The notes below the pieces were generated by a model. It did no database searches. It saw nothing but the letters and a program-made list of their open reading frames with translations, and was not told the DNA's origin. A stretch of DNA of 55,993 bases, counting the filler, from Dugesia japonica (Eukaryota): the NCBI GenBank assembly GCA_001938525.1. It is 4 parts of 4 records of this genome, joined end to end, with 100 filler letters (N's around TTAATTAATTAA, not from the genome) between each part and the next. Parts side by side here need not be neighbours in the genome. Positions count along the whole stretch, not along the records: positions 9,949 to 24,667 come from MQRL01582701.1; 3 more parts are not named here. One strand, written 5' to 3'. Positions 1-55,993 of this stretch are shown piece by piece. Numbering within the stretch: position 1 is the first letter of the stretch; each line of letters starts with the position of its first letter. Made by a program: the position numbers and the translations under genes.

Positions 1-828
1 TATAGTTCAACAATACCAAAATTTAAATTGTTCGATAGAAATTGATCGAAAAAATTGGTTTCGAAAATTCAAATTTTCAACCTTCCCGAACTAAAATTCA
101 ACCGTTCCAACTCGAATTCAAAACGTTTTTTTACGTATTCGTAACGACCAATCAAAATTCTTTCATACTGGCACTTCAATTACTAGCAAGATCGACGGGG
201 GGAGGGGGTATCGTGCCAGTGCTGACGTATCCCACTACTATAGCAAACTCAAATATACCTTCGAAACATGAAAATTATCACCCGTCACTTATTCTGTCGC
301 GATTTTCATTTTAAAAAACACATTATTACACACAAATAAGCACCATCACATGTGAATTACTAAACCTTTTCAGCATCACTTGTTCTTAAAGTTCCTCTTT
401 CAATCAAAGCAAAATCATCCAAATCCAACAAAAAACCGCAATTCTNGAATCTATTAACTGATATCTGAAAAAGCGTTACTGTAACCAATAGAAACATTTT
501 TGTATAAATTTATCTATTTCATTATATACAGACTTAAAAGTCTATTGAAATACATTATCGAAACCTTATAAAAAATATAAAAAACATTTAAAAAAAATAT
601 TTTAAAAAAACACAAAAAGAAAACAAAAAGAAAAAATGNNNNNNNNNNNNNNNNNNNNNNNNNNNNNNNNNNNNNNNNNNNNNNNNNNNNAAATTGTCAA
701 ATTTTTTTATAAAATTTGAAGTTCTTGCCAAAAACTATTTGAAATTTGAATTTCCTGCTTAATTTATTTGTTAATTAAAACAAAAAATTTGAAATTCCAA
801 CAATTAGACTTATTTAAAACAAATCCGC

Positions 829-1203
829 GATGGATTGGTCAGCATGACCTCATTAGTTTTATTGGTCAATACCAACACACACTTACCCCACCCTCCCCAC
901 TCTCTCCAGCCTCCCTGACCTTCCCTCTCTCTCCTCCGAGCATTCTAAGACCAACTTGCACATCAAAAAACACTTAAGAAATAAAAAATCACTTTAAAAA
1001 TCAATATTCACTTCAAAAATCGATAATTACTTCAAAAGTCGATAGTCAATAATCAATCGGATCAAAAATCGATAATCAATATATACGCGATAACTCATAC
1101 GATCGCAGACCCCACTTTAATCCGTTTTCGCTAGGTGGGATGGGGTAAAAGAATTTTGTGAATTGACCAATCAAAATGATGGGGTCATGCTGACTAATCT
1201 ACA
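829..1203. repeat. ~41-bp imperfect inverted repeat pair with CCAAT motifs flanking a repetitive spacer
   Basis: 829-869 (gatggattggtcagcatgacctcattagttttattggtcaa) is approximately the reverse complement of 1163-1203 (ttgaccaatcaaaatgatggggtcatgctgactaatctaca). The spacer has a pyrimidine tract and AAAATCGATA-like repeats. Confidence 0.75.
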
Positions 1204-1584
1204 TACTCTTTAAATGTTTCGTACAATTCATTTATTATTTCAAGATTCATTCTATAAATAAAATATATACTCAATATTCCACAGATTCTTATTCTCCACG
1301 GTTGTCCTTGTATTTTATTATATTTGAGCGCCTTTGGCGCTTGTAATTCTTTAGAGACTTGACTAATAGGAGGTAAACCAAAAGAATCAAAATAATAACC
1401 AGGGCGCTTCGGGATATATAAAGCAACCCAATGACTTCCTCTTTGTCTAGAGTTTTGATAATTAATTATATAATGCCCACGAAGCGGCCCAGTTAATTCA
1501 TAACTCATCAAGACTTGAATATTTAAATTTAAATGTTCTGCTATAGACAGTAAATCAAAATTAGTGGTTGTATTTATTCCAAAA
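1194..1584 (-). CDS. Adenain-like (adenoviral-type) cysteine protease, 5' end in gap
   Basis: TTNFDLL...YIINYQNSRQRGSHWVALY...YYFDSFGLPP...YNKIQ...ICG contains the His/Asp/Gln/Cys catalytic set. The frame stays open upstream of the listed ORF to the gap. Confidence 0.85.
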
Positions 1585-1639
1585 GNNNNNNNNNNNNNNN
1601 NNNNNNNNNNNNNNNNNNNNNNNNNNNNNNNNNNNNNNN

Positions 1640-2292
1640 NNNNNNNNNNNNNNGCAGTATTCTAAAAATTAGTCTACTGAAGTATACTGGATTTATTCTA
1701 ATCCAGTACGTGGAAAATTACTAATTTTTACAATTGGATTTGAATCCAATATTTCTTTAATTTCCATAAAATTATTATGTATTTGATACAAAGTTAAAGT
1801 GCAATATTTCATGATTGAGTGATTTATTCTTAAATGATAAAATTGTATACATTTGAACACAAGTATTTAATTCCATTCAATTCTAATTTTAACATTGTGT
1901 CTTTCTTTTTATAATTAAAAACCCTTTGTGATGTTCAATTTCTTGGTTTCTACTTTGGTTTCTAGTTTGGTATGAATACAAGTATATACTTCAGGATATA
2001 ATAATCTAAATTTGTGATATTCAATTTCTTCTTGTATTATTAAATTTCCAGTTTTAAGTTTCACTTCTGGAATAGGTTAAATAGTTTTATAAACCATTTT
2101 AATCTCTGATGTTTTAGATTTGACTATAGTTTTCTCTTTAATTCTCTTGTATAAATAAAAACTTAGATTATATCTATATTCAAAACATGTAAATTTATTA
2201 AGCCATTTTAATAAATTTGTTACTTCTTTTTCATCTTTCAACAGTTTGAGAATTTTAGGAAAATGATATTTAGTAAATATAGTTGTTTCCAT
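1640..2292 (-). pseudogene. Disrupted hypothetical viral ORF
   Basis: ORF 2077-2292 continues through stops and frameshifts. It is co-oriented within the viral cluster and no motif was recognised. Confidence 0.35.
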
Positions 2293-2302
2293 TTTTTTAT
2301 AC

Positions 2303-2901
2303 TTAATGTTTAATTCTTTTTTTTCCGAACATGTAATAAAAAAGTTATTCTTTCTCTATTTAAATCTATTGGTTTATACTTTTCATCTATAAAGTTTAAT
2401 TTCATTATATGTATAGTTTTGGTATTTAATTTAGAATATGTTGGATTTCCTAGTCTATCTGTCAATTGATAACCAAAAGGTACTGTGTTTAAAGGTATAG
2501 TGTATATTGGGACCGTAGGCCCTTTGTGAATGAAATCCTAAAATTGTATGGAAAAAGATTTTCCCATTAAATTTTAGCACTTTTGAAGCCGAAGGCTCCT
2601 TTGTGTAGGCCGACACCAGCTGAATAATAGCCTTACCAGTTGAATGATCATGAGTAAAAATAATATTTTCAAGTACTAAATTTTCAGCTATTTGTTTAAA
2701 TTTATATGATCCTGGTTCTAAAGATTTTTCAATTGATCATAAAAAATATTTATTCTTCTCACTTGTTATATTGAATATTATATTATAAGTTGAAAACTAA
2801 AGAAGAGCAATTTCATATTCTTGATCATCTAATTTTAATGGTTGATCAAATTTCAATTCTAAATTATTTTCTTGTCCAGCAATTAAAAATTGATGAGACA
2901 T
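2303..2901 (-). pseudogene. Minor capsid (penton-like) protein
   Basis: Manual translation: MSHQFLIAGQENNLELKFDQPLKLDDQEYEIALL*FSTYNNIFNIT...LEPGSYKF...IYTIPLNTVPFGYQLTDRLGNPTYSKLNTKTIHIMKLNFIDEKYKPIDLN. This is the typical Polinton/adintovirus penton pattern. Stop and frameshifts are present. Confidence 0.75.
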
Positions 2902-3052
2902 GATGAACTGATAGGTTCTTTTTAATGTAAATATTTTGAATAAAGAATCTTAAATAAAGAATTTTAAATAAAGGATTTAAAATTTTAAATAAACGATTTT
3001 AAATATTAGAAACGATTGTTCCTCGCTTTGCTGGGAGCTGATCACTAAAATA

Positions 3053-3965
3053 TCAAATCTTGTAACACAAATACTTTTTCTTGGTCCTTAATTTAAGATT
3101 TAATAATTCTTTACATACTAATTTAATTTCTGTTTGTAAATTATCATGTCCTGCTTTTACTCCAGAAATTAAACTTGTTAATTTTTCCCATAGACTAATA
3201 TAATTATTAGTTTCTGGAGTCTTACCGACAGCATCTGGAGTCTTACCGACAGCATCTTCAACTAAAGAGCTTTTACTATCATCACTTTTCCTGTTACGTT
3301 TTTTAAGAATTCTTTAAAAGTTGATAATAAATTACAACATTCTACATATTGCCCTTGCTTAAGAAATTTAATTCCAATATTTTTTAAAAAAATTTCTCTT
3401 GCTCGAAAACTATCAGATCCATGACCATAAATTAACATCATTACTTCTTGATTAAAAAGAATTAACTTTCCTGTAGAAGGAATATTTAAACCAGTTTCAA
3501 TATAAAAATATTTCTCTTCAGTTTCTGGAGTGTCTACGTTATTTTTTAAAACTAAATATATTCTAGTTTTTTCCCCCTTTTTATCAAAGTAAAAATTTCA
3601 TCATTAACCTTTACTTTTTCATCATGGGGTTTAATTGAATCAGATATTTGATATTTTAGTTCTAGAAAAATATCAAAATGAAAAGGTTTAAATTGATCAA
3701 GAAATACAGAATCATAATTATCTTCATCACTATTTTTGGTAACCTTGATATCTTGTAAACCATTTTCTAAATTGTTTATTGCTTCAATTGTAGGTTTTTG
3801 TTTAAAGGTTTCATCTTCAATAAAAATATTAGAATCTGTTTGTTGAGATGTTGATAAATTACTTAATTTCTCTCTAGTTTTAATTTGTTCTCGTAATATT
3901 TTTATTCTAGCACTAACCCAATCATCTGGATGGTATTCTATATCAAGCTTCAAAGAAGCTTCCAT
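3053..3965 (-). pseudogene. Conserved Polinton/MELD-type hypothetical (putative virion core) protein
   Basis: N-terminal coiled coil (ORF 3552-3965) and C-terminal WEKLTSLISGVKAGHDNLQTEIKLVCKELL. The latter resembles the 'L.LL.AS..AGN....EI..I..EL' motif seen in ORFs of such elements. Contains a short tandem duplication (tggagtcttaccgacagcatc x2) at ~3215-3257. Confidence 0.55.
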
Positions 3966-4030
3966 TTCTTAAAGATTGAACTTAAGATGTTAAATTAAAG
4001 ATTTTAACCTTAAAACAAACATTAAATAGG

Positions 4031-4225
4031 TTAAACACTCGCTTCACTCGTGTCATTCCATGGTTTTAAATATATCCCATCTCCTTGTTTTATAATCTCT
4101 AGTCCTTGTTTGAAATTCTTTGTTATTGATCTGAGGTTTGCTGTCGTTTGCACTCCAGAATTGTCTTCAACACCTTTCAAATATTTTTGTATAATATAAG
4201 AATAATTAATAAATTTGTTAAACAA
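4031..4225 (-). CDS. Small viral ORF with C-terminal GDGIYLKPW motif
   Basis: A G.G.YLKP motif is recurrent in small ORFs of adintovirus/MELD-like elements (possible protease-cleavage context; inference). Confidence 0.45.
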   Translation of the reverse strand: MFNKFINYSYIIQKYLKGVEDNSGVQTTANLRSITKNFKQGLEIIKQGDGIYLKPWNDTSEASV

Positions 4226-4462
4226 GGTTATGGTTATGATGATGATGATGTTCCCTTTTAAGAAATTGAGGAGCTATATGGTTACAATTACTGTCAAGAT
4301 ATAAAGCACCTTAGAGATAAAATTCTTCAATGTTATAATAATTATTTAAAAGAGAGGTATGAAAATACAAAATATGATATTCACTTTTGGGTTAAACATT
4401 ACCATTCTAGTTATCATGAAAATAATTATATAGATGGGATTAAGACGTTAACCTAGAATAAG

Positions 4463-5587
4463 TTATCCATCAATAATTCTTTTTCTCTATCTAGAAAAAA
4501 TAATTGTATTTCGTTTTCCAATGATAATTTGTTTCAAAATCATATCCATCCCTTGAGTGGAATATATTTGAAAATAAATGATGATAAACATTATCTTTAT
4601 CTCTTTTACCAAACTTGAAGAATATAAAACAATTGGAATTATTTCTTATTGAATTTTTATCCAAATCATAATATGTTTAAGCTATATATTACATTACAAT
4701 TATTATGTCTTACTCTTGTAAAGTAAGATTTTGAATCTGTTGATTTTTCTCATATACTACATCATCAAAGATTATCAAATTCTTCAAGTCTTTTGGTAAC
4801 TTGTCACATGGTAATATATCACTTGGTTTATTACTAATTGTTATTTGAATTCTTTCTGGATAATATATTATTGGTTCAACATACTTTTTATTTATAAACC
4901 ATGAAATAATCTCTTGTCGTAATTTAAAATCTAGAGGCACCAAATCTTGGTTTTCAAATATTAATAATAAATCTTGTTTTGATAATCCAGCTTCAAATCC
5001 ATGTTTAATTAATTGAATTTNNNNNNNNNNNNNNNNNNNNNNNNNNNNNNNNNNNNNNNNNNNNNNNNNNTATCACTTGGTTTATTACTAATTGTTATTT
5101 GAATTCTTTCTGGATAATATATTATTGGTTCAACATACTTTTTATTTATAAACCATGAAATAATCTCTTGTCGTAATTTAAAATCTAGAGGCACCAAATC
5201 TTGGTTTTCAAATATTAATAATAAATCTTGTTTTGATAATCCAGCTTCAANTCCATGTTTAATTAATTGAATTTTAAACTGATTAATTGTTGTACTAAAT
5301 ATTATTAGATTGTTGTAAACTATGAATGACCGCGAAGCTGTTGCTTGCGCTTCAGAGTCAGTCTTTCTTACAATTAATTCTTGTTTATCTGATGGGCAAA
5401 CTTTGGTTCCACAATCCAAAAGCATTCTCATTAATAAAAGATTTTTACCACAACCCGATGATCCAATAATTAATTATCTAAATTGTGGTGGAAATATCTT
5501 GTGTTTAAATTTACTTGTATTAGTTTTCCATATTAATGGAGTTGAAGGATGACCCGAAGGGTCTTGTTTAATTTTATTACTAGACAT
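4463..5587 (-). pseudogene. A32/FtsK-like genome-packaging ATPase
   Basis: ATG at 5587. PPQFR*LIIGSSGCGKNLLL (Walker A, T/S replaced by N), NLIIFDDV (Walker B), RHNNCNVIYIA*TYYDLDKNSIRNNSN (Arg-finger region). Internal stops; part of it is duplicated across the gap at 5021-5070. Confidence 0.85.
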
Positions 5588-5597
5588 TTTATTAAGA

Positions 5598-6730
5598 TTA
5601 AACTTTACACATTGATTTAAAGAGAGCTTGCTTATGTGGAGCGTTAGAGACACTCGCTCGCTTTATCATACTTGTCTTTTGAAGTTCATTATTATAAAAT
5701 CTACCTAGAAACTTTTAATTCTCCAAATCAGTAATTCCATTAGTAAAAGGTTTTGTATTGTATACTTTTGTTACTACAAATATTTCACTTGTCCATTTAG
5801 CTGTAAAACCTTTTCAAATTTATACTTGTATTTAAAAATTCTTACTAAATCTATAATTTTAATCTCCAAATTTAAAACTAATGCTGTTGTTGACAGTATT
5901 ATGATTTTTATTTATTTCTTTTATTTTATCAGGATTTTCACTAGCATATTTTGGTGTTGTTTTAATAGAACTATGAATTATATTATTATAATCATTTAAA
6001 ATTTTTTGTAATAGTTTATTATCCCATTTTTGGTTGCCAACTAATTTAAAATATTTCCACATTTTATTTTTTAGAGTTCTAATAAATCTTTCTGGAAAAA
6101 CTGATTTACCTTCATTCTCTGTATGATATAATTTAAAATTATTTTTCTTAAAGAATTAATCCATGTATTTTGATCTAATTCTTGATTCTTTGTCAAACCA
6201 AATNNNNNNNNNNNNNNNNNNNNNNNNNNNNNNNNNNNNNNNNNNNNNNNNNNTTTAATAGAACTATGAATTATATTATTATAATCATTTAAAATTTTTT
6301 GTAATAGTTTATTATCCCATTTTTGGTTGCCAACTAATTTAAAATATTTCCACATTTTATTTTTTAGAGTTCTAATAAATCTTTCTGGAAAAACTGATTT
6401 ACCTTCATTCTCTGTATGATANNNNNNNNNNNNNNNNNNNNNNNNNNNNNNNNNNNNNNNNNNNNNNNNNNNNNNNNNNNNNNNNNNNNNNNNNNNNNNN
6501 NNNNNNNNNNTATTATTTTCTTAAAATATATTTTCATAAGCTTCTCGTAAAGATTCTTGATTTTTATTTTTCATTGGCTCACAAAAACCAAATCTATAAT
6601 ATCACAACCTTAAGTATTATCTTTTTTTTTTTATTACTTTTAGAAAATGTTTTAAGTTTTCTGTATTCTTTATGAAGTTCATTTGATAATATACTCCGAG
6701 CAAAGCAAGGAGTTTGGTTCTCTTTATTTT
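5598..6730 (-). pseudogene. Retroviral-like (rve) Polinton integrase
   Basis: ILSNELHKEYRK (N-terminal), RFGFCEPMKNK..ESLREAYENIF, MWKYFKLVGNQKW..LLQKILNDYNNIIHSSIKTTP, GFTAKWTSEIFVVTKV, GRFYNNELQK. Gaps and frameshifts are present. Confidence 0.85.
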
Positions 6731-6779
6731 CATTATTATTAGTTAAAGGGAAAGTCTTCGCTTCGCTCAAACTTGCTCC

Positions 6780-7438
6780 TATTATAATATGAAGTTCAAG
6801 AGTATTAATCTTGATTGTTGCTTTATGATCCTTCTTTCCAAAGAATATTAATTCATCTTGTTTATTCCTCGTACAATCTAACTGAATAAAAACATTAAAT
6901 AGTAACCTATTATAATTTTGTAAAAACCCAAAAAGATTTCTTAGTGTGAAATAACCTTCATACTTCATACAAGAGTTATACAATTCTTTTCTTTTAGTAA
7001 AGCTTGGATCATCTACTGTTCCTGTTTTTACATTTAGGATCCATCCATAAGCCATAGTACACGGTAAACTAGAATCGCCATACATTATTAAATTTAACAT
7101 TGTAGAGGATATTCCTACATTTCCCAAATCTTCAATTTTGATGATTCAAGTTTTAATCTCATGGAATCAAATAAATTAGGAAACCAATTATTTTCCAAAC
7201 TAACATCTGGTTTGGTTGGATTAGAAAGAATAATTTCAATCTTGTAATATAGTTTTGAATTTCCAATGTCTATGGGATTGGTTGATTGGAGTGATTGAAA
7301 TGTAATTTCCCCCAACTTGTTTAAATTGTTAATTGAATCACTAGTGGGACTTATTTTCATCAAATCATTTTTAGTTTGCAAGTGTAAAAATTTAGAATTT
7401 AAATCCAATTTCATCTTCTATAGTAATATTTTGCTCAT
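6780..7438 (-). pseudogene. Major capsid protein (double jelly-roll type), N-terminal part only
   Basis: ISPTSDSINNLNKLGEITF...DIGNSKLYYKI...LENNWFPNLFDSMRLKL...VGISSTMLNLIMY...GW...SFTKRK...LRNLFGFLQNYNRLL..V.IQL..TRN. Frameshifted, and runs into integrase sequence. Confidence 0.75.
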
Positions 7439-7479
7439 GTTATCTTTTTAACTTTTATTTGTCCTACATCACTTGTTCC

Positions 7480-7999
7480 AGCATAAACTCTACTTACCTT
7501 GTTTTTAAATTTTGAAGGTACTTTTCAAATCAATCTTTTTTCAGTTATTTCATTTCGTTTTTCTACATCTTTCATGACATTTATACAATCCATTGAAGTT
7601 AGTAAAACATCTTTCTTTGGTATTAGACTACAATTTAAAGCAGGTAATTCTACTAGTTGTGGTTTCTTCTCAAGATTATACTTATCCAATAACTCGTGTT
7701 CAACTCTTTCTTTCTGAAAAGTTTCTTCTAATTCTTTTATATATTCAAAATTCTTTTTACTTTCAATACTTAAAATATTAATCAAAATACCCTTGCAATC
7801 ACTTTCACAAAATTTACTAACCATTATACTTATTAAACTTGTCATTATCTTCATGTGTACTTATTTGTGTATGCATATTCTTCAACGTTGTAACATACAT
7901 CTTTGCTGTTTTACAAGTTAAATCATGTTGACAAAAATTACTAATCTCTTCCATACTAAACTCTCCCAAAGTTGCAAATTTATTTACTGTATTATACAA
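7480..7999 (-). pseudogene. Disrupted hypothetical viral ORF
   Basis: Overlapping ORFs 7817-7999 and 7525-7854 appear to be one frameshifted gene. No motif recognised. Confidence 0.4.
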
Positions 8000-8158
8000 A
8001 GTATTTAAACTAAGAATTTCTTTACCTTTATTTGCTTTTGCAATTTTCTATAGTAATAATTCGGATAAACCGAAAACGAAAAACTGAATATCGAAAATCG
8101 AACTGTAATCTGAAAACTGATATCTGAAAACGGAACACGGAAACTTTTAATTATAAAA

Positions 8159-8445
8159 ATGTCTACTAATTTAAAAGAAGAAGAGTTTTATGAGTTGTTG
8201 AAGAGTTATGATTTTATTAATAATTCTCTAGTTAGTTTTTCTAGAAAATATGGAGAATGTGTTAAAACAATAACAAATATTTAAACTTGCTCAAAATTCG
8301 TTATAATAAACAAACTAGAGTAATTAAACAAAAACGTGAAATAAATGGAAGATATACTTTTTCTTTAATTAGATCTAGTCAACAAGAACTCATTAATCGA
8401 GAACCTATTAAAGTAGAACCTATTAAAGATACTACTAAAACATAA
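8159..8445 (+). pseudogene. Small HTH-like protein, paralog 1 (frameshifted)
   Basis: MSTNLKEEEFYELLKSYDFINNSLVSFSRKYGECVKTIT/KYLNLLKIRYNKQTRVIKQKREINGRY. Confidence 0.55.
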
Positions 8446-8543
8446 AAGCAAACCAAAAATCAATTTCCTCACAATGTCCAATGAAGACTTTTGTAAGAAA
8501 GTAGAAAAAGATGTTTGTAATACTAAATAAACGCCATTATAAA

Positions 8544-8771
8544 ATGTCTACTAATTTTAAGAAAGAAGAATTTCATATGCTTTTAAAAAATTATGATTTC
8601 ATCAATCATTCAATTTCCAGTTTTTCCAAGAAATATAAAATCTCTGAGAAAACAGTTAGAAAATATTTAAATTTGATCCATATTCCATATAATAAACAAA
8701 CAAGAACCATTAATCAAAAATGTAATGCTAATGGTAGATTTAGTTATTCTTTACTTGATCGTTATCAAGAA
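8544..8771 (+). CDS. Small HTH-like protein, paralog 2 (3' end in gap)
   Basis: MSTNFKKEEFHMLLKNYDFINHSISSFSKKYKISEKTVRKYL shows an HTH pattern (S....A.KY.IS..TV.KYL) and is a clear paralog of 8159-8445. Confidence 0.6.
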
Positions 8772-8870
8772 NNNNNNNNNNNNNNNNNNNNNNNNNNNNN
8801 NNNNNNNNNNNNNNNNNNNNNNNNNNNNNNNNNNNNNNNNNNNNNNNNNNNNNNNNNNNNNNNNNNNNNN

Positions 8871-9848
8871 TAAAATTAAGGTTAAAGGAGATCCAATAGC
8901 ACATGACTCTAGATGACAACCGATGCATTTAGAAAATAAAATTGAAGATATTATTAAAGAGTTAGCAAAGATTGGTGTAATCAGCAGGTGTAATATTCCT
9001 TGGAATTCTCCATTAGTGATTGTGGGTAAAAAGGACGACTCAATAAGAATGTGTGTGGATTACAGGCAAGTAAATTTGAGGACAGNNNNNNNNNNNNNNN
9101 NNNNNNNNNNNNNNNNNNNNNNNNNNNNNNNNNNNAAGGAGATCCAATAGCACATGACTCTAGATGACAACCGATGCATTTAGAAAATAAAATTGAAGAT
9201 ATTATTAAATAGTTAGCAAAGATTGGTGTAATCAGCAGGTGTAATATTCCTTGGAATTCTCCATTAGTGATTGTGGGTAAAAATGACGACTCAATAAGAA
9301 TGTGTGTGGATTACAGGCAAGTAAATTTGAGGACNNNNNNNNNNNNNNNNNNNNNNNNNNNNNNNNNNNNNNNNNNNNNNNNNNNNNNNNNNNNNNNNNN
9401 NNNNNNNNNNNNNNNNNNNNNNNNNNNNNNNNNNNNNNNNNNNNNNNNNNNNNNNNNNNNNNNNNNNNNNNNNNNNNNNNNNNNNNNNNNNNNNNNNNNN
9501 NNNNNNNNNNNNNNNNNNGATTAGCTACAGCACCGGCCAATTTTCCAAGGTTAATGTACGAGTAATTGGAGGGATTAATTTTCAAAGAAGTTATTGTATA
9601 TCTGGACGATATTCTGGTGTAAGTAAAATCTTTGGAGGATCACAACTAAATGTTAGAAACAGTCTTTTACAGAATCAGAGACTCGAGGTTACGAATAAAC
9701 ATGGAGAATTTTAGGTTTTATCAGAAAGAAGTGTTATTCTTATGACATACAGTTAGTGCAACTGTTATACGCACTAACAAAGTTAGGATTCAAGAGATTA
9801 AGAATGCTATAGTTCCAGAATGTTCTTCAAAACTCCGTTTGTTTCTCG
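8871..9848 (+). pseudogene. Ty3/Gypsy reverse transcriptase fragment
   Basis: PWNSPLVIVGKKDDSIRMCVDYRQVN, LATAPANFPRLM, IVYLDDILV, FL*HTV. Segment duplicated across a gap. Confidence 0.9.
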
Positions 9849-9892
9849 NNNNNNNNNNNNNNNNNNNNNNNNNNNNNNNNNNNNNNNNNNNN

Positions 9893-9904
9893 TTAATTAA
9901 TTAA
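9893..9904. other. Artificial scaffolding linker TTAATTAATTAA
   Basis: Six-frame-stop 12-mer centred in an N run; identical at 24712 and 40099. Confidence 0.95.
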
Positions 9905-10501
9905 NNNNNNNNNNNNNNNNNNNNNNNNNNNNNNNNNNNNNNNNNNNNATTCATGTAATTACTTGGTATAAATATAAAACCACAATAAACGATTTATTAA
10001 TGGTCACCCGAGAAACCCAACTAGTAGTAGACCTGAGAGTGTATTGACAAAAGATGGACAATTTAAGCGATTTAGCCACATACGGACAACTTAGTTTATG
10101 GGACAGAGCGGAATGGTGGAAAGAAAAAACCTGTACGAAGCTGAAGTAAGAACCACGTCAACTATATCGGACTAATATATTCGGGTAAGGCTCCTCAGTA
10201 AAAAGAGAGTAATAAAGAAAGTAGACATGATAACACTCAATATGCTAACTATGAGGCAGTATTTACGCCAATAAAAAAGTTTATATGGCCTAAATCGCTC
10301 AAGACATAACCACGCTATAGGTAAAATAAAAGCTTTTTGGAATTTAAAAAATCAATAATTTTGTAGAATATTTATTAAAATTTCTTAGATTATTTGTTTG
10401 AATATTGTGAATTGTGCTTTATCATTTTTCATTTTAATAAAAGACTTGTAATAATCAAAAAACAATTTATGAAGACTTGTGAGAATTTAAATTCAACTAA
10501 T

Positions 10502-10980
10502 ATGGCGACTAACGCATCACTCGATTTGCTAAAAGAAGCCCTGAACCCTGTAATTTTTAAATCGGTTGATGATGTTGAAAAATTCTTTTTGAAGACAACG
10601 AAGTATTTTGATATAACGGGAACAAAGAAAGGTCAAAAGAGTTGGTTTCTAGTTACATTCATAAATAGAGAACTGCGTGAAATCTTTGAAAATGAAGACG
10701 AATCATAGGGATATGAAGAAAGATTCAGAAAGGCTTTCTTTAGACCATCAACAATGATTAAAGATACGGAGGAAGCTCTAAATTTTTAAAGAAATGGAGA
10801 GCATATAAATATCTATAAGAAGAAGATTGAAGGATTGGTAGAAAAGTTAATGGCTCATAAATGTATAAAGAACATGAGAAGCTTTTTGTGAATATGCAAT
10901 TACTTCAGACTGTTTATCAATAATTGCACAAAGAAAGCTAGAAACTTGGAAGAGCTACGTGGAAAATATCTTTCAGCAAA
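10502..10980 (+). pseudogene. Ty3/Gypsy gag N-terminus fused by deletion to an RT/RNase H fragment
   Basis: MATNASLDLLKEALNP..FK..DDVEKFF...KYFDITG (paralog at 20027), then MRSFL*ICNYFRLFINNCTKKARNLEEL (RT thumb LRSFLG..NYYRRFI). Confidence 0.75.
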
Positions 10981-11042
10981 AACTGATTTACACTAATTTT
11001 CTGTATGGTATAAATTAATATACCATACTAGNNAAAGTTTGA

Positions 11043-12190
11043 TTGATAATTGAAGACCCAGATATCGAATTGTACTGCATGAGTCAAGGTCGAGAAAAGA
11101 TAAAACAAATACCAATAGTAAAAAAAAATAGCCACAATTTTAGATTACCAGAAAATTTTATACGAAGAATGGGATGTTATAGCGTGATGAAAGTTTTCGG
11201 CAAAACATATCGAAGCGATCATAAGACAGCATTAACATTACTCAAATAGCCTAAGCGCCTACATAGGTTAATCAGAGATATGGCCAAATCATGACTCTAT
11301 TTCTTTAGAACCAATGTCGAACTAGATCAAGTGAAATGCATATACTGCCAAGGAAATTTATATATATGGAGACAAAATAACAAACCAGAAAGAGACTAAA
11401 AACTATCATTCCCCACTTGTTCATTCCTGCAAAATTTGGATGTAAATAATCAATTAATCCTAACCAAAGGCAAAAAACAAGAAATTGAAAATATGACCTT
11501 GGAACCCAAGAGACTTATATTGTAAAATAATAAAAAACCTAGCAGAAGTAGTACTACTAGACGATTTGGAATAGAATATTGACGCTCGAGAAGAAACCTT
11601 GAAGGAAGCACCAGAAATGCTAGAAAAAGCAATGGAAGGATTATATATCACCAAAAAGAAAGACATGAAAGTCATTAAATGCACAACATGCAAAAAAAAA
11701 TGGAGAGATACTTTTTAGAGAGAAATTACCGCAAAACCTATTTCATCAACCAAAATGCTCAAGATTAAACCACTCTCAAAATGACCTACCTGAAACAGCA
11801 CGTAGAGTAGAGTGGAATATGTCAAAAATAGAATAGAATTAACAGTTGATTTTCGAGCAGACAAATTATCTAAAATACTCAAATTGAGAAAAGAAACCAC
11901 AAACGTGTTGATCTTTAGAACAGTAGCAAACAAAAGAAAAAGAAGTAGTAACACCATATGAAGCGTGCCAACAATCACTCAGAATTACACTCAAAAAAGT
12001 GCATTACCAACAGGAATGGATTTTGATGGACAGTGTCTGTGCAAATTGTCTTGATGAGTTTATTCAAGTCATATTCCTTCCCTGCTGACATTTTAAAACA
12101 TGTTATAATTGTGCTCTCATTTTAAACGAGTGTCCTATATGTAGACATGTAATCAAACGAAGTGTGTTGGGAATGAAATTCAAACAATGA
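11043..12190 (+). pseudogene. Inhibitor of apoptosis (BIR-BIR-RING) pseudogene
   Basis: BIR1: LTLLK*PKRLHRLIRDMAKS*LYFF...DQVKCIYCQGNLYIW...PERD*KLSFPTCSFL (~11200-11430). Degenerate BIR2: AREETLKEAP...AMEGLYIT...VIKCTTC...HQPKC (~11580-11760). RING: CANCLDEFIQVIFLPC*HFKTCYNCALILNECPICR (12038-12145). Confidence 0.85.
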
Positions 12191-12290
12191 GGTATGTAAG
12201 AAATGCGTAAATAATTGTCTATAGTGTTTTATACTCTAATTGTCTCCTTATTGTAATGCTCTAAATTAATAACTCTACCTAATTTAGAAA

Positions 12291-13075
12291 ATGAATGACA
12301 AAAATTTGATTACCCACCTTCGTACTAAAATACAAACTCTACAAATACAAAATAAATCTCTCATAATCGTTCCTGAAACCCTAAAAAAATGAAATTAGAT
12401 TCAAAACAAAACGCTCTCCTCAACCTTCAACTCTAAATTCATATCTGCAGGCTGGAAACCAAAATAGAAAAAATTAGTCATGAGTTAGAAATCAAGCAAC
12501 GATCTTGCAACGCACACAAAAATACTGATCGAAAAATCTCTCGACAAAAATCTGGCGAAAATTATTGCTATAACGCAAGCTCGTAAATGGAAAACAAAAT
12601 TCAAAAATGTCGAACCTGAAAGACAAGAACTTGAAGCCAAGTTAACAGTCAAACAAGAAAATAACCAATCTTTGCTACTAGAATTATTCAACACTCAATT
12701 TGAAAGAAACAGACTGGAAACCGAAAATCAGCTACTAATTAGTCTAGCTAACCAGGAAAGCGTTCCAAGGACATCAACACAGCACAAGTCAAGGTAAAGC
12801 TTTACAAAACTCGATGTAACGAGTATCGTCAGGAAGCAGAGGCTTCACACACTCATGAGTGAGTTTGGAAAAGGCAACTCAAGACCTTCACCGACTGCAT
12901 CCCGGAGCTACACGAGCGTGAAAGAAATCTTGTAACCGAATTGCTAGATCTGCGTAAAAAGATATCTTTAGACCTGCTCGCAATAAATAAAGCGATTCAT
13001 AAGCATCGCAATAAGAAGGTCGAAGAGAAACTTGCCATCTGTTGTCATAATAACAAAATTAATAGTGCCACTTAA
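12291..13075 (+). pseudogene. Accessory coiled-coil protein (cassette A)
   Basis: Frameshifted heptad-rich ORF: ...RQELEAKLTVKQENNQSLLLELFNTQFERNRLETENQLL.../AQVKVKLYKTRCNEYRQEAEASHTHE*VWKRQL. Homolog at ~17780-18060. Confidence 0.55.
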
Positions 13076-13172
13076 TTTTGAATTAGTTTATTTTTTTTGT
13101 ACGTCATCGGATTATTTGCTGAAATATAACTATTTATAAGATCTCTGTTAATTGCAATTTTCTTTTAGTGAC

Positions 13173-13524
13173 ATGAGTACGCCTCCCGAATAGCCTGAAG
13201 AAATTCCAACGTTTGCTTCAAAAGTCCATTCTTGAACGCCACTATTCAAAACGTTTTCAGCGAACCCTACTCTGTCATTTCTCGCAGAAGAATAGCCTGA
13301 TTAAAAATCTCGAAACCATAAGTAAAAAACAACTAGAAATTGTCAGTCGCATGAACCTGCAACTCCTCAATAAAATCAATTTCTTAAAACAGTACATTGC
13401 TAATCGGTCTTAACGCTTCAAATTCGAGACATGGTCAAGTTGGACTGATTTCGACGATGATACCGCGTTCGACTTTTCAGATGACGCGCCCGACGAATGG
13501 CTTGATCCAGGAGTTTCCAATTAA
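13173..13524 (+). pseudogene. Small accessory protein with acidic tail (cassette A)
   Basis: TATA-like tatttataag at 13131, ...LQLLNKINFLKQYIAN...WTDFDDDTAFDFSDDAPDEW, then AATAAA at ~13534. Homolog at ~18240-18420. Confidence 0.5.
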
Positions 13525-13587
13525 ATATAGAAAAATAAATCTTACTTAGTATACGAGTTGTCTTCGTTTTTAATCTATTATTAATTA

Positions 13588-13746
13588 AAGAGAATTATGA
13601 ACCCGAATTAAAGGTGTACGAGTGTAAACTCCAAGTAAGGGTTTGGAGTTAACAGATCTGCACCAAAAGCCTTAAAACGGGATCCACTAAGGGCTGTCTT
13701 TTTTCACCAGAAAAGTTTTCTATCCGCAACTCAGGTGGAAACTCAA
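13588..13746 (+). repeat. Putative PPT and start of 3' LTR (element A)
   Basis: Purine run aaagagaa, then sequence similar to 18500-18570, including the hairpin AACTCCAA-N8-TTGGAGTT. Confidence 0.45.
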
Positions 13747-14438
13747 TCTTGAATCAACCGATCTGGCGTCCCTTCATAATCTTTACAATTTATAAATTCA
13801 GAAAATAATTTCGGCGTAACTCATTAGTGCTGTATTGATTATTCAATTCCTTTTTCAGTGTTTCACAATTTAGAACCTTCGACCCGTTGACCAAATCAAT
13901 CTTTTTATGCGGCTTAGTTGCAGTTTCAAGATTTTTAAATGCACACATTCTGACTATAGTTTCTATAAAAATTAAATCTGAGTTCATTGCAATTGACTCC
14001 TTTACTTTCCCGTAGCACATTCTTTTTGAAATTATATACTTCACGACCATGTCTTCTGTTTGCTTCACCGACAAAACTTCTCTTATCAACTTCGTCAGTC
14101 TAATAGCAAAATTTTCATACCTTTCATTTGATTGTTGATTAACTTGGCTTATATCTTCGATCTTTTGCAAAAATGTTTTTGACTTGATATACTTTGAACT
14201 GTACCAATCTGAAAGAATCTTTATTCTTTCCTTAATGGCAATAGATCAAATGCTGCACATTAATTAAAGGAATTTATAGTTACAAATTCTTCAATTGATT
14301 TTTTGTATCTTCTTCCTTGTAGCCAAAAACTTTTTTATTATTGGATAAATTGATTCTTGAACATTCTTTGGCAATGATTCTACAATTTTCATCCGCTGAT
14401 GACTCTTTGTGAGAACTGTGATTTCCGCGTGGTTACCA
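13747..14438 (-). pseudogene. Ty3/Gypsy PBS plus gag fragment (inverted insertion)
   Basis: PBS-like TGGTAACCAC at 14438. Gag motif ISQVNQQSNERYENFAIRLTKL (Q...E....F..RL..L). Confidence 0.7.
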
Positions 14439-15769
14439 GTTACAATACCAACTTGACACATTAAATAAAAAAATGCTTTTTAAAAGTTTATTATAAAACC
14501 ATTTCTGAATATTTAAACAATATTATCTTGTTGTTACTATTGTTTAAATTACACAGGTCTTTAATGTTTTTGATATGTTCATTGAATTTCTCATCTAAAA
14601 ATAGGATCTACTCATTTTTTATAGTATAATTAAATTTGGATGTCCATTTTGTATTTTAATTGTTTTTTGTTCCAGTCGTAATTTTGGTTTGACACTGATA
14701 TAAAATTTTCTTTGATTATTTTTTTTGAATAATGTTCTAAATGAAATATGTTTTAAGTATAAATTTAATCCGTGATAAATAATAAAAAATTCCCTGATCT
14801 GATAATCGAATAATCCCAAAGTTCTGTTTTGTAAAATTATTAGCTTACTTAAATTTGTCAATCTTCATTAAAAGTTCTTATATACAGGGAGTATATATTT
14901 ATATTTCTTTTCATTTCATAAAGTCGAATAAACAAAACATCGAAATTTCTTGAAATTCGACCAAAAATAATTAAAATCTGTTACTGAGAATCAATCTAAT
15001 ACTTTCATATTTTTTCTTTGATTACAATTGATTTAATAAATTTTTATTAATATTTCAATTTTTTCTTGTAATTTGTATTTTCAAATTTTAACAATAAATA
15101 ATTTAAATGCATTACCAAACATTTTTATAAATTGAAATTTCAAAGAATTTTCCATGGAAATAGTTAAGAAATTGTATTTAAAATGAATTTTGCAGAATAA
15201 TTATATCAAAATAATTGAGCAATTAGTTTCTTAAGATTTTGAACAAAAGAAATTTCAACAATTACTTTTTGGACTAAATTAAATGAAATCTTAGGGAAAG
15301 TAAATTTTATTATTATTTCCCGGTTAAAATTTTTGGTTAGTTAAATATTTAAATCGATTTCATATCTGAATGGACTTTTTCTAATTTTCACTGTATTATG
15401 TAAATATAGAAGTAATTTTTAATAAACAGCTTTAAAAGTTATTTCAAAATATATTTTACTACATGTTTAGACATATTATTAGAGATGATCCGATATAATT
15501 TCTTAATCCATTTAATAGTTCTTATAAAAATTCTGATGTTTAATCAATTATACAATCTCTTCAACCATTAAAATTAATTTTCAAACACTCAATAAAGACC
15601 TAGAAAGATCTGTTTCAACATAGAGACTTCAATTTAAAAAAGTAAATAAAAAATGCTAGAATATAAATATTGTAGATATTTCTAAAGAAATTAAAAGATT
15701 GATTTGGCCAGCGGCCCGAAGGTTCTAAATTGTGAATATTACTTGTAAGAACACTGACAAAGGAATTGA

Positions 15770-16720
15770 ATAATTGGTTGAGCACAAATGAGTTACGTCG
15801 AAATTATTTTCTGAATTTATAAATTGTAAGGATTATGAAGGGACTCCAGATCGGTTGATTCAAGATCTGGAAATTCTAAAGTTGGAGAAAAACAACAAAT
15901 ACTTGGGGATAATAATGAACATAGTAAACGTGTTTTTACCAGATAAGTGAAACGTGTGACGTATACATCTGGTAAAGCATAAGATAATGACTAGGATTGA
16001 ACCGATCAACATAGAAAATATCATCACCAACTAGACTTGGATGAACGAGCAATCAGAATATAATTTCATTTTGAAATATAGGAAAAGTAACACTATTCCA
16101 ATATTGATGGTATGAAATGACATCCAATTATTGTTCACAATGTCAGGTTGAACTTAAAAATGCCAAGTCCAAATCATCTAAGGTAAAATTATTTTAATGT
16201 TATGAAAGTTTTCAGTGGTGGACAATTACATAAAAGAATTTAAAGAAGATAAATTAATTAAGGGAATGAAAATTTATTTGATGGACAAAATCGTTAAGTT
16301 ATCAGAAACGGCAAAATCTTCCCAGTATATTAAATATTTAAATAAGTTTGTAATTGTAGACCATATGCTGCTAATAGAGTCGGATGATGAGCGAAAAGCT
16401 TTGGTTGCAAAAAGATGCGTAACTAATTTTATAAACAAATTCATAAAGACTTGCAAAGTTGGAATAGAATAAATATTGTAGACGGAGAAACCAATAGCTT
16501 CTTCCTTTAAGTTAAATATATTAAATTAGATAAATTATTGAGTTAAATGGTGAGAGATAGTCTTTTTGACACTTCTAATTATTGCGAAACTCATCCTCTT
16601 TATAGTGATAAATTGAATTCTGTCGTAAGGAAATTTATCGCTGAAAATAAGGCAAATAAATATATTGGACTTTGAGGTTTTTGTGATATGTGTTTTAATA
16701 ATATTGTTGGAGTTTAACAC
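15770..16720 (+). pseudogene. Ty3/Gypsy gag tail and pol (RNase H/integrase linker) fragments (element B)
   Basis: 15788-15866 is an inverted copy of 13747-13822. W..EQSEYNFILKYRK resembles the RNase H C-terminal motif. ORF 16215-16472 resembles the RNase H-integrase linker. Confidence 0.55.
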
Positions 16721-17208
16721 TAACTATAAGAAGGGACCCTCAACTTGATAAATTAATAAAACTAGAAAGAAAAAAATGATGTAATGATGACAGCAATTAA
16801 TAATAGCTTTCAAATTAATTGGAAGAATAACTTTAATGAACCAAATAAGAAACAATTTCGAGTAAAACCAGAAATAATAATAAATAACATAAAAAATAAT
16901 TAAGACCCAAAAATAAGACTCGTGATTAAGTTTAATCAAGAAAAATTCGGAATGGTAATTTAAATAATTAAAATTATTAGAAACGAAAGCGAAAAATTAT
17001 TTTAAAAAAATTAATTAATAGGTACAAAACAAAAAGGTCAATGACATAAAAATCTGAAAAGGCGAATAATTTTTCACAGAATGGTCAAAACCTGGATAGC
17101 TCTTGGTAAAAGCAGCCAATTTTTACCAAAATTAAGAAGGTACTATTTTCAGAAGAGTCAAAAAGATTAGGCCAATGAGAGGCCATGAAAAACGCCAAGA
17201 ACAAAGGC

Positions 17209-18420
17209 ATGAAAATCATGTGGCACTTCTTACCAAAGTCACCTTAATTCGTCTTTAACCTCAATTGTTAGCTATGGTAGACATTACCCAATGTCTCATT
17301 AAACGGCCCTGATGACCACAACAATTTCAGACAAAAATTATTTTATATTCTTCTAGACTATGCCCAACCATACTCCTTTTTTCTAGTGTCTGAATATGGA
17401 TTGCGACTGGTCCTCAACGTCACAGTGCGAATGGTGTTCCGCTATTTGAAGAACCCCTATAACCGCAATGTGGGTATTTTGGTAGACCGTTCTAACCTAC
17501 CTCCTTTTTGCACGAACAACGTCAAGTAGATAAGGCCGAGCGTTGGCTGTATCAATATTTGCTAGACCGGGGTCAGATTACGAAGAGTATAGCATCAACC
17601 CCAGGTACTCTGACGTCGTCATCTGATGATCATTCTGAAAATTATTAAAAATAAATGTTGTGTCTAGTATAAGTTTTATACACCTGTTTTGTTTTCTTTT
17701 TGTTAATCACTAAATTACGTCTGTGTAGCTGGATTAGTTTGACTACAGACTCACTTTTTGTTTTCAATTTTTAGTGAATATTCCCCTATCACGATCATTG
17801 GCTTCAGCTTAAAACTACGCGTGGATAGCGATGAGGACGAAATGTCCTGAGACGTCTACCGTCTCGCCAAACGGAGATGGGAAGCGGATGTAGCGGCTGA
17901 GAAAGCAAAAATTAAATTTTACAAAATCTGTTGCCGCGATTATTTAGTAGAGACAGAACTCTCTTATTCGCCGGAGACAGTTTGAAAGGCTCAGTTTGAG
18001 TCCTCAGCCGAGACGATTCGAATGCTCCTTGAGCAAGAGATTATTTAATGATGTTCTGAACTTGCCCAAACGGATTTGATTAGAACCCCTGAAAATTTTC
18101 AAGACCAGACAGACTCGAAATAAACTATGCATTCTCAATATCTTTGTAAATATAATGTTTTTGATCAATTGTTTTATTGTTCTCCTCATAACTCAAATAA
18201 AAATTGTTTAACAATTTTTTAACAATTGTTTTATCATTTTGTTTAGAGCCACAAAATTGCTAACAAAACCGTGAACAAATTTTTCAATGAAGTTTATGTT
18301 CTCAACCAGTACATTGCGGACTTAAGCGCCGGGCTTAGTCGTGAAAACTTAGAACAATAAAGACGATGAGGCCGCAATCGATTTGACGGATGATGTGCAA
18401 GTAAACTGTTATTATTAAGA
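17209..18420 (+). pseudogene. Accessory ORF cassette B (Cys-rich ORF, coiled-coil homolog, acidic-tail homolog)
   Basis: CLNMDCDWSSTSQCEWCS; RRWEADVAAEKAKIKFYKICCRDYLVETELSYSPETV*KAQF; NKFFNEVYVLNQYIAD...DDEAAIDLTDD. AATAAA at ~17650 and ~18438. Confidence 0.55.
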
Positions 18421-18491
18421 ATCTTTCGTTGTCGTGTAAATAAATGTTGCTCTGCATCTGGCTATTTTTTTATCTTATTCACTATGTTATT

Positions 18492-18578
18492 AAGGGGAAT
18501 GTTGAAACCAATGGGAGTCTGTACTCCAACTACGAGTTGAGAGTCAACGGCTCTATTCCGAAAACCTAACTGGTGACA
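18492..18578 (+). repeat. PPT, short or internally deleted LTR, and PBS
   Basis: AAGGGGAA (PPT) followed directly by TG at 18500, hairpin ACTCCAACT-acg-AGTTGAGAGT, then TGGTGAC (tRNA-Trp-like PBS) at 18571 preceding a gag. Confidence 0.6.
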
Positions 18579-18593
18579 TAAGGTAAATTCTTC

Positions 18594-19269
18594 ATGGGGT
18601 CCACTGATATACCTCTTAGACAAAATCTAACTGCCACCAAAATTGCTGGAATTTGAGAAATACCAGATTATGATGAATTTGATAGAGAAAAAACTCTCTT
18701 ATCAATATTTTTGAAAGGGGTTAATAATCGTTTGGGAGCCAGAGCCACGAAAATTATGAAACTAAACACTCTGAGAAAAGCTTTTAATTTTTTGAATAAG
18801 AAAAATAAAACTCGACATCATGATAAATTGCGAATTATTAGCAATGGTGTTAACACAGAAAAATAGCAAGAAATAGAAATCTTAAAACGAAGAATAATTG
18901 ATCTTGAAAATCATATAAAGTATTTTGAAAGAAACGATGAAACAGATTATCTAAAGTATGCAGTTCAAAAAATCAAACACGAATTAAAATTATATAATTG
19001 CAATGGAAAAGGTCATATTGCTCAAAATTGTAACAAACAATTGTTATGCAAGAACTGTAACAAATACGGACGTATATCTCGAATTTGTCAAATATATCAA
19101 TTATCCAGACGATATTAAGTTGGATGAGTATATTCTAGGATTAAGACACAAATTTCTAATTCACAAAGGACAAAGAACAATGATATCAGATACAAAAAGC
19201 GAACCCGCGGTAAACAAAACAATAATCAAAGGCAAAGTAGAACAAAAGGTACGCAGACATTTCACATAA
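18594..19269 (+). pseudogene. Ty3/Gypsy gag with two zinc knuckles
   Basis: LLSIFLKGVNN; YNCNGKGHIAQNC and CKNCNKYGRISRIC (degenerate CCHC). Confidence 0.8.
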
Positions 19270-19385
19270 AAACTTTTCACATAAGGAATTTTCAAATAAA
19301 ATTTTTCAAATATAGAATTTTCACATAAAAACTTTTCAAATAAAAACTTTTCACATAAAGACTTTTCACATAAAGACTTTTCACG
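19258..19385 (+). repeat. ~15-bp tandem repeat (AAAACTTTTCACATA-like), about 8-9 copies
   Basis: Directly visible imperfect tandem units at the 3' end of the gag. Confidence 0.85.
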
Positions 19386-19949
19386 TCAAATTTAGAAATA
19401 TTACAAGCAATATATTATAATATAATAGATCAAATAAATAAAAGATCAGAAGAACAAATCAAGCAATATTAAGAATAAAAAATCAAATTATTATATCAGA
19501 TAGTAACATCAGCATGGTTAATGTTTAATTTGATTAAATAAGTTAAAGATTTATGAAATACATATAAGATAATGTAATCACAAAATATACAAGTTAATTA
19601 TTTAAACTTGAATAAAATATTTTACAGTATATCTTGATGAAAATTCCATTAGAATGTTAATCAATATTATTCAAATTTCATCTTTTGAAACAAGAAGTTG
19701 TTTTAATTGAAATAGATTTGGCGCTACATTTATCATATGATTTATATTAAACCAAAATTCTTTATATAAACTTTATTTTTAGAGATTTTAAATGTATACA
19801 GTTACAAAGACAACTAAGAATAAATATATGCTTAGAGATGGTGAGTTTAAACTCTAAAATGTTAACTAGAGTTTAACATTTAACTAGAGTTTAACCATTA
19901 CTGGTTTGCACGAAATTTGGAATATGCTATAGTAGGTTACTAACGAATT

Positions 19950-20440
19950 TGGTTTCTGGCAGCAATGATATTATAGTATATAGGAGTAAGCCACACTGTC
20001 TTTGTGAGATTTTAAATTTAAGTAATATGGCGACCAACTCATCATTAGATTTGTTAAAAGAAGCTGTGAACCTTGGAAATTTCAAATTTGGCGATACCGA
20101 AAAAATCTATTTTGAAGACAACGAAATATTTTGATACAACTGGAACAAAGAAAGGCCAAATGAGTTTGTTTGCAGTTGCTTTCATAGATAAAGAACTGTG
20201 TGAAATCTTTGAAAATGAAGATAAATGATTAGGATTTGAAGAAAAATTCAGAAAGGCTATCTTTTGGCCATCAATAATGATTAAATTTATGGAGGAAGCT
20301 CTAAATAATCGAAGGAATGGAAAGCAAATAAATACCTATAAGAAGAAAGAGGCATTAACAAAGCACCGACATTGAGCTTTCTCGATATCAAATAGATGTT
20401 TGTACTAGATACAGATGCAAGTTTTGATGCAATCGGAGCT
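19950..20440 (+). pseudogene. Ty3/Gypsy PBS-like site, gag N-terminus and RNase H fragment
   Basis: TGGTTTCTGGCAGC at 19950, MATNSSLDLLKEAVN (paralog of 10502), LTKAPTLSF..FVLDTDASFDAIGA. Confidence 0.8.
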
Positions 20441-20559
20441 ACATTCTATAACGATTTGGATGTTTTGGCCGGTATAACCAAACAAACATCAATGCCTGAA
20501 ACAGTTAATGGGATACAAAATTCTTTAAGATCAATTATTCTTAATGCTAGTTCCTGTTG

Positions 20560-20800
20560 CATAATAAACTCGCCATATAATACTACATATATTGGTACAC
20601 CATTTCTTAAATATGATTCTGGTGTAAAAGATATTCAAAGAGTTTTATTATTTTATTCTTATAAATATATAAGTAGAAGTCCTCATTTATATTCTGATGG
20701 GACATTTAATAAAGTTTCAAGTATTTTTTCCAGTTATATACAATACATGGAGAAGTTTAAGTGCATAACTTTTCTTTTATATATGTCTGTGTTTTTGTAA
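20560..20800 (+). pseudogene. MULE/Mutator transposase fragment
   Basis: FLKYDSG...RVLLF...LYSDGTFNKV...F(S)QLYTIHG motif set. Confidence 0.75.
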
Positions 20801-21219
20801 ATCGAAGCATAAATTTATAGATTTAAGTTTAATTATTTATTACACTAATTAGATTTAGTAAAATTACAAATTTCAAAGAATAATAATAATAACAATAATA
20901 ACAGTTTAATTACTCACGTAACACCACACTTTCAAAAACAACCGTCCAAATCACAATGCCAATCAGCTAAGGATTTAAATAACGGAATAAGCAACACGAT
21001 AATAATTATTATTTAACTTTAAAGATTACTCCAAGCTATCTATTTTAAATTCACACTCAAATTATTCTGATTTACCACGCATCTTTATTAATCAAACACT
21101 GCCATTTAATAAATTAAATCAGTATGTATTTACTAAAATTAAACATATACTGAAATTTAATTTCAGTATATGCTTTATCTCTTTCTCACAGATAGGATTA
21201 TGAACAGACATTCAGCCGA

Positions 21220-21906
21220 TATGAATAAAAATGCGAAAAATACTGTAATAAATATAATAACAGAATTTAAAGTTATATTTAGTAAAGATAATAATGATAT
21301 CGAACATTTTCAATTTTAAAATACGAAATAGATGTCATTGGTCCTAAACATATTGCTCAACCATTAAGAAGAGCTTCCCTTCATCTAGAAAGTAAAATAG
21401 ACAAAATCATCAAAGAGCTTGAACAAAACGTAATCATACGGGNGAGTTCAAGTATGTGGTCTTCTATTGTGGTTGTTNAAAAGAAATCTGGAGACATTAG
21501 GTTATGTATAGACTATAGAAAATTAAACTCAGTTACTAACAGACCTATGCATTCTTTTCCAGATAACCAACTGTTGTTCAATTTACTTGAGAGATCAAGA
21601 TTCTTTAGTGCACTTGACTTTTCTTAAAATATAGAAATAAATGACAAAGACAGAGGAAAAACCGCTTTTGCGACAGGAAAAAGTCAATATAAATTAAACT
21701 GTATGCCTTTTGGACTGCGTGGAGCACCAGAAACGTTTCAAAGATTAATGCATCAAGTTTTCAGCGAAGAAAACTTTGATAAATGTTTTATATATCTCGA
21801 TGATATTTTGATTTTCGGGAAAAGAATAGAGGAATTCAATGAAAGACTGAAAACGGTATTAGAAAAGATACAGCAGTCAGGAGTTAAGTTATCTCCCAAG
21901 AAATGA
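21220..21906 (+). pseudogene. Ty3/Gypsy reverse transcriptase fragment
   Basis: KKSGDIRLCIDYRKLN, FFSALD, KTAFAT, MPFGLRGAPETFQRLM, IYLDDILIF, GVKLSPKK. Confidence 0.92.
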
Positions 21907-24633
21907 ATGTTAGGAGAGTTTGGAAAACTCACCGAATCATTAACAACAGAATTCAACTCCATAAATTTATTAAAATAAAAACTAAAACAAAAAAACTAAA
22001 ATAAAAATTCATATTTAAAAATGGAAAATTCTAAATATTTAATTTTATTCTTTTTAAAATATATTTGATTTTAAAAANATACATTAAAATAAACATCTTT
22101 TATTCATTTAATTTTATATTTTAAAAATCCTTAAATTTTAGTAATTTATTTTAAAAATTACTTTCTTGATACAATTTTAAATATACTTTTGATTTTAATA
22201 AATTCAGTTTTCAAAAAAAAAATATTTAAATCTTTTTTTTTAAAAACTATCTTATAATGCGTTTTTTTGAAAACGAGAGTTTTCATATCTCATCCTTTTG
22301 ATCCCTAATTTCCATTTCTCGTAATCTTAATTTGTCGGCAGACATCCACCATGGGTTCTTGTCAGTACCGAAATCACTCCACGAGTCATTCAGAATTTGC
22401 ATGTTATTGGCTGGTGGTGTCTTAAAACTCCATTTATTAAGGGATTTGATCGTTTCTGTTTTCTTGATGATTTGAGTCATTTCTAAGTTACAAGCAGTTT
22501 AAATGATATACATTTAAGCAACCTATATTAGTATAATGATTTAAACTTTCTCGATTTTATTTGAATTTATACAACATGAATTCTTTTTGAGTCAAGAGGT
22601 GAAAACCCATGGTGAATGCTTCGTATCTTATTGCATTCGGGAGTTGACACTTCTCGACTCGATTTTTATTATCAGATTTTATGATTTTGAGTCGCGTGAA
22701 TGGATTTTTTACAAGTTTGTTTTATGATCATCATTATTAATTTACTTTGAGGCATAAACGCGAATCAACAAAAATTATTTTATATTTAATTTCATTTCAA
22801 ACTCTCATGTTCATAAAATATTTCAATTTATTATCAATTTCATCAGTTCAATAAATCAATAAAAATTCCTTTTCCATAGGCAATAGAGGTCCATCAAGTA
22901 TTCCTCCATATTAACTCATTCCGTTGATTCCTCTTTAATTTAAAATAGGGCTTTGTGAATTCTACTCGAATTGTTTCAGTTAATGTTTATAAAATAAGAA
23001 TCTTTCCCAATGCCATCCGTTAAACATATATTAGCGAACTTATTGTTAAATGATAAAAGGCATTTACAAAATTACATTCAATCTGTTAAATTAATATTAT
23101 CTAAAGCATTACTTAATGATAAAAAGTATAAAATTATATTAGTCATTTTACTAGTCCAAATAAATAAATAAATTTAATCAAAGGATATTATTAATTGATT
23201 CAAAACAGTATTATACTAAATCATATCATAATGCAAAAAAATAAAAGAACAATCTTACGACCATCATTATACAATTGGCAATTTTTAATAATTAAAGAAA
23301 AGGCTTGACCCGCAACCATAACATTTTCCTTTTTATTGCAATTTAATAATGAAGAAACTGTCACAATATTAACAAAGCTGATATTTTCAAACTACTTTTT
23401 CTAATTTACAGAGTAAAATTGGTAAAGAAAATGGTATATCTAGAAAATCCTGTTAAAGAATTGTCAAAGCTCTTGTTATATTCATTAAATCAAACTATAT
23501 TGTTTTCAAATTGTCTGCTTAGTCTTTAACAAAATCTAAAGAATACATTAATAATCCTAAAATGCTTCCAAAGCAACTAACATATTTTGTATTTTCATAT
23601 TCTTCTAACTATACATTTTTACTCTTTATTCACTTATATTCAGTGTATTTCGGGAAATTAATTTCTCAGTAAAAGTGAATATTTTATTAATTTAATTTTA
23701 ATCCCTCGTCTTTACTTGAATATTTTGTTAAAGTCTTTCTTGGTGCTCTTTGTAATTCGATACAAATACTAAAATAAATAAGTGGAGGATTCGATTAATA
23801 CCAAGTTATTATAAGGGTTAATTATTTATTTATTGAACCTGACGTGAGTTGATAAATTGTTTCATTCTATCAAACATTTTCATTTATTTACTCCAACGTT
23901 AACACTTATTCATTGTATGAAATTTATTGATTATAGTTATGAAATCACAAATAAATTTAATTCATATTTCTCACAATGATATTTATTTTATCACACTCTT
24001 CTCACACTAGTAGATGAAGAGGTTTAACAGCTTAAGTTTTCAAAATTAAAAACAATCTGAGTAAACGTACAAAAGAAATAAAAGCAATTAATAAAAGCCT
24101 GTCATAAAATACTACAACTCATAATTAAAAATCAGATACACTTCAATGAAATTTTAATTATTTAATAAGTAAACACAATTAAAGAATACTCTTTAACGGT
24201 TTGATTGAAATGGTAAATTGAAATGAAGTTGAAATATTAAAAAGATTTAAGTAAGCAATTTATGAAAATTTAATCTTGAATATTTAGTAATAATATATTT
24301 AATGTAATTAATATATTTGTTATTTTAAAATCAATTTAAAACTGTTATAAAAATTTTAATCATTGATTAGTCTCTGTTATTGGCAATTACTAGTTATCCT
24401 GTTTTCTCTAAACTGGAAGAATGTTGTAATAACATGTTAAAATATTTATTGCGGTGGAATTTAAATTTTATTGATTTTTAATCATTTTATTGTAACGTTT
24501 AACAGATAGTTTGTATTTATTGAAGAATGCTATAAACAAGATGATTGATTAACTTTTACCTTTATAAATCTTGAGAAAATAAATCTATCTCAAGGAATAA
24601 AACTCTAAATAATTTAATTTTAATCACTCGTTT

Positions 24634-24637
<4 letters not shown>

Positions 24638-24667
<30 letters not shown>
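24638..24667. repeat. (TA)n microsatellite at contig end
   Basis: Visible TA run abutting the gap. Confidence 0.9.
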
Positions 24668-24711
24668 NNNNNNNNNNNNNNNNNNNNNNNNNNNNNNNNN
24701 NNNNNNNNNNN

Positions 24712-24723
24712 TTAATTAATTAA
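24712..24723. other. Artificial scaffolding linker TTAATTAATTAA
   Basis: Same 12-mer inside an N run. Confidence 0.95.
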
Positions 24724-26546
24724 NNNNNNNNNNNNNNNNNNNNNNNNNNNNNNNNNNNNNNNNNNNNCAGTGAAAAAAATGACGATGATTTCAATAAAAA
24801 TTAGCTGGTAGAGATGCAGCATCTTTATAAAGCCAATAGATCGCCAATCAAGATAGGAAAATAAATCATCATCATCAATGATAAGGAATCTTAAACAAAA
24901 ATTTATTCTACTATCCTAGTAGAATATTGGGGATGACAAATCAAAAAACTATCATACTGAAAGAGGAAAAGAAAAGTTGATTGGAGTCAGAAAATANNNN
25001 NNNNNNNNNNNNAACAGAAACAACTATGTTAACCAAAGTTGATGGGCGAACCTTGATATTTACGCCCAATTAATTATTCGGATTATGAATTGTAAAAGCT
25101 AAGTAGACAATTTTATTTTAATGAGAATAAATATAAATTAAGACCAAATCAGAGTCCATTAAGAAAGTGAAAGTAACAAGACGATGAAAAATGCAGCAAA
25201 AAAGAGCACAATGTGCCATAAAAACCGTGAGAGTAAAAAGGAAAATAGGAATGAGGAAATAAAATGTTCGTATCTAATAAACATTCCTGGAAGTGGTTTG
25301 TTTATGTAAAAGTTAGCAATAAATTGCAGAGAGATAAATTGTAGTGACAGTAGCATGTAAATCAACAGTATAAATTAAAATACTTTATGAATTGAAAACA
25401 GCAAGTATTCGTAGAAAAAGGCTCAAATGATGACAATTATTTGAGAATAAATCAACACAGTGGACGAATTAGATTGCGGAATTTAAAACAAAAATAATAG
25501 ATAAATGTATCCAATAAAAATAAAGAAAACTGTAGTGTTCAAATTTATTATTTATTAGATTTGATGCTAATAATGTTCCTATATAACAAATTGGATATGA
25601 ACAGATTTAAAGAGTTGAATGGAAATAAAACTGATTAAAGTTAACGAAGATGCTGTATTTGCAGAAAACAAATCATATTGCGGGGTTGTGCTATAAATCA
25701 AAAGATAATTTAAAGCGATGTCTGAAATTTCAAAGCTCATATCATTCAACATAACATAATTAGATAGTATATTGTATAAATTGTGAAGAAGACATTCAAC
25801 ATTAGAATGCGAAAGATCAATGAGATGTTATATGTCTGGATTGTGCAATCAAAATAGAAAATAGTATTGCAAACGTAATAAATCGAAAATATATTGACAA
25901 ATCATAAGAGAATTCGAAAATACAAGAGAATAATTTGGTAACAAGCAATTTAGATGGATAAGAAACTAGTGAACATACCAAGAAATTGGATTGAGGGTGA
26001 CAGAATTTTTTTCTAGATCAACAGTGTCGGTCTTAAATTTTAATTTAGTATCATATATGAAATGGCTGTACATAAAATCAACCAATACAAAATGTAATGG
26101 GTGATAATCATTTAGAAGTCAAAGAAAACTGAGATTCACAAATTTTTCGAAAATGTTGAGAAAGATCAGGAGAATGCCCTAATAAGATCAATCGGTAATT
26201 CTGACTCAAAATAGTAAAGAAGGAAAATGAAGCCCAGTTCCAAGTAATTGAGAAATTATGAAACAAACAAATGTCAGAAGCTATTTTGCATACTAATCGT
26301 CTCCAAACTAAGATAGAATTCTATTTAAATCATATTGGTGACCTGATGTTGGCTTGCCAACGTATACAAAAGCAAGTTATGGAGAGTGTAGTTCATCCCG
26401 ACTTTTACAAAATGAGAAACTAGGATAAAGCAGGTAACAGCCTCGTCTTTGATCTAGAGCAATCTTAGAACCTCGTGAAGTGATAAACGTTGACCATAGT
26501 GGTTNACATCTGTATTTAAAATATAGCTAAAGTTGTTTGAAGTCAT

Positions 26547-26757
26547 TTAACCGATTATCTGATAAAACGTTTTAAATCTATTTTTCTCTTAATTATTCCA
26601 GAAACTCCTGAAAACATTAAAATAAAAAGAAATTGTTATTTATGAAATGCACATTTAACAGAATTATAAACATATTGAACTTAAAACTAAGAAACTTTAT
26701 CAAAAAACAATAAAAAATGTAACGTCCCAATAAGGAAAATTGCAGATAATAGGTTAA
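26547..26757. mobile_element. piggyBac-type MITE with TTAA target sites
   Basis: TTAA-CCGATTATCTG ... CAGATAATAGG-TTAA (11-bp TIR, one mismatch). Confidence 0.6.
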
Positions 26758-27279
26758 AGCAAACCTCATTGAGATTATGAACACAAACTAAAGGAATGCT
26801 GACATGCGCTCTTAGTAGGGGTTATGAGTTGCCGACTCCATTCCGAAAAATATACAACGCCTATTATTCTAATGCACATAAATTGAGCTCCGTAAGTGGA
26901 AACCTCACAAAAATCTAAACATAAAAGATACTGTAGTTAAAAAAAGGAATTGAGACGATTATATTAAACATGAACATCCAGTAAATCAAGACAGGCTATC
27001 ACAAAGTCCCATTGGACCTGGGAAAAAGAAAACAAAATATATATAGTCATTCAATTTAAATCAATATTATCTAAAATTTTTCTTTGCACAACACACTTTT
27101 ATATAAAAGCTTTTCCACGACACATCATTAAAATAATTTTTAAAAAACGTAGTTTTCTTTGAAAAAAATTGAAAAAACTATACAGTTCATTAATTTATTA
27201 TAAAGTGAATTTTGGTATTTCAAAATTTACTATTTCAAACAAATTCCATTTAACCTACTAAAATAATAAATTAATGTGA

Positions 27280-28341
27280 AGGGTGAGACGATTTTCCTTA
27301 GCAAATTATTTCTATACGAAGTCGTATTATTTTCTATACTCATATTTCTTCGCGATACGCTGTTTAGACAAAAGGCTGACTTTAAATAAAAGATTAATAA
27401 ATCTTTATTTAAGCATAATGTCTACCAATCGATATAATGGCGAATAGGTACGGAGTCTATACCGGTCAAAGTATTCATCATCAAAAGATATGGCAAAAAA
27501 TACTTCTGGAGAGATAAACAGAAAATGAATCTCTAAGCCGCTAAAGAATGAATTCGATACAAGAATATACATGAAAGTAAAGTAGAAAGATTTCACTGAA
27601 TGTAAATAAATGTTGGTCCATGCATAAAAAAATAATGTTATTTTGAAGTTCGCGAATAATAGAACTACAAGATCTTCATTTAAACTCCAATAAGCACGCT
27701 CGGTAGGCAATTTGTGATATCCAGTTAACACTTATATGCCAAGAAATTGTTTTAGATCGTCACAGTTGATTGTGAAATTGTATCGATTATTTTGACCCGC
27801 GTATAAGATACTATTTTGTATTATAATATCCATAGCATCTTCATCAAAAGATTTTAAAACAAAATTGAAGGATCGTGGTCTTTGTGTATTTTATAACAGT
27901 TTGCTATCTACTGTGAATGGAGTCGGTAATATCAAAATTCATATTCTAAGTAGGTGAAGTTTCTTTCCAGACTAAAGCGTTAGAATCTTGAAATCTAAGT
28001 TGATTTGATTGTCTTATCTAATGATAAAGTGGCTCGTCATTACTATCTTTCCAGTTTGAAATATCATGGTACGGATGACAAGAAATTACTACCATTGGTA
28101 CATCTTTTGGAATAGTTAAAAAAGTAAAATCCTTTTCATTTCCTTTTTTTCCATCACTCACAATAGCAGGGTCAGGTGGTACCAATAGTATATCGTATAC
28201 CACATCATTGATTTTATCATCCTTTATTGATTCTAGCGCTATTTCAAGTCTTGTAAATTTATTTTGGCTTCTAAAGACGTGGTGGGTTAAAATTGTGGAA
28301 ATTTCATAAATATCTGTAAAAAATGTGAAATTAATATACAA
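27280..28341 (-). pseudogene. piggyBac (PGBD2/3-like) transposase relic
   Basis: SILYAGQNNRYNFTINCDDLKQFLGISVLTGYHKLPTERAYWS; N-terminal LVPPDP...SD. Heavily decayed. Confidence 0.8.
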
Positions 28342-28682
28342 AAGCGCCGGTTGTACCCGCTTATGTATTGTGCAATAAAATCAAACTTAGCATTCAGTAA
28401 ATGAAAAATATCATCAAAATAATAATATTTTGTTTTAATACAGTTTAATTATAGGCAATAATAATAAACATTTAATTATTATTATATTTGAGAAAAAACA
28501 ATGTAAACATCTTACCTGAATAATCTTATTCACTATTCACAACACAAAGCATAAACAATGATATTTTTTATGGACTACTGGCCAATTAAATAGATCATTA
28601 ATATCGCCAAATGCTTTTAATCCACGTTGTAATTTTATATTTAAAAAATTATATACTCATATTTNAAACTTTTGTTAGATAA

Positions 28683-29200
28683 AATGGCAGGCAAAAAGTC
28701 AATTATTCATTCCTGTTTATTATGAGTTTAAGCGTGGGTCTAATGTCATAGTAAGCCTGCAAATGATTTGCCTAGCAGTTGGGGAAGATGCATTACATGA
28801 AAAGAATTGCTCGCATTTGATAAGACTGAACTATTCTATGAAAGGTTTTAATGTTTGTTTGGCGGATCTGAGAAGGAATCTTTCATCATCAGTTTCTAAA
28901 AATAAACAATAACCACTGATATCTACTGTGCTCAATAAGTAAGAGTTTAGGAAAAATTGTTGGAAAAACACCTTGCATTAGTAAACAGAAAGGTTCTTTT
29001 TGCAAGACAAAGTTTGGCCACACATGACAAAAAAGCTACTTGTATGGAAGATTGTGTGCCAATAGATTTTCACGGAGGAAAAAGACATTCAAAGATGAAA
29101 CGGAAGTGTCAGATTTCTGAGTCAGTAAAACTACAGAATCCTATAAAAATGATATAAAAAAGTTGCAAAACCACCAGCATTCTATTAAGATGAATAAATA
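28683..29200 (+). pseudogene. Internally deleted mariner transposase relic
   Basis: IHSCLLYEFKRGSN...ICLAVGEDAL (N-terminal HTH), LLEKHLALVNRK, SYKNDIKKL. Confidence 0.7.
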
Positions 29201-29609
29201 TATCTACAATTAAAAATGTTGACTAACTTTTTTTAAAAAATCCACAACTGATATAACGATTTTTTTAATAAGATCATCCCTTATTTAGAAAACTGGTGGT
29301 AATGAAAATATGCTCGAAACAAGCAAAAACAAAAATTTTTAAAGATAACATTAACAGTTTGAATATAAAATAGAAATGTACATTAAAATTGAAAGTTTTT
29401 CGACGTTCCTATCATTTTCAGAGTCAATTGCTACAAAACAAGAAACTTTAGTATAGATAAGAGGTTCTCGTACTTTTCAAATTTTGTAACACATAAATAT
29501 GAAACAAAAATATATGTACCACCATAAAGGCATTTTGCCATTAAAAATTAATGCATTCTAAATGGAGTGTATATAATCAAAGAATAAAACAATTTCAATT
29601 TGAATAAAA

Positions 29610-30355
29610 AAATAGAAACGACGGCAACTAAATGTTAAAAGGGGCGCAATTTTACAATCATTTAATTTGTTTCTGTAAAATTTGTACCACTAAAAATCTT
29701 GTAATGTACCCCCTATGCTACATGTACCACAGTTGGAGAACCATGGGTCCAACATATAGATCCAACCGATTATTAAGATGTAGAATGAGATATGTTGAAT
29801 AGAATCCAATNNNNAATGTTAACTAGTTACATAATAATACAATGGTACCATATTGACAGAAAATATAAATTAGAATAAACTCGTTTTAAACAAAAAATAA
29901 TTTTTTATTTCAAAATATTATTTAACAAGCAAAGATCAAAACAGTAGTACACTGGAAAATACAGAAAAATAAGAGAGAAAGAATAAAATCCTGAGAATGA
30001 GATTCAAGAGAAAATTCAGATTGCTGTGTCATACTGAAGTCTATGGAATAGCTTATTATATCGGGAAAATTCTTAAATAACAAAATAGAAACGACGGCAA
30101 CTAAATGTTATAAGGGGCGCAATTTTCCATTCAATTAATTTGTTTCTGTAAAATTTGTACCACTAAAAATATTCCAATGTGCTACAAGTACCACAGTTTG
30201 AGAACCATTGGTATAGATCCAACCGATTATTAAGACGTAGAATAGAATCCAATCGATAATGTTAGCTAGATACATAATAATACAATGGAACCATATTGAC
30301 AGCAAATATAAAAATAATTTAGAATAAACTCGTTTTAAACAAAAAATAATTTTTT
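29610..30355 (+). repeat. ~280-300 bp diverged direct repeat (29610-29908 and 30082-30355; partial third copy 31083-31205)
   Basis: Shared aaatagaaacgacggcaactaaatgtt...gtaccacagtt(g/t)gagaacca...gatccaaccgattattaag. Contains a hAT-like terminus. Confidence 0.8.
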
Positions 30356-30552
30356 GATCAAAGCCGCTGTTCTTTTATTTTCAATATTTCAACATAGCCT
30401 TCATCAGGAACAACAAAAATAATTTTTTTAATTTTACAATTTAAACAATAGATTTATCACAATTTAAAATATTTAATTAAAAAAACAAATATTCAAATAA
30501 AAGAAAAGACTTTAATTTATATTTGAAAGAAAAACCAAAAATATGTAAATAT

Positions 30553-33500
30553 TTATCTACGACCGAGTCGATCTTTAACTAGAATTGAATAAATTAATTA
30601 TTTTAGTATAAAACATTGAATACTCGACTGAGCCTTCACATCGATTCTAATTGACTGAAAACTAGAGGTTGTACTTGTTGCTTCTACTTTCCTAATACTC
30701 TCAGTTGTATGACCACTTCGAACCTTGATTCCATCACTTTTCCTAGCAGCAATACAATAGAAAATCGTGAAAAAAACCCAATCGAAAAAATTACATTCTT
30801 TTGACATTCGGTAATTTAAATACACCCATATATGGAAGACTTTTGGGATTACTAAAACATATTGATTCTTCAATGTCATCACCATCAACTTCATAATCGT
30901 TATCATCATTATCATCGTCTTCACCATTTTGATTTCCTAATCTTAAAAACACATTTCCTTTGTTCGTCTAAAAATCAATATAATATAAATTCAATGAAAT
31001 TCTATACGAAAGTCAAAAATTAAAACAATTTTTCGACTTTCTTATCTTTTTTCAGCATAAATTATTATAACACAGAAACAGTAGTATAGATCCAATTGAT
31101 TATTAAGATGTAGAAAATGAAATATGTTGAAAGGAATCCAATCGATAATGTTGGCTAGATACTAACTAAACAGCAATGGTGCCACATGGAGAGCGAATAT
31201 AAAAACAATTGCATGCGTCAATTGAAATTATTGAAGACAAATTCTATAATGGTGGTAGTCTTAATTTAGCTTGCTAATAATGCGTATTATGAATTTACTT
31301 AAATGGTTTGAATGCTTCTTGCCCCAGATCCTACATTTTTGTAAGGTAAATTCATAAATTTTCTTAAACGTTATTTAATAAAAATTTCTTTTTTGATGAA
31401 ATTTCAATTCTAATACATACTCATAGAATAACCATAGTTTTAATATATGAATATAACTGTAAATATTAGTTTTGTTAAGATTTTATATACATTTAAAGAT
31501 TTTTGATGAAATATATGAATTACCGTATTTTTCGGTACATAAACCTTGGCTGTTTTCATTTTAAAATTAAAAATAATAATAATCATAATTATTATTAATC
31601 AGATTATTATTATTATCTGAAAATTATGAAATAGTGTTCTCGCATAGCAATCATTAATATTGAAATTTTAGAAATGAATGAAATATGCATTTGAGAGATA
31701 CTTATTGACTAGGATTATTACAATGATTTACACCAGGAATGTCCAACCTGGGGCCCACTATCGACTCATTAAAATTTTATTTTTTAGCAAATTTATCAAG
31801 TAGTGAGCACAAGAGTCTTTATGTATGTCACTTATCTTATTTTAATGAAATCTCAAATCCGATCAATGGTTAAGTCCAACAATTATTCTCACAATAATTG
31901 TAATTATAAAAGTCTTTATGTAATTTAATCAAAATACTTTATATTTAATAAATAAAATAAATAATTTAAAAAACAATATAATTTTGTTAAAACTAAATTA
32001 ACATTATTGGATTAATTATTAGATGGATCAATTATATTAATGGATTTTTAAATTTTCTTTGATGTTGAAATAAATACATTTTCAGTAAACTACTGCTCAG
32101 TATAGTTTTGCGGCCCAGTTAAATATTTAAGTTTGCAATGCGGCCCNTTAAATTAAAAGGTTGAACATCCCTGGTTTACACGATTAATGACTTTGATAAG
32201 ATTTATAGAACATCTGTAAAATATCAAATATTGTATACAACGCACTTTAAATTTACAAGTGATGGGCTTTTTATTAAATATTCTCATTGATGTTATTCAT
32301 ATAGTATCTACGGAGGGTTGCAGAAGTAGGTATACAGTAGTATCACATCAGTGAAATTAGTTGCACATTAAATAGGATGGACTCATTTATCATAGTTTTG
32401 GTGTCAATATCAATATTTTATCGAAACTAATAAAAATCCATCTATTTTTAGATAAACGTTTTATTTTTTTCAAGTTAAAGTGGTAATTTAACTATGACTC
32501 GTCATTTTTCAACATGAAGAGCAAATGGAATTGAAGACAATACTGGAAGACAAGAATTGCAAACGTGTAATAGATCAGTGAAGAGAAATCGTTGTTTTAC
32601 TAAAATATTTCATTGAAATAAAGTAATAGTTTCGATCGAATTAAATTGTTGCTTTATAGATATTATTCAAATTTTCGATTTGTCTTGTCTTCTTCAGGAA
32701 TANNNNNNNNNNNNNNNNNNNNNNNNNNNNNNNNNNNNNNNNNNNNNNNNNNNNNNNNNNNNNNNNNNNNNNNNNNNNNNNNNNNNNNNNNNNNNNNNNN
32801 NNNNNNNNNNNNNNNNNNNNNNNNNNNNNNNNNNNNNNNNNNNNNNNNNNNNNNNNNNNNNNNNNNNNNNNNNNNNNNNNNNNNNNNNNNNNNNNNNNNN
32901 NNNNNNNNNNNNNNNNNNNNNNNNNNNNNNNNNNNNNNNNNNNNNNNNTTTATTACTGACGATAAGAAGTAAAAGAAATAGTTTTGAGATCATAATTATA
33001 CAGCAATAGGAAAACAAAGACAAGTTTCTTACTCCCAAATAGCGGTACGGATATTGTTGTCATGGAATGAAATAACTATTAAAGATGAGTTTAAAGAAAT
33101 CTTTTTAATAATCTTTTCGAGGTTTTATGCTTATGTATTCATAAAAGTGAAATAGTACATTAACGTGAACACGTAGAATTATCACAAACTGGTAAGAGCA
33201 CAGAATGTCATTACAGTACTAGTCATGATTCGAGACTAAACATGATTGAGTAATGTGATAGGAAGAGACAGAAGAACGAGAACGATTGAAAAGAAGCACA
33301 GTTTTAAAGTTTTTAGAGAAAAATCATGAAAGAGCAAATTTCATGAAAGTCAAGGTCTTCCTGTATTTTATAAAATTATTTTCATTTTTATTTCATTCAA
33401 TTTATTTTTCAAATTATTATTGTTTTAGAAATTTAACTTAATTAAATATTATATTTCAACGTAGAAAATTTAAAATTAGTGAGTGAAGTAAATTCAAATG

Positions 33501-36500
33501 ATCGGGATAAAGGGGAACTAAAGATTCAAATATATGATATACATGGTGCCTACGAGATTACTCGCAGAAAATGGCCAGGAAGAAAGCAGTGGTGTAACTA
33601 GAGTTTTCAGCGTTTTCTCACTCTTAACATTTTTTAAAAATTCCAATTGTTACAATATATTTTACACAATAAAAGTTAATTTAAAAATGAAAAAAACAGA
33701 AAGCAAATATCAAAAATTTCTCAAAAATGCTTCCAAACTTGATATAAAATTTCGAGACTATTCATATATACTACGCACGCACTGAGGAGGTAGANNNNNN
33801 NNNNNNNNNNNNNNNNNNNNNNNNNNNNNNNNNNNNNNNNNNNNGATTCGAATATCTGATATACATGGTGCCTACGAGATTACTCGCAGAAAATGGCCAG
33901 GAAGAAAGCAGTGGTGTAGCTAGAGTTTTCAGTGTTTTCTCACTCTTAACATTTTTTTAAAATTCCAATTGTTCCAATATATTTTACACAATAAAAGTTA
34001 ATATAAAAATGAAAAAAACAGAAAGCAAATATGAAAAATTTCTCAAAAATACTTCCAAACTTGATATAAAATTTCGAGACTATTCATATATACTACGCAC
34101 GCACTGAGGAGGTGGAGGGGGAAGTGGGGAGATTGGATTTAGGAGATTTCGAGTACAGAGAAAAGAAGGGGTCTCTACTAAATTCGTATCTAGGCATATA
34201 TTTATATAGCTTACATAAAAATATAATCATAAGTAGGGCCAGTAAAAAATCGGGATTTTAAATAATAAAATTCAAAAAATCGGCTAAAAAGAAATGCAAT
34301 AATACGGTAATTATTTTGAATAAATTTGGTTTATTTGTGAAGAATATCGGGATCATTTCGATAAAATTACAAGACATGTATTAAATAGATTTTACTTTAA
34401 CATATTCTTATTAAATAAACATTCAAATTCCATTTAATTCCGAAGTTTTTTTAACAACGTAATTGCAGAAAATGGTAGGTATTGAAATACCTATTTAAAA
34501 CACCTCATAAAAGATCCTGGATTTGTAGAAACCTGGAAATAACATTTTATTTTAAATTTGCTAAATATTTGTTTGAATTTTTTCATTTTAAATTTCNNNN
34601 NNNNNNNNNNNNNNNNNNNNNNNNNNNNNNNNNNNNNNNNNNNNNNNNNNNNNNNNNNNNNNNNNNNNNNNNNNNNNNNNNNNNNNNNNNNNNNNNNNNN
34701 NNNNNNNNNNNNNNNNNNNNNNNNNNNNNNNNNNNNNNNNNNNNNNNNNNNNTTGTGTAATAATTTACGAATGAAATGTTTCAAATCATAATCTATACTA
34801 TATTATACTGCTAAATAGATATTTTTTGGAAGTAAATATAAAGTTCGTTCTAAATACATTAATTAATTAAAGTATTATTAAAAAAATTATTTACTAAATA
34901 AACAAAGAAATATTGAAAATTATCCTCGAAAAGGTCATTTAAAACAATCAAACTTCCGATTCTAATATTTGTAAAAATCTTATTATAAGAAACAATATTA
35001 TACTGTTAAAATCAAGGGTAGCCTAAGAACTGCCCGAGTAAGCTTTCTAAATAACTTTTAAGTAGGATGACGATTTATATCGTAACACTGCGGGACAGAG
35101 AGCGTCCATCAACTGACAACTACACTTGCAAGTGCTGCTTTAATCTTAAACTNNNTGTGTGTTTAGAGACTGAAAACATAATCATGCGTTCAGACACGTG
35201 AATAAAATATAATGGATTATAATATTTACATGATGTGAGTTACCTAATTATGTAGACGGAGATTTAATTCCAGGCGAATGGTTGTCCTACTTTAAATAAA
35301 GATTGAAATAACGCTTAAATATTTTGTTATGCTTTGAAGGTCGGGTCACTTCTGATTAAGATTTCTTCTTAATCTTAACATTACTTTAAATATTTTATTG
35401 AATCAAATTATTTAAAATAGAAGCTTCGATCAAAATTTTTTTTTGAGATTAATTCGATATTTCAACTTTTTTAAAAAAGTCAATTCCTGGCGAAGACAAA
35501 GTCAAAATATTAAATGATTCTCAAAAAAAAATTTTGATCGAAGCTTTTATTTTAAATGAATTCTAAAAAACGATCTATGTTTACACCCAACAATTATTCT
35601 CGCAATAATTGCAATTGTAAATCAAATTCAATTAAATAGTCTACTGATAATTTGTAAATAGTATATTTATTGTAATATTAATTTACTCAACAAATAATAA
35701 TTTTAGTAATAATTTATNNNNNNNNNNNNNNNNNNNNNNNNNNNNNNNNNNNNNNNNNNNNNNNNNNNNNNNNNNNNNNNNNNNNNNNNNNNNNNNNNNN
35801 NNNNNNNNNNNNNNNNNNNNNNNNNNNNNNNNNNNNNNNNNNNNNNNNNNNNNNNNNNNNNNNNNNNNNNNNNNNNNNNNNNNNNNNNNNNNNNNNNNNN
35901 NNNNNNNNNNNNNNNNTGCTAAATAAATAATTTATTGAATCAAATTAAATTAAATTGTCTACTGATAATTTGTAAACAGTATATTTATTGTAATATTAAT
36001 TTACACCACAAATAATAATTTTTAGTAATAATTTACGAGTGAAATGTTTCAATCTATACACAATCTATATTATATTGTATTGATAAATAGATATTAAAAA
36101 GTCTGGTCACTCCCGTTTTAAACATTTTCTTAATCTTAAATATTTGTTTGAATTGTTTCAATTCAAGTCTCTCCTTTTTCGCTTAAGTCTAATTCTAATT
36201 TTTATCGATTATTTTGGTATACATTGTTCGAAACAAGCTTTTTTAATGATTTCAATTCTTTGTGCAAACAAGATATGAAAAACTAAAAAAATAGTAAAAC
36301 GAATGTATTTTGACGTCAGGTAAAAATTACTTTCTCAAACTTTGATGGGGTAGAGAAGAAGCAAAGCGAGGGCGATTTCAAAAATATTAATGGGGTAACA
36401 GAAATATGAAAACGTGACAAAAATATAATATATGAAAGCCTCTTATCATATAATTAATTTGGCAAATGTAATTTTCTTCTTTTTATTACTCTGAATAGTC

Positions 36501-38173
36501 AAGCCGGATTTAAAAAGATATTTTAAAAATTACACCGTGGATCATGAAACCAAAATGTCGGACAAACCTGATCAAAATAATCGTATTCCAGTCTTTAAAT
36601 TCTAATATTTATGAAAACCTGCTTCATAATAATCCATATTACATTATTAAATCAAATTAAATAGCCTACTAAGTTTGTAATTAGTATATTTTTTTAAATA
36701 TTAATTTAATCAATAAATGATATTTTTAGTAATAATTTATGAACGAAATATTTCAAATGCCAATCCATATTAAATTATATTGCTAAATAAATATTTTATT
36801 AAATTAAATTAAATTGTCTACTGATAACTTGTAAACAGTATATTTATTGTAATATTAATTTACATGCAAAATAGTAAAAACATTATTAAATGTTATAATA
36901 TCAACAAATAATATAAAACAACTCCTGATTATTCTAAATTGAAGCAGAATAAACGAAACCCGTGAAAATCAATGCTATTAAATTTAATGAAATCATNNNN
37001 NNNNNNNNNNNNNNNNNNNNNNNNNNNNNNNNNNNNNNNNNNNNNNNNNNNNNNNNNNNNNNNNNNNNNNNNNNNNNNNNNNNNNNNNACGGGTAATTTT
37101 TTCGATAATGAAATTTTCGTATTGTCCTCCTTTGACAGACTCGCATTGAAAAACCGTTTTAAAATTGTTTTATTATCTGCAATTTGTATTTTCGACGGAA
37201 TATCGTTGATTTCCTGAACAGATTTTTCCAATCCATCACAGTTATTATTATCATTTATATTATTCCCAGTTGTCAATTTCTCATATTTTTCCAATGATTT
37301 ACCCAACCTCTTCAATACAGATGATTTTCGCTCGACTTCTCGATTAGCTGTTTCACTGAGAATCACTATTCGATTTGATTGGGTCATACTTCTATCCAAA
37401 TCTGTCCGAAAATGTGAAATAAAGCACAGATTGTGAGACCAGAATAATTTTACTTGGGATTGGATTTGTTGTAGGAAATATTGATTTAGTCGGTTTAATA
37501 ATTTTATAACGACCTTCAATTTCTGGATTTACTACTCGTCTGGTGGCCACTGGAACCTCACAACCAGGAATTCTTTCATACGTTGTTGTCGACACTGTAA
37601 ATAGATTAATAGGCTATAAATACTTTATTGTATTTGCTGAATTATTACGTTTGATATTGTTTACGTTTTCAATTTTACAAGTTTCCGAAGTAGTTCGCGC
37701 TTCCACAAATCGTTCTGAAACATTTATTTAAGAATTACAAAAATTATTAATTAAGTTAACAATTTTCAATGAGAACTTTTACAAAATCTTATAATAATAA
37801 TGAAAATAATTTATCACCAAAACAATAAATATAAATAACTAAATTTTACCTGATTTCTCTTGAATCGACTTAGAAACAATTTCTGTCTAAGTTATTGAAT
37901 TAAATACAAATAAAAATTCATCAATACTTGAGGAAAATCTTTAATATATTTTAAAATTCGAATAATATCTCCAATTGCTTCAATACCCATTGATTTCAAA
38001 TAATTATCATTAATATGAACTAAAATAGGTTTTGATATCTTATTTTTCACAAATATAGATGCATAATCTTTAGAAGCTGGACCACTAATACCAGCATTAT
38101 TAAAAAAGCATTCCCAATAAACGTCTAGGAATTATTATTTTCTTGATTCTAAAAGAAACTATTTACCTTCCAT
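30553..38173 (-). CDS. C19orf47: C19orf47-like protein (N-terminal SAM-like domain), spliced host gene
   Basis: Manual splice: ME/DVYWECFFNNAGISGPASKDYASIFVKNKISKPILVHINDNYLKSMGIEAIGDIIRILKY (GT-AG introns 38125-38166 and 37887-37927); RRVVNPEIEGRYKI; SSVLKRLG. Distal exons 30967-30795 (GNVFLRLG, acidic run, LPYMGVFK), 30742 onward, and final SIKDRLGRR* at 30553. Middle exon boundaries are uncertain because of a gap. Confidence 0.75.
31734..32173. mobile_element. hAT-family MITE
   Basis: TIRs caggaatgtccaacct / aggttgaacatccctg, 8-bp TSD atttacac / gtttacac, subterminal tgcggccc motifs. Confidence 0.85.
34755..36862 (+). repeat. Dispersed intronic AT-rich repeat, 3-4 partial copies
   Basis: gtctactgataa(t/c)ttgtaaa(t/c)agtatatttattgtaatattaatttac at ~35639, ~35957 and ~36816. 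The adjoining aataatttacga..gaaatgtttcaa motif also recurs at ~34760. Confidence 0.75.
35410..35557. repeat. Foldback inverted repeat
   Basis: atttaaaatagaagcttcgatcaaaattttttttttgaga ... tctcaaaaaaaaattttgatcgaagcttttattttaaat. Confidence 0.8.
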
Positions 38174-40098
38174 AAATTAAATTTATTAAATTAATTTAAA
38201 ATTAGTTGTTTATTAATAAAGTTTTATAATTAAACAAGTAAATATTATTTAAACAAATAATTGAAGTGATTATGTGACGTAAAAATAATTTTTGAATGAA
38301 CAGTAATAACTAACTGTTCTTTTCATTATCAGAGCAATATGCAGTTAAATTATTTTATTTATATCTATTAAAAAAATCGTTGAGACGATTTAGAAAATTT
38401 GTCTAAGCAGATGTAATTTAGAGCTATTTGTTAATTTATAAATCACCGAAAATTGAAAAGTAATAGAAACACGTTTAGTATGAAATTTATTTCTTAAATT
38501 GCACTAATATTTAAATTTATATATATTTTTAATATTTTTTAATATATTTTTTAATATATATTTTTTAAAAATATTTTAATAATGTTAAAATCATAGGATT
38601 TTAGAAAGAAAAAGAGAATATTGAATTTAGGAAACTTTTCATCATTTAAAACTGCAAAGGTCTTAGCACTATTCAGTATCGGAAATGAGTGTAACCATTA
38701 GTTTCAGAATACAAATGAGGAAGGCAAAAAAGTTTAATTTAGAAAGAAAAATTTTAACAAACATACGTGCAATCAGGATAATTTGAACCAATGTGGTATA
38801 AAAACATAAAAGTATTATTGAAAAATTATTTCTAATGGAGTAAAAACACCAAAAGTTCCTTTAAAAGGACTAAAATAAAAAAGTGAGCTCATCAAAAAAG
38901 CACAATTAAATGGTCATTTGCAAAGCTATAAAAAAATATGATGATACAAAATACAGTTTAAATAAACTTGAGCAATGGTATATCTGTTAAGCTGGAACAC
39001 CAAATTTCGAGTGCTAGAATTCCCAAATTTTTCGAAATAACTGAGTGACTCCGAAGAGTGTGAGTCGGTGTGCAAGAAACTGACTTTCTAGAAAAGAAGG
39101 TGAAGAGAGGCACACACTGAACTATTAAAAGGTGACCTTCAACCATAAGCCGCCATTTGAAAATGTACTATTTTAGTTGCCTGGATATTGGACCGCGCCG
39201 TTTCCTCTTTCGATTGGAACAATAAAACCAAGCTGCACGAGAAAGATTCAACACTTTTTCATCAATAAATTTGTTTATTTAAACGATTTGTTAAAAATTG
39301 AGTTACTTCAAAAAATTATTTTATCAGCGATCTATTGTGAAGCTATTTTATCTGCTATCCAAATTTTAATAAAAGAAACAATCTCAATTATTAATTCCTA
39401 TACAAAAAATCATTGTGTTCACATTAATCCAGAATGAACGTACAACAAAAGTTAATTTAAATTTATTTAAAAATATTATAATTTACAGTCATAAACTTTC
39501 AAGTTCTGAGTGCCCCAATGACGATCGTGTAATCGGAAAATGTCCATAACTGAGAAGAAAATGACATTCGAAATCACAGCGTGCTAAGCCTGAACATCCT
39601 TCCAACAAATGAGCTAGTCAAAAATATTATAACCAAAACTGAAAAGCAAAATGAAAATAAAAATATGTTAGGGTTTTATCTAGGTGAGTTGAAAAGTCTT
39701 AAGTAACTGACCTAATAAAACCCCTTGAAGAATTCAATCTGCGACCCCAAAAATCCAGATCTTTGGAATGGAGTCGTTGACTTGAAACCCGAGTACAGAC
39801 TCGCATTCCTTTAGTTTCGGTTCTTATTTCATAATACTCGCTTGATTTTTAAACTACTTAATCTCTATTGGTCAATGTTGTCAGTTTAACAAAAGAATTT
39901 AACTAAAATAAAATCATATTAAATAAAAGAAATCTGGCTATAGAAAGATATATTATGATTAATTTCATACATTACACATAAAATTAAAATTACATCATAA
40001 AACTAAACACTAACGTGGTCTGGAATCTCGATCTGAAGCAAGCACATAGGGATCNNNNNNNNNNNNNNNNNNNNNNNNNNNNNNNNNNNNNNNNNNNN

Positions 40099-40110
40099 TT
40101 AATTAATTAA
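40099..40110. other. Artificial scaffolding linker TTAATTAATTAA
   Basis: Same 12-mer inside an N run. Confidence 0.95.
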
Positions 40111-42571
40111 NNNNNNNNNNNNNNNNNNNNNNNNNNNNNNNNNNNNNNNNNNNNATATAATTGGGTAGTTAATATTTCATCAGGTTTCTTTTGAACTAAA
40201 GTGTCCAGAAAAGGAATCTGAAAAAAAACCAAAATTTTGTTCAAAGCTTTTATATTAAATGAATACATAGAAGTTGGTGAAATATTTTATAAAATTCATA
40301 GAAGTCCTCAAAATTTTTCAAAAATTGCAGTTTCCAAAGGTTTTAAACAATTACATAGAAGTCTGTGAAATTTTACAAAGTAATGGTATATTTGAGTATT
40401 TATGTGTTCACTTTTAATTAATAATACACGCACAACATGAAAACAACATCAATACATTTTTAAAATTTTCATATTCATTTTTTATTTATGTATAAAATTT
40501 AAATGGCGAAAATCTTTTTACCTATTCATCAAATTGTTTTAAAAACATGAAACTTACATTTGTCATCTCATTACGAGTCTATAGTTATCAAGTTTCATAC
40601 ATTTTCATTGAAAATGGTAACATTTATTTTCAAAATATTTTTAAAAAGTCCTTTGTTGTTGCTTGTGATTTTCTCGAAAATTATGCATTTTTCCATATTA
40701 ATACTTTAGACAATGTATAGGTAGTTTTTAATTGTCTACCCACAAGTATCAAATTCAAGTTTAAATGATAAAGGTTCGAGTATGTGCTCACTTTTTAAAC
40801 TTAAAAATTTTAAATCTTNNNNNNNNNNNNNNNNNNNNNNNNNNNNNNNNNNNNNNNNNNNNNNNNNNNNNNNNNNNNNNNNNNNNNNNNNNNNNNNNNN
40901 NNNNNNNNNNNNNNNNNNNNNNNNNNNNNNNNNNNNNNNNNNNNNNNNNNNNNNNNNNNNNNNNNNNNNNNNNNNNNNNNNNNNNNNNNNNNNNNNNNNN
41001 NNNNNNNNNNNNNNNNNNNNNNNNNNNNNNNNNNNNNNNNNNNNNNNNNNNNNNNNNNNNNNNNNTTTTTTTTATCCATATAGCTCTTAGGAATAAATTT
41101 GTATTTAAAAATTTATAAGTGAAATATTTTCTACTTTTACTTCTCTATCAAATTGTATGAAAACATTGATATGTACAATGGGAATATTTTGATTGAGAAT
41201 GATTTAAATTTTTTAATATTTTAAATCTTTAATAACTTTTACACTTAAAATTTAAAAAAAATTGAAATCACTCCATTGTGTTCATTACCCTATTGCTTAT
41301 CCAAGAATATCAAGTTTGATCAGAAAATATGATTTTTAAATGGACTGTGACCTCTAAAAGCGATATGTATCTTTAACTACCATTTTGAATGGGAAGCAAT
41401 CAACTTCATAAATTTTGAACGGATGTTTTATTATTTTACTTTACTTTAATTTTCTATCTAAATGTGAAAAAATATTTATAAAACATTTCATCAGCGATGG
41501 GGGAATATGGTGCATAAGGAAACACATTTTCGATGAAACAATGTATAGGTAACTTTCTATGCTAATTTCAATGGTTCTGATATGTTTTTGTATAAATTAT
41601 TATTTCATTATNNNNNNNNNNNNNNNNNNNNNNNNNNNNNNNNNNNNNNNNNNNNNNNNNNATATATATATCATTATATTGGTTCAGTGAGCCACACCCT
41701 TATCTCGAGAACAATGTATTTATGACCAAGGTACTTTCAGTAATGAATAGGTAGTACTTTATTTCCTACCAAATGATACCAAGTTTAGCTTGATCCGATC
41801 AAAACTATTGACAGGGCAACTTTTCATTCTTTGATCCTTAATAACTCTTCACCGTCACACTTGATTGATTCAAGCATTCCCCCATGAGAACCTTTGCGTC
41901 ATTACCCATCCAACGATACCATGGCAAAATCTGCACGCTGAAGAAGTGCGCAGAAAAATCAATACGAAAATTTGAATTGCCACTCATGTTATCCTACATA
42001 TAGAAATTTCAATGCCAGGTCAAAAGTCAAACATCCGAAATTCATAAACAGGTCCAAAGTCTTAAACACTTTGCCGGTGGGGAGGGCTGTTTATGTGCGC
42101 TAGGATCTCTCTACTCATATTTGCATCAATATTGCAAAACAAGAATATTAAATAACAAGAATACAACATATACGTAATTCTAAAACAGCCAATAATTTTC
42201 GAAACACAGAATATCACTCCAATCTCAATGTCAATAATGTAAGCAACCATTACTATCCGAACAGCCATTTCAAGATTAAATAATTAGTTTGATTAAATAA
42301 TAATTTTCCGAAGTTTTGTACAAATATTGGATATTATTGTCATCGAACAATTATTTTATTATGAAGAATAAAGAAACTTTATTTGTCCCTTTATTCAGTT
42401 TTCTAATATTCAAGTGAATATTTTAACATTTATTATTTTTTTCAGAAATTATTAATTATTGATTGATTCGAAATTCGTTTTTATGCATTGACATTAATAT
42501 ATTTATCAGGTATTTTTAGAAATGCGTAAATTTTTAATATTGTTAAAATTTAAAGGAAAAGGTTTTTATTA

Positions 42572-43446
42572 TTAGGTTGATGTAAAATAAATGCAGGTTT
42601 TTAATAATGAGAAATTGAAGCAGTTAATCGAAGCTGATTCTCTCAAAACCACACGAGAAGTTGCTAATTTGAAGCAAATTCGAAAGACAAAAAATCTTGA
42701 TAAGTGGGTGTTGCACGAACTGACCGAACAGCAAAAAAATCGTCGTTTGAAAGTTGCATCTTCACTCGTATTGCGTAACAAAAACGATCATTTTCTGGAA
42801 CGAATTATAACGTGCAGTGAAAAGTGGATCCTCTATGACAACCGGCGACGTTCAGCACAGTAGTTGGATCGCGATCAACAGCAACACTTTCCGAAGCCAG
42901 CATTGCTCTAAAAGAAGGTTATGGTGATTGTTTGATGGTCTACTGCCGGTATTATTTATCATAGCTTCCTGAATCTGGGCGAAACGATTACAGTAGAAAA
43001 GTACTGTCAACAAATTGACGAAATGTACTAGAAGCTTCAACATGTGTCCAGCATTGGTCAACAGAAAAGGACCAATTCTTTTCCATAACAACGCTCGGCC
43101 CCACGTCGCACAACCGACCCTGAAAGAAGTTGCACGAATTGAACTACGAGACTCTGCCTCACTCGACATATTCGCCCACCGACTATCACTTTTTCAAGAT
43201 TCTGGACAACTTTCTCCAAGAGAAATGCTTCAAAAACGAAGACGATGCCAAATACGCCTTCTCCAACTTCATCTCCACCAGAACTCCGGATTTCTATACT
43301 ATCGATATAAATTAACTTTTTTCGCGTTAGAAAAAATGCTTTGATTCTAGTGGTTTTTATTTCGATTAATAAACTTGTTTATAAGCTGAGTTGTACTAAT
43401 TTATAGTTGAGATTTAGAAACCTGCATTTATATTGCATCAACCTAA
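42572..43446 (+). mobile_element. Mariner (cecropia/Hsmar1-like) element, 5'-internally deleted, with TIRs and TA TSD
   Basis: TA|ttaggttgatgtaaaataaatgcaggttt ... aaacctgcatttatattgcatcaacctaa|TA. Motifs WVLHEL, IITCSEKWILYDNRRRS, ALVNRKGPILFHNNARPHVAQPTL, YSPTDYHFFK. The first two catalytic Asp residues are mutated. Confidence 0.93.
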
Positions 43447-43968
43447 TAAAATCAATGTTAATTAGCATAAATTTATAAACAAAAGTTTTCAAATGTAAAT
43501 ATTTAGTGAAAAGTATTTAATACAAATTTTTATTGGCTTAATTTTTTTGAAATAATTTCATGATTGGATTTATTTTTAAATTATTTTAAATTTTAAAGTT
43601 TTATTATTACAAAATGTATTGTTGATAAATATAATTTGTTTAAGTTTATTATTATTTAAAAATATAAATTTCATAAGGCAATTTTCGGAAGAATTATTTG
43701 TGTTTTAATAAAGTTTTGACTTGACATTCTTATTTTAATTGAATCAAAAGAAGTAAACAAATAAACCTAACAATATTTTTACTATATTACGAGTTAACTT
43801 TATGATTACTTTCAAATATTCCTACAAATATTTAAATAATGCATGAAAATAATTCAAACACTGAAATATCAAATGGCATGGAAAATTTTTAATTTAAGGT
43901 TGTAACAATAAGCTAAATAAAAAATAAATATTATGTTTGATACTTATTTAATAATCATATGTCTATAT

Positions 43969-44270
43969 CAGTGGTGTACCTTTTTTCTAGACGGGCCACA
44001 TCATCAGTTTAAATCAATGTCATGGTCATGCATTCAAAAGTTTTGATACGAAGATTGTGCATCACTGACATTATAGTTTCTATACTACATTATATAACTT
44101 CGAAAATATTTATAGCACTGTTAAATTATCATTTTTCTGCTAGTATTTTGGAGATCGTTGTAAGTTCGTGAAATGTTGGTTGTATAGGATTATTTCTATG
44201 AAAAATAAATTTTGGATTTTTCATGGGTTTGGGTCACATCCGGCTCGGGGGCTGTATGTTGTGCATATAC
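43969..44270. mobile_element. Degenerate hAT-like MITE
   Basis: cagtggtgtac...acgggccaca left end and ccggctcgggggctgtatgttgtgca right end. TSD not confirmed. Confidence 0.5.
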
Positions 44271-45994
44271 ATACATATTTAATTACTAACCATATATCAA
44301 GCATATAACATTAACAATTTAAATACACGAATGAAATGACCCGCATTAATTAGATAATCCTACAAAAGGTACACGAATATTGAAGCTATTATTTAGTTCT
44401 AAAATACTCTGGAAATTTCTATTATTAATAAAAAATTTCGATAAACTGTTCGAAATATTTATTTGAAGCACAATTAAATTTAAAAATCATATATTAATCG
44501 AAACTAATGTAAATTTTTATTTAATAGTTTAAAAATTTAACAAATTCAAAATTATATTACAAAAGGTGTAATTTTCGATCTGGAAAATTAGGCTTTCAGT
44601 CCAGTCCTAGTTTCAATCATTAAATTTCAATATTTAAAACAATATTATTTAAATAATGCCATTAAAATGACCTTCAGAAGACTTCAATAACAAATAATTA
44701 TCTGCAATAATCCAATATTTAATTTCGTACTTTATAACAAAATTCATTTACAATTCCTATTAAAATGCTTGAAAAAACAACAAACAAATTTCTATAAATC
44801 AACTTAAAATATCAATAAATAACATTCGAAACTTTGAAATAAATAAAACATGTACTTTGAAAATACAGTTTTTGAAAATATTAAAATACTTTGAATGTAA
44901 AGTTAACATCTGAACATGGTGAGATCTCAACCTGTAAGCCAATCTGTTGAAATCTCAAGGCAAAAATAAAATGAAAGCAATTAATAATTAAAAGTAATCA
45001 TATCATAAGTTTAACAACTTTAACAATCGATATCCGGTAGAAATTATAAAATCACTTAGTACAAATACACTAAATAAAAATGTGCAAGATACTCGATGTT
45101 ATATGAATAATTAATCAATTGTCATTTGCTTAACGCGGCACTACTAAATACATTGAAAATAGTTTTGTGGTTCGTTTGTCATTAAAACAGCTATTGATTT
45201 GTCAATGATTTTAAATAACTTTAAATATAAATAGAAACGTTAAATATATACAAATGAAATGTATTAAAATAATATAATTTTAAACAACAAAAAACTGGAA
45301 TCCAATCAGATTGGCTACATTTCCCAATCTAGTTTTTTACCCATTTTTAAGTCGAATTCGCATCTGGCCTATTTGAATAAAATTTGTAGCATAAAATTGT
45401 GACTCACTTAAACGAATTCGATTATATTATATATTTACTTATTTATTTCTCACAATCAAAATTAAATTATGGAAAACAATTGACTTCGAAAGACTATCAA
45501 TGTAATAAAATAAATCCGGTATACTCATTTGTAAATAATTTTAAAGAAATTTATTACAATGAAATTTTTATTATATTAAGTTTTTATTTGCTATGTAATT
45601 ATTTTTATTCAACACAAATAAATTTTCAATTATTTTAATGAAATTTCTTTTAAAAAACAATTGATTTTTATTTACAATAGTATTTGTATTGTAAGTTAAT
45701 TAAAAAATCGTGAATTTAATTTTAATTACTTTCAACAAATTTTACGAGCAATATTCAAAAACTAGGTTCATTTAAATATTTCAAATTTCGAAAGAATACT
45801 TTCATGACCGGATATTATTTTGAAATAAACAAATTTGACATTTCAAAGTGATTCTATTGTGTATAAGAGATTTAATAATTGAACATGGTTGGTTTATTTT
45901 TAATAAAATTAAATTTAAAATAATAAAGTTAAAAGTAATCATAAGACCAAAATTTAACATAAGTATTGCACAAATAAAAGTATGAATTAATACA

Positions 45995-46460
45995 ATAGTA
46001 TTTTTTCGAATAGAAGCCGCGGCTTATATCATTAATTTTTTTCAAAAAAATGGGAAATATAAGTGCGGCTTTTATTCGAGNNNNNNNNNNNNNNNNNNNN
46101 NNNNNNNNNNNNNNNNNNNNNNNNNNNNNNNNNNNNNNNNNNNNNNNNNNNNNNNNNNNNNNNNNNNNNNNNNNNNNNNNNNNNNNNNNNTTTAAAACCT
46201 AGTAAATTTATTCGATTTTATGCTCTGCATCCATTTCAAATTCTGTTACATTAGCGGTGCTTTCATCGTCTTCTTCTTCGATGATTGAAGTATTTTCACA
46301 TGGTGATTGATTCCATATACTAATTAGATTACATTCACATTCATATGGATTTAAAGCTCTTATACACCAAATTTTACGATATTATGAACCATCTAACTTA
46401 TTAGTAATTCCACAATTTAGAAATGATTTGATGATAAAATCTTTTTCAGCAATTTATCAC
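45995..46460 (-). pseudogene. pogo/Tigger-like transposon 3' remnant
   Basis: IIKSFLNCGITNKLDGS (pogo C-terminal motif) followed by acidic codons; gcggctta(t) subterminal repeats at ~46015-46080. Confidence 0.6.
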
Positions 46461-46799
46461 GATATAATAAAACTATAGCAAATAAGATCTTCTATAACAT
46501 GACTTCACACTACCTGATTTGATATGTTCAAATATGCTACGTACCATAAAATCAAAATATTATTTTCGAAATTCAGTTTTAAACGACTTATTTCATCCCA
46601 GATATTTACTGAACTGATCGATTTTTCCAAAAATGTATTTTTTCCGTCCATTTGTTTCAAGCATTAGCAAACATACATCTGTGAATATAACTTCAAACAA
46701 ATAAGTAACTTATAATCTTTTTGTCTTCTCTTTAGTTGATGTCNNNNNNNNNNNNNNNTTCTGATAAATTCAACTACTACAAAACTATCTCCCAAATTT

Positions 46800-47690
46800 T
46801 GCTTCAATACTACATTTAATTTTCAACTTTTTTGTCCGTTTTGCTATTGACTTTTAGTACATGCTAGTATCCAAAGGTTTTCTGCATATTTATTTCTCCA
46901 ATCACCATTTCTGCAACTAAGAAAGTAACCTCTTTGCAAACGTCATCAATAAACACTTTAGTTCTAACTTTCCCAGCAATTCAAGTGTACTCCCGTTCAC
47001 ACAATACAATCTTTCATCGCTCATTTCTAATTGTATTTATCATAATTTGATCTTATCATAACGTTAATTCGAGCCCCTGTATCTAAAAGACATTCAACCT
47101 TATTTTCTTGTATTGATCTTCCTTTGGTCTGCCTTGCAATTTATGTTACAGTATATTTGTTTTCTGTTCTATTTCAATTGTTCTAACCAATTCTAATTTT
47201 CTTTCATCCCCAAAATTTTCATTCTTGTAGAACTTTATGTAAATAATTATACTTTTTGTGTAACTTTTACGATATCATATAACTGCTCGACCCCTGAGGA
47301 TAATCAATCACTTCATTTAACAATGGATGCATCCAACCAAATCCTATACTAATGGAGCATATTCGTTTGTGTACTGCATTTCTGAATCACTTTCATATAC
47401 TTCCTCATATCTATCTATGTGTAGACATCTTCATTTGCAATTGAATGTATTTGATTGTATTGGTTTCCTGGCCTACCAGCCGTAACAAATTTCTCGGTTA
47501 TTCTTTTCATTTTCAAATTGCTGCAGCACTCTTCTGCTATATGTCCACCATTTCCACATCGTTTACACCTCACCTCTTCACATAACTTTCTAATACGACC
47601 AACAATCACACCATTTTGTTAGTTTTTTTTATTTGGGCAAACTCGACTTATATGTTCTTTTTTTATGACAAATCCAACAATCTACACTAT
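46800..47690 (-). pseudogene. Ty3/Gypsy gag zinc knuckles plus aspartic protease fragment
   Basis: CWICHKKEHISR, CKRCGNGGHIAEEC, VECLLDTGARINV. Confidence 0.85.
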
Positions 47691-48169
47691 TTTCGTGGTA
47701 TAATTTAATATAGTATGACCAATCTTATAACCAACATTCGAAAAACATGCTTTCTGTAAGTGAAAGAGCCAGTGTGTTGGAAGAATGATATTAATGCGTT
47801 CACATTTATAAGGAGAACCATGTTCACAAAATCTGTGTACAAATTGTGCAATACATTCGACATACGAATACAACCATCTTCCAGCAGCATTTAATTTCCA
47901 TTACGAAAATAACATTTCAAAAGAAAATATCTTTGCTCTATATAGTAGAAGACATTACTAAAATAACATGTTTTAAATTCAAACGGACAGGTAATTTTAC
48001 CGAGTATTAAAACAAAAATAACTAATAATATAAGTTATCTAAATTTAAAATATTAAATTCTAGAAATTATACAAGCAGTTCGGTTTTCAACTGAAAATTC
48101 TGTATACATAGCCACTACATCACTTAGACAGGCCAGTAATTAATTCTTGGTTTTTTGAAGATGTTTGTT

Positions 48170-48850
48170 CGTTTCCTTCTCAACGATGTCCAAGGTTCTC
48201 CATCAGCCATTCTTGTGTTTTGGTTGCTTTGTTAAAAAGAGCTGAATCTTATTGGAACAGACATGACCTTCTTTGGGCCACTTCTTCTAACACAGGATTC
48301 ACATAGATTTCCAGCAACTTGATGTAATCAGTTGCATTCATTATAAGTTCTTGTGGGGAAAAAAAGTACGGAGACATCACATGGAATTTGTTACTGATAA
48401 CACCCAAGACCATTAAAGATGACAGAAATTTGGTGTGCATGACAGCAGGAATCGTTCATTCTATTTATCCATTGATCTTGATCAAAATTGACTTTGTTCA
48501 ACAAACGATTCGACATGATTAAACGGTTTCGCTGTTTTTATCAGACAGAAATTGTCCTCTGTTCATAAAATTGTATCCTACGTCATAATGATCGTTTACT
48601 CCGATACCTACAGTTGTTTGGAAATGTTTCTCATTGATGTGCAAGGATTTTTATTAATAATACCGAGAACTTGTTGAACAAAATTATTATTCCTGACAAG
48701 GTCTGAATGGGATTGTTCCTTCATTTTAGATAAAAAAACACATCTTCACGAGAGGCCAAAAGCTCACCTCTAATTTTCAACATAAAAGATCGGATGACAT
48801 TGAGAAAATTTGCAATTTCAGAATCTACAAGAACATTATGTCTTTTCATA
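48170..48850 (-). pseudogene. Tc1/mariner-superfamily (DD37D/maT-like) transposase relic
   Basis: DSEIANFLNV.RSF (N-terminal); TKFLSSLMVLGVISNKFHVMSPYFF...YIKLLE...LFQ*DSA...KTQEWLMENL. Confidence 0.75.
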
Positions 48851-51189
48851 AGTGTGTGCTTTCTTTTCTAAAGCAAAAAATATATATTGGTAAGTTAATT
48901 AATCGACAATCTATCGAATCTTTATGAAAATAATATTATACAATTTTGATAATGTTTTGTTCTCAAATAGTTGACGCTCTTTACAATTATTATTTTACAA
49001 CAGAACAATTATAGGCAAGGTAATCAAATGAGAGGAGCATACAAGTTTTTTAACAATTATTCCGATTTTTTAATGTACTACTGGTAATTTAAGATTTCAT
49101 CAATTGTTTTTATTTCCGTTGGGCTTACATTATTTTACCTATAAAATTATTAAGCAAATATGTTATTTATAACAATCTTATCTAAATTACAGTATGTATA
49201 AAGACTATGAATAATTTGAAATCATATTAATTTTTATATTAATGATTTTCACATATGATTTATATATTAATTATAAGATAAACTCAGCTTCCAATAATTT
49301 TAATTCTATAAATAAACAATATTACTTACATTTTAGATAACTAACAAACTACTTATAATATTTTAAAATATATTTTAAATCGATTTGCATTAAATTACAC
49401 ATGCTTATAATTTCAAATAAAAGTTAACACAATTTTTTGAAAATTATTTTTTTGTAAAGTTTCATAAATATATTTTGCATTTTACGGAAAAATAATTACT
49501 ATGTAAATTGTACCATGTTGAAAGAAATGTATTGTAACTAAANNNNNNNNNNNNNNNNNNNNNNNNNNNNNNNNNNNNNNNNNNNNNNNNNNNNCATTTC
49601 AAGATAATTAACACACCAGAAACATATTATGTAACAGATACAATCTGTAAATCAAATTTTGTAAAATGAAAATTTCATTAATGAATTAAATAATTTCTTT
49701 TAAAATATGATTAATCACTTTAGAGTGTTTATTCTTTTATTCAATAAATAGATAATAAAAATTAAACATCGGTTAATAATTGAATAAGATTTAATATCGA
49801 AATTGATTAGAATGACCCCACAAAGCGGCTACGAGTCAAATTACAAAAATAATGATTACAAATGGCTAAAAGTAGATAAACAAAATTCTAGATTAATAAT
49901 TATAAGTTTATAATTTTGTTAAAGAAAAGAACTAAAACGGGAAATTCAAAATTCAAGCAATAGTAAAATAATATTATTATGATGTCGTTATACCAGACAT
50001 TATCGTGAGAAATTTCCGTTAATGATTCTTTTATTTTATTATTTTATTGAAATTAAAAAATAAATTGAAGTTTACAAAATAATTCATTGAAATCATAAAA
50101 TGTATTTTTATTTTGACACATTCTCAATAGCAATCAACAACTGATTCAATTTAACAAAACCTTACAACCAAGTTTGAATCTATAATTATTACATGTTAAA
50201 ACAAAATTATTTGACTTGTAAAAATCCTTACAATAAATATTAAATATAGTCTTCTCATATTTCGAAGCTACTTGAAAGAAATATATTTACACGGAAATTG
50301 TCACCGGTCTCAATTATCATAAAACTTAATGTAATATAATATAATACTATAGATAGTACAATTTTGAAAAATGCTCGATTTTTTTTCCACAATATATAAA
50401 TAAATAAAAATTAATATCAATTTTGGATCTATTAATACATGTTAAAACAAAATTTCTTAAGTGATCAAACTTTGTTCCGAGAAAATACCAAATAATGAAA
50501 ATTGTAAAAAAAAAACAAAATGTACAAATTAATACAAAGTAATTTTAGTAAGAAATTTACTAGTGTAGATAAATCAATAAACTTGTTTGACAAATTAGTT
50601 CTGTTGTTAAACCATATCGTAAGTATATTAAACAATAACTGACTTTGAATCACAACATTTGACNNNNNNNNNNNNNNNNNNNNNNNNNNNNNNNNNNNNN
50701 NNNNNNNNNNNNNNNNNNNNNNNNNNNNNNNNNNNNNNNNNNNNNNNNNNNNNNNNNNNNNNNNNNNNGATAACTTGATCTTACGGAAATTTTACATGTT
50801 AGTGTCTATTGGAAAATCGAAAATCACTGTTTGTAACATGAATTATTAAATCAATTTGTTGAAAACAAATACAAAATTAATAGGGAAAAAAGATCTTTAA
50901 AAACGTTTGCTCATATTTCGAATTTTTTATATAATTTTTAATCGCAAAATTATTTATTTTTTTTTGAGTAATAATTTAAAAACTTGATAAAATATTTATA
51001 ATTATTTAATAGTTTTGATTTTAGAAATGGAATTAAAAGGAATTTCACAGATTATTATTTCCTACATTTACGGGAACTACTATGGAGCTCACAAGGAGGA
51101 ATCATAGAACAATTCATAATTAGATTTGTTAAATATAAAAATATATTTCAATATACACGAATAATCTGAAAGTTTGAAATAAAATCTAT

Positions 51190-54153
51190 TTACTTTGAAG
51201 TAACTTGAATCATATTTGTGTCAAAATCTCTTCTCGATCTAGATCGATTTACTAAACGTAAATTTTCATTTTTTTTCGGACGACGTTTACGATTATCTCC
51301 ACGATTACCGAAAGCGTCACCGCTTTTAAGTGTTTCCAATAAATTATCCAATACTTTTGCATCTTCTTCATGTGTAGCTTTGGTTTTAGTTTTTTGTCGT
51401 TCCGATTTTTCGATTTCTTTGCGCAATTGTTCTTCTCTGGCTTTCTGGCGTTTATATTCGATTTGAATTTGAATTTCCAAATCTTTATGTGCTTTCTGAA
51501 AGTTGTCTTTAAATACTTTTATGTCATGAAAGAACTCCTCCATGGAATATTTTACAATGTCGAATGAAAGATATTTCGACATATCTTTGTAAGAGAGTTG
51601 AAGCATTTTATTCATTTCAGAAATTAAAGTTAATTGTTCATTAACATTAACTAGAAACTCTTGCATTACTTCTAAGTAGAAATCATTATCCGACAGCTTT
51701 TTATATCCTTTCAGTTCTTTCTCTAAATCGTTTTTAATTTTCTTCATTTCGATAATCGTTGAATTTATCGTTTCATTGGACACTTTTGTCGCTTTATCCA
51801 AATAAGAAAATTCATTCACAACGTTCAAAAGAAACGGGTAACGGTTTTTAACTTGACTGACAAGAAATTCTATGAAAGTTCCTTCGTTTTGATTGTCTTT
51901 AGTGTCGGCGAGTTTACTCAAAAAACTGATTTGAAATCCAACAGTTTGAGAAGATTTAGAAGAGGTATTCATGAAATTTCCACACATTAGAACCAATTCC
52001 AGTATTTTTATGAAATTACTACTATTGCGAATTTCGTTTAAAGCTTGTGTGGCGCATACGATTGCTGGTTTAATATCAGAAATACGTTCGTTGAATTTCA
52101 TTTTGAATAGTAAACTATTGAGTCGAGAATGTAAATGATTGATTGTCGAGAGTGTACAACCGAATTGTTCGGCTTCGTTTAAATTTTCGTAATCATCTTT
52201 CATGTGAGCTAATTTATTTAATTGATCTGGAGGTGGGAGGTTCTTTAAAAGGTTTTCAACGTTTGTTTGAGTAAGTAGACCTTCGTCGAGCTCTAAAATT
52301 CGTCTTTTGATTTCTTCTGGTGGAACCTTTAAAGAACCCGATAAAATTGCTAAATTCTGACCTGATTTAGAATCGAGAACTTTAAATTCTTTCACCTTTT
52401 TCGATAAAGTTGAATAAGAGTTAAGCGATGAATTATCGTCGAGCTGATCTTTAGGTTTCAGTGTTTTCGTACTAAACTTTTCATCTAATTCCTTCAGAAT
52501 TTCAGTAACATTCATTTCATCATCATTTATGACTTTCCAAACACAGTTTCGGTCCAGCAATTTTATATCCACTTTATTCCAATTGGCTTTTTTCATCGGA
52601 CCTTTAGGTTTGGAATTAGGTTTTATATGCATACCGAAAGGGTAGCTTGGTTCTGTTAAAGCAGCAGATGGACCTTTAGCTGAAGGAGGAGCTAAACCAG
52701 GAGGCGGTGGGGGAGCTGATGATATACTCATAGGCGGTGGGGGAGGAGGAGGAGGTGGTGGAGGAACTGGTGACTGACTAATTGACGGTTTTAAAACTTC
52801 AGACGCTTTTATTCCAACTTTATTTTCCAAAGAAAACAATTTAGCTTCAGCTTCATGTTTCTCTTCCAACATTTTATTCATTTTATCCTGGAGCTCCGAG
52901 GAATTCTGTAGATTGTTCGGATCATTAAATTTCTCGAAAATTTCTGTTAAATTATAACCATCGAGTTGATTTAATGTGGGATCTAAACAAATTCCATCAC
53001 TGTGAAGAATTAATTCCGAGACAACATCATCAATTAATCGAAATAAGTTATAGCGAATAGGATTATCTTTAATAACTAGTAAATGTTTAATAATCGATGT
53101 GAGATAAGGGTCACAATTCGTTTGACAAAGAGATCTATTTAATATTTGGTATGCAACATCACGATCTTTAAAGCATACCTTGGCAAGATCGATTTTATTG
53201 TTGTAATCATCTTCATCAGTGTCTGTCTGAAAGGCTAAAATATACTGCTTTATGTTTTCATCATCAATATTCGATAAAGAATCCAAATACGTATTAAGTC
53301 CGCAGCGTACAAATTCTATACGTAAATGCATACGATAATTTAAATCTAAATTAGAACAAGTGCTGGTGTCATTGAAATTTGGATTGACAATAACATTTAT
53401 AAACTGAAGTGAAGGGATAAGTAAGTTGGTTTGTCTGTTAAGCATTCCAGCATTCAAGCCGCTAATAATTGGTGAAAATCTTTCTTTTATGTTTTGCAAT
53501 TGAGAACCAAGATATAAAGCATCCATGACGTTACAATGACTTTCGTAACTGTAAAATGTGAAAAGAGTTAATAATTCTATTGCTAAACACATAAGATTTG
53601 GATATTCTGGATTAAGACATAAAGTTGCATAGAGAAGAGCTTCTTTATTATGAATAAGAGTTAATAGTCCATAACCACAATTACCAAATGCCCGTAAACA
53701 TTTTAGACAATATAGAGAAATTTCTGCATTATCAACATAATGACTTAGAACAGAAATCAGTTTATTGAGACCTTTATTAGTTTCATTATTAAATTCCTTT
53801 ACTTTTGATAATGGAGAACTATTTAAATATACTCTCAGAGAATCAAGTTTCATTATAATTTTATCAAGACTCATTTGTCGTTCAATAATATCAACTAATC
53901 CATTAGCATAATTGGAAGGGTTCATTTCAGGCGTGGAATGGATTTGATTTAGCATTTTTCTTTTGTCTTCAATGCTTCGACTAAGTAATGGTTCTCTTTT
54001 ATTCAAACCTATATTGGCTTCATCCATTAATTTAGCGAATTGCTCTTCTACTTCATTATCAGTCATATCATCGCGCAAAGGAAAATCCATTATACTGACT
54101 TGTGGAATCTTTTTGTCTTTATTTTTAAATGGGGCTGCTTTCTTTTTATCCAT
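51190..54153 (-). CDS. dia: Diaphanous-related formin (GBD/FH3-FH1-FH2-DAD), 987 aa, intronless
   Basis: Open 2964-bp ORF. GBD (LDSLRVYLNSSPLS), FH3 (YRMHLRIEFVRCGL), poly-Pro FH1, FH2 (MKKANWNKV, LDSKSGQNLAIL, LELVLMCGNFMN, GFQISFLSKLADTK), DAD (VLDNLLETLKSGDAF plus RKRR). Confidence 0.97.
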   Translation of the reverse strand: MDKKKAAPFKNKDKKIPQVSIMDFPLRDDMTDNEVEEQFAKLMDEANIGLNKREPLLSRSIEDKRKMLNQIHSTPEMNPSNYANGLVDIIERQMSLDKIIMKLDSLRVYLNSSPLSKVKEFNNETNKGLNKLISVLSHYVDNAEISLYCLKCLRAFGNCGYGLLTLIHNKEALLYATLCLNPEYPNLMCLAIELLTLFTFYSYESHCNVMDALYLGSQLQNIKERFSPIISGLNAGMLNRQTNLLIPSLQFINVIVNPNFNDTSTCSNLDLNYRMHLRIEFVRCGLNTYLDSLSNIDDENIKQYILAFQTDTDEDDYNNKIDLAKVCFKDRDVAYQILNRSLCQTNCDPYLTSIIKHLLVIKDNPIRYNLFRLIDDVVSELILHSDGICLDPTLNQLDGYNLTEIFEKFNDPNNLQNSSELQDKMNKMLEEKHEAEAKLFSLENKVGIKASEVLKPSISQSPVPPPPPPPPPPPMSISSAPPPPPGLAPPSAKGPSAALTEPSYPFGMHIKPNSKPKGPMKKANWNKVDIKLLDRNCVWKVINDDEMNVTEILKELDEKFSTKTLKPKDQLDDNSSLNSYSTLSKKVKEFKVLDSKSGQNLAILSGSLKVPPEEIKRRILELDEGLLTQTNVENLLKNLPPPDQLNKLAHMKDDYENLNEAEQFGCTLSTINHLHSRLNSLLFKMKFNERISDIKPAIVCATQALNEIRNSSNFIKILELVLMCGNFMNTSSKSSQTVGFQISFLSKLADTKDNQNEGTFIEFLVSQVKNRYPFLLNVVNEFSYLDKATKVSNETINSTIIEMKKIKNDLEKELKGYKKLSDNDFYLEVMQEFLVNVNEQLTLISEMNKMLQLSYKDMSKYLSFDIVKYSMEEFFHDIKVFKDNFQKAHKDLEIQIQIEYKRQKAREEQLRKEIEKSERQKTKTKATHEEDAKVLDNLLETLKSGDAFGNRGDNRKRRPKKNENLRLVNRSRSRRDFDTNMIQVTSK

Positions 54154-55993
54154 GTTTCTAAAATTTTTAAAATATTACTTTCAGAGTACGTTAAATTTAT
54201 TTTAGATTAAATACATATAAATAAGCAGCTTATTACAACACAAATTAATAAAGTAAATATTAAAATAACGGTAAATATCAATATTTAGCACATAAAAAAT
54301 AACTATTTCTAAGTATATTTGTATCTTTAAATTTATTTGTATGATTATATAATATTGATGTAATATCCTTCATAAATCAGTTTATAAATGCGTTTTCCTA
54401 CAATATTCTACAATAGATAAATCTAAAGAGCTAAAAAATAATTGTTAATGAATAATGTATTTTAATCAGGAATTATATGAAAATAACATAATGTTAAAAG
54501 GTAATTTTTAAGAACATTGATTAATTACTAAACAAAGTGATAAATATTAACTAACTTGAAAAATTTCAAAACTTCTTTCATAATAACATGATAATAGTTA
54601 AATTGAAAAAACAATTGGATTATAAAAACAAGATAAAATAACTTTGTTAAATAATTTTCACTTAAAAATTATTTAATTTTAACTTTAAAAATATTTAAGT
54701 TCAGATTATTTTTAAACAACATGTGAAAAGTTATGATTTTTATTTGAAAGTGATTCCAATGTATAAATATCGGAAATTTAATATTAATTTGGAATTTTTT
54801 AGGTTATCAAAGATTGAAAATCTTTTGTGGCACACCAAATAAAATAGTAATAATTTTGGAAAAAATTTTCGAAAATATATTTTGTTATAAATTTGTCTAT
54901 GCAAATTATATCTTAAACAAAAATAATTGATAAAATTTTTTGAAAGTTAAATTTTTCAAAGCTCTCATACTAAGAATCAATTGACATATGTTTAAAAACT
55001 TATCTTTTTTCTTAACGAGTGCCTTTCAAATATTAAAATTCTTTCCGCCAATAATACATATACTCTAAAAGAATATGTATATTTAAATTAGTTAAATAAA
55101 TTAATTGAGGAAAAGTTAAAATATATTTTGATAATTAATATTGGTAAATATTGTTTTAATAATTGAAAATAGCGAAAATAGTTAGTGAGTTAGAAATTGA
55201 AAATTGTAAGAAGATTTAATGTAAGTATATCTGCATATTTACTTGAACTTTTATTATTACATATTATTGTTTGACCTATTTATTTTTTCTAATTATTATT
55301 GGTTGGAATTATTTTACGAGTTCCACATTATCGCTATTATTTTTGAATTAACTGTACGTGAGTATTTTACTGATTTTTATTATGATTTATATACTTGTTC
55401 AGTAATTGTAGTTGTTATAATTCAAATGAAATATTTTTGATTAATATTGTTAGGTTGCTGATTCCACCAAGTTAGATTCAAGTGCGTCTACAGAAAAGGC
55501 GTAAATAATCGATTACCCAACTTTAGAAAAAATCTTTGTTCACAGTAATACTAACTCGAAATCCACAAAGTTTTATTTGAACAACAATAAATCAATTGAT
55601 TTTAACAAATAAATCTTTAACCAATTTGGCAAATTTTTGCAAAATTACATTCGTTATATATACCAATCATACACACTTAACATTAAATTCACAAAGAGAA
55701 AGATCCAATAAAATGTTTTATCAAGTTATGATCAATCCAAAAGTTTTTGCACACATGACTCAACCAATGAAACATTGACAAATACAAAATTTTGAGATAA
55801 TTCTGTATTTGCAAATCTACCAATAAAATGATTCTGCTATGCCGATCACCAATTGACCGCACGTCAACTTTCACTAAAACGAAACAAATGAAGGGTTCGG
55901 GATCTACTCCGTAAAATTTTAAATTATAATTATGTTGGGTATTTCTACTCAACAAAAGATTTTATGGTTCGAAAATATATATATTAATTAAAA

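Follow-up and report, generated by a model that had tools for sequence, protein, structure and literature searches.

A decayed BIR/RING gene cassette in a planarian genome, possibly cargo of a giant Ty3/Gypsy element

The window, by which we mean the whole 55,993-nucleotide stretch of Dugesia japonica DNA that was analysed, contains on one of its contigs a broken inhibitor-of-apoptosis (IAP) gene, two decayed frames behind it on the same strand and a short tail, with pieces of transposable elements on either side (Table 1). Contigs meet at joiners of the form N44-TTAATTAATTAA-N44, whose 12 central letters carry stops in all frames; these joiners appear to be artificial, arising from assembly. 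Across one of them from the cassette contig lie larger reverse transcriptase (RT) pieces (8871-9848). The GC content of the whole window is 0.276. An intact formin is also present in the window, and its best named match is a trematode protein.

Table 1. Features in and around the IAP cassette, with positions along the window
Feature	Position	Strand	Evidence or remark
Joiner N44-TTAATTAATTAA-N44	9849..9948	.	12 letters with stops in all frames; also at 24668-24767 and 40055-40154
Possible Ty3 integrase core remnant, out of order because it lies 5' of gag	9978..10148	+	By eye
N-terminal third of a high-copy Ty3/Gypsy gag, 2 stops, cut off	10469..10863	+	83% to P0003 1-131
Ty3 RT thumb scrap, 36 codons, fused to gag piece	10858..10964	+	phmmer 4ol8, E 0.0066
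Polinton/Maverick integrase scrap, reverse	10968..11021	-	83% over 54 nt to 6086-6139
IAP N-terminal part, 5' end missing, canonical BIR	11043..11528	+	Pfam BIR; 37% to P0022 79-234
Degenerate second BIR-like repeat, split by frameshift	11545..11800	+	P0022 alignment; own BIR profile
Linker at position of P0022 UBA, UBA not recognisable	11800..11980	+	UBA profile
C-terminal IAP-type RING, 1 internal stop, natural stop at 12188	11981..12190	+	PF13920; 48% to P0022
Decayed coiled-coil frame, ~260 codons, four frame pieces	12291..13075	+	Translation
Decayed short frame, acidic Trp-containing tail	13173..13524	+	Translation, context
Tail, joined to 13173 frame in another copy; no recognisable PPT/LTR	13525..13745	.	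Contig joints
Second Ty3 gag piece, closing the cassette	13746..14467	-	Gag_p24_C E 1.4e-3, below cut-off

That there is an IAP pseudogene is confirmed. Intronless and dead, it retains a single clear BIR, then a degenerate repeat that is BIR-like, and a RING at its C-terminus. In Pfam searches with stops read as X, the BIR is recognised at 11190-11459 (PF00653, E 9.5e-9; 36.1 bits, cut-off 22.9), and the RING scores E 2.4e-12 (46.9 bits, cut-off 27). From 11043 to 12181 the sequence is colinear with residues 79-477 of the intact protein P0022, with zero introns; identity is 37%, 28% and 29% across the three frames involved and rises to 48% in the RING alone. Four of the six internal stops in the IAP frame (11247, 11292, 11397, 11523, 11572 and 12086) strike conserved BIR or RING columns, one of them a zinc-ligand column. 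The first-pass annotation had described an intronless IAP pseudogene with stops at conserved codons, and both descriptions hold. Having at least one BIR and a C-terminal C3HC4 RING, both above the Pfam cut-offs, the gene belongs to the IAP (BIRC) family; with six stops inside its frame and no fewer than two frameshifts, it lacks the expressed open frame of a functional IAP.

The BIR-BIR-RING order that had also been proposed stands for the first BIR and the RING, and in part for the second BIR. This repeat (about 11580-11760) is frameshifted and degenerate, and no frame of it gives a Pfam BIR match. Its first half reaches E 1e-3 with a BIR profile that we built, a profile with which the second repeat of intact P0022 itself scores merely E 0.32; in pairwise alignment with P0022 residues 250-295, the window repeat is 28% identical (E 2e-5). 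A UBA profile built from 11 segments finds the UBA of P0022 at E 2.5e-15, compared with E 0.45 for the linker in the window. Poly(A) is absent 3' of the IAP stop. One RNA run of 1,887 million letters holds no read that matches the full-length IAP at 80%, and thus no close expressed parent is seen in that run; nine partial reads, each <90% alike to the IAP, were found in one RNA run and 0 in another, a zero that the tool itself does not treat as a test.

The closest relative of the window IAP is P0022 (192.6 summed bits; the runner-up among 244 proteins has 119.1), a BIR-UBA-RING protein of the cellular type. A BIR tree groups the window copy, P0022 and P0100 as one set (support 97/85), the tree being a sample of 69 of 707 BIR rows over 82 columns in which the bootstrap had not settled. 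Planarians possess a xiap, according to the available portion of one paper (PMC4993586).

The gag, RT and Polinton pieces that flank the cassette are short scraps. The gag piece matches part of P0003, a 367-aa gag with three CCHC knuckles, and its summed depth is 22,000-45,000 per bin, about 100 times that of the IAP; depth is not copy number, by the tool's own warning, and is read here and below as an order of magnitude only. A second copy of the same gag (20002-20347) has no IAP after it. Contigs of relatives part from the window at three positions, 10858, 10863 and 10964 (23-54 contigs per run; 23-40 for the loose ends at 10858 and 10964), and at every upstream junction related contigs run into other sequence. 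The stretch 9978-10148 has neither a Pfam nor a PDB match as integrase. Within 9949-16600 there are no direct repeats >31 nt among the largest 20 of 26 repeat families, and paired LTRs or a target-site duplication appear neither there nor among the window-wide repeats listed. The reverse integrase scrap resembles a decayed Polinton that occupies 1-8771 and has divergent small genes on its right side. The matching frame at 6086-6139 is assigned to Preplasmiviricota clusters (0.97) and to an rve cluster (0.88), with a DJR capsid 500 nt off (E 2.3e-4). We also considered 7800-8050 on the reverse strand as a Burro BCL2 domain and rejected it; its neighbours are Polinton genes, and the Bcl-2 likeness was by eye, with no Pfam match.

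Downstream of the IAP, the two accessory ORFs of the first-pass annotation are present as decayed frames, the first of them frameshifted; neither has a family match in Pfam, and the coiled-coil frame scores 1697 in Atlas recognition, under the Atlas threshold. A splice-acceptor-like AG lies 3 bases 5' of the ATG of the 12291 frame, and a pyrimidine tract with an AG lies 4 bases 5' of the ATG of the 13173 frame. The PPT/LTR-like site that was said to follow could not be recovered: the + strand of 13200-13800 has no purine run of 10 or more, and there is no LTR pair. Six-frame Pfam searches of the tail give nothing beyond chance, although it has high-depth relatives at 13537-13692. Two other identities for the tail were set aside. 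As an LTR/PPT or Helitron end it lacks the purine run, and its fold is not significant (z -1.0); as the protease of an opposite-strand gag (13537-13745, a motif seen by eye) it has no Pfam or PDB support, and another copy has it joined to the cassette. Part of the gag piece that closes the cassette (13746-13908) is repeated, inverted, at 15690-15866.

The cassette is a repeated unit. A 906-nt contig matches both 11720-11900 (29 differences) and 12029-12475 (79 differences), further contigs bridge 11899-12198, 12117-12280, 12846-13140 and 13373-13463, diverged copies cover 13156-13542, and the joints 13444-13534 and 13572-13678 are found in three runs at depths of 2,000-2,700. Relatives of the RING core (12072-12129) reach depths of 1,006-4,257, compared with 10-14 for contigs of this locus, and those of the start of the 12291 frame reach 640-840; most cassette bins lie at 11-290, and 11034-11118 is near single-copy. 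The locus is not a lone retrocopy, since the downstream frames accompany the IAP in diverged copies, and both the RING and the beginning of the frame after it recur in high-depth relatives. The single copy, poly(A) and unrelated flanks of a processed pseudogene are replaced by colinear diverged copies, and this retention of the IAP with its downstream frames supports the earlier suggestion of mobile-element-like cargo. Codon composition is that of the Ty3 pieces rather than of the Polinton: GC at third codon positions is 196/628 (0.312) in the cassette, 204/709 (0.288; p 0.34 against the cassette) in Ty3 pieces, 218/956 (0.228; p 2e-4) in the host formin and 188/1145 (0.164; p 1e-12) in the Polinton, in a test that covers one Polinton family and decayed frames.

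In our best explanation, which we judge evenly balanced between right and wrong, the cassette is a decayed remnant of the accessory-gene region in a Burro-like giant planarian Ty3/Gypsy element, the likeness to Burro being by description only. The repeated unit, the Ty3-like composition, the cellular-type nearest relative and the described BIR-carrying Burro elements speak for it. In the available text of PMC6431247, planarian Burro/GYPSM1 elements have BIR, Smc-like, BCL2-like, MATH and ankyrin motifs together with accessory ORFs, and one planarian retains solely decaying fragments of them; planarian Ty3/Gypsy elements with BIR cargo are thus already described, contrary to the first-pass view of the feature. 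Compared with Burro, the BIR and the high-depth relatives are present, in a fragment of 2.7 kb against a giant element of >30 kb. The carrier itself is unproven: its pol, env, LTR, PBS, PPT and target-site duplication are absent here and linked in no copy seen, the contigs being short.

Several other origins can be weighed against the same data. The first-pass model was a compact Ty3/Gypsy element (gag-pol-IAP-accessory ORFs-PPT-LTR) whose IAP occupies the env slot between pol and the 3' LTR. The gag and RT pieces do share the strand and contig of the IAP, and the composition fits, but the pieces are tiny, residues 1-131 of gag and 36 RT codons being all that is found of gag-PR-RT-RH-IN on one strand. 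That they are the IAP's own element is not supported either, given the divergence of relatives at each upstream junction, the roughly hundredfold excess of gag depth and the gag copy without an IAP. Nor is the layout that of an errantivirus, since a reverse Polinton scrap, and no Ty3 integrase, stands before the IAP, and both PPT and LTR pair are missing; the model is largely refuted here, and we regard it as very unlikely. An endogenous fragment of a large DNA virus (baculovirus-, nudivirus- or nimavirus-like) bearing its own IAP would account for intronless, closely spaced frames on one strand, and such viruses carry IAPs (P0227; L001-L003). The BIR-BIR-RING architecture is that of baculoviral IAP3 and Drosophila DIAP1, and a viral derivation like that of baculoviral IAP3 had been suggested, yet in a ranking by likeness to the window sequence viral BIRs come at places 381-572 of 675 and viral RINGs at 85-192 of 198, and the sampled viral BIRs fall elsewhere in the tree, apart from the window IAP (the viral IAPs sampled are a handful, none named as baculovirus IAP3). 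P0022 matched 5 stretches and 0 loci in viral contigs, alignment A1 matched 152 stretches and 0 relatives in metagenomes, and the window RING motif occurs 0 times in either collection. A viral fragment is, in our estimation, extremely unlikely.

Two further alternatives keep somewhat more of the evidence. The cassette may be cargo of a Polinton/Maverick (adintovirus-like), in which an internal deletion brought the middle of the integrase next to the IAP, on the opposite strand, and Ty3 pieces flanked it later. The integrase scrap lies within ~20 nt of the broken 5' end of the IAP, in the divergent orientation that one intra-Polinton deletion would produce; it is the only match to 1-8771 within 8871-55993, one contig (10932-11547) joins RT scrap, integrase scrap and BIR with no differences, a decayed Polinton with divergent small genes is in the same window, and adintoviruses with IAP and Bcl2 homologues are described in the accessible part of PMC8502044. 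Against this stand the third-position composition, the lack of any similarity between the cassette and the window Polinton apart from the scrap, and the departure of the scrap's high-depth relatives into other sequence at 11021 (9 contigs, one run), next to the near single-copy 11034-11118. Among the Polinton hallmarks (PolB, integrase, DJR capsid, ATPase and TIRs) the 54-nt integrase scrap alone is linked to the IAP; we rate this origin as rather unlikely. A scan of viral contigs with the Polinton integrase matched 53 stretches and 0 relatives. A retrocopy of host xiap could instead have been copied passively along with its flanks at a later time, through segmental duplication or capture in a non-autonomous element, the downstream frames being unrelated debris. 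The cellular-type BIR-UBA-RING relative and the low depth over most of the cassette agree with it, and animals commonly have dispersed IAP duplicates that lack introns (PMC13159474, in the text available), whereas depths of 1,000-4,000 over the RING core and 640-840 over the next frame start are hard to obtain from a host gene, no poly(A) follows the IAP stop, the composition is unlike that of the host formin and the RNA run has no full-length match. Such a retrocopy is unlikely.

If the cassette is Burro-like Ty3/Gypsy cargo, an ancestral element would have taken up a spliced copy of an XIAP-like gene from its flatworm host, and the captured IAP would have lost its UBA and travelled with other short genes, each probably expressed from its own spliced RNA, as the acceptor-like AGs just 5' of the ATGs suggest. 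By analogy with established IAP biology, caspases or signalling adaptors would, in an active element, be bound by the BIR and ubiquitylated by the RING, so that the host cell might be kept alive during replication. The present locus would have no function now, and likely took shape in a graveyard of transposons, as elements inserted into one another and parts were deleted.

As found, the locus is of modest importance: it is a dead fragment, and its kind of cargo is already known from planarian giant retroelements (PMC6431247) and adintoviruses (PMC8502044), as far as the available parts of these papers go. Such copies could nonetheless be mistaken for host IAP genes in annotation. A bolder and doubtful proposal is that a distinct, non-Burro, high-copy planarian family took a host XIAP-like gene as a complete stand-alone BIR/RING ligase, with a separately spliced accessory run and a RING constrained across hundreds of copies. 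If true, a stolen E3 ligase would let a retrotransposon (or Polinton) rewire stem-cell apoptosis or TAK1/p38 signalling, and flatworm RING-IAPs would survive partly as element cargo. No paper that we found describes a Ty3 element with a stand-alone BIR/RING IAP, a statement to be read with the proviso that the original Burro and Polinton descriptions may contain such an architecture; the accessible portions of PMC8532177, PMC13238120, PMC11410931 and PMC13524379 hold nothing further on the BIR. Element interference with host apoptosis and ubiquitination is raised as an untested idea in the available text of PMC6431247, and a recent survey reports RING-IAPs to be lost in sampled flatworms, its main text, where accessible, naming no planarian (PMC13159474). 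For both reasons, the locus would gain importance if the carrier's IAP turned out to be a complete E3 ligase of host origin that is under purifying selection.

Among known systems, Burro/GYPSM1, as presented in the available text of PMC6431247, resembles the cassette in its likely host group, in carrying a BIR next to a coiled-coil (Smc-like) frame and accessory ORFs, in its decayed fragments with stops and frameshifts, and in Ty3-like codon composition. The wording there may place the BIR within the giant ORF1 polyprotein, and an IAP-type RING is not named; in the window, by contrast, the BIR belongs to a separate IAP gene with a RING and a stop of its own at its end, the cassette is without polyprotein, env, BCL2, MATH, ankyrin or LTR, and the adjacent gag is of the short 367-aa type rather than the head of a 5,000-aa ORF. 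Adintoviruses and Polintons (PMC8502044, in part) are likewise integrated animal elements with apoptosis regulators as intronless cargo, and here an integrase scrap adjoins the IAP, but PolB, capsid and terminal repeat are not linked to it, and its codon composition is sharply unlike that of the window Polinton. The domain order is overall the same as in baculoviral IAP3 and Drosophila DIAP1; the second BIR of the window copy is degenerate, however, and no affinity past the family level to the sampled viral and DIAP1-like proteins is seen. Cellular RING-IAPs of the XIAP/cIAP/DIAP2 type, including P0022 and planarian xiap, have the same BIR, linker and C-terminal C3HC4 RING; compared with these, the window copy is broken, its 5' end missing, its UBA unrecognisable and its second repeat non-canonical, and it is repeated along with foreign downstream frames.

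The cassette contains the remnant of an inhibitor-of-apoptosis (IAP) gene that, translated with X at stops, exceeds the Pfam cut-offs for both the BIR and the IAP-type RING. Its middle repeat is BIR-like and degenerate (E 1e-3 with our own BIR profile, no Pfam match). A HMMER search against 1.84 billion representatives gave 739 matches at E 0.001, and P0022, an intact, unnamed 483-aa relative, was among the 150 listed. This protein is colinear with window positions 11043-12181 across three frames, with no introns, and is the top scorer among 244 IAP-like proteins (192.6 summed bits vs 119.1 for the runner-up); used as a query, it found no further close relative among 4970 candidates. Its middle repeat is likewise degenerate (E 0.32). 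P0022 has a UBA ahead of the RING (E 2.5e-15, profile built from 11 segments), and the window linker before the RING does not score with that profile. The window copy is dead: six internal stops and no fewer than two frameshifts break it up, and its 5' end is missing. Nine RNA reads fall on it in one run of 1,887 million letters, all partial and all <90% alike; a second run, which carries no weight on this point, yielded none. Of the intronless BIR-BIR-RING pseudogene described in the first-pass annotation, the BIR, the RING, the lack of introns and the stops are borne out, and the second BIR in part, as a degenerate BIR-like repeat.

The IAP is repeated together with its downstream neighbours. 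Contigs ~83-87% alike cover all three parts (IAP, coiled-coil frame, short acidic frame), several of them linking one part to the next with order and spacing unchanged: one of 906 nt lies over 11720-12475, and others cross the joints at 11899-12198, 12117-12280, 12846-13140, 13373-13463, 13444-13534 and 13572-13678. Relatives reach a depth of 1,006-4,257 at the RING core, 640-840 where the coiled-coil frame starts and 2,000-2,700 at 13537-13692, compared with 10-14 for contigs of this locus itself. Among the best-supported contigs listed the contrast is one to two orders of magnitude, depth not being copy number. The colinear copies and the high-depth relatives argue against a single processed pseudogene, an alternative named at first pass, and speak for an old, diverged member of a repeat family's gene region.

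The flanks are scrambled. Upstream, the larger RT pieces are cut off by the joiner. The cassette's own contig contains a gag piece that matches residues 1-131 of P0003, a Ty3/Gypsy gag of 367 aa, at 83%; a 36-codon RT thumb scrap (Ty3 RT, E 0.0066); and, on the reverse strand, a 54-nt scrap with 83% likeness to the integrase of the decayed Polinton at 1-8771. Because one contig covers 10932-11547 with zero differences, the junctions from the RT scrap to the BIR are real. Related contigs diverge into other sequence at 10858, 10863, 10964, 10968 and 11021 (9-54 per run among those listed), and summed depth is 22,000-45,000 in the gag region vs mostly 20-300 in the IAP. No IAP lies behind the second copy of the same gag (20002-20347). 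At its right-hand end the cassette meets a gag piece on the opposite strand. Positions 13200-13800 lack a polypurine run, and repeat searches found no LTR-sized direct repeat among the 20 largest of 26 repeat families at 9949-16600 or among the window-wide repeats listed. A model placing the IAP in the env slot, between pol and the 3' LTR, fails at this locus. The nearby inverted repeat resembles a pair of opposed pieces from a single Ty3 family more than it does terminal inverted repeats, and no target-site duplication was seen around it.

The window is AT-rich (GC 0.276) and gapped, with transposon debris throughout. Duplicated ends flank several gaps (8885/9136, 4817/5071, 5961/6254, 33523/33845) and are likely assembly artefacts. 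The sole long open frame encodes a formin. Of 8000 candidates scored against it, two reach E 1e-100 or better, one unnamed (75%) and one from a trematode (33%), which suggests that the host is a flatworm, likely a planarian.

Features of the cassette and of the surrounding window
Feature	Position	Strand	Remarks
Decayed Polinton/Maverick	1194-8771	mostly minus	adenain-like protease, penton-like, packaging ATPase, integrase and DJR major capsid frames; ATPase, penton and protease assigned by motif (no Pfam match, one weak PHROG match)
Bcl-2-like motif in Polinton frame	7800-8050		by eye
Small helix-turn-helix-like gene	8159, 8544	plus	two diverging copies in Polinton region
RT pieces	8871-9848		RVT_1 E 1e-10
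Joiner (N44, 12 letters, N44)	9849-9948, 24668-24767, 40055-40154		three identical copies; flanking sequences not to be read as adjacent
BIR	11190-11459		Pfam, E 9.5e-9
RING, IAP-type	11981-12190		Pfam, E 2.4e-12
Coiled-coil frame	12291-13075
Short acidic frame	13173-13524
Inverted repeat	13746-13908 / 15690-15866		~170 nt, 89-91%, around 1.8 kb
Higher-GC region	17200-19300	plus	GC 0.32-0.38; decayed frames
Tandem array	19257-19393		15-nt unit x7
Second gag copy	20002-20480	plus	again cut off, then RNase H-like piece (by eye)
Separate RT piece	21298-21906	plus	RVT_1 E 3.1e-19
Decayed mariner-like transposase frames, possible piggyBac-like frames	42591-43344; 27405-28380	plus; minus	by eye
Diaphanous formin	51190-54153	minus	987 aa, intact, intronless; Pfam FH2, FH3, GBD

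Of 707 BIR segments extracted, 675 were aligned; the most similar to the window BIR is P0022, followed by P0100, a second unnamed IAP relative, and the viral BIRs listed take ranks 381-572. For the RING, P0022 is first of 198 and viral rows fall at 85-192. In a BIR tree of 69 chosen rows, with few columns and bootstrap not yet settled, the window, P0022 and P0100 group at 97/85, apart from the viral rows. Thus, as far as sampled, the IAP does not appear virus-like in descent; it seems instead to derive from a cellular gene of the XIAP type. Published work places xiap in planarians (PMC4993586) and reports RING-IAPs as lost in the flatworms covered by a 312-species survey (PMC13159474).

Two known kinds of carrier fit: the giant planarian Ty3/Gypsy elements Burro/GYPSM1, and Polintons and adintoviruses, the latter carrying Bcl2 and IAP homologues (PMC8502044). 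We give roughly even chances to the cassette being cargo of a Burro-like Ty3/Gypsy carrier. The cassette has a third-position GC of 0.312; five Ty3 pieces are close to it at 0.288 (p 0.34), and ten Polinton pieces lie at 0.164 (p 1e-12, or p 2e-4 when compared by piece). This composition favours an LTR element. The sole scrap elsewhere in the window that matches 1-8771 adjoins the broken end of the IAP, a point in favour of a Polinton carrier, which we consider unlikely. In both downstream frames the ATG is preceded, at a distance of at most three or four bases, by an acceptor-like AG; this does not separate the carriers, since several Polinton genes of the window have one as well. Slightly less probable than a Polinton is a host retrocopy, passively duplicated. 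The compact Ty3/Gypsy element of the first-pass annotation is improbable, and a large DNA virus more so.

In IAPs, the BIR binds caspases or signalling adaptors and the RING drives ubiquitylation. With a Burro-like carrier, an ancestor of the element would have captured a spliced host XIAP-like gene and later lost the UBA, and its genes may be expressed from separate spliced RNAs; by analogy with established IAP biology, BIR binding of caspases or adaptors and RING-dependent ubiquitylation could prevent the death of a cell in which the element is active. No stand-alone BIR/RING gene in a Gypsy element turned up in the literature searched, but the original description of Burro, with its supplement, may show one. 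According to PMC6431247, Burro/GYPSM1 elements of planarians have BIR, Smc-like, BCL2-like, MATH and ankyrin motifs along with accessory ORFs, and in one species they are decayed fragments. The earlier idea of a Gypsy element with IAP cargo holds in part, without its env-slot layout. BIR cargo in Gypsy elements has already been published for this host group.

Follow-up and report, generated by a model that had tools for sequence, protein, structure and literature searches.

What kind of element left the two diverged relics at this Dugesia japonica locus, and do they carry one and the same cassette of accessory genes? Within the window (the whole stretch of DNA analysed, 55,993 nt of an AT-rich animal genome), relic A lies at ~11.1-13.7 kb and relic B at ~17.1-18.6 kb, both on the + strand. 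In both, a T-rich spacer is followed by a helical ORF2, then by a small acidic ORF3, an AATAAA hexamer, a purine tract and a terminus starting with TG. We read A and B, with a probability of roughly 0.6, as the 3' ends, now decayed, of two LTR retroelements that belong to one clade, diverged long ago and carried an accessory block. The length assignable to each relic is only 1.5-2.6 kb: the ~3.3 kb between them (13.7-17.0 kb), which the initial annotation had included in the module, is other transposon debris, and the module starts upstream of its proposed beginning at 12291, with a BIR-RING gene in A. The peptides quoted in that annotation were found where it had placed them.

The homology of A and B extends from the first spacer to the terminus. 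A ORF2 (12291..13075, +), broken by stops and frame changes, is all-helical and coiled-coil-like (long helices in AlphaFold2, pTM 0.44-0.46), and the broken B ORF2 (17775..18145, +) is homologous to its C-terminal part only: the proteins of A 12752-13072 and B 17779-18117 aligned with a score of 85 (z 13.6, 0/1000 shuffles), an unbiased search of 3x3 frames gave 88 versus a null maximum of 68 (0/100), and a second block (A 12926-12991, B 18038-18103) was identical at 9 of 22 residues, the match continuing across a frame change in B. The N-terminal 169 residues of A ORF2 had no match in B (513/1000 shuffles). ORF3, broken in both relics, is a short helix with an acidic tail in A (13173..13524, +) and has a shorter N-terminus in B (18247..18418, +). 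Downstream, on the same strand, follow the polyadenylation-signal hexamer AATAAA (A 13534..13539 and B 18439..18444, 64 and 61 nt upstream of the terminus respectively), a PPT-like purine-rich tract (13583..13597 and 18490..18499) and the terminus, which we take for the beginning of a 3' LTR (13598..13695 and 18500..18609). The DNA of this whole 3' part, from ORF3 into the terminus, aligned between A 13367-13692 and B 18284-18583 with z 20 (0/200; blastn E 2e-9), and that of spacer 1 (12191..12290, +, in A; 17650..17774, +, in B) between A 12209-12268 and B 17649-17717 with z 5.0 (0/200). Thus the shared cassette, of equal order and strand, is real, as had been proposed. The accompanying claim that similarity is clearer in protein than in DNA held for ORF2 (DNA z 1.6, 13/200 shuffles) and failed for ORF3, whose main protein block was equalled by 13/1000 shuffles and whose DNA reached z 8.4 (0/200).

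Codon blocks of ORF2 and ORF3 carry the trace of protein-level selection. Identity at codon positions 1, 2 and 3 was 62/110, 76/110 and 35/110 (Fisher p 9e-8), the figures for positions 1 and 2 being inflated because the blocks were picked from protein alignments; pN was 0.36 and pS, which is saturated, 0.86, giving a pN/pS of 0.42. None of 5000 codon-blind simulations reached the observed pattern, and the true pair of frames scored 179 versus 33-89 for the five other pairings. The pN/pS ratio and the codon-position pattern therefore mark both ORFs as once under purifying selection, in agreement with the conserved multi-gene module of the initial annotation.

The first slot of the cassette differs between the relics. 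In A it holds a decayed gene of ~370 codons (11079..12190, +) consisting of one BIR, ~200 residues without family and a C-terminal RING, with at least nine in-frame stops and two frame changes. The BIR (11274..11432, +), broken by stops, reached 31.3 bits in Pfam (cut-off 22.9; E 2.9e-7) and matched 58 PDB sequences at E<=0.1, NAIP, cIAP1 and XIAP among them. The RING at the ORF end (12032..12160, +), with one internal stop, matched Pfam zf-C3HC4_3 (E 9.7e-11, 45.8 bits) and the PDB sequences of cIAP1 (E 1.8e-11), cIAP2 (4.6e-11) and XIAP (2.1e-9), and the best ten PDB matches were all IAP RINGs. Going by these domains, the first gene of A is a decayed IAP-type gene, so the cassette does not consist only of unknown genes, as had been supposed. 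Its frame is not intact, and RNA depth was 0-0.16 over 11214-12161 in three runs. Its layout resembles that of cIAP1/2 and XIAP, with the BIR on the N-terminal side and the RING at the extreme C-terminus; baculoviral Op-IAP likewise combines a BIR with a C-terminal RING. Unlike in these IAPs, only one BIR was detected, the 200-residue middle belongs to no family, stops are many and the gene sits in a retroelement relic. In B the slot holds a decayed, apparently unrelated ORF (17081..17648, +), behind an acceptor-like AG ending at 17079; it had no Pfam match and no significant match to the IAP-type gene of A in DNA (16/60 shuffles reach the score).

Such a difference would be expected if ORF2-ORF3 were a real block of an LTR element and the IAP-type gene a chance neighbour, either a host pseudogene of the processed type or a fragment of some other element. 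The surrounding region is full of nested fragments, contig depth was 328 in the RING bin versus 27-30 over ORF2, and IAP-like sequences also occur in other repeats, e.g. the shrimp WSSV-like repeats described in an excerpt of PMC3124438. However, the IAP-type gene and ORF2 share a strand, with 100 nt from the stop of the former to the ATG of the latter; this intervening stretch has its homologue in B spacer 1 (0/200), which itself directly follows an ORF end, and one contig of the DNA run X1 (possibly the assembly's own source) runs through 11628-12841 with zero differences. We therefore regard chance neighbourhood as unlikely. Counting against a true linkage, none of the joints listed showed an IAP with ORF2 in a second copy.

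A known planarian parallel is Burro1/GYPSM1 of Schmidtea mediterranea, a giant Gypsy-like element that has thousands of copies and a polyprotein of 4,873 aa; Burro elements exceed 30 kb, and their giant ORF1 polyprotein bears MATH, BCL2, env-like and ankyrin motifs. A review (PMC6431247) presents Burro1/GYPSM1 as an invertebrate LTR-type element with BIR, RING-related, coiled-coil and Smc motifs and accessory ORFs, and its B-IAP has RING and BIR domains (Lee et al. 2026 Dev Cell, as cited in an excerpt of PMC13465017). These likenesses leave some room for A and B as old small relatives of Burro-type giants, their IAP belonging to the B-IAP lineage and their coiled-coil ORF being the noted 'Smc' motif. 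We consider such descent rather improbable: against thousands of Burro copies (PMC6431247, excerpt), contig depth at 85% likeness, which does not measure copy number, was 19-48 over ORF2 and ORF3 compared with ~10 for the locus itself, hardly any reads of the three RNA runs fell on the cassettes at the same likeness, and Pfam found no ankyrin, MATH or BCL2 domain in the assignable relics. Close copies of the cassette are few. Unlike Burro1 as reviewed, relic A has an IAP-type gene that opens a row of three small ORFs beside a 3' terminus, is broken and shows low depth and no RNA. Burro was the only close case of such a cassette in the literature found; Repbase, Grohme 2018 and Lee 2026 may include these families.

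The spacers of ~100 nt raise the question of how the three genes were expressed. Acceptor-like AGs end at 12287 in A spacer 1 (3 nt before the ORF2 ATG; this one fails the strict acceptor filter), at 13168 in A spacer 2 (13076..13172, +) and at 17774 in B spacer 1, behind an AATAAA (17650) and a T/GT-rich stretch; B spacer 2 (18146..18246, +) starts with GT, contains AATAAA at 18196 and ends with an acceptor-like AG. The earlier claim that each ORF is followed by AATAAA thus stood for ORF3 in both relics (13534 and 18439) and for the first ORF and ORF2 in B (17650 and 18196), and fell for the first ORF and ORF2 in A, where no canonical hexamer follows. The hexamer occurs at ~3 per kb, and strict acceptor-like sites (6 in ~4.4 kb versus a background of 1.15-1.34 per kb) were not enriched; moreover, the agreement of acceptors with ORF starts is partly circular because two B ORF starts were set using acceptors. 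Nothing spoke for the internal promoters that had been suggested, acceptor-like sites being what sits at the ORF starts, and the proposed look for subgenomic transcripts in RNA-seq gave no splice joint or transcript end in three runs.

B spacer 2 could alternatively be an intron, since its GT (18146) and its AG (18246) each keep phase 0 relative to the adjoining frame, and A spacers also contain GT-donor-like hexamers; ORF2 and ORF3 would then be exons of one protein, with no separate cistrons. But phase agreement arises by chance in one case of three, the A ORF2 stop precedes the first donor-like site, A ORF3 starts with an ATG of its own 4 nt past the acceptor, the RING occupies the C-terminal end as is usual in IAPs, and the intron reading leaves the AATAAA hexamers of the B spacers unexplained, all of which makes it quite improbable.

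Under the preferred reading of A and B as 3' ends of LTR retroelements, the accessory block would have lain between pol and the 3' LTR, with an IAP-type gene in slot 1 of A, another gene in slot 1 of B, and ORF2 and ORF3 behind. Each gene may have been read from a subgenomic mRNA, spliced to the acceptor just upstream and terminated by an internal poly(A) site; such an mRNA could not act as genome because the last poly(A) signal precedes the purine tract. The IAP would have been captured from the host and, in element-expressing cells, may have inhibited apoptosis or served as a ubiquitin ligase, as reported for Burro1, and ORF2 and ORF3 may have been soluble intracellular partners (a scaffold and an acidic regulator) rather than an envelope. 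Spliced ORF3 messages are described as typical of LTR retrotransposons in an excerpt of PMC5408684. According to the same excerpt (PMC5408684), the bdelloid rotifer elements Vesta, Juno and TelKA carry, between pol and the 3' LTR, non-env ORF3s that are family-specific and swapped between lineages, coiled-coil types being known; unlike these, which have one ORF3 (GDSL, DEDDy, TM, CC or env), the present relics show three consecutive ORFs separated by spacers, with no sign of GDSL, DEDDy or TM.

Much further, and in our view doubtful, goes the proposal of an undescribed LTR-retroelement clade with an operon-like three-gene cassette and a swappable first slot. One lineage would have captured an IAP independently of Burro1 and another lineage a different gene, alongside two conserved novel proteins; through the poly(A) signal and the acceptor of the ~100-nt spacers, host spliced-leader trans-splicing could cut the transcript to single-gene mRNAs, and the covarying hairpin would mark the start of U3.

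Among Gypsy-type elements, the majority have one additional gene or none. Complex retroviruses (walleye dermal sarcoma virus, foamy viruses) have several accessory genes before the 3' LTR, a host-like regulator among them, which are read from subgenomic RNAs; unlike them, the relics have no env, lie in an invertebrate-type context and place AATAAA before the purine tract. A selected block of three genes, one slot of which is exchangeable and can house a cell-death inhibitor, would mean that apoptosis manipulation arose more than once in retroelements, beside Burro1. It would add two families of proteins that have no known relatives, and would pose the question of how the full-length genome RNA gets past poly(A) signals in its interior. 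The value of the locus is limited by both copies being dead, silent in the runs examined and without linked pol.

The termini speak for the class of the element. A profile search found four members of the terminus family within 56 kb and none in 10 shuffled windows: besides those of A and B, a third, C (26774..26849, +; nhmmer E 6.8e-6), and a fourth, D (39718..39830, -; E 2.8e-10), so that the related terminus seen earlier belongs to a family with four members here. The A terminus forms a hairpin (fold z -4.4) and terminus C alone does not fold (z -0.03); in the stem common to the termini 37/40 cells are paired and 3/10 pairs are changed on both sides, these three compensatory changes coming from two sequences only. 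Purine tracts end 1-3 nt before the TG at 13598 and 18500, a feature of LTR type. Upstream of C and D, cassette remnants were marginal (1, 1, 8 and 75 of 100 shuffles) and were not accepted. A possible fifth terminus near 19.84 kb, picked out by eye, was rejected since the terminus profile does not find it.

Neither A nor B could be tied to a pol, a 5' LTR, a primer-binding site or a target-site duplication, so that the LTR class taken for granted earlier, and the terminus as an LTR, are what we infer. No 5' copy of the terminus was found upstream of either relic in the window, the relics being cut by gaps or other insertions. An NN gap (11032-11033) divides A from an upstream gag whose contig depth is several-hundred-fold higher and which therefore probably belongs to another family; the A terminus is followed by an opposite-strand gag fragment and the B terminus by a high-depth one with a zinc knuckle. 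Reverse transcriptase remnants at ~9.5-9.75 kb and 21.5-21.9 kb are tied to neither relic, and integrase-like pieces seen by eye upstream of B had no backing from profile and sequence searches.

Other neighbours invite the reading that the module came from another class (a Polinton, another DNA element or an endogenous virus), the purine tract and hairpin terminus not being LTR features. At 1.2-8 kb there are Polinton-like remnants, with a double jelly-roll at E 2e-4, and 54 nt at 10968-11021 match 6086-6139; no pol is linked, and what we take from its motif to be a polymerase-B-like fragment, without a match among phages, lies just upstream of B on the same contig. Still, the Polinton-like bins had contig depths of 500-720 versus ~20 for the B ORFs, no terminal inverted repeat in the window pairs with the termini, and viral contigs contained no relative of ORF2; an origin outside the LTR elements is thus very unlikely.

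Searches for homologues of the two conserved proteins came out blank. None of 136 candidates reached E<=0.01 for ORF2 in a word-indexed search of longer proteins, a weak blank because the same search also missed a clear BIR piece. HMMER against 1.84 billion representatives gave two ORF2 matches (E 2e-4 and 1e-3), discarded as repeat proteins, and metagenome contigs likewise yielded no homologue of ORF2. Foldseek with the ORF2 C-terminal model found no match, viral models included, long single helices being uninformative; ORF3 and the B first ORF had no homologue in Pfam or the window, which was their search scope, and Rfam had no match at E<=1 over 9950-21000. The suggestion that the cassette is not a typical env was borne out: Pfam found no env-like motif in the assignable relics, neither Pfam nor Foldseek of the ORF2 C-terminal model found homology to viral fusion proteins, and the highest 19-residue Kyte-Doolittle mean in the decayed pieces was 1.14, so that neither a transmembrane anchor nor a signal peptide was seen. 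The usual threshold for membrane segments is ~1.6.

Present activity is not supported, given the state of the ORFs, none of which is intact in A or B, with stops and frameshifts in every one, and the near absence of RNA. In X1, which may be the assembly's own source, five of the contigs listed cover most of the cassettes with 0 other letters, so the lesions are not assembly errors. The parts are also linked in other genomic copies: individual X1 contigs run from ORF2 into spacer 2 (12846-13140), from ORF3 into the terminus in both A (13401-13600) and B (18398-18521), and connect A-like with B-like termini (13616-18512 and 13639-18560).

Both peptide pairs quoted in the initial annotation, from the coiled-coil ORF (ORF2) and the small ORF (ORF3), are present in A (~11.1-13.7 kb) and B (~17.1-18.6 kb), the two plus-strand retroelement relics. 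The ORF2 proteins (A 12752-13072, B 17779-18117) aligned with a score of 85 (z 13.6, 0/1000 shuffles), and the best of nine plus-strand frame pairs over both regions scored 88, where no null score exceeded 68 (0/100). ORF3 was weak as protein alone (main block 13/1000 shuffles) but clear in DNA (z 8.4); thus the claim that similarity is clearer in protein than in DNA held for ORF2 and failed for ORF3. The DNA match between A 13367-13692 and B 18284-18583 (z 20, 0/200 shuffles) continues past ORF3 through AATAAA, the purine tract and ~95 nt of terminus. AATAAA marks the cassette end in both relics and does not follow every ORF in A. The spacer preceding ORF2 was also homologous (z 5.0, 0/200). 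The first-slot ORFs showed no detectable kinship between the two relics (16/60 shuffles), and the N-terminal part of A ORF2 had none in B (513/1000 shuffles). Since the alignments beat their shuffles, the shared cassette proposed earlier is real. We read it, at a confidence of about 0.6, as an accessory block that selection once maintained in two retroelements, now diverged and dead, one of which carried an IAP-type gene.

Selection was assessed by a codon test on four ungapped blocks (110 codons). Identity at the three codon positions was 62/110, 76/110 and 35/110 (positions 1+2 vs 3, p 9e-8), and pS of 0.86 (saturated) and pN of 0.36, from blocks chosen from protein alignments, gave a ratio of 0.42 (ORF2 0.41, ORF3 0.47) rather than ~1, supporting the past selection suggested in the initial annotation. 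Moreover, when the same substitutions were redealt codon-blind, the observed BLOSUM score was reached in 0/5000 trials (13/5000 for ORF3 alone), and five alternative frame pairings scored 33-89 against 179 for the actual pairing.

The first slot of A holds a broken IAP-type gene (~11079-12190), whose stop lies 100 nt ahead of ORF2. Its BIR (11274-11432, +, Pfam E 2.9e-7) and RING (12032-12160, +, Pfam E 9.7e-11) sit just 5' of where the initial annotation began, and were overlooked there. Among PDB sequences the BIR matched NAIP, cIAP1 and XIAP, and the RING, which lies at the ORF end as in IAPs, matched cIAP1, cIAP2 and XIAP (E 2e-11 to 2e-9). The same slot of B holds an ORF of ~190 codons, unrelated to the IAP-type gene and without a Pfam match. 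AlphaFold2 predicted ORF2 as long helices (pLDDT 89-91, pTM 0.44-0.46), a model that says little beyond helix. No ORF2 homologue was found by word-indexed and HMMER protein searches, in viral and metagenome contigs or by Foldseek, blanks that are weak because the word-indexed search missed the BIR piece too. ORF3 and the first ORF of B had no relative in Pfam or elsewhere in the window, where alone they were compared. Unlike env-type ORF3s, the cassette is no env: no tested piece of its ORFs contained a membrane-like segment, as the annotation "not a typical env" had it.

A profile built from the A and B termini retrieved two more in the window, C (26774-26849, +, E 7e-6) and D (39830-39718, -, E 3e-10), and none in 10 shuffled windows. 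Among six pairwise comparisons (100 shuffles each), three gave 0/100, one 1/100 and one 4/100; B vs C was not significant. A stem-loop may be common to the four terminus starts (13608-13672, 18506-18566, 26788-26850, 39758-39815), with 37/40 cells paired and 3/10 pairs changed on both sides in compensatory fashion; 14/500 shuffles scored as high, and with only four sequences this is suggestive. Folded alone, A (z -4.4), B (z -2.0) and D (z -2.9) formed structures and C did not; Rfam had no match for A and B, the two within the searched range. The purine tract followed by TG fits the start of a 3' LTR. We infer, rather than observe, the LTR-element class, since within the window neither A nor B is tied to a pol, a 5' LTR, a primer-binding site or a target-site duplication. 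By eye, D could represent an entire LTR of ~400 nt (39435-39831, -), with TGAA...TTCA ends and AATAAA near its end; no target-site duplication accompanies it. Reverse transcriptase remnants at 21280-21900 (+) and ~8880-9750 (+) (RVT_1 E 2e-19 and 3e-9) are unlinked to the cassettes.

Four of 24 listed sequencing runs were compared with 9950-19400 at 85% likeness. In X1, a DNA run that may be the assembly's source, five listed contigs covered most of the cassettes with no differing letter, so these stops and frameshifts exist in the genome itself. Summed contig depth in X1, which is no copy number and serves for contrast only, was ~10 for the locus itself, 19-23 over most of the B ORFs, 27-48 over A ORF2/ORF3, 69-328 over the A IAP, 500-720 on the polymerase-like fragment preceding B, 3,000-6,000 on gag downstream of B and 30,000-41,000 on gag upstream of A. 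By this contrast the neighbours of A and B probably belong to other families. Among the 15 joints listed out of 48, single contigs of related copies joined ORF2 to spacer 2, an A-like to a B-like terminus and, in each relic, ORF3 to its terminus. Over the cassette ORFs, three partly read RNA runs (~25%, 25% and 6%) gave a depth of 0-0.26, and the listing contained neither splice joints nor RNA ends; the flanking gag pieces reached 10-27 in one RNA run (X10).

The cassette spacers are ~100-125 nt and T-rich, acceptor-like AGs lie 1-4 nt 5' of ATG (12287, 13168, 17079) or at the frame start (17774, 18246), and the last AATAAA precedes the terminus by 64 nt in A and 61 nt in B. From this layout we infer that subgenomic mRNAs might have been spliced to an acceptor ahead of each ORF and ended at an internal poly(A) site; one ending before the purine tract would not be copyable as genome. 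Acceptor-like sites are not enriched (6 in ~4.4 kb vs 1.15-1.34 per kb background), AATAAA is common (~3 per kb), and nothing points to the internal promoters suggested earlier. The second spacer of B could instead be an in-frame intron. It appears unlikely that the cassette was operon-like and trans-spliced and that its IAP was captured independently. By analogy, the IAP may have shielded cells expressing the element from apoptosis or served as a ubiquitin ligase; ORF2 as a scaffold and ORF3 as an acidic regulator would be guesses from shape.

Passages of PMC6431247 describe planarian Burro elements with BIR, Smc and other motifs plus accessory ORFs, and the Burro1 B-IAP (RING + BIR) is reported as a stem-cell protector, as cited in part of PMC13465017. 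The putatively captured IAP would work like that described for Burro1; unlike Burro, the relics lack its copy number as judged by the rough contig depth contrast. A second parallel is ORF3 capture in bdelloid rotifer LTR elements, which exchange non-env ORF3s (excerpt of PMC5408684), and IAP-like sequences occur in WSSV-like repeats of shrimp (excerpt of PMC3124438). The portions drawn from PMC8532177 and PMC11410931 concern expression and genome context only. In the literature searched, which took in neither Repbase nor the Burro-paper supplements, no 3' cassette of three ORFs that includes an IAP slot was found.

The window is AT-rich (GC 18-38% per kb) and packed with transposon debris. Its complete formin makes an animal source most likely, and base composition, repeats and the large number of RNA runs would suggest a planarian. 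Two gag-like ORF starts (10477-10824 and 20002-20347, +), 83% identical and without a Pfam match, belong to a short abundant family (contig depth 30,000-41,000; RNA reads in X10). Inverted gag-like fragments at 13746-13908 and 15690-15866 are 84% identical, the minus-strand member being part of an ORF with a weak Gag_p24_C match. A 15-nt unit is repeated seven times in tandem at 19257-19393, downstream of a zinc-knuckle gag fragment. The piece at 16547-16675 (+), whose motif we take to resemble the C-terminal end of a protein-primed DNA polymerase B, is multi-copy, with RNA reads from relatives and no match in phages. A decayed Polinton-like remnant (~1200-8000, -) has a double jelly-roll capsid match (E 2e-4) and, presumably, protease-like, ATPase-like and integrase-like pieces, assigned by motifs only. 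A decayed mariner (42569-43449) retains terminal inverted repeats of 36 nt and matches Transposase_1. One 12-nt palindrome recurs between N runs near 9893, 24712 and 40099 and looks like an assembly scaffolding mark. An unbroken 994-codon frame (51190-54174, -) encodes a full-length formin of the diaphanous type (GBD, FH3, a proline-rich stretch, FH2), either an intronless host gene or a retrogene.
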